NCBI GenBank assembly: GCA_904063045.1 | Contig: CAJFCJ010000024.1 | Location: forward strand, 674,165 to 738,164 | Direction: 5' to 3' | Source of the DNA: Dimorphilus gyrociliatus | Taxonomy: Eukaryota; Animalia; Annelida | DNA: 64,000 nt | Part shown: positions 1-64,000 of the stretch, one piece after another | How positions within the stretch are numbered: position 1 is the stretch's first letter | How the letters are laid out: every line of letters begins with the position of its first letter | Notes under the pieces: model-generated | Database searches by the model: none | What the model was told of the DNA's origin: nothing | The model's input: the letters and a program-made list of their open reading frames with translations, nothing else | Program-made: the position numbers and the translations under genes

Positions 1-1
1 A

Positions 2-394
2 AAACATCTAATTCCCATTAAGTCATCTGAGAATGAAGAAAAACGTTACGTTTTCGCTCAAAATGTCTTGTTAGGTAGCAAAGTTTACTCTGTTGTTGAT
101 GGAAAAGAAATTGAAGATGAAGTTATAGAGATAAGTTCAAAAACATATCAAGGCTATTATTCACCATTAACGTTTCATGGAACAATAGTTATTAATGGCA
201 TTCAGGCTTCCTGTTATGCAGAGGTGGAAAGTCAATCAATATCTCATTGGTCAATGTTTCCATTGAGATCTTTATCCTATATTAAAAATATGCTATCCGT
301 ATCAAAAGTAGAAGATTTTGAAGGTATCCACTGGTATGGAAGACTATCAAAGCAGTACGCATTACCAATAGCCAAGAACTTGGGTATTTTGTAA
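2..394 (+). CDS. Hog (Hint + sterol-recognition region) domain gene, 3' part only; 5' end lies upstream of the window
   Basis: The frame is open from base 2: KHLIPIK...YVFAQNV...GYYSPLTFHGTIVINGIQASCYAEVESQSISHWSMFPLR...EGIHWYGRLSKQYALPIAKNLGIL*. This matches the Hedgehog C-terminal motifs (His of TxxH, APLTxxGTIVVN, ASCYA, H..A.APLR, GIHWY) and is paralogous to the C-terminus of the 1782-3233 ORF. Confidence 0.9.
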   Translation, partial: KHLIPIKSSENEEKRYVFAQNVLLGSKVYSVVDGKEIEDEVIEISSKTYQGYYSPLTFHGTIVINGIQASCYAEVESQSISHWSMFPLRSLSYIKNMLSVSKVEDFEGIHWYGRLSKQYALPIAKNLGIL

Positions 395-1781
395 GGTTGA
401 TTCTTATTGCATTAAAATATTGAATATTCAATAAAATTTAACCTTTCATAAGTTAAATAACTAAACATTTGTCAGTTTTTTTATTATAATCAATTTCTAT
501 TAGAAAAACTAGCTCAACGCCAAAAAGGAATAATGAACTTTTCTTTACTGCTTTATCAGTTTTCGAAATGTATTTTTCCTACTTCCTAAACGATATTTAA
601 GTGGCAGTAGCATTATTAAATTTACATATTCCTAGTTGCAAATACACTGCGAAATGTTAGATTAATTAGGTGGAATAATAGGAGTACGATTGAAAAAATT
701 AGCAATCTTGTAAACTCGCATAATATGATCCTTTTACGTTTTTTTAGTGTAATTAACTGTTTTTGGAATTACTTGATTGTTAAATTTTACAGATAAAAGA
801 TAAGAAGTTAAGTATCTTATTTATTATATTAATACATAAGAAAATGAATCAATTCATTACCTTAAAATGGAAATTTCCCATATGAAAACTTAATTGGAGA
901 TTTTGTAATACTGGACTTACTGTATATTTAACAGATACAAGAATAAATGATTAAAGCAACGATCGAGAATTGAATATACTATATTTAAGATTTAATACGT
1001 AATGCCATAAGAGTCTGTACGATGGATGAGACAGTTTTTAGAAACGTAGCCCTAGAACTTACCATAAATATGTATTCAAATACATCATGTAAGTTTCAAA
1101 ATGGTTTCTCTAGCTATTCGACATAAAATCCTATTCAATTTTATCATTCAAGAAAACTTATAAAAGATATATCTATTCGTTACATTCTGAATATTTTCTC
1201 TTTTAAGTAACAAAAATAACACAGAAGTGAAAATTGAACAGTATAGCAGAGAAACAATACATTATATTTCTTGAGTTGTTTAAATTTAAACGTGATTAAA
1301 AGCTACTGAAACGACTGAAATCATGACTTGCTTGAACATAAATTATGCCTATTCAATTTCATATCCGGCTAAAATAAATCGTCATTTAACTGTGTATCAA
1401 TTCGAATACATTTCATAATCGAATATTTTTAAGCGAAAGCAATATATCGATGAAGATCGAAAAAGCTTCATTTATGAAACATGAATGTTTTATCTACATG
1501 AATTTGATAATAAAAAAAACACAATTGTTTCTTTAAAATGTATCTACAGTTTAGTTTTATTCCGCTAGACTATTTAATTAGCTAATGAAAATTAAACAGA
1601 AAGAATTAAACACAAGTAGCAGATTTAAAACATTAATATATGACTAAGCTAAAAAAAATTCAGTAAATTGCCAATCACTTCTTAAAGAGTGAAAAATTGT
1701 TTATGGCAAAAAAATATATTAAAATATTCAGGTATAAAATTGTCTTTTTACCACGTATTTCATTAAAATGGCTAATAAGTT

Positions 1782-3233
1782 CTAAGTTGATAGCTGAAAA
1801 CCGAGGTTTTGTGCCAATGGTAGAATATAATTTTGTGACATTTCACCATACCAATGAATTCCTTCAGAGGAATCTATGCTAGACTTCAATCCAATTATTG
1901 AGTTATATAATTGCAATACCCATCTAAGTGGAGCCATGGCCAAGTGTGCAATTTCATGACTATTGATTACGGCGTAGCATGATGCTTCAATCCCATTTAC
2001 TATCACTGTTCCATCAGCTGTCATTGGAGCATAAAACCCATTCATTTGTATTTCTTCAATAGATATCACCTCGGTCACTTTTTCAATTCCATTATCTTGA
2101 GAATATAACTTTTGTCCTATTCTTACTTGATCAGCATGAATATAGCGTTTACCATCAGCAGTTTCAACAGCGATCAGATGTTGGTGTGTAAGTTGAATAA
2201 AATGCCCACTTTTTGTACGTAAAGTAAGAAATAGTGCTGGTTCTTGTGTATTTCTATCAAGCATAGTAAGAACTGGACTGAAACGACCTTTAGAAGAGAG
2301 AACAGAATCACCAAGTTTTAATTGCTTCATTGAAATCGTCTGTCCATTTTCAAGTACAACTTTACTTTCACCAGAAAAACATGATTTTCCATAGAGCTTT
2401 TGAATACCTTTTTTGTCATCTGAATTCAGTTTATAATTCTGTCCCTTATAAGAATAGTACGGATACATAATTGCCTGACTCTTACTGGAATGCTTCAAAC
2501 CCAAAGCATGTCCGAGTTCATGACAAGCAACTACCGACAGATGTATCTTATTATTTGACGTACTCCATTTTTCAGCTTCGTCGAAATGGATTTGACCCTT
2601 TCTTGAGGTTTTTGGATAGAAAGCATGGGCTAAAGTTCCAGATGGTCCATCCATGGGATAACCATCTCCATGTGCACCACTAACAAATCTAAATTTCAAA
2701 TGGACATTTCCAGAATAAACTCTTGTAAACTTCAATTTGCTATTGTCAGACCACTGTTTTAGTGCATATTTTATTGCAGCAACCACTGAAACATTTGGTA
2801 TATCAGGTGTATAGTTATACAACCTCCATTTAAGCTTCTTCCTATTCCATTTTTTACCATATAATGCATAACGCTTTTGTCTGCCAGTATTCGGAGCTCT
2901 AAATTCATCGTCAACTATCCCGCATCGTTCTTTATTCATTAGTGACAAAGTTCTTGCATCAAGTTTACCAGTAACGGGTATTGCGGCTTCCTTTTGAAAT
3001 CTTTTCAGACCCTCAGCATAATCATCTGTTTGATTGTGTGTAGTCTTGGACATATGCTCATACTTTTGCAAATATGATCTTGCTTCACGCTCACTTTTAA
3101 CTGCAAGGATACGAGTAGATGAGTCTCGTTTCTCTCTTAATTTAGATTGAACCAAATTATTTTCTTCCAGATTCTCCTTAATTGCAGCAGACATTACAGC
3201 CGTAATAAAGCATAAAAGAATTAATGCCTTCAT
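1782..3233 (-). CDS. Secreted matrix metalloproteinase (M10A-like) fused to a Hedgehog-type Hog autoprocessing domain, 483 aa, intronless CDS
   Basis: Signal peptide MKALILLCFITAVMSA; pro-domain (LKRFQ...PVTGKLD..T..LMNKERCG, Cys104 switch); furin sites REKR (33-36) and RQKR (118-121). Structural-Zn residues lie in AHGDG, LAHAF and QIHFD, followed by HELGHALGLKH (238-248) and the Met-turn AIMYPYY. After GKS|CF (Cys285, codon 2381-2379) come MLDRN, LTHQH, FYAPMTADGTVIVNGIEASCYA and the SRR motifs HLAMAPLR and EGIHWY. Confidence 0.97.
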   Translation of the reverse strand: MKALILLCFITAVMSAAIKENLEENNLVQSKLREKRDSSTRILAVKSEREARSYLQKYEHMSKTTHNQTDDYAEGLKRFQKEAAIPVTGKLDARTLSLMNKERCGIVDDEFRAPNTGRQKRYALYGKKWNRKKLKWRLYNYTPDIPNVSVVAAIKYALKQWSDNSKLKFTRVYSGNVHLKFRFVSGAHGDGYPMDGPSGTLAHAFYPKTSRKGQIHFDEAEKWSTSNNKIHLSVVACHELGHALGLKHSSKSQAIMYPYYSYKGQNYKLNSDDKKGIQKLYGKSCFSGESKVVLENGQTISMKQLKLGDSVLSSKGRFSPVLTMLDRNTQEPALFLTLRTKSGHFIQLTHQHLIAVETADGKRYIHADQVRIGQKLYSQDNGIEKVTEVISIEEIQMNGFYAPMTADGTVIVNGIEASCYAVINSHEIAHLAMAPLRWVLQLYNSIIGLKSSIDSSEGIHWYGEMSQNYILPLAQNLGFQLST

Positions 3234-6024
3234 ATCTTCTTTTTGCCAATTTAAAAATTATATATTTTATAGATGTTCTGTCTTCCTTACTTGAAGGAAC
3301 TCTGTTCCACTATGTACTTTTACTTACTTATATACGGTTCTCATTTTGCCCCAGTAACCAAAAAAGTAAGCTTGTTTACGACATTTATGCTATTTTTAGA
3401 AAATTTAGCGTGTCTTCGTGTCTTGAACAGCTGAAATTGCAATTTTTTTTTTTCAAAGCCTGATGAGTATTTCGCTACAAGTATAAGGCAAAATTTAAAT
3501 AACCCACGCTTGTATCTGATATAACTATATAACAATTCAGGAAGCAGAATTCTGCTTACCTGTCCCAATGCATGTATTTTCAATTATATTATATATTCCA
3601 AAATATCCTCAACATTAAGTTTATTCATTTAAAAATAGCTGATTATTAGTTGAAAAAACTGTTTAGAAAGATTCTACTCTAATTTTTTAATTAGGTCAAC
3701 TAGTTTTTAAACCAAATTTATTAGAACTATGTCAGGCTTGTTTTTCTAATATGTTTGTTATACAATCAAAAGTTTAATAAATAGGTTAAAATTATTAGAC
3801 AAAAATTGATAATATCAACATGAAGATGAATGATTACCTTTATAAAGAATATTGTAAACATTTAATCTTTCTGTTCTGATAGAGAAAAATTCAATAAAGT
3901 AAGCCCTCCCAGTGGAAATTTATCTCAAGTACAACATATATCTAATTGTATGTTTTAAAGACAAATATCTCTTCTTTCTTTTTTTCAAAAGATCTGACGA
4001 TTTTATTTTGAATTTAATATTGTTTGTAAAAGCTTTTGCAATATGGCTTGAATTTTTATAGTAAAAATTGACTTTCTTTTTACCTTGCTGTTTATTCTTT
4101 AGAGACTTTTTTCTTAAATATTAAATTTACACAGATATCACAAATTTGAAATTTTCAGAATAGTTTTTAATTCATTCTCATAATATTAAATTACGTTCCT
4201 TTTCATGGAGAACAGAATCGACAAGTTTCTATTGAAATAGTCTATGTACTGTTTTCTGACCCTTAAGTCACTGCTAATTCGTCGTTAACGAATAGTTAGA
4301 ATTTTTTTAATAGTTCAACAAAATTATCATTTGAATGCAGAAATGAATCATGACTGAAATTGTATTTCATTTTTGTTAATACTTCTCAACTATCGTATCA
4401 AATGGATCACTATATATTTGAGATTTCTTTGTTAATTCTTACTGATCCGATCTTCATCACCATCATAGTATTACAACATTTGAAAATTCTGACCATTCAA
4501 ATTACCTTTTATATTGATAGCTACAAGTTGAATCGATATAGCTGCATTGCCTGGCAAATTCAACTGCAAAATTTAAATTGCAAACATCGGATCACTTCCG
4601 AGAAACATATTTTCATAATATAATCTTGTTTCTTTTACAATAAACTTTTTAAAAGCATTACTATCATTCAAGAAATCGTTGTATTCCACAACATTCGTTT
4701 CGTCGTTTCTGCATGTTTATCAAAGATCTTACTAGGAGAGATTTTTTCATCGTCACACAAAGAAGTATTGTTTACATCTGATAATAGCATCTCCAGCGGA
4801 AGGCTATAGCTGTAAATTCTATAGACTAAAACTAATTTGATATATTGAAAAGAACTGATTGAAATGTGCCAATAGTTTTTCACAAGCATCAAAAAATATT
4901 TTTAGATTAAAAGAAAAAAAGAGAATATTAAAAATATGAAATCGTTAAATCGATCTTTTATTAGGAAAAGAATTATTTACCAATATTAAATCTGTATCTA
5001 AAAGTCTTATTAATTATTAAAGTATTTGCTAAAAACCAGTGGGCGAAATAGTAACGAAACACAGATTATATTATTTATAAATATATTGTAAACAAATTAG
5101 ATTAAGTGGCACTACTGCTTTCAAACTTTTCAAAGAGAGGATAAGACAGAAAGAGAGAGAGAGAGAGTACAAAATTCTGTTGAATTTAGAGCTATTCGAA
5201 ATGAAAATTCAACACAAACTCTTATTCTTTCTTTTATTTGTATTTCTGAATTGTAATTGTATTAATAAAATATATTTTTTATTAATCATCGTTAAACATT
5301 CAACGATTATTTTTTGAGTCATTTTTAGAAGGAATTTACTTAATCATCAACCTTACGCTAACAGGAAAAAGAGGAAATCCCCCTGTTTTACTATCATTAA
5401 ACTATAGAGTTTTAAGTCTTTATTCAAATTTTTACAGCACTTTAAAATGAACGATTTTTTAATGTTTTCCATTAAAAACTAAGAAGCTATCAAACGTGAT
5501 CTTGTTTATTACTAGTTACTATAGAGATAGCATTTTTTGTGTTGATCTCTTTCCTTTTGCGTCAATTGTATAAATATTTAATCTTTCCTTGAGCTATTCA
5601 AAGAGATTTAATAGTTTGTCACTGTTTTTAAGTAAAACTGTAAAAGAGTTAGAGAAAAAGTTCAATATTAAAGAATTGTGTGTTTTAAAGGAATTAAACT
5701 TTTATACTTTTATGAAAAGTTGATAAAAGTCAAGCTGCTTTGCAAATTATTGAAATATAATTATTAATAATTCATATATGAAAATGAGAACAATTAATCT
5801 ATATTATACAATATTTATTGAACAGTTAATTATAATAGACGTCAAATTAATTAGAATTGGAAGTAATATGTATATTTCAAGTTAAACATCTACTTATAAA
5901 GGTAAATTTTTGTAACATTTCTTTATTTAAAAGAGTTTAAAACTCTTTTGGTCTAAAAATTTTTAATAACTAAAATCTTTGTAACTCTTTGATTTCTAAT
6001 ATTAAAGATTTCTTATAATTTAAC

Positions 6025-7318
6025 CTAAATATATGCTAATAAAATGGACAAAATGATGACAATCTTTCCTATTTTCATTTCGGAAGCATCATTGCAGATT
6101 TTCTGTCCTCCATCTGTAAGAAAATGATATTTTGCATTTAGTTTATCAATATCTTTGTCTTTAAATAATTAGACTGAAGATAGGAAACTATACCGCAATA
6201 TCCGCACAATGCTTTACAATTTGACTTCATAAAGTCAATTATTGTCGGATTTTTGCATACCGACTTTGGATAACCAGGACTTTTACCGCACTTTGAATGA
6301 TTATCCTTACAATCCTCTGTTAAATAAAGAAATATTAAGTATTTCTCAATACATGCTTCGGAAAACTTTATATTTACCGGAACAATCACCTCCAGTCCAG
6401 CCAGTAGAACACTTACATTTACAATTCGATGAATTTAGTGTACCACAATTTTTACACTTGAGAGGACAAGCTAGAAAGGCGAGATTAATCAATGGAATCT
6501 TTGTGTGCTTATTAATAATTGATTATGTACTGTAATACTTACTACAATCACCGGAAGCAGAACTGCAAGAATCTGCAAAATGGTTTTAATGGATTTTATT
6601 ATTCTAAATAAACCATAAATAATCAACTCATATTACCGCATAAACCATCTCGACACCATCCAGAGCCTGATGAACAGAGTGAACATGCATCACCTTTCTT
6701 AAAAGGTTTTTGCCCTTTGAAATTTCCCCTAAAGAGAAAATTTAAATAAATTCAACTAAGAATTATCACCAAAAAGAAAACTAACGGTGGAGAATAATTG
6801 CAGACAATATAGTGTACATTATTTTTAACTTTTCCATTATCCTCGGTTAACTTGGAACAGTATTTATAACCGCAACCAAGACGATTAGTGTCTGCCCAAA
6901 CAACTTGGGTGTAATGACCGCAAACTTTACTACACGATAGCTTATTGTAATTGTAATCTTTTTTCTCATTATACCAAGCCTTAACAACTGCCTCCATATC
7001 AGTATATTGTCCCGAACCGCCAGAAATGAACAAATTTTGACCAGCACTGCCATCAACACCTTCAGTCTTGTCGAATCCATGTTCGAAATGACATTTTTCG
7101 GCCCATTTAGAAGCCTGATTAGCCAAAGGTCCATTCCAAGACATAATTTTCATGTCAGCTGCTCCTTCCTGTCTTCTTAATTTATTATGAACATCAAGAA
7201 TCGCTTTTTCAAGTGAACCAGATAAAACTTCACAAAAAACTTTTCCATAAAAGCCTAAAATTAGAAAAGTAAGGAAGTGCAATATGAGAAGACTTAATTT
7301 ATCTTTAAATACAATCAT
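6025..7318 (-). CDS. CAP/SCP-domain protein with EGF-like and ShKT domains and a probable GPI signal (6 exons, about 319 aa)
   Basis: Exons 7318-6786, 6728-6637, 6572-6543, 6470-6378, 6316-6194, 6113-6025 are all GT-AG and phase-consistent. Signal peptide; CAP motifs HNKLR, GQNL, WYNE, GHYTQVVW, VCNYSPPGN; EGF-like CPLKCKNCGTLNSSNCKCKCSTGWTGGDC; ShKT-like CKDNHSKC...CKALCGYC; hydrophobic tail IVIILSILLAYI*. Confidence 0.92.
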
Positions 7319-8164
7319 TCTTTTTTGAAAAGAAAGTTTTCAAAATGTTATATTGGCGTCTATAAGAAAAATGAATGATTGTCACGATTTAATATTTACA
7401 AAGTGTCCTTTAAAAATGTATTGGCAAACAGTCGTTTCTATGGTATAATCAATATAGTTTTCATGGTTGCTACCTGTCTTTCAAAGAATATTTCCAGTTA
7501 CATCCTGACTAATTATACTAACAAACTAATCTTATATCCATTTTATCCATTCTTATTCCTTTTTACATAGCCAATGCAGTAGGAATTTAATTAGCTAGTA
7601 TACCAACTTTTTTAAATGTTATTTTCGTGTAATCCATTAGTTCTTGAATAATACTCATTTATTCAGTTTCTATAATAAGAATTAATGAAAATATTCATTG
7701 AGACGTTGTTAACATTATACAAACTTTTAAGAAAATAATGGAATTTCCTACTGTAAATACACTCGACTTAATCAGTATTGAAATCTCCTTCCGGTCCTTT
7801 TCATACAAAACTTTTCGCTCTTTTTTAAATATGATAAACCTACAAAAAAAAGAAAGGTGAGCAATTATGTAATTTTAACAAACGGTATTATGACAATACC
7901 TACAAGTAAATTGCGAAATAGATATGATGTATGATAGAGATTTAGTAACATTAACGTAAATATAAATGTATTCTCTTTCTAATTAGAAGTACTTGTATAG
8001 CCTTAAAAAAAAAGTTTCTTTTCATTTCGTTAAATTATACAAGATTTAAATATTCAAGTTAATGAAAGTCTTAACTTGGAAACTTTTAGCAATCAGTCAC
8101 CTCAAAAGATGCTTACTAAGCATTATACCATTCCATTATACTATAGTTAAGAAGAAGTTTGAAA

Positions 8165-8600
8165 CAGAGTTTACAGAGTAAGTTCCTACATTGTTGTATA
8201 ATTAAAGAGGATCCTTTAAACGATATTTAAATTGGTTGTGCAACATTTTTGAAGAGCTGCACTCGTTTTATAAACAAACGTTTAAACGCAGAAAGATAAA
8301 ACTCTTTTCCAATTTCATCTCGGAAGTAAGCTCTACAGCACTCTGTAGAATATTTTCATTTGCAGTTCGTAGAGTGTTAGTGCACCACCATTTTAACACC
8401 TGAGAGGAAAAGCTAGAAGAGTTCGATTAATCAATGCACTCTTTTCGTGTATGTTGATGATTGATTAGATACTTCAACGTGTACAATAGCCATCGAAGGT
8501 AGATCATCAAGTGGAATCTATAGAAAAATGATTTCACTGTCCTTGTTAAAAGTTTTAACTTTAAAATCTTGTTACATAAACTTTTTGCAACACTGTGCGT
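8165..8600 (-). pseudogene. Decayed partial duplicate of the CAP-EGF-ShKT gene
   Basis: Bases about 8375-8470 align at DNA level with 6428-6537 (acceptor plus EGF exon, e.g. ttctag|cttttcctctcaggtgttaaaat versus ttctag|cttgtcctctcaagtgtaaaaat). The copy has a stop and a frameshift. Flanking blocks weakly resemble the neighbouring exons. Confidence 0.7.
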
Positions 8601-8839
8601 TCCTCTTGAACTTATAGACTTAAACCAGCATTGATAAATCCGTTTCGTTTCTATGTTCAAAACGTTAATAATTTTTCGCTTGACATTTTTACAAGTCCGC
8701 TCAACCATACTTGCGATCTCATAAAAGATCATCTATATTGTTTTCTTAGTTGACAATAAAATTGGTTAGCGTTTTTAAAAGCGAGCAGCTGTCCACGAAA
8801 TTGATTGGGTACTTGATTTAAATCATTTTTAAGCAATAG

Positions 8840-9538
8840 CTCCCTATTTTTACTCCCATTTCTAATACATCTTTTCATTTGGGACAAGATGAATGGACTT
8901 GTGCGAAGGCATCATACCCCACCCCCACCAAGTGCTTTTCGATGGATGCAACTGTGAGGGTAATAGAAGATCGCCATATAAGAATAGGTCAATTAAATAT
9001 AGGTGACCTAACTCAAGGAGTTAATGGGCAGTTTACAATGATTCGGACAATGCGTCACAGTATTTGTTGAAAGAGATTGAAATTTATTAGCTTTCAAAAG
9101 ACGGAGAAAATGTCGTTAACAGTAACGCTGAATCAGCCATATGCCGTTTTTAAAGATAATACTGAAGAGTGTATATGTGCCAAAAAGTATCATTTGGTTC
9201 AAGAATTTCAACAATTAATAGTAGAATAAGGTCAGAGGAAAAGGTCACGTGCATTGGGAAAGTATTGAAGAAGGGCATTTCGCTCCATTAACGATGGACG
9301 GCACCCTAGTGGTTAACGGTATTCAAAGGTCCTATTACGCCGTTTATTAATAATCATAAAAAAGCCAGAATGTTCATCGCACAAGTTTAGATGAATTAAC
9401 TATTTCTAAAGCGCCATCTTTAGCTCCTACAAGAAACTAAATGTAAATCCTGACAATACACTTCGATATGGAAAGTTATCCTACGTTTACTTGAATTCAA
9501 TGGCCACCCGGCTAGGACTCGCAAAGTCCATTTCTTAA
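8840..9538 (+). pseudogene. Hog-domain pseudogene, third paralog
   Basis: Reading across stops and frameshifts gives PTK|CFSMDATVRV...IGQLNIGD, LTVTLNQ (TxxH His lost), GHFAPLTMDGTLVVNGIQRSYYAV, INNHKKARMF and RYGKLSYVYLNSMATRLGLAKSIS*. The last segment matches the tails of the other two Hog genes. Confidence 0.88.
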
Positions 9539-10269
9539 AATGTTCTTTCTTGTTTGTTTAGTCCGACTATAGTATAAAATAAGAATTTTAGAACGAATTT
9601 TCGTTTCTTGCAAGGCCAATTTCTTTAAAACTGTCGGGTTATCTGATAGTTTTTTCACCGCCTTTCCTTCTGGTAACAATAAGACTTTTAATGCGATATC
9701 ACCTAAAACCTGAAGTTAATTTCTATCTGTGAAAAATCAACCTGTTTTTCATTTTAATATTACACAATATACGTAAATATCAACTTAAAAGGTTCAGTTA
9801 GGTCTATTTAATCATCAATTTCCAATATTTGTCAGAAATGCGATTATAAGCATCGAATAACAATTACAAGGAAATTATGGAATTGTAAAAAATGTAAACT
9901 TATTTTCGCATTTTTTCTGTCTGCTTCTATATATCTCTCTATCAGTTGATCTTCCTGTCTCTCCCTCTATCACTCTCTATCTTTATTTCTCTAGACAGTT
10001 TTTTCCCTACGGCGAATCATAGAGATATTAAAGCTATCACAACAGATGGCGCCAAAAGAGACATACCTTTTTTTCTCTATTCAGCAATACACGGTATTGT
10101 CGTATTGTAAAGTTGGTATACCTCAAACTTTTCTATCTACAATTTTCGATATTATTATTTATATATACATATATATATATATATATATACTGTATATATA
10201 CAGCATATATAAAGCATAAACAAGCTTGCTATCTTATTAAAGAATACTTTACAATCGTCTACAAAATAA

Positions 10270-13200
10270 ATGGATAACTCGAAATTAATTAAGGAAGTAT
10301 GATAAATTCTTATATATGATTTAATATTTTTAAAGAATACAAAGCATTTTTAATAATAGTTTAAGAAACGAATTGAGGACGTTCTTACACCAGAGTTCAA
10401 TAATGACGAGGCCTTATTCAGATGGATTAAAGGTTCAATTATTTTTAATGAGTTAATTAATACATTTTATTTTGCGTCTTAGCAAGAAATTATAATGTGA
10501 AAAAAGCCGAAGAAATGTTTAGAAAGGTTAGAATTTCAAGTATTTTAAATATTTCTAATAATTATTAATAATTCAAAAACGCTATTGATTTTAAATAAAA
10601 GCCATAGCAAAATGTATATATATTTGCTTCTCAATTATTATAATATTCGTTTTTGTTATATAAGAATTGCATGTATTGTTGTACAAACTTGTAACAAACT
10701 GTGATAAATTTTGATATAGACAAAAGGCCTATTGTTTACGTACACGTGTTTTCTGTTGAGGAAACTCCTAATTGTTAATATTAAGCCTATACTATTTTCC
10801 TCTATTTATTCAATAATCTATTTAAGAGAAATTATTTCAGTGTTATTTGTCAATGGTATGATGTACAAGAAAACTTTACTTATTGCGTGTTTATTTTTCT
10901 CTTGAATCATTTTTCTATAGAGTATGATATGGAGGAATCAAGTAAAACCGAAAGAAATTAAGGATAATTACTCTATACCGCAGGTTATTCTAAAAAAATG
11001 ATTGTAGATTTTTATTATTTAACAAGGCTATTGATGTATTATTCAAGGTTCTGCAAAAGTATATACCTGCTGGATTTGCTGGAGTAGACAAAGAAGGATC
11101 ACCAGTTTTTGTAGAACTTTACGGACAATACGACTTAAGAGGTTTAATATATTCGGCAAAGCGTATAGATTTTGAAAAAAGATGGATTGTAAATAATGAA
11201 GGGATTATGGATAGATTAGCCGAATTATCAGTAAAGGTAGAAATACTGCAGAGATATTTTATTTAAAAGTTTAAACTATTATTATGACCTAATTAAACAT
11301 ATTTTTTTTTAAGTCGGATAAACCGATTGATGGAATAACGGTTATTCTTGATTGTTCTGGAATAGGTTTATCATTTTTATGGATGCCCGGCATTGAATTA
11401 TTATCGCATTTGGGAAAACTTAGTCAAGATAATTATCCAGAAATCGTGAAAAAAACGTTTATAATAAATGGTAAATAATATTTATTCAAATTCATCTCTT
11501 ATATTATAACTGTTCTATTTATGTATAAAATATTCATTATTTAAAAAAAAATACCGGAAAAAGCAAGGTCAGCTAACGCTCAAGTATAAGCCTAGATATC
11601 TGAATCGGAAGTCAGTTATCTAAAATTGAAAGGAGTCTTACGTACTAGATAATTTTGTTTGCTATTGATGATGTTTACTTAAAATACTTGTATAGATATA
11701 TAGTTATGTATTTTTGCAATTATCTTCAAATATATAAAAGTTAATTATTACAATACCCAGGAAAAGATAATTGAAATCTTTGGTAACGCTTACACGTTTT
11801 ATTAGCGTCTAGTATATTAATTTTACTGTTATTTTTAATCATTGTACTTAATCTACCCTTTGAATAAGCTTTAGTTTCAATCTTAATGACTAATGAAAGA
11901 AATATTAATAAAAAAACAAGAGAGAAAGAGAAGAATTCTTTTTTATCAGCAGTATTTTTCTTATGTTTGCATGTTTATATTCGCTTAGATGAAATTTGTT
12001 CTTTTTTTTTTTAGGCTAAATTTACATACAGAGTTCTATTATCTTTTTCTTTCTTTTAATAAACAGCTCCAACATTCTTTACGGTTTTATGGGGAATATT
12101 TAGAAAATTTATTACAGACGAAATGGCTCAGAAAATATCAGTTTTAGGAAGTTTGTTATACATATTTTAATTCTATTAATTATTTCATTACAGTATTAAA
12201 ATATTTATAAAACGTATAGAAAACTATAGAGAACAATTATTACAATATATCGATGTTAACGAATTACCAAAATTTCTTGGTGGTAATTTAACAGACGAAA
12301 ACGGCGATCCAAGATGTAAATTAATGGTAAAAAGATCATTTTATCTTTAAATTTCTTTCTTTTCTTTTTCTAATAGAATATATTTATAAATAGATTCCTC
12401 AAAATGGTAAAGTTGATGAAAAATACTATTTAAAAGAAATGGATATAAGCCATATGCAAAAAGTTACTATTTCTAACGGAGGAGATTTCAATGTTAAACT
12501 TGATATTAAAAAAATTGGCACTATTTTAAGGTTTTTATTACTTATACATTATACATAGTATATAATATATAAAGAATGCTTTATTATGCTTGTATTATTA
12601 AAAAAACTAATCTGTCACGAATACTGTAAATAAGATTTTTGTTTAGCATAACATTTCCGCGAAATAAATGATTAATATTAAGATTTTTTACCAATTTCCA
12701 GCAAATATCTATTTATAGATGATAACTTTTATGATTATCATTCTTTTTTTTTTTTGAATAATCGCAGAAACATTTTCTGTTAGACTATGCTATATAAAAA
12801 AATAGTCATTTAGCCTAAGATAATTTCATGTATGCTATTTCTCCTAGTTTTTTTTTCCAGCAGCCATATTTAATTAGTGCTGAAAAAGCAAGTTTTTAAA
12901 ATCTATCTATCATTTTATTAAAAATTTAGATGGGAATTTAAAACCGAAGATTACGATATTGCATTTGGAATAACACTTCAAGACAATACAAAAATTAAAC
13001 ACATATTACCTCTTAAGAGAGTAAATTCTCATTTCGTTCCTGAAGATGGCGCTATTACTTGTGAAAAAGTTGGAACATGTTAGTAATAATATATTTCAAG
13101 TAGTAAATTTATGAAAAAAAAACTAAATAATCTCTTCAATTGTCCTTTTTAGACGTAATAAAGTTCGATAACTCTCACAGCTGGACAAGGAATAAGATAT

Positions 13201-13304
13201 TATATTATAATGTCGATTATATCGAACCAGAAGAAGAAAAGAAGGAGAATTTAAGTGAAGATATTGACGATCTGAATGATAATTTTATATGTGTAAAACT
13301 ATAG
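10270..13304 (+). CDS. SEC14-like CRAL-TRIO + GOLD lipid-transfer protein (SEC14L2-type), 11 exons
   Basis: Spliced translation gives MDNSKLIKE|FKKRIEDV...LFRWIK|ARNYNVKKAEEMF, GVDKEGSPV, ITVILDCSGIG, DNYPEIVKKTFIINAP, ELPKFLGG...GDPRC, WEFKTEDYDIAFG, VNSHFVPEDG, FDNSHSW. This is the SEC14L2/3/4 layout. Stop at 13302-13304. Confidence 0.93.
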
Positions 13305-14439
13305 ATTTATGCGCTCTTGTATTTTTTCTTTTAAAGTACAAAAAACAAACCAAACTCTTAAGTGATTGTAAAAAGATACTTGAAGAAAAACAAGCTTTTT
13401 TTTGTTATTTCAATGACAAAGTCTTTTTTTTTTAAACATATAAAACAAAACAAAAGATAGACTAAAAATATAATTAAAACATTAAAAAAAAAAAGACTGG
13501 GGCACAGAGAAGAGAAGTTTTAATCTAATTGAAAATATCTTTTACTAATCCAATTGTTGTTAATCTTTTTCTCTTTTAATGTCATTTTTTATATATATAA
13601 TTTGTCTTTTTAAAAAAACAAAATATTAAAATATATTCTCATTAATATCTGCATTTTCAACAGTTGAAAATGTATTTTATATATGTCATACACGTACTGT
13701 ATATATAATATTTGAATATATTATGTTAATTAATTGTCTTATTTAACCTTTAAATAAATCTTTAAGGAGAAATCTTAAAAAATAGAACTCAAAGAATAAA
13801 AACACTCCTTGCGAATAACCTTAACAATTGGGATTGATTAATTTCAAATCGATAGTTCACCATTATTATATTATGATCGGGGCAATCTAGAAAAAAATCG
13901 CTAATCTTCATTATTGAACAACTCAAAACATAAAAACCTGCTAAATAGCAACTCTTATTGGTTATGTAGTCAATTAATCGAAATACACTGTTATTCTTGT
14001 TATGCCCCCGTTCGTGTCTTATAGTTCTTTTTTATACTTTTTTTTTAAAAAAACAAAAAATGAAAGAAAAAATATATATTTATATTATTCAACAAAGATC
14101 AGAGAATAATTTGTATTCATTTTTTAAGCAATAAATTCATATAAAAAACTTAAGAAGTTTATTATATTATTCCCAAAATATGCAGGTTTTATTGTAAATC
14201 ATAAAAAATAAAGGCTAAACTAGGTTTAATTCCTTTTTTTTCTCTTTATGCCTCATTATAATCTTATAACTATACATATACATATAAAAGTTATTGTTAT
14301 CTCTTTATCAGTCTAAGAAGATTAGAGCTTCCTTGAATTACCTCTTATTATTTATAGATAATATTTAATTAATATATTTACTGGTAAGCTATCCTCTTTT
14401 AAAATGAAAAGTATATGACCACCATCTTGTTTTTACTTT

Positions 14440-17114
14440 TTAAATTGTCTTTAATTTACCGACAAATAATGTTTTTAGTTTAATATTTGCCCAGTTACTT
14501 TTTGCATCTTCTCTAAGCATCTTTCTCTTTTTCATATCTTCTATTTTCTCGTCAATTTGCTGTGCAATATTTTCTTTATTGATTTCTATTAGGCTCGATT
14601 TCAAAGCGTGTAAACTGGCTCTAGAATGTACTCTCCTCCATAACTAATAAAATATTTGATAAATAAGACAAAATTAATGAGTTAGTTAATTCATAAATTA
14701 ATTAATCTTTTAATTAGTTCTCACAATGTAGTGTTTGCCTTCCTCTATTGAATGAACTTACCCTTAAACTTTCCAGAGCCTGATATTCAACTAAATTCCT
14801 ATAGTATTCTTGATTTATCTTATCAATGTCTGATTCTATTGTTGTCTCTCCCCTAGGTGGAAAAAAAGGCAATACTCTGTACAAGCGTATCCAGTCTTGT
14901 TGTAACAATTTCGCCACAAACTTCAAATATTTATCAAATTGATCTAGAAGAAGAAAGAAAGGTCAACAAAAGGTTAAAATATGTTACAATTAAATTGTCT
15001 ATATATACATATACTCAATATAGATCAACTATATGAATATTTGTGTATAATGAAGAGTTTTTTATTATTAAAAGGAAAGTTTTTTCAAGAGCCTATAGAA
15101 GTTTCTTTTTTCCCTTTTTAATCAAGATAATTCTACGTTCAGAATAAAACACTTGAACAGATTTTAGAGTCTACTTAAAGTATCGTTTCGAGTATACTCA
15201 AACTATCTTGTGTCTGAAATATCAAGTTGACACTTACTTATTATAAAATTTTAATTAAATTATAGAAAAACTTGTTAAAAAAATTAATCAATTGAAAGAG
15301 AAAAGAGAAAATGTTGAGAACAAAGAAAGATGAAAATAGAGCAATGAAAATTTACAACCTTTAGCTTTCGGCTGTTTCCCGATAGATTCTTCTTTTGTCG
15401 TTATATGAGGAATTATCTTTGGTTGTATATGACTTTGAGCTTTATATATTTTTCTATTAGTTACAGGCATATTATGGAAAATCTTCTTTAGAGAAGCAGC
15501 ATTTGTTTTAAATATATATATATTCTTTAAAGAAGCTAAGCAATTTTGAATTCTATTCAATTCAAAATCATCTCTTTCATATTCGCTTTTAGCTAAATCA
15601 AATGATTTTTTAGCTCTTTTGTATTCATCATTTTTCAATTCAACCAATTTTTTCCTTTCTGTTATATAGTACATTTTCTTTTTATTCCTTTCAAATTTTT
15701 TATCCAATAATGGAATTTGATTAATTAATTGTAATTTTTCACTTGTCAACTTTTCAACTTTTTCAATAGCCGCTTCCTCGTTTTTCACATCGTCTATTCT
15801 TTCTCTCAATAGATCAATATCCATTCGAAGAAATCTATGTTCACTTAACAATTCTTCATACTCTTTTGTTAATTTTATTTCTTTCTCCTTTGTTTTAGAC
15901 ATTTCTTGTTTTTGTTGTTCAAAATCTTTTGTAGCTCTTTTAAATAAGACATCGGAATGAAAATATCTTCTTCTTGATTGTTCAACAATCTTTAACTGAT
16001 CTTGTAATTTTCCTTCTAAATCTGTTATATCTTGTTTTATATAAGTTGCATATTCCCTATCGGCTTCTATCCATAATTTTATACCCTGTTAAATTAAGCA
16101 TAAAAGGTCTGCTTTATTAATCAGATATTTATAGAATATTTACTGTAGAGACTTTACTTAATCGTAAACATTATAGGCCTTACTGATTGATTGAAACATC
16201 CAAATTGTAAACGGGGGGTAAATTATAATTTAAGCCATATTGGTGTTATAATTAAAAAATTGAGTTTATACATCGTTTAACTTATAAATATTTATGACTC
16301 TGATTTGAATAAGTGAGGAGAATAGTAGCAATTTTCTCCAACAACGAGATAATTTACTGAACAATTGAATCATTAATCAATTGATAAATGAACTTTTAAT
16401 ACTAACCTTTAAGGCGTTTCTTAGGTTAGCTAAAGCTTGCGGTATTACAAGGACTATAGATAATTCTCCGCAATCGATTCGTCTGGCATAGTCGTTTGAC
16501 GTTAAACCAAATTGATCCGCTTGAAGACCCAAATGAGACCTATACGACTTAGACATTGACGTAACATTCTCTATATGATCCTTAATAGCGTTATTGAATT
16601 CGGTCTGTTTTTTGTTGTAATGTTGCGCAGTTTCCAAATACGAATCGTAATTTTCGGTGTAAAATGATAGACAATATCTTGATAAGAACGATAAAATGTG
16701 TCCGATATCTTCCAAGACACTTTCGAATTTATCCGGAACAAATTGTAATAATTTATTATGATATTCCCTGAGTACTTTCATTGATAATATATTATTTTGA
16801 AAATCTTCTCCCGGATTTGCTGCTATTTTTGTCGCTATATCGTCAACTTGCCATGCGGCGTTCAAATTGTTTACGTTTGTCTGCTTTTGTAGACGCTTTA
16901 AGTGCTGAACCAAAGTTCGTAAGTAGATATCAACTCTCCGTCCATCGAAAAACTCTAATTCAATATCATCTAAATTGTCCTTTAGAACGTCTATTTTATC
17001 CAGAACGGCCTTGTAAATTGAATTAAGATTTTTCGGTCTTTCCTTGTCAAAGTCTGTTAAGTTTTGACGGTGTCTGTAAAAGGCTAAAGCTGTCGGCGCT
17101 AATAACGAAGACAT
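14440..17114 (-). CDS. Helical/coiled-coil protein with a C-terminal death domain (4 exons, about 606 aa)
   Basis: Exons 17114-16407, 16085-15359, 14943-14762, 14643-14440 are in frame. There is a long heptad region, then VAKLLQQDWIRLYRVL...EYQALESLRLWRRVHSRASLHALKSSLIEINRKDIA, which fits a death-domain pattern. Confidence 0.8.
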
Positions 17115-18357
17115 AGCCTGAAATGAACAACCTTCTAAACATAGGCTTTAATAATGTTCTTATTTTTTTTCTCGCTTATAAATATAAACAATGTAAACGC
17201 CACCTAGTTGTTTAACTAATTTTATTATAATTGCATTATAAAAACTTCCCAATGCTTTATCTATATTTAAAGAGAGTCAGAAAAGAATAAAGGTAGGCAA
17301 TTTTTTTATATACATAAAAAATATTACTTAATTACAATCGATAGAAAGTCAATTTTTTTTACTTTTGTTTAAAATTATTGGATTTAATTTCTTTCAGTAA
17401 AACATATTCTAATTAATCAATAACCTATTAATTTATTATTTTAATACAAGGTTATGTCTAATATTTCATTAATTAATGAATTTCAAATAAAAATAGCTTG
17501 AAATAACAATAGTTTTATGATTTTTAATTAATATTTCAACGATATAAAACAATTAAATATATTCTGATTTTCTTTACTTTTCTTTACACTATCATAAAAC
17601 TATACTATTTCTATATCAGTACATTGATTATTCATAATTAACTAGTATACAAAATGATTAATATTTAATAAATCAACAGTGAATAATAGGAAGAGATCTA
17701 TTAACCGACTTACACTAATGTTTTATAGTATTATGGTAAAATTTCTACTTTTAATATTTATATTAGATAATAGATGGCGTTTCTCTTTTTACCATTTGTC
17801 TTTTCCAAGCTTATCTTTATCCAATTCCTTTCCCATTTTATCTTTCACCTTGTTTTTTTTGTTCATTCACCTTTTTCATCCGTCTTTGATAGTTAGGTTA
17901 TCTACTGTAGAGATAATAAAAAAAGAAGATATCGTTTTGAAAACTATTTTTAAACAACTGTTGAAAACTTTCTGTAATTAATTCCTTTAAAGAGTCACTA
18001 CTTTATCCAGTAAAGTAATCTGATTCAAGTATATTTCCTAATAAATAGGGTTAGAAATAAATTCATTAATAGCAATAATCATATTTCAATAAGATATTTA
18101 TAATATAATTGCATATTACCCCTATTCCTTTTCAACTTAATTTCCAGTTCAATCAAAGTAGAAAATTAAAATCCCTCATTCAATTCATTTCTAATTGAAT
18201 TGAGAAAATGATGTTTTTTTATAAGTAAATATTAATTTTAATAAATTAAAATAATGAATTAACATTTACTTTATAAGGAGAGGAAAATAGATGTTTACTT
18301 TACAGTATACATATCTGTATCTCATAGAAGGGTATCTCTTCTCTTTCTTCTTTGAAT

Positions 18358-21300
18358 ATGTATATTCTACTATTCTTTCTTTCTATCATATTCTGTCCAA
18401 GTAAGTTTATGTAAGAAAATAATGTACTTTGCTATATTATATGTAATTTAAATCACACTTTTTTTACTTTTGCCGATAAGGAGTAGAAGGATTCGCTGAA
18501 AGAGATTTATTATTGAATCGAGGGGAGATACTGAGTTTGTTTATAGAAGATAAGAACATCAGCAAGGAATGCTCAACAGATATGGCGTTGCTTTATAAAA
18601 TGCACTTTGGAAAGGAAAATCATAATTCTACAGTCTCATGGGTTGATTTAAGTAATAAATTTTATTTGTATATTTATTTTTAATCGATAGAATATGAATT
18701 ATATTTTTATTCTTAAAATAAAACTGCAAAATAGTGCTAGATTCTTGGGGAACATTTCCCACTGGATTTTTTAAAGGAGACGTCAAAATGTTGGGTAGTT
18801 ACAGTCAATGTATAACGCTAAAAGTTCCAAAAGATATTACATTTAAAAGCTCATATATTAGATTGGATTTTCAAGTTATAAGCGCAATTTTAAAGGTAAC
18901 ATAGCAAGTCTTACGAAATAAATAGTGTTGAATAACCTAATTTCTTTTTCAATTGTATATTATTTTATTTAAAAAATAGGAATATTTTGATAAAACTACT
19001 ACAATAAACATTGTTCCATCTTTTGGTATGTGTTTGCCAGACACTTGCAGTAAATGGGAAATAAAAGAAATCTTTACAAAAGGTAATTGCTTAGTACATT
19101 GGCTATTGTACCTCTATTTATAAAGAATAATGTTTAATTGAATAGTTTACAGATGGAAAAGTTTCCCTATTAAACCATCGAAAGTTTTTTCTTATAATAC
19201 TATTGAATTGGATACAAAAGCATGGATTTTATTGTAATTATAGAAGATGTCTTAAAATAAGGATAAGTTCAAAAGAGAATCATTTCGATTTTAACTGAAA
19301 AAAATGGAAAACTTTTGAACTTTTCTCTATTTTTATTAGGTTTTATTCAAGTGTGTTTGAAAGTTGAAAAATCTTTAAAATTTTAGGCTAGCTTTAACCT
19401 CTATGATAATAGTTATTGCTGTTGCTACTCTTCTGGATATTTTAGCACTGAATTCTCCTATGAAAGATGACCAATCGAGTGAATCGGAATTCTTACTAGA
19501 GGAGAAAAAGGATAAAAATTCAAACATTTTAAATAAAATTCTAGAAATTTCAACATGCTTTTCGTTTGTAAGAAATTTGGAAAAATTAAGTCTTGCAGAA
19601 CCTTCAAAAGACATATCATGTATTCATGGTATAAGATTCTTTTCAATGTGTTGGATTATCTTAATCCATACAAGATACGATCTAACCGCCTTGTTTGGTA
19701 AATATTTTCAATTTTTAGTTAATTTCATATAGTATCAATTTATAATATCTTATAGCAAATCCTACATATCTAAAGGAATGGAACATTGGATTTCTATCAA
19801 ATATATCTTATAGTGTAGTGGCTGTTCACAGCTTTTTTGTTTTAAGGTAATTAAATACGTAATTTTTAATTAAAAATATGTTGAAAATAAAATCTTGTTT
19901 ATTTTTTTGTTTATTTCAACAAGTGGATTTTTGGTTACCATATCAACATTGAAGAAGCTTTCTGATTCTAGTTTTAAAATTGTTCCATACTATATTCATA
20001 GATATTGGAGGTAATAATTATATTTTTATAAGAATATCTTTTATTTTCTTTATTTCCCCCCTCTCTCCCTCTCTTTCTCTCTCTCATACTTTTTATCTCC
20101 CTCTTTCTATACTTTCTTCCCCTTACGCTTAAAATATTATATGTCTTTATTTATTTATAGAATTACGCCGACTTACGCAATTATAATGGCAACTTATATA
20201 ATATTATATCAATTTTTTGTAAAGGGACCAATGTCTGTTGAGGAAAATTCCTTCTTAGAAATATGTAATAAAGGATGGTGGATGAATCTGTTATACATAA
20301 ATAATATAAATAATATTTCGGTTGTAGTTTGTATAAACAAAACTCATAGTTATATTCCTATTTATTTATTATTACAGTGTATGGGATGGACTTGGTATTT
20401 GGCAGCTGATATGCAATTTTATGTCTTAGCACCTATGTTAATTTACTCTTTATACAGGTGACATTGTATATAAAAACTACATTTCAAGATAAGATTTGGT
20501 AAATAATATTTCTAACAGGTGGAAATATTTTGGTATTATTTTCAATCTATTAACAATTATAGCGGCATGTATAACTTCTGCTATAATATCATATCAATAC
20601 GATTTTCCATCATCCAATTTCTTTATTAAAGAGAAAAAATTGTAAGTTATGTAGAATAAAAATATAAGCCTGTTAACACCTTTAATAAAAAAACATAGAG
20701 ACCTATTTACACGGTTATATTATGAAACACCTTGGACAAATATTGGTTCTTATGTTGTTGGAATTCTAACAGGCTGGAAATTTTTTACGGATGGAAAACT
20801 TCAATTAAATAAGGCATAAGTTTTTTTTTTAAAAAGAAAAACTCTTAATAAATTTTCTTTTTTATTTAGATAACTATCAGAATTATATCTACGGCAGCAG
20901 TTCTTATAAGTTTATTAATCATATTCTTTCCCATAAATACTCTAAATGTTAAGTTTACGAATGCAATTTTTAATTCACTTCATAAACCTCTGTGGAGTAT
21001 TTGTATTAGTTGGCTAATTCTATTTTGTCTCACAATTCAAAAAGGTAAACTTACTATGCGCGTATAAAGATTACTCAATAATCTTTTATTGTTCAATTTT
21101 ATGTCTATTTATTTTTACCAGGCATTGTTCATGACCTCCTCTCTTTAAGAATGTGGATAGTACCAAGTAGATTAACTTTTGTGGCTTATTTAGTTCATCC
21201 TATAATCATTTCTGCTTTTGTTAATTCAAGGGAAAACCTTATTATTATGGACAGTTCCCTTGTGGTAAGTAATTTAAAAAGTAATCCAAAGGATTATTGT

Positions 21301-21484
21301 GTCATATACTTAATCACTTTATTCTCGCACTATTCCCTATCCTTTCGTTTATTTTTTCCCATTTCAGATATTTTTCTTTCTTATGTTCTTAACTGCTTCA
21401 TTCCTACTGGCCTTTTTCATAACTGTTACTGTGGAAATTCCATTACGAAACGTCGCAAAGTATACTCCTCTTCTTAAATTATAA
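18358..21484 (+). CDS. NRF-6 / O-acyltransferase-like protein (NRF domain + Acyl_transf_3 multi-TM)
   Basis: Signal exon 18358-18400 (MYILLFFSSIIFCP); NRF-domain LDSWGTFPTGFFKGDVKMLGSYSQC; CFSFVRN; CIHGIRFFSMCWII; IHRYWRITP; CMGWTWYLAADMQFY; YYETPWTNIGSYVVG; LSRLTFVAYLVHP-like motif; TVEIPL near the end. Confidence 0.92.
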
Positions 21485-23936
21485 AATAGCCTACTTACAT
21501 CTTCGAGAACAACTATTTTCCGTTTTAAAAAACACAAAAGTATCAAAAACGAAAAACAAAAACCAATATTTTATCCAAAATATAAAGCAGATATACGTTT
21601 TTTATAGAATTTACTATAGATATTATTACTTTTCATCTTAGAACAATAACCTTTGAAGCATTACCCCTGGGTCCTTTTTTTATCATTTTTTACTCATAAT
21701 ACATTTCAAAGTCATAAATAATTTAGAGAAAAAATTTTGTTTATCAATTTTTAATTGAGAAAGAATGAAAGAATATTAAAAAAAGGAGGAAAACATCTTT
21801 CAGTTATTACTTCTATTCCTTAAAAAGAAGGTAACCTCTTTCTATCCTTGTAATTTTTTAAGGAAAATTAAAGAAAACGTTTTTAACAACTTTCAATTAA
21901 TTCCTTTTTATTTACAATATCTCTTTTGACAAGTGTAGAGAGAGAGAGAAAGAAAAACATTGAGATATAGAAAGAGAAATAGAGAATCAATAATTGTTTT
22001 TAATAGTATAATAATAAAAAAAGCACTCATTAAAACAAGGCTAAATTACCAGTGTATTTTTTATTTCAATGTTTTTGAATAAATAGACATATACGTATTT
22101 TTTATTTTAATCTACTTAATATATATCTTTTCTCTTTTTTTTGTTCTACATCGCTAATAAATACTTATAATGTCTATAAATATATATGTATACATTGTAA
22201 ATTCACTTATTCTAAGCCAAAAAAAGCAATATAAACGACGATTTTTGTACACTTTCTAGAAATCTATACGATGAAAAACACCTACATAAAAAAGTCAGTT
22301 ACAATAATTACTCAGACACTAAAAAGCAATAAGATATCTTCTTTGGTGTCTTTTCTTTTTTACCAATATTTATCTTTATTTCAATATAAGAATAAAAGAA
22401 CACCTGGAAAATGCACTCTTGCTTTTAGTCGTTTTTTATTGTTACTAATATTTGCTATTATACGTATCTACCAGTTTCCTTTTTTTATATACATTTATTT
22501 AAATAAATTCGTATATTATTAAAATAACTAATCAATAATGAAAATTCTATTTAACAAAATACTACTTTGTTTTTTCTTATTTTTATTATTATTAAGCCAT
22601 TTTTATCGAGGATAATGTGACAAGTTCTCTCATTTTATACAACTCTGAACTAGAAAATAGATATCTCAATGGGCATTGTTCATGCTTTATTATCTTCTAT
22701 TTATTACATTGACTATTCATGGTCGATTATAGTTTTGAGCCTATGCTAATAACTAATGTATAGCACAAGTATATTTTAAGTTTTTTTCTGAGTACTGGAT
22801 GAATTGATCAAGTGACAGGGGTATTCATTCTACTAATGTCAACAGTTTATAATAATTTGGGTAAATTAACCATATTTTTGGTTAATTAAAAGATTATTAT
22901 TAAATGTTTTATGTAAACATTGTAAAGGATAGAAAATATGGTATATTAGAAAGGTTTATATACTAACATTACATTTCTATAAACCATCCAATGGATCGTG
23001 TACAAATTAATTGCTTCCATACATAAGATATATAGAAAAATAACACTATGATATGCGAATGGGGAGGAAACGTTGATAAATTCTGTCAAATGCCAATACA
23101 ATCAGAATTTCATTTGTCAACTCAATCGAACGTTCTGGGTCGGCTCTTTTCATTTTTAAACACAATTGTTTTTTCTGTAGAGAAAAGCATACATTGATGA
23201 AAGAGATTTGAAAGAGAATACATTAATTCCTAGTAGGAGAAGTGGTGAGAAATGAAAATTGAAGATATAATTATTGTAATTTCGTAGAAATAGCTTACAA
23301 ACTATCCGAAATAGAATAAATTCCTATTTATTCATAAAATGAGAATGGCATTAACCAGGTTTTTACTGTTTGTATGCTTCGCAAGCTTGCTACGTCTATT
23401 TCTTAATGCCATTTATGAAATCCCTTGCCACATAAACATGACTTTATCAATATTTCTTTAAGAATTAAAAGTAAATATTTGTTTCTATTGTTTGCAAAAT
23501 AAAACGTTTTAATCTTAATCCCTTAAGTTCCCATCTGCTATACATACTAGTTTTCTAATGTTACAAAAAATATATAGAACCAATTAGCTGGTTCCAAGTA
23601 TCATTTTTTCACCAGATGGTAACCATAACCTTACAGCTTCCTATTAATATTCATAAGAATGTAAGAAAATGTAGACTAATTATCATTTTAACTACGGAAA
23701 TTGAAACCAGAAGAACAAAATGAAGAATGTAAGGTATTTGAGGGAGGATACCTCTATAAATAGTGTTCAGTTTTTTTTTTCTTTTTAACAAGTCAATTTA
23801 CATTTATAATTCTGAATTTTTATTCTAAATTATGAACTAAGCTTTATTTGAATGGGAATTCCTATTAGAATATTCAATAAGATTGTCATCAATTTTGTCT
23901 GTCTTAAATTATACATAGCTGCATGTATATATATAT

Positions 23937-23973
<37 letters not shown>

Positions 23974-25046
23974 CTACAGATTTGTAACAATTTATTTAAC
24001 GCCAATTGATTATAGTATGCGTGACCTTTCTAAAAGAAAAAAGTTTACATTGGAAAAAATCGCTACGTCAACACCTGCGTTTCTTTTTTTTCTCAGGTGA
24101 ATAGTAGGCGAATTTTGCTATTTTTCCATTTCTAATATTTCACTAATCGAGTAAATAAATCAAATATTATTATTTACATATGAAAATAAAGGGTTATAAA
24201 ATTGACTATAGTAGATAGAAATGCTTTGCATATAGAATATATTGCAGAGGATGCAAATATACTATATACTGTACAATTACTTGCCCTATTCCAATATGAA
24301 TTCCCATACCCGTTAGATCAAGATAGGAATTACATGGGAAACAAATTTTTGCCTAAGGTCGATGATGTACAAATGGCTCTACTTTTCTCAGCTTGAGGTT
24401 GGGACATATGTAGGAGTTGGTCGGTTAGATCAAGGTTTAGATCTTTACCAATTGTCGCTTTTATGAAACTTAAGCTACGTTGAATGAATAATCTAATCTA
24501 TACGACCTTCAACCCCCGCACTCAAACCTACACATGGTCGGTCAGCTATTGCTCTTTTAATTAAAAAGAACCAAGCGAACGTATTGCGTAGAAGTAGCAT
24601 TTTCCGGTGAAATCACTTCGCAAAATAGAGGAATAATATTAGCTAAAAACTTGCATTTCAATAGTAAAAACCTAATTAAGTTTAGAATTACAAAATGTTC
24701 AAGTTATGAATGAAAACATTTGAAGAATGAGAAAACCGATTATTCATGTTCTTCAATAAACATATACTTGTCATTTTAAGGTTATACAGCTAATTTCTCT
24801 TTACGAGATTAGCTGCAATTTAATAATTATGATTAGGGTTATTCCTTTTGCTTGGTAAATGCTTAATTTTCATTAATATAAAGGATAATTTGTTACAACA
24901 TTATTAAAAATGAGTCATTTTTCCTTTAAAGAATAGATGGGAAAAGAGGAGAGATTGTATTCACAAAAATAAGAACCCTTGTCCATTACCTTATCATTTA
25001 GATTGGAGTAAGGTTTTCCTCACTCTGTTTCTCCTCCCTTCCTCAA

Positions 25047-25050
<4 letters not shown>

Positions 25051-25085
<35 letters not shown>
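25051..25085. repeat. (TC)n microsatellite
   Basis: Uninterrupted TC dinucleotide run. Confidence 0.95.
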
Positions 25086-25093
<8 letters not shown>

Positions 25094-26256
25094 CCTACTG
25101 TATTTCTCTATACTTCGTAATATGATACTTTTTATTGTACTAGCAAAAATCAGAAAATCACATTAAAGATAATCCGTAAAAGGCTCTGAAGATATGTATT
25201 TATAACTTAATCAACGCATCGTATAACAAGTATACACTATACAGTATATACATATAGCATATATATTTACATATATCTAAATATATATAGTAAGTTTTTA
25301 AAATTTGCTACAGTGTACTATTTTTTTTTTAAAAAAAAACGACATTTATGAATATACAATGTAAAAATATCTTAGAACATCTGGAAAAACGATTTTTTCA
25401 TTACCTGGTAATTATTCGATTATTTTTTATAACCAAAACCATTAATTGGAATAACAGTTGAGGGAAAAAAGAAAGACAGCTGCGAAATGTATACGTAATT
25501 ACGCCCTCTATCATGATTTATTTAAAGAACACATACGGATGTTATCCCTCTATACACAATCTGTTTTTTGGGGGCAAAATAAATATGAAAGACAAAGTGA
25601 TTTGTACTAATTTAAAAACTGGTAAAAATTAACCTAGTTTTTTTATTCTCTCCCAGTTTTTACCACTAATAAAATAGCAATTAATATCCCTTTAATAAGA
25701 TTGAAGGAGGGGTAAGGGGACGATTAAGGCAAATTTAAAGAGACGAGGGGATAATTAATAAATAATAATTTATGGAAAACAGTATGACAAACTATGTATT
25801 ATAATTATTTAAGCTGGATTGATCGAATATAAAATTTGATCGTTCATAAAGTACTCTTAACTACATCAATACTTTGAGCGGTAAAAGGAAGTTGAGGAAG
25901 TGGAAATCTATTTCGTTACAATATATCCCTAAAACCGTTATTGCACCTCATCTTAACCCGAAATTTATAATCGATAATGGCCAAATAGCTTTGAAAAGGC
26001 ATTATTCAAGTCACAACTCAGCGAAATACGGGTAAATACCCCACATTTAGGTAATAGGGCTCGGCGCTAGGAGGCGCTGATAGAGCACTACAACAGCGCC
26101 CCCGTTTAATCATCGCACCTGTTTGAAATAGTGTCCGGAAAGAACTTTACGGCGGTTTTTCGCAGATAACAGCCGATTTCTCGGAATAGGATTATTGATT
26201 TTAGAGCAGCAAAAGAAGTTTTTTTACCATTAACATTTTATCTTATCAGTGGGAAA

Positions 26257-29200
26257 ATGTTGAATATTTTAAAGATCTGCTTAACCCTTCTGTTTATCGA
26301 TTTTGGTGAGTAGCCGGTTTTGTTCGATAGCTTTCAATATGTCGGAGGGGTTTAGGGCTTCTTTTGTGTAAAAATATTTTGGCGCCTTTTTTATAACTGT
26401 ATTTAAGCTGTTCCTTTTCCATATTTTAGTTGTCATTCTTAGTGTATAATAATAATAATGGATGATATAGGTACTGTTACTTTTCTAGATAATTGAACGA
26501 GGACAATGATAATTATTTCATTATTGTATTTATACCGAATAGTTTCCTGCTCGTAATGTTGGTATAGCATTTATTCAACCAGTTATATATATCCTTATAA
26601 TATATACTTATATTGTATATCTCTTTGTCTCGGTTGGATGAATATTAATACGGCATGTGAGTCTTAGTTCTGCTGTAATTAGTTTGTTTTTACTGACCTA
26701 AATAACAAACGAACGTTTGCCCTTAGGGACGGTTGTGTTTATAAAGCGGATTAAGGATTTCAAAAATATAAGACATCAAATATTCTAATTACAAATCGGA
26801 CAAATTTTTAAATCTGTGTTATCTTTGAAAATAAGTTTAACTGTATAAATATAATGTCTATATAAGTGCGTGTTTATGTTTATGCTATGTTACAAGAGGT
26901 AAATTTACCTGTTCAACCATATAGAGTAATATAAATCATTCCTTCATAATATAACAAACCTTGAATATCGCTTGAATATTGAATTTTTTTTCAATATATT
27001 ATACATTCTTTAAACTTAATGATTACTTGGGTGAGTTTTTTTTACCTTGTACTAGTCTTTGATCAATATATATTTGTGTATATAAATTTACACCTGTAAA
27101 GCTATTTTTTTCTTCATTCCATATTTCTACTATATAACATATACCTATGTTTGAAAAGAAGATAGTAAAATAAGATCGAAGTGTATTTTAAAAAGGTACT
27201 GAGTAACCCATTTCCGTATATCTTGTACCTGAAAGAGATTCTGAAAGGCTAACAATTCTAGTTCATTAAATGGAAGAATTATCTCTAATAAGAGGTCACC
27301 GCTTGGGAGAGAAAAAGAGAAGGAAGGGAAAAAAAACTGTACACATCTTTATCTCTCTAACCCATATATAGCATCTGGCTTTGCCCGGGTTAAGATGATA
27401 CATAGATCTGCTGCTACACCGTACAAACCCACTGCCTTTTTCGATAGGCTTTTTTTTATATATATTTATATATATAAATGTATACGAATACGATTGTATA
27501 CGTTTTCGTAGAGTAAAGAAAAGGTTTCGTATTATCTAAATTACACGCTTAGACAAATGTAAACAAATTGTTCGTAGGAAAGAAAAAGAAAAGGAAACTT
27601 TATATTGAACCGTAACTATCTTACGAATCTAACAGATTTATATATATATATCTATTTTTATTTAATTACAAAGTTCATAGGCTTCATTAATTCTTTTCCT
27701 GGCATTTCGAGAAAAATGAAGAGAGAGATAGCAGAGGAAAAGAATTTCTGTATGATATTAAAAATATGCTCTGATAAAATAGGTGGGAGGGAGGAAAAGG
27801 GTTTGCGTTCTTTATTTAATTTATAATATTTAATGGCCTCTTTTTTATTTCCTTTACTCTCTTAATCGAGTAATAAAAAATAGAAACATTTTATATAAAG
27901 GATGACAAAAGGATGATAGAATTACATACTCTGAGAGTGTTTAGTGTAGATGTCTTCTACAATTGCTTAATTTATATATAAGGTGTTTTCCATCCAAAAG
28001 AAAATAATAAAAAGAGCTAATATATAAATATATATTCTATTTGTATAAACACAAACACTATACAATACATAGTTACGTAAAATTTGTCAACTTACGTTAA
28101 ATAAAAAAAAAATCAATAGCCTAAACTTTATTACTTTGCCCTAAATTTATGAAAAACTATATAAGAGTTATTTATTCAAGTTATACCTTGGCTGATTCTT
28201 ATAGAATTGCAAAAATCTGAGTGAAAAATGTAGTTGTTCATTTTAAAAAAAATATATATATATATACCACATTGTAAGTCTTGAAAGAGGACGAAAATTT
28301 TTATTGAAAGTTAAGAAAAACATTGTACATTTGGTATTTTAAAAGTTGTTTATTACACATTGTACTTTTCAAAGCACTTATTGTGTATACGTGTATGTAT
28401 GTATGGATGTATGTTTGGTTTTATGTGTGTATATGCACGCGCGTGCGTATGTGTGTCTATATACATTTTTAGTATTTGTACAACGTTTTCTGTTCTTTCA
28501 TCAAACTGCCCAGCATTTCCTTTTCTTTTTATTCTATTCATAAAAGTTCGAGTTTCTTTATCTCCTTTTTCTTTACATTTTTTCTTCTTTTTATTCTTTT
28601 TTAATCGAAAGGAAAAGAAGGCAATTGAATAGATTTATGTCTATAAAAAATCCACATTTTGTTATTCCTGTGCCAATTTCTGGCTTCTTTCTTTCAACAA
28701 ATGGGCTCTTTTTATAAATACCTTAACGAGCTTAAATGGACGGGTTTTAAACGCCTCCTAACAGTGGATGGACTCGATGTAATTTCTTTTGCAAGTAGGC
28801 GTAGTATCATATTTCTCTTAGTAAACATTTAAGTGTAGATTAAAGTATAAATAAAAATATTTTGTTCTTACAACCCACAAAAAGTATCTGTTTAGCCCGA
28901 AGGGATATCAACAGGGTGAGGGGCAACGATCAAACCAAAGTCTCGCCTTCCTTTTTTGATCGTTTGATTAGAAAATTAAAGATGCAGATGCTTCGAACCA
29001 CCTGTTAGGTATTAGATTACTTATACAGATGAATAATAATCGATAAGTATTCGAAAGAGGTGGTTAAATTATTTCAAACTAGTTTAATATTCAAAGAGTG
29101 TGTTTACCAAGGACCTGAATGGAATACCGTAAAAAGAGATTTCGTTAATATTCTGTAAAGCAAGAAAAGTCTGTAATATATCTTTAACAACTGTTTTTCG

Positions 29201-32200
29201 AGCCATCAATCAAACATCACAGGATAATGCGTTGTTTATTTAATTTGATGAAAAACTCTAGACATTTCCCTTAAACGATTATTAAAATATGCTTATAAAA
29301 AAGACGAAACGATTATAAGATACCACCAACTTGAATAACCTATTAATAGACTTTTAGCCCAAGTCCTACATTAGAAAAATACCCTGGTATTTTTTTGAAT
29401 GACAATAGCAATATTTTTATCCCATTTTTCACTTATTGTATTTAAAAGAATATTTATGCGGGCTTACTATTATGTTATAAAAAATCCTGTTTAGCCAATA
29501 GCTGACTATAATTGTTCTAAATTACATTTGTTCTCTTTCTTTATGATAACTATTTTTGTTTTTATTCATGAACTATTTTTAATTTATGCAGTTTTTTTTA
29601 TTCTTACTGTAACAGTATAATAAAGATGATGCTTAAATTGTAATCCAATTTTCTCTTGGTAAAAATCGCATTAAATCAGAGAGATTGTTTCTTTTTTATT
29701 CTATTTTCTATTGACTAGATATAATATAGAAAGGTAGTTTTTGATTTAAATAGTATATAGAGTATTTTTATCAATTTAATTGGTAAATGAGTCGAGCGTA
29801 AAAAATACAAGCTGTATACATCCATTTTTAGAAATGTCATCTAGAATCTTCTTCTTTAGCATCTTATTAATAAATCATTTCTTTTCTCTATTCACACAGC
29901 ATTATGCGTGGTGACTGATGGTAATATATATCACTTTAAAGCAGCTGACAACGAAAATTTCGAATACGTCTTTACAGTTGGTAAGGCTTTTTCCTCAGAC
30001 AAATATTTGTATCCTAATCTGTAATTTTCTATTTTATCAGATGGACTGCCTAGGGATAACTTTTACAGAGACTATAGATTTGAACTATTTAAAGCTCAAG
30101 GCGAGAAAGATATACAGCCAAACCCTTCCACATATGGGAGGTCTTTAGCCAATAGTGCTCGTCGTCTTCGAGATGAATATAAGGCTGAAAATGACAGAAT
30201 TACATTTACATTGACAGAACCATCAGAAGACAAAAAACCTTACAAGTTTCCCTTTAAAATTATTAATGTAGAACCTAAAGATGCAGGAATTTACACATTT
30301 GAAGTTAAAGACGATGCGGCTAATAAAATTGTTTTTACAAAGAAGTTAATAATTTATGTTCACTGTAAGTATTACTAAAGTTTAGCACTAATGAACCTAA
30401 ACAGATATTAAATCGTACTTTAAAATGTGTAGCTAAACCAGAAGAAATTACATTTTATGGAGGAAATTTGAATATTAACTTTACAGCAGACAACAAACAA
30501 TCGTAAATATTTTAGCTTATTTTTTTCTTTATTGAATAGTTTCTAATTGCTATTTTCTCTTTATACAGGAGCTTTATAAATTTTAATGAGTCCGAGGGTC
30601 AGCTTATCTGCGAAGGTTCAGTTACTGGTTATAAAAAAAACAAAATAAAATGGGATTTTAAAGTTGAAATTGAAGGCGAAGATAATGAAAAACTGTTCGA
30701 TCCGGGTAACTTTGAAGTACAGGTATGTATTTATATATATATATCGTATGGTTATATATAATCACAAATTTAATTATTTAACTATCTTACAGACAAACGT
30801 TAAGCTTGTTGGTGACACTCCTGGTATGCAAGTGCCAAAAACTTCCTTAGTATCAAAGTTTAAAAAATTCAAGCCAGATCCGAAATATAGTGGTAAACTT
30901 ATAACTTGTACTCTACCCGACTGGGAATTCCAAGATTTATCAATATCCAGCAAAAAGACAATTAGAATTAGAGGTAAGATATAGGAAATCGTTAACTTCT
31001 ATAAGAATATTATAAATAATCAATTAAAAGGTCGTCCAAATGTGTATGGACCGATAAATCCTATTGGTGGAGTCTTAACGAAGGAGGGAGTTGTTTTTGC
31101 AGAAGTAGTTTCCAGTCCAGAAGTGTCAACTCATGAATGGAAATTTAATAATGAAGAGATAAAGGAAACCGCTGATTTGAAATTCGACAAGAAGGTGAGT
31201 TCAGTTTTTCAGAATTTTATTTTATTGCGGTTTACAATTTCTCACATTAAAATATATCTTACTTACTTTAATCATTATTAGTATTTCTGATAAAAAGAAC
31301 GTATTGTCTTTTATTCATATTAACCATAAACCGTTTGGTTATTCTACTATATAGTCCTCCAGTGAAAATAGCTAATCCTTCCTCCAAAGAGAGAATTAGT
31401 GCAAGCTTATTTATTTTCAAATAAACGTTCTCGTATTTCGCAGTCACAGAAACTGACTGAGACATTATTGCTATAAGAAAATTTAATAATATTATACTTA
31501 TTACAAAAACGAACATAATATGTAGGGGAATAATAATTGCTGAAGAATCAACATTTTCTTTAGAAACGTTTAAAAGATTTATCATTATAAGAAAAGTAGC
31601 GTAAGAACTATCTACCAAACTATTGAATAGATGTGAACATAATCCAAATAGGTGATTATTTAAAATCATTTGAAAGCCAAAAGCAAATGGTAGAAAGATT
31701 ATTATAAAAAAACCAAAAATAAAGTTGAAAGAAAGTCCTAGAATCCTTTGAAAGTTTATAACATGTAAAGCTGTCCCTTTCTTGAAAATCATATATTTAA
31801 GATCATTCCATAAAAGTGAGAATATGCCAAGAAGTCGAAAATACTTATTAGATTATTAGTTAAAGTAGTAGCATTAAAGAGCAATCAAAATGATTATTAA
31901 CTTGGAAGGGAAATAGAAGAAAAGCGAAGAGAATCCTAAGAATGTGTCACAAGGTTTTTTCTTTATCTATGAAATTATAGAAGGGTCACGTAGTATTTAT
32001 CTAAGCCTACTGTCAAGAAAAATAAACTAACGAGATCAAGTAGTAGAAATTGTAAAAGGTTATTTACTGTATAAAATTTAACGTCTATTTGTTATTAAAC
32101 TATTTTAAATATCAAAGACTTTTTGCTCTTTCATGTATACTTTAACTAATCCTAAGTGAAATATCCAAAAATTTTTTGTAATAATTATATATAGAAAACA

Positions 32201-34327
32201 GATATAATAGCCATAGAAGAAGAAAAATAGCGAATGAAAATTTCCCAATTTAGCTATTTTCGATCCGTTTTTACTGTTAGGAATTTTTCCCAAAGCAATT
32301 TTTAATTTCTTAATCAATCTTCGACCGAAAAAGTACAAGTCGAAAACAAACTGAGGTAATACAATAATCGTTAAATAGATTACAAATCCATATATATAAT
32401 AGGTGTTGATCTCTGCTAATTCGCAACTTTTAACTTGCGAGTTTAACATCTTGTCCTCTAGAATTAATGAAGTAATATTCGTAAAATTAGGAATGGTGTG
32501 TGACCACACTTTTGAACTACTTAAAAAAGTATCCATAAATAATATAAACAATGTATTGAACGTTTTAAAAACCAAAATTAAAAATGAAATATGATAAATA
32601 GCTTTCCATTTGATGTCAATCCATTCTCCAATAGAACCATTCAATAGCATATTCAAACCTTTTTTACTTCTGTTTTTTTCTAATGTGTTAGACAAGAGTT
32701 TTAGCGGCGAATAACGCCACCTCGAGGATTTACGAAACCAAGGTATTTCGTATTCAGTAGCATCAAGGAATCGATAGTTAACAACATTCTTTGCCGGTAG
32801 AGTAGTGCATCTTTCGGTTAATAACGTTAAAAATTCATTTGATAGGAGAAAAAATCCATGAAATATACTATTTTCAATTGGGTTAAGACTAGATAAATTA
32901 GCCAGTAATTTAACAGTAAAGAATTATAATTATAATTAAAAAAATCAGAAGATTTTATACATTTAAAACGTTATCTTTATTTAATTTCTAGCTTATTTAT
33001 CATTTACTTATTTCTATTTTGTTCATTTAGAATACTTTCTAGAATATCTGTAGGTATCTTTTGAAAAACTGATGAACATTCTAATATAGCTTCTTCGTCA
33101 ATCGCTTCAAGTTCTACTAAATCAATTAAATCGTGTAAAATATTTTTCAGACTGACAATAGGATTTTCAATTAGATATTCAAGTATTTTCATTGATTTAA
33201 ATTTAAATGCTATTATTATCGGAGTTATTTTAACAGTTAAAACTTTAATTTTGTTATCGATATTCTCAAAAAGAAATTCACCGTTGATAAAGTCTAACCT
33301 GTTATTCTTAATAATTTCAAGAAACAATCGTAGGTTATCATTTTGAATAGACTCGAAAAAAGACAACACCAAGTCTTGTTTCATATCCAACAAGTTTTCT
33401 CTTGCTGGAAATACTCGTCTGCTCTCCATAGTTCTATACGCCCAGAGTTTTAGGTTAACATTAATGCCTGACTCCTTTATTTATTGTATATCTATACGTA
33501 TTAAGATGTATTTGGATAAATATGTATAATTCATTAAACCATCTAGTAGACTGAATAATTCAGATAATGTTTATACATATTTTATGTAAGTAAACATGTT
33601 AATTAACACTTATTTCTCTTTCAGTGTGCGATTGAAAATGAAGCCCAAAAATGCAATTTTACCATCACATTCAGTAAAGTTATGTCATCTTATTATGGTA
33701 ATTATAAATTCTCTGCCACAAATACTTTCGGTACCAGCGAGAGGATAATTAAATTTATGGATGAAAAAGGTATGTTTTTCTATTTTGATCTGCCTAAAAT
33801 CTAACATTAGCTCCGACTACTTAAATTCTATTTAAAGTATCATTTTTTACAATGATCTTCAAAAAGAGTTTAAATAATCAGTTTGACTTGCTGACTCACA
33901 AGTCAACTCACTCGAAATAGAGTGATATGTTTCAAAGGAAGGAACTTCGGTTAATAACTGTATAGATGATCGCTAAAAACTTTAATCGCTAACTTGTTGT
34001 CTTGCTAAGACCAGTCTATTACAGAACCTTTTCCAAATAATTCAACAACTCAAGTTATTCAGCAAACTAGCTGGATGGGTAAAAACAAAATTAAAATTAT
34101 TGCTCTTAACAGTCCACTCTCTTAATTTTATATTTATTTTCTACACAACTAAATAACAGCTTCGCTTAAAATTCTATATCATATATGATTTAATCTACTA
34201 ATCGATAAACATATTATTATATTTATCTTTTCTCCATACAGAAAAAGCGACTTCAAACGAATGCAATAAAGTAATTCCGTCTGTTACTATGCTCATTTTC
34301 ATCGTCCTTCTGATAATAAGTTCATAG
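26257..34327 (+). CDS. Three-Ig-domain, probably GPI-anchored cell-surface protein (IgLON/lachesin-like architecture), 9 exons
   Basis: Exons 26257-26305 (signal MLNILKICLTLLFIDF|gtgagt), 29900-29980, 30041-30364, 30433-30502, 30569-30722, 30793-30973, 31031-31194, 33625-33769, 34242-34327. Ig motifs: INVEPKDAGIYTF, LICEG..IKWD, LITCT, HEWKFN, YYGNYKFSATNTFG. Hydrophobic tail VTMLIFIVLLIISS*. Confidence 0.85.
31268..33429 (-). CDS. TRPV-like cation channel, nested antisense in intron 7 of the Ig gene (3-exon model, about 581 aa)
   Basis: Exons 33429-33008, 32888-32141, 31843-31268 join in frame. Ankyrin-like segments (ITPIIIAFKFKSMKILEYLI, NEQNRNNLNPIENSIFHG); WIDIKW before TM1; TM4-linker LGIFSLLWNDLKY...VINFQRIL; pore-like ATFLIMIN; S6/TRP region ILLNFLIAIMS...LALILSLEE. 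The second intron is less certain. Confidence 0.75.
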
Positions 34328-34959
34328 AAATTGCTTTCAAAATATTCCAATAGAAAGAAATCAACTCTTTTAACTACATTTTATGTATTTCTTAGATTAC
34401 ATCGAAATAGTTTCAATAATTTATTCAGCCTTTTGAAAAAGAAAAATTTATTATTAATTTTATAGCATTCGCTTTCTATAGTTTTAAACAATCATTTTTT
34501 ATACAACAAATTGCTTGATAAGTGTATATATCTATATATATATATATATATATACGTGTGTGTTTGTGTTGGAGTATAATATATATCTACAAGTGTATAT
34601 TTTATACATTCTGTATTGTTTCTTTTGTGATACATGACATTGCTTTTCATTTGTGTAAGATGACTAGTGCATTAAGCCATTTATGTGAAGAGATATGTTT
34701 TATTTCTAAATTGTTGTGAATTTAACGAAGAAAAGATATATACAGTACAACAACTGTTTGAAAAGTTCGAATCTCTTTTTATGAGACTTATATTAGTATG
34801 ATTGCGGAGTATTCTTAATATATTTTTTTTTCATTTTTAAAAGATATGATATACTCGAAATTCTTTTTATCTTTGTTCGTAGTTCTTTTTCTTTTGTTTT
34901 AAAGAAATTGCTGAAGTCTTATCGTTTTTTGTTTGCTTTTTCTTAAAAAATATATACTT

Positions 34960-35045
34960 ATACAGTATATATATTATATATATATATACATACAAATATA
35001 CATATATATATATATATATATATTCTGAGAGAGAGAGAGAGAGAA
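34960..35045. repeat. Compound (TA)n/(GA)n microsatellite
   Basis: Interrupted TA run followed by a GA run. Confidence 0.9.
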
Positions 35046-37108
35046 AGAAAGAATATAATACAAATATAACATCTTGCCACGCATTTCGAAAGTTTCAGTT
35101 CAATTCCATTGTTCTTAGCGAAACTTTGTAGCAAATTTCATTGCAAAAATCATCAAACACTTTGTGGGCGTATAGTATGAAATTAGGCATTTTTGGATCG
35201 CGACCTCGCCACATGCCAATGTAATGCCAATGCCTATGAAAGATAGGCATGGGGAGAAAAGTGGTGATGTGAAAAATGCAATTATTTATCAACACAAAAA
35301 GTTGCTGATGTGTGGTATGACCCCGACTAGAAGAAAAACACCAGCTACGTCGCCACCTACAGTGTATTGTACAAACTGAAGAATAGAATATACAGTATAG
35401 TTGAAAGTGAAAAATTATATATTTTACTATCTATAAAACTCTAGAATTGACAACAAAAGGTTAATTATGTAGCTTTAGAAAAATTTACGCAATGAAAATG
35501 TTTACCAATAATCAACACAATAATTATTCCATTATTATACAACAACAGAAAAGCATCTTGCTGACCTAGCATACAAGGGATTATACTTTAACAAAAACTT
35601 GGTCAATATTTAACGATTATGAATAGCTTTATTGGACAAAGGTCAGATGTAACTTTCCTGAATATGAGTAAACGCCTTATGACTTGCTGTCCTAAATAAA
35701 TATTTACACATCCTTAACGTAAACTACCTGTCTTTTTTTTTCATATTGGATGAAGAGATGAAGAGAAGTATCGTCTACTGCAAACAAAATCACTTTTTCT
35801 TTGAAATATTATATTTTTAAGCGATTCCTTAGAGATATATATGATTAATTATAATAAATCAATAAGTAAACCTTTACACAGTAAAATGTCTAACATATTA
35901 AAAGATGGTCCGCGCAACGCGCTTATCAACCGCAGCAAAATAGATGTTTATTTTATTCGATTTCCCGATTGTCGCCTACTATTTGATATCTTTTTTATTT
36001 GCGCTAGTAAATTTGATATGGTCAGTGTTAAAATATAACATTACTTTTGAACAAATTTCAAACCGGAAATCGATTCTGAACAAATTCTTTCAATTCGATC
36101 AAAAATGCATTAAGAAGCAGAACAGAAACAAAAACTTTTTTTTTTGCGTCGTTTCTTATTTAAAATCGGTCATTTATGAAATTCTCTGTACATATACATG
36201 TTATAATCTATTAAATCGTTCTATATTTATGAATAATCACCATAGTCATTCTATTATTAGCTATTGAATTTTTATTGCAATTCAATTAACTAGAAGTGTA
36301 GACTAGAAGAGTCTAAACTTTATTTTATGCTGATAAAAGAAAAGATAAATCAATAAACTCAAAAATATCTTCTCTTCATTGTTTCCCTTGTACAAATGAA
36401 TAGAAGCAGATGCCGGATTCACTTAAATAAGAAGTTTCTTTATTGAAAATCAGGTAAAAAGAGAAGGGAAAAAGGTAGGAAATTCGTAAGACAATTTTCC
36501 TCAGTTGAAGAGGTTTATTGAATGATATACAATTTCAAGAGAATAGTATACAAAAATATATTCAATAATTCTTTGAGTATACATTAAAGTAAATATAAAG
36601 TATAAAGACTCTTTAAAGCGCTCGATTTCCTGGTTTTTACTTCCCGTTGATGCTCTTTTATCAATTCTTCCTTTTGCGGAAAAGTATACACCTTGCAGGG
36701 GGATTTACGGAACAAAAAAAAGGCGATAAATGAAGAGACAAGGCTATGGCAAAGGGCGACACAAGAAAGAAAAAACAATAAAAGCGTGTGCACATGTAAC
36801 GAGTGTAACGTCATTCAACAGTTTGTAGCATCTGCCAGAATCACACGCTACTAAACGGGCGGTGAATCGATAGGAAAATTGTTTGAAGATAGATAAATAT
36901 CAATAAGATATCAAGCCAGTACAAAGACAACAAAAGTCCTCAATTTCTCTACAGGCTCACTCAAGGAAGATGGTCGCGTGACGGTCAATTTCCACTTATA
37001 ATCTAAAAAGAGAAAATGTAGAATTATCCTCCAATGCACGTAGTTCAATTATAAGTGGAAATGCATCTTTTTATAGCGTTCTTTTTCATAAAACTCTCCT
37101 CAGTACTT

Positions 37109-37112
<4 letters not shown>

Positions 37113-37149
<37 letters not shown>
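37113..37149. repeat. (TA)n microsatellite
   Basis: TA dinucleotide run. Confidence 0.95.
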
Positions 37150-37151
<2 letters not shown>

Positions 37152-37239
37152 AATAGACGCCTTGAAACGTTTTATCGAATTTGTAGAAAATGTTGCTGTC
37201 GATAAAAGGTGTGTTTATACATAAAAGACGTCGTCGGCA

Positions 37240-38432
37240 GACGTTGTGCATTGGCTTTGAGCGTCCGTCATCTGAAATCGAACGTCGATCGGCTGTTTTG
37301 TCACAAAGCGTCTCTTCGATCCGTTATATTTGTGACTACAGTTTGAGAGGTACTCGTGTTTTGTGCGATTATGAATATAATTTCCCGGTACGGAAAAGGC
37401 AGTATGTAAATTTATATATATTGGAATATATATTCTCATTTGCATTTTCATAAAGATATTACTTTTACCATAAATCGTCAGCTTATTTTTCTTATTTATT
37501 CAATATTTTATATGTTTATTTTACCTGAAAACGTAAAAAAATTGGCTTTGGCCCTTAGGCGGTATTATCTGAAATCAAACGCCAATTGGTTGGTTTGTCA
37601 CAAAAGATTCTTTCGATTTGTCAGGAAACAATGTAACGTTCCACTTGTTTTATCGGCTTATTGAAATTAGACGCTTGTAAATGAAATGTGCTATTGGCTT
37701 TGAATTGAAAAGACGTTATCGACAAGACGATTGCTATTTGTAAAGAAGGATACTCTTTACAACTTTCTATATGACTCTGTGACTATTTAAAAGAAACGCC
37801 TATGAGTAGGCAATTGAAGATTGCTACTACGATAGAAAGTCTTCCTATTAAAAGTACACTTATCAATGTACAATGTCACTACATCGTTTATTAGAAATCA
37901 TTACAATTCAATCGGTTAATTTTTTTATTGTTTAATTAATACGTTTCTGATTATTTCTTTAGAATTTCCATTTTCTTTATGAATTAGACAAAACTTAGTC
38001 GAGTGAGCTTAAGTGGAAAGTATGACAAGGAACGTCGACAGATTAAAGCTAGTTATGTAATTCGAGGTGTTAATTGGCTGCTTGAAGAATACCGCAAATA
38101 GCTTCCCTAAGCTAAAGAAAAAACGTTAGACGGCACCTTTTAAGCAAAAAATTTAACATAAGGCGTATAAATTCGTATGCAACTGTACCTAAATCAAATG
38201 AGAAGCGTCAAAAAAATAGATGCTTCCCCTCCAAAAATATTTAACATAGGAATTATGTAATTCTATCAGATAAGATGTAACGGTTTCCCTTTGATTTTTA
38301 ATGTGGGTAAAAAGAAGAGTTCAAGAAAGATTATAAGTGTTAGCTTCATACAATTACGCAATTACTCATTGTTCAATTAAACGTCAATCTGTTCGACGAC
38401 TTGCAAACAGTAAGCGCCTCTTTCGATCCGGT
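37240..38432. repeat. Degenerate dispersed direct repeat, 3-4 copies of an element about 80-130 bp long
   Basis: attggctttg...atctgaaatcRaacgYcRatYggYtgKtttgtcacaaa...ttcgat occurs at about 37250-37323 and 37541-37617. Weaker copies lie at about 37693-37800 and 38379-38430. Confidence 0.65.
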
Positions 38433-38746
38433 CTCGTAAAAAGAAAAGGTAGCGTTTTATAAGCTTAAGAAATTAGATGCCGTCCGTTTCGGAAGCATAA
38501 CACGTGCAAAACCACTCGACGCCAGTTTTGTCAACAAGTAAACGACGGTAATCCGACGCCGGAGGCTTTGAATGTTTTATCAAGTAAGATTGCGGCGAGA
38601 CGATTGATCTCCTACAAGAATCGAACGGCGTTCGCCATTGGTCAACACCTGCACAACTTCCCAACTCTCCAGCGGCGTCTATAAGTGACGCCCGACGCCT
38701 CAGACGAACGCCGACGCTGGCTGTAGCTGCTCAAACGCTTTTCTTC

Positions 38747-41700
38747 ATGTCCAATCAACGGTCAAGTGAGTATTTTCAGTGTTACTTTTCATGTAAGAGT
38801 TTTTCAATTCGAACATATTAGTGATGTAATTCTCTTCTCTTAAACCACTAATTAATTACCATATTTATATAATTATGACAAAAAGGTTCGATTTTATACT
38901 TAAACTTCTTTTCTTCTCTCTTTCTTTTCCTTGAGAAGATTACTTTTTTCTTTTTTGCGCTTATCTCTCTCTCTCTCTTTCTGTTAACTTTTTCTCCTTG
39001 CAACTTTTGCGACCGTTGCCTTTTTTGATAAAAGATTATACATTCCCAATTAGATAATTTTGTTAAAGTGAGTACTTTTAAGAGAAGAGAAATTATCATT
39101 TTATTCAAGATTATCTTCACTAGAAACCAAAAATTAGCACATGCATTCTAAAAGTTCGGAAAAGAAAGATAGACGCTCTTTTTAAAAATCATTTCCATAT
39201 TTAGATTTTCCGTTTTAGCTGAAACTTTATTAGTTGTTGGCTCTCTCTCTCTCTCTCTCTCTTTGACAAAGAAAATAGGTGTTAAAAGGCTAAGTTTAGG
39301 AAACTGAAGGTATTTTGTAGAAAGATAGGGACAACTTGGAATAAAGTTTGTTAAAAAGAAAAAGAAAAGATGTAAGGGAAAAACAGACTTTTAGCAGCAA
39401 AAGTATTAGTTATAAAGCAATTTAGGGGTGGAAAGTTGATAGATAGTAAACTATAAATTTGTATATAATTAGATAAAAAAAATGACATTAGGAAGTATAT
39501 TTACAAAAGGAAAAAGTAGCGCCAAAAAGACAGAACCGTATTACAAATATGCCAACAGCAAAAGACAGCAGTCGCCTCTAACACTTAACGTTTCTTTTTT
39601 ATTTGAATAATTAATAAATTTTATAGAAGGAAAGAGAACAGCTAGAGGCGAATGTAAATAAAAGTTAAAATATATTTCCCAACAAAAGAGGAAATTGGCT
39701 TAACTTTACTTAAAAAAGCAGGAAACCCGGGACCGTTTCATGCACTTTGGCAGCGTCTAAAGAGCGTGACGCCAGAGACGCGTTTTAGTTCCGTCGTACG
39801 TGTCAACGGATTTAGCTGCTTTTTGCTTTTTGTTTGACGTTAATCGTATACTGTGTCGGTTTTCAGTTCGTAAGAGTATATATATGTTTATACGTAAAAT
39901 TTTATTTGTATATGCAGACGATCGATTGTTGGATGTTCTCTGTAAGGTTTGCGGTGATCGAAGCTCCGGCAAGCACTACGGTATTTACAGTTGTGACGGT
40001 TAGTAATTAATATTATGTTTAGCTTGCTCGCGTGATCTATAGATTATCTTTATTTCTTTTGATGCTTTTTAACTTTTATTCACCTCTACATTCTTCCTAC
40101 AGGATGTTCCGGTTTCTTTAAAAGAAGTATTCACAGAAATCGAGTTTATAGTTGCAAAGCGCAAGGCGAATTAAAAGATAAATGTCCAATTGATAAGACG
40201 CATCGCAACCAATGCAGAGCTTGCAGATTACGACACTGTTTCGCCGCCGATATGAATAAAGATGGTAAGAATTCATTTTTCCAATAATTCAGGAGCAAAA
40301 ATGTTTAAATAAGTCAAATTACAAGTCAAGAAAGCAATAAATCAAATCTCTATTAGAAAAACATTAAACGTTAATATTATAATTTCATTAACTGAAAAGC
40401 GAAAAAGGGGTGGAACTATCAATAGTATTTTTTTGCGCATGCGCTAAATAAAAAGAAAGTAAGTAGTACTTCGATATAATACATAGAATATAATAATATA
40501 GAGTACATCTATAATATCTGTACAAATTTATTTAATAATATCCAGGGTAAGTATCTTAGATTTCTTCCTAATACAGATTTCTAGGAAACTCTCTTTTTCT
40601 ATCAAAACACAAATAAGTTTCTATTTTACCGAGTTATTACAAGGCCAGTAAAAGAAGAAAAGTTGGAATAATCTGTTTAAAAAACGTCTTTATATACATA
40701 AATATTTTAGTAAAAGAACCATAAAGTAAATAACTTAATTACTTATATAAATAATATGAAATTTGTATATATAAGTAGAACAAATTGAATTTACAAATTA
40801 CTGCTAATAATGACGTAATAACTGATTATAATGATATTCTTATATATTTTATAATATATATATATATATATATTATTTGGTGAAAGTGTATTTATTATTA
40901 AATTACCAGTTTATTTTTTAATCGTTATTTCTTTAATTAATTTACTAATTAAATCAGTATCTCTATCATAGATTTTATTAGAATTTGATAAAGAAATTAA
41001 CGTATTTATATAGATATAGATATTCGTGTACGTTTAGCAAAGTCAAGTTGTGTTGTCTCGATACATTTTACGGACACTTAATAAAAAAATCAAATAAACT
41101 CTTCTATAGTTTGTCATAATGCAACCATCAGCTATCTTTCTTATAGTTCTGGATGTTATCTAATAGTAAATACATAAAAAGATATATGAATATATAATGT
41201 AAATACTATATAGTTTTATTTATTTAGACAGATTTTTACATTTTTTAACTAAAAATTACCGTCTAGTGATAAATTATTTCCTCATATAATTTGTAACGCT
41301 TAGACGCTTCCTTTGGTCAGGAAACGATTTTTGAACTCAGACGTTTCTAATTTGACCCCTAATTATAGAATGTCTGAAATCTAAATTAAAAAAACCTACA
41401 CTTTTGATACATTAAAGGCGGAAAACTATTGATGAGTCCTCGTGTAAATCACTATATACGCCTACATCTCTGGAAAAGCGGGCAGCTGTTCTATCAGAAC
41501 GGCAAAAGTAATCCTATCAGATCGTAACAAATCGGCAGAAAGCGAGTGGCAAATTGATTGTTTGTCACTCGCCAAACACCTGTTGGACTACCCAGCGTAC
41601 TTTATTGACTATTTTCCTCTTTGTTGTCATTTTTTACAAGAATCCCTACTTGTGCCCTCCATCTACTTCTCTTTCAACCGCAAAAAAAAGAATAATTTTT

Positions 41701-42638
41701 AAATCTCTTCCCTTAGGTCAAAAAACTAAAACTCTCAGTAAAAGTCTACTAATAAAATTCCTGTGTTTTCAGCTGTTCAACACGAGCGAGGACCTAGAAA
41801 AGGGAAACAAAAGCAAACTGTAACGAAAGAAACAATTAACGCCCCAAAATCAATCCCTTCGGCCGTTACACCTTCACCACCTGTTTCTACTCGACCCTCG
41901 GTTATAACGCCAGTAGATCTTAGGTTAAAATTGCCTCAGCCAACTCCTTCAGCTCTTATCTTACCAACTTTATTGCACGGTCTCATTGGAGCAGAAAGAG
42001 TGACGGACGCCGCTGTTATAGCTGGAAGAATTGGAGAAAGTTTACAAGAGATTACAGCCAGACTGCTTTTTTCGGTAGTCACGTGGTGTAAGCAGGTGGC
42101 TCCCCTTCGGGCGTTGACTGTCGCTGATCAACTATTGCTGGTTGAGCACTCCTGGAGAGATCTGTTTGTACTGTCATTAGCGCAGTGGCATGTTCCCCTC
42201 GAAGTGAATACAGTATTGGAGTGTGGAGGCGTTCAAAGGCAAACCATGGCTCCTGATACTTTAGCTATATTGCTCTCACACATAAGACAGCTGAGAGATG
42301 TTGTTGGTCGAGTGAAGGCCCTGAATCTAGATCCAACCGAATATGCTTGCCTAAAAGCCATTGCCCTATTTAAGCCAGAATTGAGGGGACTGCGAGAAAC
42401 GTCTATAGTCGAAGAACTACAAGATCAGGCACAATATCTGTTGGCCGAGTACGAGAAGCAACAGATCGCTCAGGCACAGAGATATTCAACAAGATTCGGC
42501 AAAGTTCTCTTGTTACTACCAGCTCTTGCATCAGTAAATTCAGCGGCTTTGGAAAAGCTCTTCTTTCATGAAACAGTAGGGAACGTTTCCATTGAACGAT
42601 TAGTTGTTGATATTTATCATACTGAGAATTACGATTAA
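38747..42638 (+). CDS. dsf: Nuclear receptor of the NR2E family, dissatisfaction ortholog (4 exons, 375 aa)
   Basis: Exons 38747-38765, 39918-39998, 40103-40264, 41773-42638. The [72 protein letters not shown]...[14 protein letters not shown] carries the dsf-type residues (GDRSSG, YSCDGCSG, SIHRNR) rather than tailless-type ones. The ligand-binding domain is complete and ends [10 protein letters not shown]. Confidence 0.92.
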
Positions 42639-43097
42639 TTCTCCTTCCCAAAAACATTTTGCCTAAATCTTAGAATTACTTTAAACTCGCACACTTCGCC
42701 AATTCATCATCTTTAATTGATATAATATAATATTTAATGACATACTTATATATGTGTGTATGTATTAATATAAGATATATTTATATATTATAAGTATATA
42801 AATATAGATAGAAAATATTTCCATATATTTCAAATACAATTGTAAATTCAGTGTACACAAAATTGAAGATAAGCTTATAAGAACACTCTCAGAAAGATTA
42901 AGGATTCAGGAAATGGAGTACTTGAACTTATGAGTTGTTTGAACAGCAAAAGTATTTATAATTAGACGCTTTTAGTACAAACTCTCTTTCATGCGCAAAC
43001 AATGGGTCACTCGCTACTTGTTAAATCAATTTGAAATTATTAATTCATACTAAGTCATTAAAAACATACCTTGAAAGAGAGAGACATCATATTTGTG

Positions 43098-43099
<2 letters not shown>

Positions 43100-43131
<32 letters not shown>
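43100..43131. repeat. (CT)n microsatellite
   Basis: CT dinucleotide run downstream of dsf. Confidence 0.95.
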
Positions 43132-43134
<3 letters not shown>

Positions 43135-44642
43135 ACATATTAGTACAGCAAGTTCACAAAGTAAAGACTTTAATTTGGCTATAAAACCTAAAGATGTAAA
43201 TAAAGAAACACTTTTCACATGACAACATATTTACATAAAATATAATAAAGGCACATTTATTTTAAAAGAAACTATACGCCATCTCTATTTTCTATAACGT
43301 TTTATTATACACGCCACCTTACGACAATAATAAAAAACTCTAAGAATAATCTCTCTTCAATTTCACGATGTTATGAAAGTATTATATTCTATATTTGGAA
43401 ACTATCAAGGCAATGATTATTCAAGAAAATGCATTTTAGGTAAATGAATATCATTTAGCATGATAAGTAATTTATCCTTGTTGCCTTTAACAATAATTAT
43501 GCTAACGTTACATTTAATTTTCTATCACTATATGTTTGCTTGTTCCTTTCCTCCTTTTGATATTTCTACCCCTCCCTCTCCCCCTTCTTTAATTTTAATT
43601 ACTTTATCTTTCATAGAAAAATCTATGGAAGATAGAAGAATATCCTAAAGAATAATCAGCTTTTATCGATGATGCTTCTTTTTTAAATCTACACAATTAA
43701 TCCATGTTTGAAAAGGCAGCAGATAGATAGGTGATAGAAGAAAATATGATAAAAGGGAGAAGGGGGAACAAAAGATGAATATGAGTAAGTAAGAGTGTAA
43801 GATTATACAAACAAATATAATCATTAAGCATTATATATATTTAGACAAACGTCAATTTTCTATCATAATCTTGTATTTTAATAATCTCTTGATTAAAGTT
43901 CAAAACGAAAATTTTCACTATTTCTATTTTATTAAGCAAAAAATAAAGTGAAGAGAATAAAAACACATAAAGGAACGAGTGAAAAACTTATATTAAACTT
44001 GCATTCCAGCATGTTATTCTAGACAAAGAACGAATAATAATTAAATATTAAATTTGTAATATCATAACTAATAAGTTTCCTATTAATTATGCACGAACTC
44101 TATCATATAGGCTTACTTACTGTTTTAAGTTTAGTAAACATAGATATACATGTACATGTATTTTGAACGAACGCCTTTTTTTTATTCTAATATATAAATA
44201 TAAAACTGATTAATACCATTTAATATTAAAAAGTAAAAGATACGAAGATACTCTTTCCATTGTTCTTTCTGTATAATAGTTGCTTTTATTTAGGCAATTG
44301 GCTTCAAAAAGTATTCACAACGTCAACTGACAACAGTCAAGTTTTTTCATACATGTTAAGAAAGAAAGTTAAGGATCAAAATACATTATTAAAGACTTAT
44401 AAGAGATAGAGAGGCAGACATAGAGACAGAGAAATAAATTGAACTTGAATCATGGAGGTTTCTCTTTCAATGTTTATACATTACTTATACATCATTATAT
44501 ATTAATGTATAATATATGTATATATAGCTTACGACTTCATCACATTTACATTTTAAATTCTTATAAGTTGAGATTGGAATAAACACCAAAAGCAATTACG
44601 AAAAAAAATCAATTACATGCCAACGCCTTCCTGGAGGATAGT

Positions 44643-45100
44643 TTAATCTTGTTCTTGTGGAACTGGGCATTTGTTAAGCATTTCCAAAACTTCGGCTGCA
44701 GTTGGACGCTTCATTGGGTCCGGGTTTGTGCATCTACGCACGACTTCTCTCAACTTTAATTTTTTAACAAAAGTAGTTTTTTGTAATTACTACTGAAAAT
44801 ATCTTTTTTGAAAAGAGATTGTTTGCAACCTACCACTTCAAGAATCTTTTCCTCCTCTGGAGTTAATTTCTTCTTTAATTCTTCATCTTTGAAATTTTCA
44901 TCATCGAAATCACCATCATCCATATCCAAAGCAACATCTTTCTATATTCAAACAAAATTTTCTAATCTATTTAAAAAGTTAAAAGCTTTAATATTTACTT
45001 TTTCTCTGTCCTCTTCAGGCCACGAATCAGAATCAGCTTCGGATTTGCTAAATCCGGCGTTTGAATAACCGGATACACCAGTTGTTTCGGTAACAGACAT
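44643..45100 (-). CDS. 106-aa acidic microprotein ending in a protein-kinase subdomain XI-like motif (3 coding exons)
   Basis: Exons 45100-44999, 44941-44834, 44753-44643 are all phase 0 with GT-AG introns. The product is MSVTETTG...WPEEDREK|KDVALDMDDGDFDD...EEEKILEV|LREVVRRCTNPDPMKRPTAAEVLEMLNKCPVPQEQD*. An upstream exon 45953-45857 has stops in all three frames and is a likely 5' UTR exon. Confidence 0.72.
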
Positions 45101-48100
45101 TTTAGATTTTCTGGAGGAAGAAAAAAAAACAGTAAATTTAAATATGCCAACATAATATTTTCATAAATAGGAAAGATAAGAAAAAGATAAAAAAAAAACA
45201 AAGAAAAGAAACAAAATACTCATAAAATAAAAAAAATTTAGGAAAAAAATCAAATTATATTTCTTTTTTGCCTAAATCGACAAAATAAAATAAAATAAAC
45301 CTGCTCGATACAAAGCTGAGAGATAAATGAAACAGTCACACCCAGGTAATTTAGTCACGAATGTATTTTTGAAAACGAGATGAAAATCATGATCAATTGA
45401 TCTACAGAAAACTAATTCCTTAGGAGTTGGTTTCTGTAAATGATCCTTTTTTTTTCATTATTAGCTATCTTTGAAAAAATAAAATAAAGAATAAAATGAA
45501 AATAATAGTTTATTTGTTTTTTTTTCTCTATAGGAAGAAAATGAAAAAATAGGAAAATTCAATGGGATTTTTCCTTTTTTTAAAAGAACAAATTCAAGTT
45601 GTTTTCTCTTCTTTTTTAAAAATTATGTTTATATTTATATATTGTAATAATCATAATATTACTAATAGATTTTATACATTTTTTTATCCAATGTTCCATT
45701 TGTTGTTAATTCTATATCATCCAATTTTGCGCTATCTTTTTTATCCTTATCGACATCAAATTTCCTAAATGTTGAAAAATAAGTTAATCATTTAAATACA
45801 GTATATTTTTTATTACAAGTGTTAAATAACATGAACTAGCAAACGAGGTGTCTTACCTGTCCATTTTTACTCATACGTATCCCGGGAGAAGGGAATCGAT
45901 AATTTTTTTATACAATCTGTATGTTTCTATCATACGACGCTAAGTAACATATCTGTAAATAAAAATTTCATAAGTATCTTCGAAAATAATTTCAAATAGT
46001 TAAAAAGAAAAGAAAAGTTGAAAAATATTACGAAAAGTCTTGCTCTACTTCACCTTAACAAAGTTAGGACTAGATGTGAGAGGAAAACAAGTAATATAAG
46101 ACAGACTGTTGATTATGTGGTAGGTCTTGATATGATTCCATAGCAACTAAAAAGCTTTGCATTACGTATTTTATTAATTCATTACTTATAAATTTTACCA
46201 TAAACAATACATTATATGTATAAATATATATAAATGTAGATATATATATATATATTTATATAAATAAGTAATCGCTATCGCTTTCACTCCAAGCTGCATT
46301 TTAAATGAATTTTTATTTCTAAGATAATATAAATAATTATAATTATTCAATTACTATTCAACGACTACTTTGCTTATTGACGATAAAAAACGATATTTAT
46401 AAATTTATATATTTAAAAAAATGGTCTATTTCTTCTTCTAATTTGGCAGACAATACGCTTTTATTAGCATAATTTTCAAGTGCAAATAAGAAGAAATATA
46501 TCTAATAATCATTCTTTTATTATTGAATGAATGATACGATTTTTATAAAACACTTAAAGGTTGTATAATAATTCTCTTCTTTTATTATTATGATATTTCT
46601 TTTCAATTTACACTACCTTAATAGATTGTTCTTGCTCCTTTACCATTGCTTTTACATTATTATGCTGCCATCTAACATATTATACAATAACTAAGGAATT
46701 GATCTATTTATATACATTAAATGTTTTTCATTTCATTAAAATAAATAGTTTACTATCAAGAAGTTAGAAGAAGAATATGATCAAAGAATAAGAAAAAAAG
46801 TAAACAACTTCTTAGTCTGTTACTTAAAGTCCACCAGATATACAATATTTGTTTATGTATTAACCTTTTGACTTTTGTCAAATATATTCTGACTTTCAAT
46901 GAATAATGTAAAACTTTCTTTTTTGTTTGTATTCCCATAATATCAATTCCTTTTAGAATTATTATAGAAAAGTACAATAAAACTCTAAAAATAGCTCTTT
47001 GCTTCTTATCACCTTTTGATTGATAAATATATCTGATTTTAATTTGTCTGAATGAGTTTAAGAGTTTCAATTTTTAGTTTCAAAAATTTATTGATTTTTA
47101 TATAATATTCTGTATATATATAAATATATATAATCAGATAACATTTTATATAATCAATAAATACAAAAGGAGAGTTATAAATACTATTTTACAAAAAAGC
47201 AATTGTATGAATAAACTGGTAGCCTTTAAATTACTATTTTTTCGTTTTTCTTCTTCTTATTCTTCTTATTCTCTTTCTTATAAATCATTCATCTCATTAT
47301 TAGTACACTTATTGAAATGATAACGTATCATTTTGGGAACGCTTCTAGTAACTATTTCCACCAGTCTAAAAATTATTATTACTTATCAATTTGTATAATG
47401 TATATACTGCTTATACAAAACTATATTGCATAATATATCCATAAACCATGTAGATTTATAATTTTCTGGCCAGCTATTTTGACAAATAAAGGAATCATTG
47501 TAATAGATCAAAAGGTGAAATTATATGTCTATTATTCTACCTTCTAACTTATTTACATCATTATTAATAAAGTGTTTTTACATAAAGAGGTTAATTTGTA
47601 CATTTTAGAACAATGAATAAATAACGCGATATAAATGAATAAAGTATATTTATATATATATAACCATATAAACCAAAAATAACCATACATAATGTAAAAT
47701 TTATCTCTCTACACCTATATACTACTATACAGTATACACTATACATTTTTATATACAATAATTTCAAATTTATATGAATTATATCATGTTACCACCAACC
47801 TTAGTGGCAGGTAAGTACATGATTACTCATATAGAATGAATTGAACAATGTAAATTATTAAAAAATTAATAAATATCTTCTCCTCAGTGATATGACATTA
47901 TGAAATTAACATTTTTCCGTAGATTCTTATTCAATAATTTAGTAAATATATATAAGAATATAAATATATCATCATTTAAATTGATTAGCAAGAAAAAATA
48001 TTAAAAAACCTACTTTCTAATCTATAAAGAGCAAAGAATAAACTTATAATTGATATATTCATTACTTGTCTTAAATATTACTTAGCCTACGGTCTATTTT

Positions 48101-48490
48101 CTTATTTCCTGTGCCAAAAGGAAGTAATAATTATAATGATATAATCATAATTATAGTTGGAATGAAACCTTTTGTTAAAATTGCTTCATTTTTTTGTGAA
48201 AAAAAATTGATTATTCCAAATACTTTTTTTTAAAATAGATTTTATATTGATGTCTTTTTTTATATAAAAATTTCATCTTCTACTTCCCTATTTGATTTAG
48301 AATTTTCGTTCGATTTTTTTTAATAGATTATCTTTTAACGATTAAAAAAATGTACTATTTTTACTGTAATGAAAAAGTAAAAATTATTCAATATAAATCA
48401 AAGATGTCTAATTAATAGCCATTAGATTCCTAACGACCCTTTTAAGCTGGTATTTATGGGACATTTTCCGCCTTTAAATAGATATCTGTA

Positions 48491-48549
48491 ACAATAGATG
48501 GCACTGCAAACATCTTACCAGTTTTCGTAGGCTGTTGTACGCATGCGCA
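48491..48549. promoter_or_regulatory. Scm proximal promoter with CTCF-like and NRF1-like motifs
   Basis: acaatagatggcactg (48491-48506) and acgcatgcgca (48539-48549) lie in a GC-enriched island about 250-300 bp upstream of the Scm ATG. Confidence 0.5.
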
Positions 48550-48790
48550 GTTTAAACAAACATGTCGGTGGCGTTGATTCGCAGTAATGTTCTAAATTAA
48601 TACAATTTCCCAACAAAAAAGTCAAAATTGAGTAGATCTAATCGGAAAAATTGAAAGATAACAGCTTGAAAAACATATAGTTCGAGCCTCAAGATCTGAT
48701 TTGAAACAACAAGCGATAAAAACATTAATCTCATCAAAAGTTGTCCGCGTTGTCAGTTCACAAATCTGTCAGAAAAAAGAGGCGAAAGAA

Positions 48791-53384
<4,594 letters not shown>

Positions 53385-54343
53385 ATTATAAAAACAAGGA
53401 ATCATCTGCATTTACTTTAAAAGTGAAATATCTAACGTTTGTTCAAGCCGCTAAAAGACATCTTTACTTTTTTTTTCTTTTTATTTATTCAACTGTATTA
53501 TTTTGAATGAATGAATGAAGTGAAGCCGTTAAATATTCAGGTTCTTTATCGGCATATTACAAAGAAGAAACAAAAAATTTGCAAACGTTTTTTCTTTTTT
53601 CATTGTTTATAAAAATTTTATCTTTTTTTTTTTTTAAAAACAAAGAAAACATTGAAAAGAATTAGTCAAGATAAACTTTAAAGCTAATGTTGTCTTTATC
53701 ACCCGAAATAGCTGCTATAAATATACATCTTTTTCAAAATTGCAACTCTAAAACAGAAAGGCAACAGATAATAATTGTTCTTCTACTGTTCTTGTTTAAT
53801 GGTGCCAAATACACTACAGTTATAGAAAATACTATAAAAATTCTCAGAATTTAATATTTTCCTTTTAAATATCTTGTTTAAAAAGATAAGTTTGCTTTTA
53901 TTGATCTTTTGATTTAACTGCTAATTGTACAAGCTTATGAACGAATACATTTTTAATGCCCTAAAAGCCGGTTGGGAATTGTATATTCCTTCCTTCCTTC
54001 CTTGCGCTTTCTCTCTTCCTTTACCCCTTCGTTAATCATTATCTTTTTTTATAGTTTATACTGGCTAATTTGTTCATCTGATGTCTTAAATTGATAAATA
54101 TAAAGAGAATTATCTATAGACGTTCAACACAAATGGATTATATATTTGTTTCTGATGTTTTATATTGAAAAATAGTGAAATTTTAACTTATGCATTTAAA
54201 TTCTTAACTTATAGAGCAAATAATACGAATAACGAAATAATCAGCTAATTAAATCAATTAACCTGTGCTAAATATTACAAAATAATAATCGCCAATACTT
54301 CCAGAGTTTAGCATTACCAGTATATCAAAACAAAACCGTTAAA

Positions 54344-54930
54344 ATGTCCAAAAAAAAGCAAAGAGTTACTTATATAGATAGGGGAGAGCCGGCTTTTATA
54401 GCGGAGATGAAAAGAAAGGCTGGATTAAACTATCAAGAGCCGACTATTGAATCAAAGGTGTTTATCAAGTGTCCATTTGAGACGGTTTCTCTCAAAAATA
54501 TTGAGCGATAATAGACGTTCTGAAATATTTGTAGAACATTGAAGAAAATCATGAACCCGATAGTGACGACGACGAAGAAACCGGAGATTTAGCTCCTTCT
54601 GTAGTAGTCTTAAAGAGAGGTGACCTTGGAGAAGAAGAATTTAAAAAGCTTAGAGATGAAGAAAAAGCTAAAAAGGATGCTGGTAAGTTTCTAATTTACA
54701 TATTGTTTCGGAATATGTAATTATAATATAGGTATTTTATTACAACAATAGAAAAGGTAGCCGATGGAAAGATGACTTATAGAAATGCTACAAAGAGGTC
54801 TTCAGAAAAAACTGAAAAAGAAGAAAATGCTAAACGGAAGAAAGAAGAAAAATCAGTTAAAAACGACGCTAAAGCTCATAAGAATACCAATCTCTTATCA
54901 TTTGGGGACGACGAAGAAGAGGATGGTTAG
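54344..54930 (+). CDS. KIAA1143 (DUF4604) homolog, 3 exons
   Basis: MSKKKQRVTYIDRGEPAFIAEMKRKAG...EPTIESK|...APSVVVLKRGDLGEEE...|...NLLSFGDDEEEDG* matches the family's N-terminal, central and LLSF-acidic C-terminal motifs. Confidence 0.85.
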
Positions 54931-56192
54931 AAATGACTAGAAATATATCCACAATAACGTCACATTTCTATAATGTTTTTTCATATGACTTTTATTCTTT
55001 TTGTTCTTTTTCCTGATATTTTTTAATTGAAAAGACAAAAGTCTCTTATAATTTAAATAAACAAGGTGAAAAATTCTTGATTTTATTTATCAGCAATAAG
55101 GATTATTTATAACTCATTTCAAATTCAAAACAAAGTGTGGCAGCTGCAAAATGGTAACATATTTATAAAATACACTTTTAACCTGTTTGAATTTCCAAGT
55201 TGAAAAAAATAATATGCATACATAGCAGTATAAATTATATACAACTATGTTCAATAAATCAATAGAAATTTCAAATATATTTTATAAAATACACAGATAT
55301 TCTTTAAATGTAGGAAAAAGTAGAAAAAATATCTTCCCTATCATATCATTTCTAATGAAAGTTTTTTTTTTAAAAAGAAAACTTTACAGAATAAAACTTA
55401 CTCTTTTCATTTCCTTAGATTTCAATGGGCAAATGTTACCATTAATTTTTTTTTTATAGTTCTTTAAAGGGAAATGTAGTCGACATAAATAGAAATAATA
55501 CATACAATATTAATTATAAGTGGAATTTATTTATATGGTTGAATGTCATATAAAGATTATTTATGTCTCTATATATGCAAATTTTGTATATATACTCTGT
55601 TAAATTTTAAGTATAACGATACATAATAGAGACAAGATATGACTGATATTTTTCACAAAAAAAGCTATACATTATTATAAGTTATTGGAAGAGTGAAAAC
55701 ATTTCCCAACTGTTCTTTATAAGAAATTAAGGTTTTTTTTTAACATATATAAACTCTGTAACAAATAGATATGTATACGATGTAAACATTTTTATATATG
55801 TAACTTCTAAATTTTCATTGCAGGTGACAAAAAAAACAGCAATTTTCTATGAATAAACAAGCGAACACAAGACATAATTTTATGTTAGATAGTCATAGGT
55901 AGATAGAGATTGCAGAAATAAAAAACCATGGAAAAAAAATAAGCAATTTGAAGAGAAAAAATGAAAATAAGCACAGAAAGAGATCGCGATCACATTTCTT
56001 TTTTTCAATGAGTGCAGAATAAATACGAAAACATGAATTTCTTTTTTCTTCAAAAAATTTTGGTAAAAATTATCGAAAAGAAGCAAACTTTTCCACAGAT
56101 TTTCTTATATTCTTTCGTTAAATAAGTAAAATTTATTCATTGGAATGTTATGAATAAATATCGAAAGATACAAGGGCTCTTCCTTGGAATGT

Positions 56193-58860
56193 TTAAATAT
56201 GTTGATCCTCATCAATTTTTAATTGTTGTCCTCCAGGTTGATTGCTCGATTGATACTATAAATGCGATAGAATGGTATTAGTTTGTTTTTATATATTCTG
56301 CAAAACATATCTATATTTACCCTTCCTTTATACTTAAAGTAAAGAATTTCACCAATTCCAACAAAAAGTGACATAACTAAACCAACAGAAATGAGTATTA
56401 ATGCTCCTTTGAATATCTAAAAGAAAAAGGTATGATTAGATAAGGAAAGTTATTTCTAATAAAATTTTGGTATAGTTACACTAAGATCTATTCGTTTCGG
56501 CTCATTTAATTCTGTCATAGATATTCTTACATGATTTTCTTGTTCCTAGAATTGTATTTAAAAGATTAAATATACAGTACTATAAACATTTTCTTCGAAG
56601 TAATTTTGCTAGAATAATATCTACCCGATTGATAATTGCGCAGTGGGTTAATCCTTCAAACCAAATAGTTTCCAAATCTAATAATTCACCCGATTCTTTA
56701 ATCTATTTTTATCGGGAAAGTCGTTTATAAATCGAATAACTTAAAACTTTCAAACTCATACTAACACTTAACAAAAACTTATTCAATTTATCTCTTGTAT
56801 CTTTGTCTATATTCTGTGGAAGAGCAATTCCTATATCCCTTGTATGAATCTCTCTAGGAACCACTGCAAAATCACATCGTTTTGCATTGTTTGCTTGATA
56901 TCGTGCAGTTCCAGTTTCTATTATCAATGCGAATTTCTTCAAAAACAAAGAGAAGAGTTTAGTGAAAACATTAAAGAAAATAAATTCAATTCTAACCTTT
57001 GTCTTATTATTCTCCATCACGTGCATTGCTTGTGCCATTGAATTAAATAAATACTTTGCTCCTCTCTTTTCATCTTGCCAGTAAGCCATCATTAGCTGAG
57101 CTGTGCTGTCAAGCCTCAAGCTTCTCTTTAAATAGTAATATTAATAAATATTGGCTAAAGAGCACAAGTTAATATACGCATATATAAAACAAAAATTTTA
57201 CCTGTTTTATATAGTTATAAGTTGCTCCTCCGTGAATTACTCCATAGTCAAATTTATTGCTTCCAACAAGGTGATAAATATCGTAAACTTCAGGTTTAGT
57301 AAAATCCTTATACTGTGAATGTATGGTTATATACAGTCATAAATTATTTGGATAAAAAGCAATAAAAAATCAATTATTGTTATATACTTACATGGGCAGT
57401 ACTTGCCCAAAACAGATTATTTACAAGTGCTCCAGTATAAGTTACTATTGTCAAAGTTACAAACATAAACCAGAAAGCTGAAAGTACTTTTGAAGATAAG
57501 GAACGAGGACTTCTCTCGTATCCTTGCCATTGCAGCGTGGTATAAGCGAACCACAGAGAACCAGTAAAGTTAAATGACTGGGCTTGATATTCAGTAGCTC
57601 TTCCCAAATCATATCTTAAACCCCATTCGTATGGATTATACCTATTCATTCCCCACAACAATAGACTAACCTAAAAGAGTTGCATAATATAAATAGAGTT
57701 TGAGAAGGGTTATTTACTAAAAGAGAAAAAAATTACCGCAAGAAAGCCAATTGCGCACGAAAACCATACAGATACTTCGAAAGGTGTAAAAATGTTAAAT
57801 GTATAAGAGTATTCGTTCTCAAAATGGTCTTGGGTATAAGCTTTTCTTGCTAGAATAGATATACCACTTCGATGAATGGGAATTGAAAAATCAATAACTT
57901 TTTCTCTTCTAGCAGATATAGTTAATGGTACGGCCATACACTAATTGCAATTAAGAAAATAATTTCATTTACTTATAAAATAATTAATTCTTTTACAATA
58001 GATATTTCATTTAAACATACCGCTTCACCTCTAGCAACTCTCCCTATCATGCCTTTCCAATTTTCTGGTTTAGAATCATCAGCATCAGGATTTTTCAGTC
58101 TGCCATATCTGAAAGAAGAATAAACATACGAAATTGAATTTTCTTAAGTTACTTATTTTCAATGCAAATATTACTAACCCGCCATCTTCATTCAATTGAT
58201 ACTTTATTTTTATGTTCAATTTTTCCTTCATTCTGGTAAAGATATCGACAATAAATCCGGTTGGTTCACTATCTTTATCATTTTTCATAATGTAAGGTGG
58301 ATCCTACATGCGTTAATTTCATTTTGATTAATACTATAAATGTATATTGAGTTTATTCGAAACTTACATGCATATATATCACCTTAACCTCTTCATTCGG
58401 TTTTAGAGTACCTTATCAATTAAAAAAAGGGAAAGAAAATTATTCTCTATTATTTTAGTATATATACATTTCCTATTGCAGGTTTTTCATTTGCAAGTAA
58501 TTATTAATTGAGTTAGAGAATGTTAATCATTTTAATCATCAATCTTTATTATTCTCTAATAAAACAATGCATTTTTTTTTACTTTCTTTCTTTTGCTCTT
58601 TAAGGTCAGTTTAATTTTTCACCACGTTAACAGTAGATATCATTTTGTTGTTGATGAAATTACGTTGTAAAAAAAATCATTTGTAGAGGTATGTTTATTC
58701 AGACGGAAATCGATTAGCATATATCACCATGGAAGAATAGAATGCAAAATCTTCTTCTTACTTATTGCTCGTTAAGCATTTTAGTAAATTACTTACATGT
58801 TATTTTGGTATGACAAAGAAGAAATTGCGTTGAGACAAGTAAAAGGATAGTCTGAAGCAT
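56193..58860 (-). CDS. Ionotropic glutamate receptor-like subunit lacking the amino-terminal domain; the 3' end is approximate
   Basis: The signal exon 58860-58797 (MLQTILLLVSTQFLLCHTKIT) splices to S1 (EVKVIYMH|DPPYIM, GFIVDI, WKGMIG, PLTISARREKVIDFS). Then M1, M2 (SLWFAYTTLQWQG), M3 (TYTGALVNNL), S2 (YGVIHGGAT, IIETGT, IKESGELLDLETIW) and M4 (IFKGAFILISVGL). Confidence 0.9.
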
Positions 58861-59238
58861 TTTAACGCCGGATGTGAAACGACAAATGACTAAAGGAAAT
58901 AGAGTTCCAGCAAAGTGCAGTGTCCTATGAGGTTCATTAATTCTATTTTACCCCAGGAGGCGCGGGAAATAAATTATACATTATCCTATGTACATATTTG
59001 TCCTATTACATTTACTTCTTATGCATGCGTAGTACACATACTACAGTCCCTTTTTATCGTCAATATGTATACTGTCAATCAGATATCCTAAGGGTGTTTT
59101 CTCACTAAACTAAACTTAAAATAATCCAAAAAACAGATGAGGAAATTTTTATTAAACAGCTTTAAACAGATTAACATAACAATAAAGTGTAATAAATTAT
59201 TATTATTCCAATATTTAGTTTCATTTTATATATATTTA

Positions 59239-60625
59239 TTATTGATCATCTATAAATTTCCAAAATTTCAACATTCCATCATCGCTACAACTTGCCAGAA
59301 TATTCTCTTCAATAGGATTCCACGCAGCGCAATTAACATCCTCTTTGTGAGCATCATATTCTTTAGCTACCATTTCTAACGATAATCCACCTTCATTTTC
59401 AACACCATCTGTTTGACATTTTCGAAATACTCTAATTGCATTATCACCACAAGCGGTTAAAATTAAATCTGTCTTGTGACACCTGAAATATTAACAACTT
59501 TTACAAATCGATCAATCTTAGAATTTTCATCTGCATTGTTTTTTTCTTTAATATGTAGTTAAGAAATTATATAATATTTCTTACCAGTCAACGGAATATA
59601 CAGGTCGGTCGTGATATCCACTTAAAGTACAAACACATTTCCATATAGCGTTGTTTGAACCTATTGATGGTTTAAATTCTTTCCAAAGTTTTACTGTCCT
59701 ATCATCTCCACAAGATACTAAGGTATTACCGTCTTCTGACCAATCTACACACCAGACGGTAGAGGAATGACCTTCCATTGTGCAAAATGATATCCATTCG
59801 TCACCACTTGGTTTGTATAATTTAATTGTATCGTCATAGCTAGCAGAAGCGAAAATATCATCATTTGGATGAAATTTTACACATTTAACATCTTGACTGT
59901 GAGAATTCATTACTGATGAACACTCAAAAGCCTCATCTTCATCAACTGTTAAAGAGGATCAACATTCAAAATTAAAATAGGAACGCATATTTCTTTTTTA
60001 TCTTATTTTTGCAAATACTACTGAAATTTGTTTATAGGCTTTGTTATCAAATCTTATCAGTATTATATCATCAATTTTAGTTTTCGGAAATGATTCTTGA
60101 ATTGTATCATTATTTTTTGAAATTATTATAGTAAAGAGATAAAGAAACAAACTTACTTTCCCAAACCCACACACTTTTATCTCTACTGCAGGTAGCTAAA
60201 AAATTTCCCGAGCTTGACCAACTAACACTCTTGACCTCATTCTCATGGCCTTCCAATGTTGCAATGCATTCCCAGTTTTCTCTTTTTACCCAAATACAGA
60301 CGGTCGCATCAAAACTAGCTGACGCAAGGAATTTTCCATCTTTCGACCAACTAATACTTCTTATCGTTCTTGTATGACTTCCTTCCAATACATTAATACA
60401 AACGTATTTATCGTCATCTGAAATACAATTTCATCTTTTGTCGCTCAAATTTAACGTGAAGTTTGACAATAAAACACACAAATTTAAAATACCTCCCCGT
60501 TGCCACAATTTAATCTTTTTATCTGAACCACAAGATGCTAAAATTGTTCCTGATGGATTCCAACAGGTAAACCATATTTTATCATTTAAACTTTCAAATG
60601 TTTGTAAGCATTGTAAGCGCGGCAT
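59239..60625 (-). CDS. CIAO1: Cytosolic iron-sulfur assembly protein CIAO1/Cia1 (WD40)
   Basis: [104 protein letters not shown]...LASCSDDG. Four coding exons. Confidence 0.97.
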
Positions 60626-60708
60626 GTTTCGGCTTCCGTAAAATCTAAACTGGTAGAGTTTAGCAAACTGGTGTACTTCACATGTTTATCGTAGTTTAAC
60701 GAAAAATT
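60626..60708. promoter_or_regulatory. Putative bidirectional promoter between CIAO1 and taxilin
   Basis: Only 83 bp separate the two divergently oriented start codons. Confidence 0.75.
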
Positions 60709-63682
60709 ATGGCAGAAGTAAAGCATACCGAAAATTTTCAAGTATGTTTTTTATCTATTATTATTTATTATTTCATTCTATAAATTAGAAGAATGTACTT
60801 TTAATGTGATAAACATAACCGTTAATTAATCTGACTGACCCAAGAGATATCAGCGATAAGTAAAATGTTTGCGATTTTCGCTTAGCTTTTTAATTTCATA
60901 ACCATGCCTGATTTTAGCAGCCTACCGAAGAGAATGCTGATGTTAAAGATGCTAAAGAATTATCAAATCCCAAAGAAAGTCCTGACAGAGCGGTAAAATC
61001 ACATAAAAAAAACGGAGCCGATAGTAAAGATTCAACGGTTTCGGCTGGTTCAAAGAAAACCAAAGCTGACAAGAAAGTGGGTTAGTATACTTTACACACA
61101 TTTTATTCTAGTAAACCTTTCCACGAAGGAGGTATGTTAGAGATGTCGTCGTTTCGAATTAGCGAGTGAACCGATAAGAGAGGGATGAATTGAGAATTTC
61201 ATTTAATTTTCTAGTGGCCATTTAAAAGTCCATGTCATGATTCAGAAAAGTAATTGCATATATATTAACACTAATTCATTATTCTTTAAAAAAACCTTAA
61301 AATTTGTGTTATCAACATAATAAATTCCTTTCTTTCGATAAATTATAAACTTAACATAGAAACCTAATTTTTATAAAAGTATTAAACAGGTGAAAACATT
61401 TGAAATGTTTGATATTTTCTCTCGTTCCTCTCTCTTCTCTCTCTCCCCTCCCCTTTCGCTATCCCTATTGTCTATTTATATTTTACATTAAGGAACCAAA
61501 GGAAAAGTATTAGGCTATCGTTTAAAGTCAGATGGCTGAAAATGACGAACGTTTTATGTTTTTATAACAAGAATGCAAGTTTTCGTCTATTTATATTGAG
61601 AAATAAAAAGCTTAATATTTTGATGGGTACAAAAATAATATTTCCACCCCCTCACGCCCCAATTGGCTTATTCAAAGAAATCTGTTTTCTCTTTTCTTGT
61701 GTTCTTTTTTTTTTCCAAATTTCAAACACGGCGAAAGAGAATTTTTTATACAAATACTAGGTGGCTACGTGACATGAAATTGTTATTTTATTTTGAAATT
61801 ATATATTAATATATGTATTAATATAAATATTATATATATATATACATTAGACTTACACTTTAAAGTAACTATATGCCCATAACGAATAATCCAAGTTATT
61901 TTATATTAATTATAGCTAATCATACAAGTTGAGGGAAGATAGATTTAAATTTGAAATATGAAGTACTACCAATGTATTTAGTTTATTTGGTCTTGTTTTA
62001 TTTATCTAGAACGTATTAAGTCTACTGAAAATACAATCCGGTTTACATATGATAGAAATGTCAACTAAACTTGTTTAGACAGATTTACAGTTCTAGTCGG
62101 AAAAACCAATATGCCATTTATCGTATACAGTCAAGTTTTTATATTTTTTTATACTTTCTATTTTTATTTGCGATTAACTTCAATTAAATATCAATTAATA
62201 ATTAATAACAAGGTATACAGAATTATAATTCTGACTGTTTCTATTTTTTTTGCTAGTGCCTTCGATATATTCTAAATAACCATAATAATAAAAGAACGAA
62301 AATAAAGAGAAACTTGACTAGGCTTATTAAGCAAATGTTCTAAAAACAGATTTGATTTCATTATTAGTTTATTGTTTAGTTTATTATAATGTTTTATTCA
62401 TATTTTGCTTTCAGCTGAAGTTATAAAGGGTCTTTCTGGTCTTTCGACGACGGAGGAGAAGCTAACAGCCTTATGTAAAAAATATACAGAACTTGCTGAA
62501 GAAAATCGCACTTTGATGCATAAACAAAAAGTTAATACCAAGAAGCTAGCAACAGTCACTAAAGAGAAAGAACAGGCTCAGGCGGAGCATGGAAAAGCTG
62601 TACTTGCCAAAGGTCAATTGGAAGGTTTATGTCGCGAACTACAGAGAAGATGTAAAGAGGCAAAAGAAGAAACGCTGCATGAAGTTCGATCAGAAGAGGA
62701 GAAAAGAAAAAAGATAGTTGATACTTTTCAAACAACTATAAATGAGATTCAAGGCCAAATAAATGGTCATCAAGAAACAAATATAAAACTGAGAGAAGAA
62801 AATATCAAACTCGCTGAACAATTAAAAAGTTTAATAAATCAGTATGAAGAAAGAGAAAAGGTTGGTTAAAATATAAACTGCAAATGTATTAAAAACTCAA
62901 ATATAATTAATACTTTTATATTAGCATATAGAAGAAATATTGAAACATCGCGAACTAGAAAAACAACTCTCCGATGCAAAAAATGCTCAAATTTTGTTAC
63001 AATTAGCTCAAGAGCAAGAAAACAAGCGTAAAATATTGGAAGAATTGGAAAATAATTTGAGGCGAATAGCGTTAATGGAAGAACATGAAAAACAACTCAA
63101 AGCCCAAGTAGATAGAATTTAAATCTTTATTTTGTTGTTAAACAATTACATAAAATTTACTTTACCTAGATCAAAATGTACACCGAAAAATACGAAGAGT
63201 TCCAAGGAACCTTAACAAATAGTAATGAGGTTTTGAAAGCGTTTAAGGCTGAAATGGACGCTATGACTAAACGTATGCGAAAGATGGAGAAGGATGCAGT
63301 ATCATGGAAAACTAGATGGGAGAATAGTAATAAGACTCTGATACAAATGGCTGAAGAAAAAACTAGGCAGGACAAAGAAGCTCTTCTTTCCCAATCAAGA
63401 ATTAATAAACTTGAAAGTTTATGCAGAGCTTTACAAGCCGAAAGATACAAGCTTGCTAAAAAAGATCAAGTGCCGAAAGAGGAGGTTACTGAAGAAGCCA
63501 AAAAAGATAATGAAGAAAATGAAGAACAAACTTCAGAGAGTCTTGAACCTCCTAATAGTGAAAATAATTCGAAAAATGATGAAAATGATGATAACAAAGA
63601 AAACGAAGAAGAAACTGGTAAAGAGAAAGAAGAAACTCCAAAACCAGTTGAAGATGAAAATGTTCATACTGAACAAAACTAA
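60709..63682 (+). CDS. Taxilin family coiled-coil protein
   Basis: A short first exon 60709-60741 (MAEVKHTENFQ) is followed by exons carrying the taxilin motifs KGQLEGLCRELQ, REENIKLAEQLK.LI.QYEERE, MYTEKYEEFQGTLTNSNEV..FK.EM.AM.KRMRKMEK and LESLCRALQ. Confidence 0.93.
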
Positions 63683-64000
63683 AAAAGATATAAGCATTCA
63701 ATAAGAAAAATCTCATTTGTTTTATACTTTACTGTATAAAGTTATCAAATGTTTTAATTTTAAAATCTTCTAGAAATGGATATTAAGTAAATAAAGTATT
63801 TCTTTTACTACCATATTATATCGTCATCTTAAAAATAAGTTCCCCTATTTTTCTTTTCCTATATTTATATTTATATATCTTTTTGTTTATTTTTTTTTTG
63901 TTGTTTTTGTCTCTTTTATTTTTAAAGAGAGAATAGATAATAGTCCTTTTTCACCTGTCTTTTTCACTCTTTTAAAAAGCCTATATATAGAATAATTATT

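What the first reader, a model, noticed from the sequence alone, without database searches (positions are those of the whole stretch)
1..9538. Local expansion of a non-Hedgehog Hog family with a shared private C-terminal signature
Seen: three Hog domains within 9.5 kb in +, -, + orientation. They end in a common tail: WYGRLSKQYALPIAKNLGIL, WYGEMSQNYILPLAQNLGFQLST and RYGKLSYVYLNSMATRLGLAKSIS. This differs from Hedgehog tails as I recall them. Inference: a lineage-specific Hog cassette is being duplicated and attached to different secreted N-terminal domains, with birth and death, similar to the nematode hedgehog-related expansion.
Basis: partly seen in the sequence, partly recalled or inferred. 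Interest (0 to 1): 0.75.

Follow-up and report, generated by a model that had tools for sequence, protein, structure and literature searches.

The report
Protease genes carrying Hedgehog's self-cutting module

Summary
The window is from Dimorphilus gyrociliatus, a miniature annelid. The three Hog domains are real, but this is not one Hog cassette attached to different partners. Each intact copy is a single-exon gene: signal peptide, MMP pro-domain and matrixin catalytic domain, fused directly to a Hint+SRR (Hog) module.

- **Array:** three intact genes (one wholly upstream of the window, one cut by the window start, one at 1782-3233) and one decayed copy (8927-9538). A fifth gene lies on another contig.
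- **Origin:** the MMP domains of all copies form one clan, so one fusion was followed by whole-gene duplication. The paralogues are old (synonymous sites saturated) and under purifying selection.
- **The tail:** it is the second helix of Hedgehog's sterol-recognition region. It opens with the canonical GIHWY hinge and keeps Y-x-L-P. Only the G-x-x-S…LPxAxxLG stretch is specific to this clade.
- **Predicted function (not shown):** all autoprocessing residues are kept, so the proteins probably cut themselves after the protease domain and may gain a sterol.
- **Distribution:** an exhaustive profile search found the fusion only here and in two unnamed sequencing runs, one shown by synteny to be a diverged relative. 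I found no paper describing it.

The scan had already noted this family, here and on another contig.

The parts
1..394 (+). 3' end of MMP-Hog gene 'MH2'. The whole gene is G000:C24:673185-674558, i.e. window -979..394, 457 aa. The window holds the last 131 codons of its Hog domain (second half of Hint, SCYA, SRR with GIHWY, tail) and the stop codon.
   Evidence: tblastn, 42% identity to the Hog of the 1782-3233 gene, E=1.4e-30. Pfam Hint E=4e-25; the complete ORF in L001 has Peptidase_M10 followed by Hint.
1782..3233 (-). Complete single-exon MMP-Hog gene 'MH3' (483 aa plus stop), made of signal peptide, pro-domain, matrixin catalytic domain, Hint and SRR.
   Evidence: ORF. Peptidase_M10 E=9e-55, Hint E=2.6e-47, PG_binding_1 E=3.4e-5. 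AlphaFold2 mean pLDDT 86.9. Foldseek matches to proMMP-10/-3/-1/-9; phmmer match to Drosophila Hh over the whole Hog.
2847..3233 (-). MH3 residues 1-129: signal peptide (aa 1-16), PG_binding-like pro-domain, cysteine switch E-R-C-G-I-V-D (aa 102-108), furin-type site R-Q-K-R (aa 118-121), and the start of the catalytic domain.
   Evidence: coordinates; PG_binding_1 at aa 50-99; pro-domain plus catalytic domain superpose on proMMP structures, target-normalised TM 0.88-0.90.
2388..2852 (-). MH3 matrixin catalytic domain (aa 128-282). It has the structural-metal loop H-G-D-G-Y-P-M-D-G...L-A-H-A-F (aa 188-205), the zinc motif HELGHALGLKHS (aa 238-249) and the Met-turn A-I-M-Y-P (aa 254-258). It ends in L-Y-G-K-S, directly before the Hog cysteine.
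   Evidence: Peptidase_M10 1-159/159; (rmsd about 1 A and 45-47% identity to the MMP-1/-8/-13 catalytic domains).
1968..2381 (-). MH3 Hint module (aa 285-422): nucleophile Cys285 (C-F-S-G), Asp309 (L-G-D-S-V), Thr349/His352 (L-T-H-Q-H-L), Cys419 (S-C-Y-A).
   Evidence: all of these are invariant in the four paralogues; invariant also against Hedgehog; aligned to Hh-C 1AT0 and to the D243, T267 and H270 positions of human SHH.
1785..1967 (-). MH3 sterol-recognition region (aa 423-483).
   Evidence: helices 426-447 and 460-476; GIHWY and Y-x-L-P align with Hedgehog. PMC7906309 defines helix-loop-helix, HPR and the HWY hinge in human SHH.
8927..9538 (+). Decayed MMP-Hog copy (pseudogene), of which only Hog remnants survive. 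8933-9067 is the Hint start C-F-S-M-D... followed by a stop at 9068. 9071-9229 is in the same frame (TxxH His lost). 9249-9353 is in another frame (H-F-A-P-L-T...S-Y-Y-A, then stops). 9461-9535 is the tail. No MMP part is detectable upstream.
   Evidence: tblastn pieces, three-frame translation; profile matches E=1.7e-7 and 5.3e-5, one with a TGA inside; joins the local clade, SH-aLRT 97, branch length 3.3.

Best explanation
The region is the right-hand part of a small tandem array of MMP-Hog genes in Dimorphilus gyrociliatus.

**Gene structure.** Each gene encodes, in one exon, a secreted pro-matrix-metalloproteinase. The usual hinge and hemopexin domain are replaced by a Hedgehog-type autoprocessing domain (Hint fold plus sterol-recognition region).

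**Evolutionary history (largely shown).** One fusion of an MMP gene with an Hh-type Hog module took place in the dinophilid lineage. Whole-gene duplications followed: three intact copies and one pseudogene on contig 24, and one two-exon copy on contig 2. The copies have since been under long purifying selection.

**Mechanism (inferred from conserved residues and from what Hog domains do in Hedgehog).**
1. In the secretory pathway, Cys285 attacks the preceding peptide bond to form a thioester, helped by Thr349 and His352.
2. Asp309 activates the hydroxyl of a sterol held by the SRR helices.
3. The sterol displaces the Hog domain. This releases a pro-MMP of about 284 residues ending ...L-Y-G-K-S with a sterol ester at its C-terminus.
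4. Furin-type cleavage at R-Q-K-R removes the pro-domain.

The result would be a minimal, matrilysin-like protease held on membranes by a lipid, functionally comparable to GPI-anchored MT-MMPs.
For: **Organism.** Hits are named D. gyrociliatus and lie on the same 1,101,111-bp contig.

**Architecture.**
- Pfam finds PG_binding_1 + Peptidase_M10 + Hint in uninterrupted ORFs of 457-483 aa in three paralogues, and in two independent assemblies of other samples.
- The AF2 model has pLDDT 86.9, with proMMP-like and Hint+helix-loop-helix parts.
- phmmer against PDB aligns residues 2-190 of the Hog to full-length Drosophila Hh, including GIHWY and Y-[IV]-L-P.

**Catalytic set.** Invariant across the paralogues: C285, D309, T349, H352, C419, H430, P435, R437. 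GIHWY is kept in the three array copies and as GVHWY in the orthologue.

**Single fusion.** MMP domains of all six members form one clan (89/96). The AU test does not reject one clade for their Hog domains (p=0.356).

**Constraint.** dN/dS is about 0.1-0.3 in the MMP, Hog and SRR parts, with dS saturated.

**Orthology.** The contig-2 copy is collinear over 12.7 kb with a contig from SRR23372229.

**Restricted distribution.**

**Genome context.** The same genome also holds conventional MMP-hemopexin genes, so the Hog replaced hemopexin in one subfamily only.

**Literature.** The SRR motifs are diagnostic of Hh-type Hog domains (PMC2362128). HPR and the HWY hinge are needed for cholesterolysis in human SHH (PMC7906309).
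Against: - No biochemical or expression evidence was available. Cleavage, the adduct and transcription are all untested here, and the Logan contig L009 is genomic, not a transcript.
- The residue before the nucleophilic Cys is Gly in Hedgehog. Here it is Ser (MH3, contig-2 copy), Thr (MH1), Lys (MH1 orthologue) and Gly only in MH2. This could slow or change the reaction.
- The second SRR helix is modelled with low confidence (pLDDT 53-63). It is 3 residues shorter and more polar than in Hedgehog.
- The contig-2 paralogue has lost GIHWY altogether, so at least that member may not use a sterol.
- MH1 and MH2 have lost the loop that carries the structural-metal ligands of vertebrate MMPs. MH2 has also lost the furin site and the Gly of the cysteine switch. 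Not all copies need be active proteases.
- The Hog tree backbone is unresolved, so the donor of the Hog module is unknown.
Confidence: 0.7

Rival explanations
1. One reading: a lineage-specific, non-Hedgehog Hog cassette is copied and attached to different secreted N-terminal domains, as in the nematode hedgehog-related genes.
For: Three Hog domains lie close together in mixed orientation, and one is decayed. Other Hog fusions with other cargoes do exist in public data (LDLa+Hint, MACPF+Hint).
Against: - All intact copies have the same N-terminus.
- Their MMP domains are one clan.
- The own genome has only 7 Hint loci: 4 MMP-Hog genes, 1 pseudogene and 2 true hedgehogs.
- The SRR is of the Hedgehog type.
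- The Hog has only two cysteines, so it lacks the nematode-type central pair (PMC2362128).
Confidence: 0.04
2. The Hog domain cleaves itself off by hydrolysis or with a non-sterol nucleophile. It would then act only as a removable C-terminal pro-piece, or as a secretion or folding aid. The mature MMP would be soluble.
For: - Residues other than Gly precede the Cys in most copies.
- The contig-2 paralogue lacks GIHWY yet is conserved (68% identity to its orthologue, dN/dS about 0.15).
- Burglin 2008 (PMC2362128) notes that the adduct of non-Hh Hog proteins is unknown and uses the term 'adduct recognition region'.
Against: The array copies keep the full SRR signature (HPR, a short loop, the HWY hinge, Y-x-L-P) under purifying selection. 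That is hard to explain if no sterol-like adduct is bound. Asp309, the residue that activates the sterol in Hedgehog, is invariant.
Confidence: 0.2
3. The Hog domain is not cleaved at all. It replaces hemopexin as a permanent C-terminal membrane-binding or ligand-binding domain.
For: It occupies the position of hemopexin. The first SRR helix is a membrane-surface helix in human SHH (PMC7906309).
Against: Every residue needed for thioester formation (Cys, Thr, His) is invariant over saturated synonymous divergence. The pseudogene lost exactly these residues once constraint lapsed.
Confidence: 0.05
4. The fusion is an assembly or gene-model artefact.
For: None found. It was considered because new domain combinations in draft genomes are often chimeric models.
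Against: - The junction lies inside uninterrupted ORFs in raw DNA in three paralogues.
- The same junction is present in two independent Logan assemblies of other samples.
- One of these sits in conserved microsynteny with the contig-2 locus.
Confidence: 0.01

Closest known systems
Hedgehog proteins (Hh/SHH), specifically their C-terminal Hog domain (Hint + SRR)
   Same: Same fold and same motif set: Cys nucleophile, the Asp of G-D-x-V, T-x-x-H, S-C-Y-A, an SRR first helix with H...P-x-R, a short loop, the G-I-H-W-Y hinge and Y-x-L-P. There is 33-38% identity to Hh Hog domains, and the alignment to Drosophila Hh is end to end.
   Different: The cargo is a pro-MMP instead of the HH_signal (Hedge) domain. 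The residue before the Cys is mostly not Gly. The second SRR helix is 3 residues shorter and has a clade-specific sequence. The genes are single-exon, whereas this genome's own hedgehogs have the Hog on a separate exon.
Nematode hedgehog-related proteins (warthog, quahog, hog-only) and Lophohog of molluscs and Capitella
   Same: [quoted passage not shown] The family is lineage-specific, with duplication and loss (PMC2362128, PMC9695228).
   Different: In those families the N-terminal domains are novel, non-enzymatic and family-specific. Here it is a well-known enzyme. Nematode Hog domains have altered SRR motifs and a central Cys pair (PMC2362128); these keep the Hh-type motifs and have no such pair. 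No Lophohog sequence could be fetched, so the relation to Lophohog Hog domains is untested.
Matrilysins (MMP-7/-26) and GPI-anchored MT-MMPs (MMP-17/-25)
   Same: After the predicted cleavage the product would be a minimal pro+catalytic MMP like matrilysin. The nearest language-model clusters are matrilysins. If lipidated, it would be membrane-tethered by a C-terminal lipid like the GPI-anchored MT-MMPs. The furin-type R-x-K-R activation site is as in MT-MMPs (this comparison rests on established knowledge of MMP classes).
   Different: No hemopexin domain, no TM segment and no GPI signal. The tether would be a sterol ester made by the protein's own C-terminal domain. MH1 and MH2 lack the structural-metal loop.

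Membership tests
Hog domain of the Hedgehog type (Hint, PF01079, plus SRR) | Match to the Pfam Hint module above the curated cut-off | tested here: met
   161.6 bits for MH3 and 89.1 bits for the window fragment of MH2, against a cut-off of 29.7. The pseudogene scores 18.7-24.3 bits, below the cut-off.
Hog domain of the Hedgehog type (Hint, PF01079, plus SRR) | Catalytic residues: N-terminal Cys, Asp, Thr-x-x-His, and the Cys of S-C-Y-A | tested here: met
   C285, D309, T349, H352 and C419 are invariant in four paralogues and against Hedgehog. His and the second Cys are lost in the pseudogene.
Hog domain of the Hedgehog type (Hint, PF01079, plus SRR) | SRR helix-loop-helix with the H..P.R motif and the HWY hinge (motifs K/L of Burglin 2008; PMC7906309) | tested here: met
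   H430/P435/R437 and G-I-H-W-Y at 458-462, with modelled helices 426-447 and 460-476. Met in the three array copies and the MH1 orthologue. The HWY hinge is NOT met in the contig-2 paralogue and its orthologue.
Hog domain of the Hedgehog type (Hint, PF01079, plus SRR) | Gly immediately before the nucleophilic Cys (G-C-F) | tested here: not met
   S-C-F (MH3), T-C-I (MH1), S-C-F (contig-2 copy), K-C-I and S-C-F (orthologues). Only MH2 has G-C-F. This is a preference of Hedgehog rather than a fold-defining feature.
Hog domain of the Hedgehog type (Hint, PF01079, plus SRR) | Actual autoproteolysis with sterol transfer | not testable with these tools
   Needs expression and mass spectrometry.
Bona fide Hedgehog protein | N-terminal HH_signal/Hedge domain (PF01085) | tested here: not met
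   Pfam finds PG_binding_1 and Peptidase_M10 instead. The genome's two true hedgehogs are elsewhere, on C5 and C12.
Matrixin / MMP (Peptidase_M10, M10A) | Full-length match to Peptidase_M10, HExxHxxGxxH zinc motif and Met-turn | tested here: met
   185.3 bits over 1-159/159. H-E-L-G-H-A-L-G-L-K-H-S and A-I-M-Y-P are present; the motif is conserved in all paralogues. Catalytic-domain rmsd is about 1 A to MMP-1/-8/-13.
Matrixin / MMP (Peptidase_M10, M10A) | Pro-domain with cysteine switch (P-R-C-G-x-P-D) | tested here: met
   E-R-C-G-I-V-D in MH3, V-R-C-G-F-P-D in MH1, P-R-C-G-N in exon 1 of the contig-2 copy. It is degenerate (P-R-C-K) in MH2. The pro-domain superposes on proMMP structures.
Matrixin / MMP (Peptidase_M10, M10A) | Structural zinc/calcium loop (H-x-D...H...H ligands) | tested here: inconclusive
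   Present in MH3 and the contig-2 copy (H-G-D-G-Y-x-x-D-G...L-A-H-A-F...I-H-F-D). Deleted or substituted in MH1, its orthologue and MH2. The ligand identities come from established MMP structures, not from a test here.
Nematode Hh-related Hog proteins | Two extra conserved cysteines in the central Hog region and altered K/L motifs (PMC2362128) | tested here: not met
   The MH3 Hog has only Cys285 and Cys419, and its K/L-type motifs are of the Hedgehog kind.
Lophohog | Lophohog-specific N-terminal domain | not tested
   No Lophohog sequence was returned by any search, so no direct comparison was made. The N-terminus here is fully accounted for by the signal peptide and the MMP pro- and catalytic domains, which leaves no room for another domain.

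The most novel reading that the evidence does not exclude
MMP-Hog proteins are natural sterol-esterified proteases. This would be a second class of secreted animal proteins, besides Hedgehog ligands, that attach cholesterol to themselves through a Hog domain. It would give dinophilid worms a self-made lipid-anchored metalloproteinase, and show that an Hh-type Hog module can be redeployed intact onto an enzyme.
Probability: 0.4. Interest if true: 0.8.

Novelty: new variant of a known kind. Interest (0 to 1): 0.6.

Why it matters
- **A new kind of cargo.** Covalent cholesterol attachment through a Hog domain is, to my knowledge, established in animals only for Hedgehog ligands. Whether the many 'Hog' proteins of other lineages receive a sterol has been open since they were described (PMC2362128).
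- **A cleaner test case.** Here the Hog domain keeps the complete Hedgehog-type sterol-recognition signature under purifying selection, and the cargo is an enzyme whose activity and location are easy to assay. Whether a non-Hedgehog protein is naturally cholesterol-modified therefore becomes directly testable.
- **MMP biology.** It adds a previously undescribed way to replace the hemopexin domain and possibly to tether an MMP to membranes.
- **For the scan.** The 'different partners' idea should be dropped.

Tried and rejected
1. **MMP remnant upstream of the pseudogene.** tblastn with word size 2 using all four paralogues on 7301-10000 found nothing better than E about 5. Either the MMP part was deleted or it has decayed beyond detection.
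2. **Rooting the Hog tree.** I used MACPF+Hint proteins as outgroup. The outgroup attached to the long branch of this worm's own hedgehogs (93/96), most likely long-branch attraction, so I draw no conclusion on the donor of the Hog module.
3. **Monophyly of all six MMP-Hog Hog domains.** The contig-2 pair sits on a very long branch (2.0-2.35) and wanders between trees. The AU test does not reject one clade (p=0.356), but this does not prove it. The MMP-domain tree is the better evidence.
4. **Naming the two Logan runs** (SRR23372229, SRR31984831). No paper in the library cites them. SRR23372229 is identified only as a diverged relative, by synteny and about 30% GC. SRR31984831 has only a 2.2-kb contig of similar GC and was not otherwise placed.
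5. **Expression evidence.** The exact products of this genome are not on record in the contig index, and L009 is genomic DNA with an intron-like sequence upstream.
6. **Lophohog and nematode Hog sequences.** None of the three word-index searches returned them, and I did not type sequences from papers.
7. **Spliced and broken genes.** The contig-2 gene has two exons. I searched and aligned only its large exon by reference (L004:916-2073) and did not join the exons; the database's own record P0168 was used where a full-length row was wanted. The pseudogene was read through only with X at each break.
8. **Human DNA.** Nothing in the window looked human.

Full report
**What is in the sequence**

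The window is AT-rich eukaryotic DNA (about 28% GC). It maps to G000:C24:674165-738164 of a 77.9-Mb assembly. Database hits to the encoded proteins are named Dimorphilus gyrociliatus and lie on a contig of the same length, 1,101,111 bp.

- **Window 2-394 (+):** the tail of a gene cut by the window edge.
- **Window 1782-3233 (-):** a complete 483-aa ORF.
- **Window 8927-9538 (+):** a fragmented copy.

**The partners are not different**

The 483-aa ORF scores Peptidase_M10 (matrixin) at E=9e-55 over the whole model, Hint at E=2.6e-47, and a PG_binding-like MMP pro-domain. A Hint search of the whole assembly gives only seven loci:
- Three intact genes plus the fragment on contig 24.
- One gene on contig 2.
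- Two canonical hedgehogs on contigs 5 and 12, with Hedge-domain exons.

Reading the flanks gives these gene models:
- **MH2** is the copy cut by the window. It is a 457-aa single-exon ORF (window -979..394).
- **MH1** is a further intact copy of 464 aa, 443 bp upstream of MH2.
- The **contig-2 gene** has a small first exon (signal peptide, pro-domain) and a large second exon.

All of them have the same order of parts: signal peptide, pro-domain with cysteine switch, matrixin catalytic domain, then the Hog cysteine two to a few residues after the conserved L-Y-G end of the catalytic domain.

**One fusion, then gene duplication**

I built a tree of MMP catalytic domains: six MMP-Hog members, ten other MMP loci of this genome and 20 external MMPs. 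It puts all MMP-Hog members on one side of a branch (89/96; 90% of bootstrap trees).

The Hog domains of the array copies form a strongly supported clade (99/99, 100/99). The pseudogene, read with X at each break, joins it (SH-aLRT 97).

The contig-2 pair sits on a very long branch whose place is unstable. An AU test does not reject a single clade of all six (p=0.356).

The same genome has ordinary MMP-hemopexin genes, so the Hog replaced hemopexin in one subfamily only.

Synonymous sites between paralogues, and between each gene and its orthologue in other samples, are saturated (dS 1.4 to above 2). dN/dS is about 0.1-0.3 in the MMP, Hog and SRR parts alike. The array is therefore old and maintained, not a recent burst.

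**The third copy is a pseudogene**

- It has an in-frame stop at 9068 and two frame changes.
- T-x-x-H has become T-L-N-Q-P, and S-C-Y-A has become S-Y-Y-A.
- No MMP part is detectable upstream.

Birth and death is therefore supported.

**The tail**

Hedgehog proteins fetched here end in the same G-[IV]-H-W-Y followed by ...Y-x-L-P or a variant. These include Spea and Lepisosteus SHH, Drosophila, Adelges, Styela, spiders, Priapulus and Owenia. phmmer aligns the whole Hog of the window protein to full-length Drosophila Hh (6TD6), including G-I-H-W-Y and Y-[IV]-L-P, and aligns the hinge to human SHH.

In human SHH this is the 'HWY hinge' that opens the second helix of the sterol-recognition region. 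The first helix carries an H...P.R motif needed for cholesterolysis (PMC7906309). The window protein has H430, P435 and R437 with the same spacing. The AlphaFold2 model (pLDDT 86.9) shows helix 426-447, a 12-residue loop and helix 460-476.

Burglin (PMC2362128) treats the two SRR motifs as diagnostic of Hh-type Hog domains and as a sign of derivation from a hedgehog gene.

Two tail profiles show what is shared and what is not:
- A profile that includes G-I-H-W-Y finds about 119 Hedgehog tails in the fetched set.

So the anchor is shared with Hedgehog. The clade-specific part is the body of the second helix (G-x-x-S-x-x-Y-x-L-P-x-[AV]-x-x-[LI]-G, with a spacer three residues shorter). The contig-2 paralogue has lost the hinge.

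**Distribution**

I ran a profile of four paralogues against 1.84 billion cluster representatives with HMMER and no word index. The claim of lineage restriction rests on absence, which is why this costly search was used.

Of the 150 best hits I scanned with Pfam all that had more than one matched stretch, together with the other top-ranked hits. Only four clusters combine Peptidase_M10 and Hint:
- Two are from this genome.
- P0012 has 58% identity to MH1.
- P0014 has 68% identity to the contig-2 copy.

P0012 and P0014 come from Logan assemblies of runs SRR31984831 and SRR23372229. The 12.7-kb contig that holds P0014 is collinear with D. gyrociliatus C2:4476148-4486708, at 35-75% protein identity in the neighbouring genes and about 30% GC. 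It is an orthologous locus in a clearly diverged relative. I could not name the species.

The ESM Atlas has no large cluster with this architecture.

I found no paper that mentions an MMP-Hog or matrixin-Hint fusion. The D. gyrociliatus genome paper mentions neither hedgehog nor metalloproteinases.

**How it most likely works**

Shown:
- The architecture.
- Conservation of every residue that Hedgehog uses for thioester formation and sterol transfer.
- The Hedgehog-type SRR.
- A complete-looking pro-MMP in MH3, with cysteine switch, R-Q-K-R furin-type site, zinc motif, Met-turn and structural-metal loop.
- Purifying selection.

Inferred:
- In the secretory pathway Cys285 forms a thioester with Ser284.
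- A sterol bound by the SRR resolves the thioester.
- The pro-MMP is released with a C-terminal lipid, and a furin-type protease activates it.
- The product would be a matrilysin-sized MMP tethered to membranes.

My odds: about 0.7 for self-cleavage, and about 0.4-0.5 for a sterol adduct in the array copies.

Caveats:
- Most copies have a residue other than Gly before the Cys.
- The second helix is shorter, more polar and weakly modelled.
- The contig-2 copy has lost GIHWY.
- MH1 and its orthologue, and MH2, lack the structural-metal loop. MH2 also lacks the furin site, so some copies may have changed function.

**Verdict on the finding**

| Item | Verdict |
|---|---|
| Observation | Partly confirmed |
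| Interpretation | Partly supported: lineage-specific family, monophyly, and birth and death hold; different N-terminal partners and a non-Hedgehog private tail do not |

The underlying object, an old array of MMP-Hog genes, is a new variant of a known kind (Hog-domain proteins with non-Hedge cargo). It is of real interest to people who study Hedgehog autoprocessing and MMPs.

The scan had already noted the same family on this stretch (s1-080176, s1-080177, s1-084126) and on contig 2 (s1-080203).

**Handling notes**

- The two-exon contig-2 gene was searched exon by exon by reference, and the exons were not joined.
- The pseudogene was read through only with X at the breaks.
- No contig looked human.

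Noticed in passing
window 6138-7318 (-): Between the MMP-Hog genes and the pseudogene lies an unrelated secreted-protein gene. It has a CAP/CRISP domain exon (6752-7318; PF00188 E=1e-23) followed by a ShK-domain exon (6138-6389; PF01549 E=2.8e-5).
   Followed up: partly
L005 (G000:C5:1847249-1850746) and L006 (G000:C12:150728-154207): D. gyrociliatus has two canonical hedgehog genes that are each other's closest relatives (100/98), although most protostomes are reported to have one (PMC9695228). Both have a degenerate SRR in which the HWY hinge is replaced (I-D-I-Y and I-N-Y-Y). The best-preserved Hedgehog-type SRR in this genome is therefore in the MMP-Hog genes.
   Followed up: partly
L003:715-2106 (MH1), L001:730-2100 (MH2), P0012: MH1, its orthologue and MH2 have lost the loop that carries the structural zinc/calcium ligands of vertebrate MMPs, while keeping HExxHxxGxxH and the Met-turn. 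MH2 has also lost the furin-type site and the Gly of the cysteine switch, and its MMP domain sits on a very long branch (3.3).
   Followed up: partly
proteins P0235, P0273, P0276, P0322, P0323 (ENA/Logan, unnamed organisms): These are LDL-receptor class A repeats (PF00057) fused to a Hedgehog-type Hog domain. Their Hog domains form one clade (100/100) that in one tree is sister to vertebrate Hedgehogs (89/95). This is another non-Hedge cargo on an Hh-type Hog.
   Followed up: partly
proteins P0335-P0350 (NCBI/ENA, unnamed organisms; contigs up to 1.8 Mb): A family of about 500-aa proteins combines MACPF (PF01823) with a Hint/Hog domain. Their tail reads I-H-P-Y...L-P, so a pore-forming-type domain is also found as Hog cargo.
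   Followed up: no
protein P0024 (Acipenser ruthenus 'Sonic hedgehog protein A', 473 aa): This record holds two tandem Hog domains and no Hedge domain. It is probably a gene-model or assembly duplication.
   Followed up: no
window 41763-42638 (+), 49688-50305 (+), 62405-63682 (+): Ordinary genes are present elsewhere in the window: a nuclear-receptor ligand-binding domain exon (PF00104), MBT repeats (PF02820) and two Taxilin exons (PF09728).
   Followed up: no
L008 (Logan SRR23372229 contig, 12.7 kb) against G000:C2:4476148-4486708: Gene order and spacing are conserved over the whole contig between D. gyrociliatus and an unnamed diverged relative: MMP-Hog, a 1248-aa fn3 protein, then a GFO_IDH_MocA oxidoreductase. 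The compact gene spacing at this locus is thus shared.
   Followed up: partly

Follow-up and report, generated by a model that had tools for sequence, protein, structure and literature searches.

The annelid Dimorphilus gyrociliatus expresses an intron-less gene for a matrilysin-like MMP in which a Hedgehog-type Hog domain, consisting of a Hint module and a sterol-recognition region (SRR), replaces the hinge and hemopexin region. Sequence and structure model make it rather likely that this prepro-MMP (MMP-Hog) cleaves itself, is esterified to a sterol at S284 and is activated by furin. Autocatalytic esterification with cholesterol has so far been regarded as peculiar to Hedgehog ligands; if the reading is correct, a Hedgehog-type module has been re-used in animals for the lipid anchoring of an enzyme.

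Structure and transcription of the gene

The window analyzed was a stretch of 64,000 nucleotides of contig CAJFCJ010000024.1 (D. gyrociliatus assembly GCA_904063045.1), an animal contig of 1.1 Mb. The gene and its transcript occupied the following positions:

1782..3233, minus strand: MMP-Hog precursor CDS, complete, single exon, 483 aa (ORF list; stop codon at 1782-1784)
1704..3286, minus strand: region covered by the mRNA of an independent RNA library, no intron (placement of a metatranscriptome contig)
3326..3333, minus strand: TATA-like box TATATAAG, putative (direct reading of the sequence)

The ORF started with ATG and contained neither internal stop codons nor an intron, and its product was 100% identical to protein P0001 annotated on this contig. 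A metatranscriptome contig of 1583 nt (run X1, record 2), which came from a sample and strain other than those of the genome, mapped to positions 1704-3286, differing by 11 substitutions and requiring no gaps. The mRNA thus comprised a 5' UTR of about 53 nt, the CDS and a 3' UTR of about 78 nt. RNA across the MMP-Hint junction near position 2381 had been named as a check in the original prediction, and one colinear transcript covered this junction together with the whole CDS. The TATA-like box was situated some 40-47 nt ahead of the position where the transcript contig starts. The depth of run X1 was 0 in the flanks at 401-1600 and 3401-6000. In run X2 the depth was 12,000-28,000 on the gene and about 0 in the flanks; as this run had been selected by means of the MMP-Hog gene, these values cannot be used as a measure of expression.

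Since the RNA contig was gapless, the fusion is transcribed as a single mRNA. An artefactual origin of the fusion by an assembly chimera, by read-through of two genes or by a wrongly called ORF was ruled out, and practically no probability is assigned to it: the ORF is unbroken in the genome, the RNA of another sample and strain is colinear with it over both UTRs and the full CDS, and the same architecture recurs in three further intact genes of D. gyrociliatus and in orthologues in other assemblies. No point in favor of such an origin was found.

The protease half

Three features were assigned to the N-terminal half of the precursor:

3183..3233, minus strand: signal peptide, residues 1-17 (MK, hydrophobic core, S-A-A; by inspection)
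2871..3182, minus strand: MMP pro-domain, residues 18-121 (Pfam, proMMP-7 alignment, AF2 model)
2382..2870, minus strand: MMP catalytic domain, residues 122-284, 18.7 kDa, pI 9.9 (Pfam, PDB match, Foldseek)

The pro-domain gave a Pfam match to PG_binding_1 at residues 50-99 (2937-3086; 3.4e-05). Its cysteine switch, KERC104GIVDD (C104 at 2922-2924), aligned with PRCGVPD of proMMP-7; both prolines were replaced, and the cysteine that characterizes a matrixin pro-domain was retained. At its end a furin-type site, RQKR, was found at residues 118-121 (2871-2882), and in the alignment with proMMP-7 the bond R121|Y122 fell on the canonical mature N-terminus. This site had been overlooked in the original prediction and fills in the maturation path. 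The AF2 model had a mean pLDDT of 87.4 and matched proMMP structures with TM scores by target of 0.89-0.90. Only residues 111-121 had a pLDDT below 50, and predicted disorder was thus limited to the furin linker.

Peptidase_M10 (PF00413) matched residues 128-282 over the full model (1-159; 9e-55, Pfam). The zinc motif HELGHALGLKH at residues 238-248 (2490-2522) reads H238-E239-x-x-H242-x-x-G-x-x-H248, in agreement with the matrixin consensus HExxHxxGxxH. The Met-turn AIMYP followed at residues 254-258 (M256), and the structural-Zn ligands H188, D190, H203 and H216 were all present in P0001; the structural-Zn loop was deleted in the related proteins P0124, P0002 and P0123. The best solved relative was matrilysin (MMP-7), with 3.9e-51 over pro-domain and catalytic domain. 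Foldseek comparison of the model with the catalytic domains of MMP-1 and MMP-13 gave TM scores by target of 0.93-0.97 and rmsd values of 1.0-1.5 Å. No hemopexin domain was detected by Pfam in the 483-aa protein. By zinc motif, cysteine switch, structural-Zn site and predicted fold the protein fits the matrixins (MMPs; MEROPS M10A, PF00413), and the signal peptide, MMP pro-domain and intact catalytic domain initially read from the sequence were borne out, with all motifs in place.

The Hog half

The C-terminal half was divided as follows:

2379..2384, minus strand: predicted scissile junction S284-C285 (alignment to G257-C258 of Drosophila Hh; model)
1959..2381, minus strand: Hint module of the Hog domain, residues 285-425 (Pfam, PDB alignments, Hog alignment)
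1785..1958, minus strand: SRR, residues 426-483 (Drosophila Hh alignment, Hog alignment, AF2 model)

Hint (PF01079) matched residues 283-466 with 2.6e-47 (Pfam), the Hog domain starting two residues after the catalytic domain, and the junction motif was GKS|CF with C285 encoded at 2379-2381. The Hog domain therefore begins where it had been placed, at GKS|C285F, in the position of the hinge and hemopexin domain. In the model the last MMP helix spanned residues 271-281, and K283 and S284 were the only two residues before C285, the shortest linker in the family.

Within the Hint module, where pLDDT was mostly above 90, D326 (2256-2258; MLDRN), T349 (2187-2189) and H352 (2178-2180; LTHQH), and C419 (1977-1979; SCYAVINS) were identified. 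A phmmer search against PDB gave 6td6_B with 5.6e-26 and 1at0 with 3.5e-17, far beyond chance. In the alignment with Drosophila Hh, S284/C285 corresponded to G257/C258, D326 to D303, and T349/H352 to T326/H329, and the alignment extended to residue 465 of 471, the SRR included. The predicted equivalents C285, D326, T349 and H352, HLAMAPLR and HWY were thus all recovered, and S284 aligned with G257, as the remark on a serine in place of glycine before the cysteine had implied. In an alignment with 15 Hedgehog-type Hog domains from Hh proteins and Hint-only proteins, the catalytic and SRR motifs were shared. The domain accordingly has the first-position cysteine (C285), the TXXH motif (T349-H-Q-H352), D326, the SCYA cysteine (C419) and an SRR with HWY; the glycine directly before the nucleophile (G-C-F) is replaced, the sequence being S284-C285-F286. 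The roles of D303 as general base and of the SCYA cysteine (C400) in Hedgehog have been reviewed (PMC9163320).

In the AF2 model the SRR formed a helix at residues 426-447 (containing HLAMAPLR, 430-437), a loop, and a helix at 460-476 that opened at HWY (GIHWY, 458-462). This helix-loop-helix agrees with the SRR as reviewed in PMC9163320. By alignment and model, this is a Hedgehog-type SRR.

A small gene family

The gene had been regarded as a single one. In D. gyrociliatus, however, there were four intact MMP-Hog genes, of which three form a cluster at the present locus (L001), as well as one decayed copy:

2..394, plus strand: C-terminal 130 residues and stop of paralogue P0124 (an MMP-Hog protein of 457 aa), truncated at the window edge (tblastn)
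About 8870..9350, plus strand: decayed Hog-domain remnant, fourth local copy (tblastn with all paralogues; three-frame translation)
Directly outside the window edge: third paralogue P0002, 464 aa (gene table of the locus)

The segment at 2..394 was 100% identical to residues 328-457 of P0124, whose MMP-Hog architecture was assigned by Pfam. The decayed copy contained stop codons and a frame shift and had lost the SCYA cysteine; no gene was called there. Two of the four D. gyrociliatus genes had orthologues (58-67% identical) in other assemblies; the Logan assemblies included were SRR23372229 with its sister runs and SRR31984831.

Catalytic residues of both halves were conserved across paralogues and orthologues. 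C285, T349, H352 and C419 were invariant in all six MMP-Hog proteins, the Hog domains of which were 28-63% identical with 28 of 199 columns invariant. The position of D326 was occupied by Asp in four of the six proteins and by His in the other two; in Drosophila HhC a D303H exchange retains cholesterolysis activity (PMC9163320). The -1 residue was G, T, K or S, and P0124 has G-C-F. The P0293/P0006 lineage had lost the HWY motif and carried His for the general-base Asp, and sterol transfer is therefore no fixed property of the family.

For the Hog domain of the orthologue pair P0002/P0123, pN was 0.22 and pS 0.64, which is only a rough estimate because synonymous sites were saturated. This was counted as purifying selection; the local copy without constraint has decayed. 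The SRR was kept under purifying selection in four of the six members. In trees, the six proteins formed one group with either half (96/92 and 94/91), which is consistent with one ancestral fusion.

Occurrence in sequence databases and the literature

The two domains occurred together in only four clusters, all MMP-Hog, among 1.84 billion protein representatives, and among 2.3 million AlphaFold clusters in the MMP-Hog paralogue alone. Among the candidates of an exhaustive phmmer search, the long and high-scoring proteins P0121, P0122, P0125-P0129, P0133 and P0138 and those with a match past residue 300 (P0198, P0234, P0248 and P0254) were rejected, having no Hint domain by Pfam; they were either MMPs in tandem or MMPs that carried a tail (hemopexin, lectin or other). 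A word search that used only the Hog region yielded 20 matches and missed the paralogues, and is therefore of little value with respect to distribution. No description of an MMP-Hint fusion was found in the literature searched, the genome paper of D. gyrociliatus included, and the suspected novelty thus held up in the domain-architecture search as well as in print. Neither Lophohog nor any protease appears in Burglin (BMC Genomics 2008). By sequence, MMP-Hog appears to be a new variant among Hedgehog-related proteins and of MMP anchoring, a combination that is nearly absent from the rest of the public sequence data searched.

Proposed maturation and alternative readings

The signal peptide would direct the 53-kDa precursor into the ER. 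There C285, assisted by T349 and H352, would attack the carbonyl of S284 (N-to-S acyl shift), and D326 would activate the 3-hydroxyl of a sterol bound at the Hint/SRR interface, which would then resolve the thioester. The products would be a free 22-kDa Hog fragment and a proMMP sterol-esterified at S284. Cleavage by a furin-type convertase after RQKR121 would remove the pro-domain with the Cys104 switch and leave an active, very basic, matrilysin-like protease of 18.7 kDa (Y122-S284). With the sterol three residues past the last helix, this protease would be kept against the outer membrane leaflet. Autocleavage at S284-C285 with sterol esterification is probably correct, to judge from the in silico evidence, and HhC acts on arbitrary N-terminal cargo (PMC4695875; PMC13738340).

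One point against anchoring is the -1 residue, Ser instead of the near-universal Gly of Hedgehog; published data on the tolerance of HhC at this position were not found in the literature searched. As the residue is also variable within the family, the Hog domain could act by self-cleavage only, with water or a small nucleophile resolving the thioester. The MMP would then be soluble and lipid-free, and the Hog domain a removable module for folding, ER retention or timing. The P0293/P0006 lineage, lacking HWY and the general-base Asp, would fit this, as would the D303 mutants of Hh, which are cleaved with DTT and yet do not transfer cholesterol (PMC9163320). P0001, however, retains the Hedgehog-like D326, HWY and both predicted SRR helices, and a module for mere hydrolysis would not need the SRR that is under selection in most members. 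This alternative is considered unlikely. Hog proteins other than Hedgehog, those of nematodes for example, are not known to have a proven adduct, which also speaks in its favor.

A catalytically silent Hog domain that stays attached in the place of hemopexin and binds substrates or membrane sterols would agree with the C-terminal exosite domains usual in MMPs. With just two residues separating the MMP helix from C285, folding or the acyl shift might be impeded, or the shift might even be prevented. The nucleophilic cysteine, TXXH and the SCYA cysteine are nevertheless invariant in Hog domains of only 28-63% identity, which is hard to explain without catalysis, and this possibility is regarded as quite improbable.

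Cleavage with sterol anchoring therefore remains the preferred reading. A sterol anchor had originally been counted as the third mode of tethering an MMP; because MMP-23 is tethered by a type II signal anchor, it would be the fourth. It is as likely as not that dinophilid annelids possess a second class of natural proteins which self-esterify to sterol by Hedgehog chemistry, the cargo being an active, furin-activated matrilysin-like enzyme held at the outer leaflet by its C-terminal sterol. If so, MMPs have an additional mode of tethering at the cell surface, engineered HhC fusions have a natural precedent, and a sterol-anchored MMP might perhaps make use of the Dispatched-type machinery that releases Hedgehog. 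Natural variants of the mechanism (G, S, T or K at -1, Asp or His as general base, an SRR that has or lacks HWY) are likewise present in the family and would be useful for the study of the substrate tolerance of cholesterolysis. Since the gene is short, intron-less and easily expressed, the claim is directly testable.

Comparison with known systems

In BLASTP, the Hog domain showed 28-38% identity to the retrieved Hog domains of Hedgehog type. With Hedgehog (Drosophila Hh, PDB 1AT0 and 6TD6; human SHH) it shares the nucleophilic Cys, the general-base Asp, TXXH, SCYA, HWY, the helix-loop-helix SRR and the predicted chemistry, an N-S acyl shift followed by sterol transesterification. Both proteins are secreted, and the cargo of about 19 kDa is similar in size to HhN. 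The cargo differs in being a matrixin-family zinc endopeptidase instead of the Hedge signalling domain, in ending with Ser instead of Gly and, in its mature form, in lacking an N-terminal Cys for palmitoylation. As Pfam found no Hedge domain (PF01085) in the 483-aa protein and the N-terminal half is Peptidase_M10, MMP-Hog is Hedgehog-related and not a Hedgehog.

Warthog, Groundhog and Quahog of nematodes, spiralian Lophohog, cnidarian Hint-only proteins and choanoflagellate Hoglet likewise combine Hog with a secreted non-Hedge cargo, and the nematode families are also lineage-restricted and locally duplicated. The literature gives their cargoes as novel or unique domains and assigns them no enzymatic function, whereas that of MMP-Hog is a recognizable and apparently active protease. 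The region equivalent to the SRR is said to be divergent in nematode Hog proteins, which are not known to carry a defined adduct; the SRR of MMP-Hog is clearly Hedgehog-like. The N-terminal domain of Lophohog is called unique in later papers, with no mention of a protease.

With matrilysin (MMP-7), MMP-Hog shares the pro-domain, the cysteine switch, a catalytic domain ending in ...QKLYGK and the lack of hemopexin. MMP-7 stops a few residues after LYGK, is soluble and is activated extracellularly, whereas MMP-Hog carries a furin site and is extended by the Hog domain. Membrane-type MMPs are held by a type I TM helix (MMP-14, -15, -16 and -24), GPI (MMP-17 and -25) or a type II anchor (MMP-23). 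As in these textbook cases, a furin-type RxKR site (here RQKR) goes together with a means of keeping the enzyme at the cell surface, but the anchor of MMP-Hog would be an autocatalytic C-terminal sterol ester, without TM helix, GPI signal or hemopexin. In engineered HhC fusions arbitrary proteins placed ahead of HhC are cleaved and sterylated (PMC4695875; PMC13738340). MMP-Hog resembles a natural version of such fusions, and differs from them in being a conserved and duplicated gene family.

Gene and domain organization of P0001

The window contains at 1782-3233 (minus strand) a single continuous open reading frame of 483 codons. Its product, P0001, is identical to an unnamed product annotated on a 1.1-Mb contig of assembly GCA_904063045.1 of Dimorphilus gyrociliatus, a miniature annelid with a genome of 73.8 Mb (PMC7854359). 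That the gene is real is virtually certain. Pfam detected no hemopexin repeat and no Hedge domain in the 483-aa protein. Judged by its sequence, P0001 is both a matrixin family member and a Hedgehog-related (Hog) protein, but it is not a Hedgehog because the Hedge domain is missing. Every motif quoted in the original prediction was found at the residue given, and the domain junction, placed there near 2381, corresponds to the C285 codon (2379-2381).

Features of P0001 (residue numbers; Hh, Drosophila Hedgehog)
50-99: PG_binding_1, the usual MMP pro-domain module (Pfam)
104: cysteine-switch residue C104, within KERCGIVDD of the pro-domain
118-121: furin-type site RQKR, followed by Y122, between pro-domain and catalytic domain
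128-282: full-length Peptidase_M10, matrixin (Pfam, E = 9e-55)
188, 190, 203, 216: the four structural-zinc ligands H188, D190, H203 and H216
238-248: catalytic HExxHxxGxxH
256: Met-turn, M256
283-466: Hint of the Hedgehog type, directly after Peptidase_M10 (Pfam PF01079, E = 2.6e-47)
284 and 285: S284 and C285, aligned with Hh G257 and C258
326: D326, aligned with Hh D303
349 and 352: T349 and H352, aligned with Hh T326 and H329
419: C419, within SCYAVINS, aligned with Hh C400
458-462: GIHWY, aligned with the HWY motif of Hh

The closest solved structure to the protease half was pro-matrilysin (MMP-7; 3.9e-51), followed by proMMP-10, proMMP-3 and proMMP-1. The furin-type site is an addition to the earlier account; a predicted cut after RQKR would produce the mature N-terminus Y122, which in the alignment is the canonical one of MMP-7. 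For the mature catalytic domain (Y122-S284) a mass of 18.7 kDa and a pI of 9.9 were calculated. An AlphaFold2 model built on a 56-row alignment had a mean pLDDT of 87.4 and a pTM of 0.73, with disorder confined to the linker 111-121. Its N-terminal half overlaid proMMP structures with a TM (by target) of about 0.9, and the catalytic domains of MMP-1, -8 and -13 with a TM of 0.93-0.97 and an rmsd of 1.0-1.5 Å.

In phmmer searches against the PDB, residues 284-472 aligned with residues 257-465 of full-length Drosophila Hedgehog (5.6e-26), and the Hint crystal structure 1AT0 also matched (3.5e-17). In Hedgehog the N-S acyl shift is driven by C258 and TXXH, D303 is the general base activating cholesterol, and C400 and HWY contact the sterol (PMC9163320). 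The same positions aligned across a set of 15 Hog domains of the Hedgehog type, taken from Hh and from Hint-only proteins. The last 58 residues of P0001 were modelled as helix (426-447), loop and helix (460-476). Since a helix-loop-helix is the fold proposed for the sterol-recognition region (SRR) of Hedgehog (PMC9163320), the modelled C-terminal region is a Hedgehog-like SRR, beyond a mere Hint fold.

Transcripts of the fusion gene

RNA across the MMP-Hint junction was present in X1, a metatranscriptome RNA-seq library from a coral tank. A single contig of 1583 nt covered 1704-3286 without gaps and thus the entire coding sequence with short UTRs, while the depth was zero on either side of the gene. 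Genome and mRNA are colinear, with no intron, and a TATA-like box precedes the first base of the contig by 40-47 nt. In a second run, X2, the gene was covered at a depth of thousands, against roughly zero in the flanking DNA. The MMP-Hog fusion is real and is carried on one mRNA. The X1 contig differed from the genome by 11 substitutions and therefore came from a different strain; five were synonymous and six were not, all were in codons 38-217, and none was in the Hog domain.

With 11 differences over its 1583 nt, the X1 contig is nearly identical to the gene, which hints at D. gyrociliatus, or a strain close to it, as an inhabitant of that coral sample or tank. A 518-nt contig of X2 (3142-3659, minus strand, depth about 2,200) extended 426 nt upstream of the ATG, past the X1 contig start (3286) and the TATA-like box; it may stem from an isoform with a longer 5' UTR or from a distinct transcript upstream. 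A spliced X2 contig of low depth (1088-1491, plus strand; 119 nt skipped from 1088 to 1208, GT..AG) was located in the spacer between two convergent MMP-Hog genes, where no gene is annotated.

Gene family and conservation

Five further intact MMP-Hog genes and one decayed copy were found (L001, D. gyrociliatus locus holding the window; L002 and L003, loci from other assemblies).

L001 12840-14213: P0124, intron-less, 457 aa, just past the left window edge; its last 130 residues correspond to window 2-391
L001 14657-16051: P0002, intron-less, 464 aa, just past the left window edge
Different D. gyrociliatus contig: P0293 (DgyrCDS1940), 470 aa, fourth intact MMP-Hog gene
L003 683-2038: P0123, 451 aa, several Logan assemblies, 58% identical to P0002
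L002 823-2668 (plus strand): P0006, Logan SRR23372229, Hog region 67% identical to P0293
Window about 8870-9350 (plus strand): decayed Hog-domain copy with several stops and a frame shift

By sequence, P0123 and P0006 are orthologues from other AT-rich species. In P0006 an intron separates the pro-domain, on its own upstream exon, from the catalytic domain. In the decayed copy the CF...IGD start and the YAPLT...NGI...YAV core occupy two frames, another residue stands in place of the SCYA cysteine, and no MMP part was recognisable upstream; such a copy speaks for birth-and-death turnover within the cluster. Annotated neighbours, with coordinates converted from L001, are a 296-aa secreted CAP-domain protein (CRISP/venom-allergen-like; 6025-7541, minus strand) and a CRAL_TRIO/GOLD lipid-binding protein (10270-13233, plus strand).

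In maximum-likelihood trees, both unrooted and thinly sampled, the six Hog domains grouped together apart from 15 Hog domains of the Hedgehog type (96/92), and the six catalytic domains grouped together apart from 36 MMPs (94/91). Both trees recovered the same orthologue pairs. This agrees with one fusion event and later duplications that preceded the split of these species. Between the Hog domains of P0002 and P0123, pN was 0.22 and pS 0.64; nonsynonymous divergence was well under synonymous divergence, which was saturated.

C285, T349, H352 and C419 were invariant in all six proteins, although their Hog domains share just 28-63% identity and are invariant in only 28 of 199 columns. The general base is Asp in four and His in P0293 and P0006, which also lack the HWY motif and carry, ahead of the scissile S|C, a long linker that is rich in Gly and Lys and contains two additional Cys. 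The residue before the Cys is Ser in P0001, P0293 and P0006, Gly in P0124, Thr in P0002 and Lys in P0123. The furin site is present in all but P0124. P0001, P0293 and P0006 retain the structural-zinc loop; in P0124, P0002 and P0123, whose catalytic domains form long branches, this S-loop segment (HGDGYP...) is deleted and the LAHAF histidine replaced, while HExxH and the entire Hog machinery are retained. These three may be MMPs whose stability is changed, or pseudo-proteases that still undergo processing. This comparison marks P0001, at the sequence level, as the most canonical member in both halves.

Proposed maturation

P0001 is a secreted prepro-MMP in which two linker residues lead into a complete autoprocessing domain of the Hedgehog type. 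The fusion is conserved and is carried on one mRNA, and that it is an artefact has next to no probability. Because the Hedgehog mechanism is established (PMC9163320) and HhC, the C-terminal autoprocessing part, processes arbitrary N-terminal cargo (PMC4695875; PMC13738340), the following processing is proposed. In the ER a thioester would form between C285 and S284. At the interface of Hint and SRR, a bound sterol would be activated by D326 and would displace the Hog fragment, giving proMMP-S284-O-sterol. A furin-type convertase would then remove the pro-domain, leaving an active, basic 18.7-kDa protease tethered at the outer leaflet.

Self-cleavage is likely, and sterol transfer is somewhat favoured. 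The main doubts about the proposed processing are the non-Gly residue at -1 and the very short linker. Cleavage without lipidation, the chief rival, is rather improbable, and a Hog part serving as an uncleaved ancillary domain is very unlikely.

Comparison with known systems

An exhaustive HMMER search over 1.84 billion cluster representatives found Peptidase_M10 together with Hint only in P0001, P0124, P0123 and P0006; P0002 (58% identical to P0123) had no entry of its own there, and neither had P0293, the counterpart of P0006. Each of the other high-scoring matches was checked and lacked Hint. Of the 2.3 million fold clusters of AlphaFold DB, a single one, that of the paralogue A0A7I8WA82, matched across both domains. 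The combination was mentioned neither in the literature searched nor in the D. gyrociliatus genome paper, and public databases label these proteins 'unnamed' or 'uncharacterized'.

MMPs are known to be anchored by type I TM helices, by GPI or, in MMP-23, by a type II signal anchor. A sterol anchor, if true, would therefore be the fourth way of anchoring an MMP, not the third as first suggested. Activity was kept in Drosophila HhC after a D303H swap (PMC9163320), and the P0293/P0006 lineage with its His general base is a natural counterpart of this engineered Hedgehog. The known non-Hedge Hog cargoes (Wart, Ground, Qua and the Lophohog 'unique' domain) are not described as proteases; the cargo of P0001 is one by its sequence.
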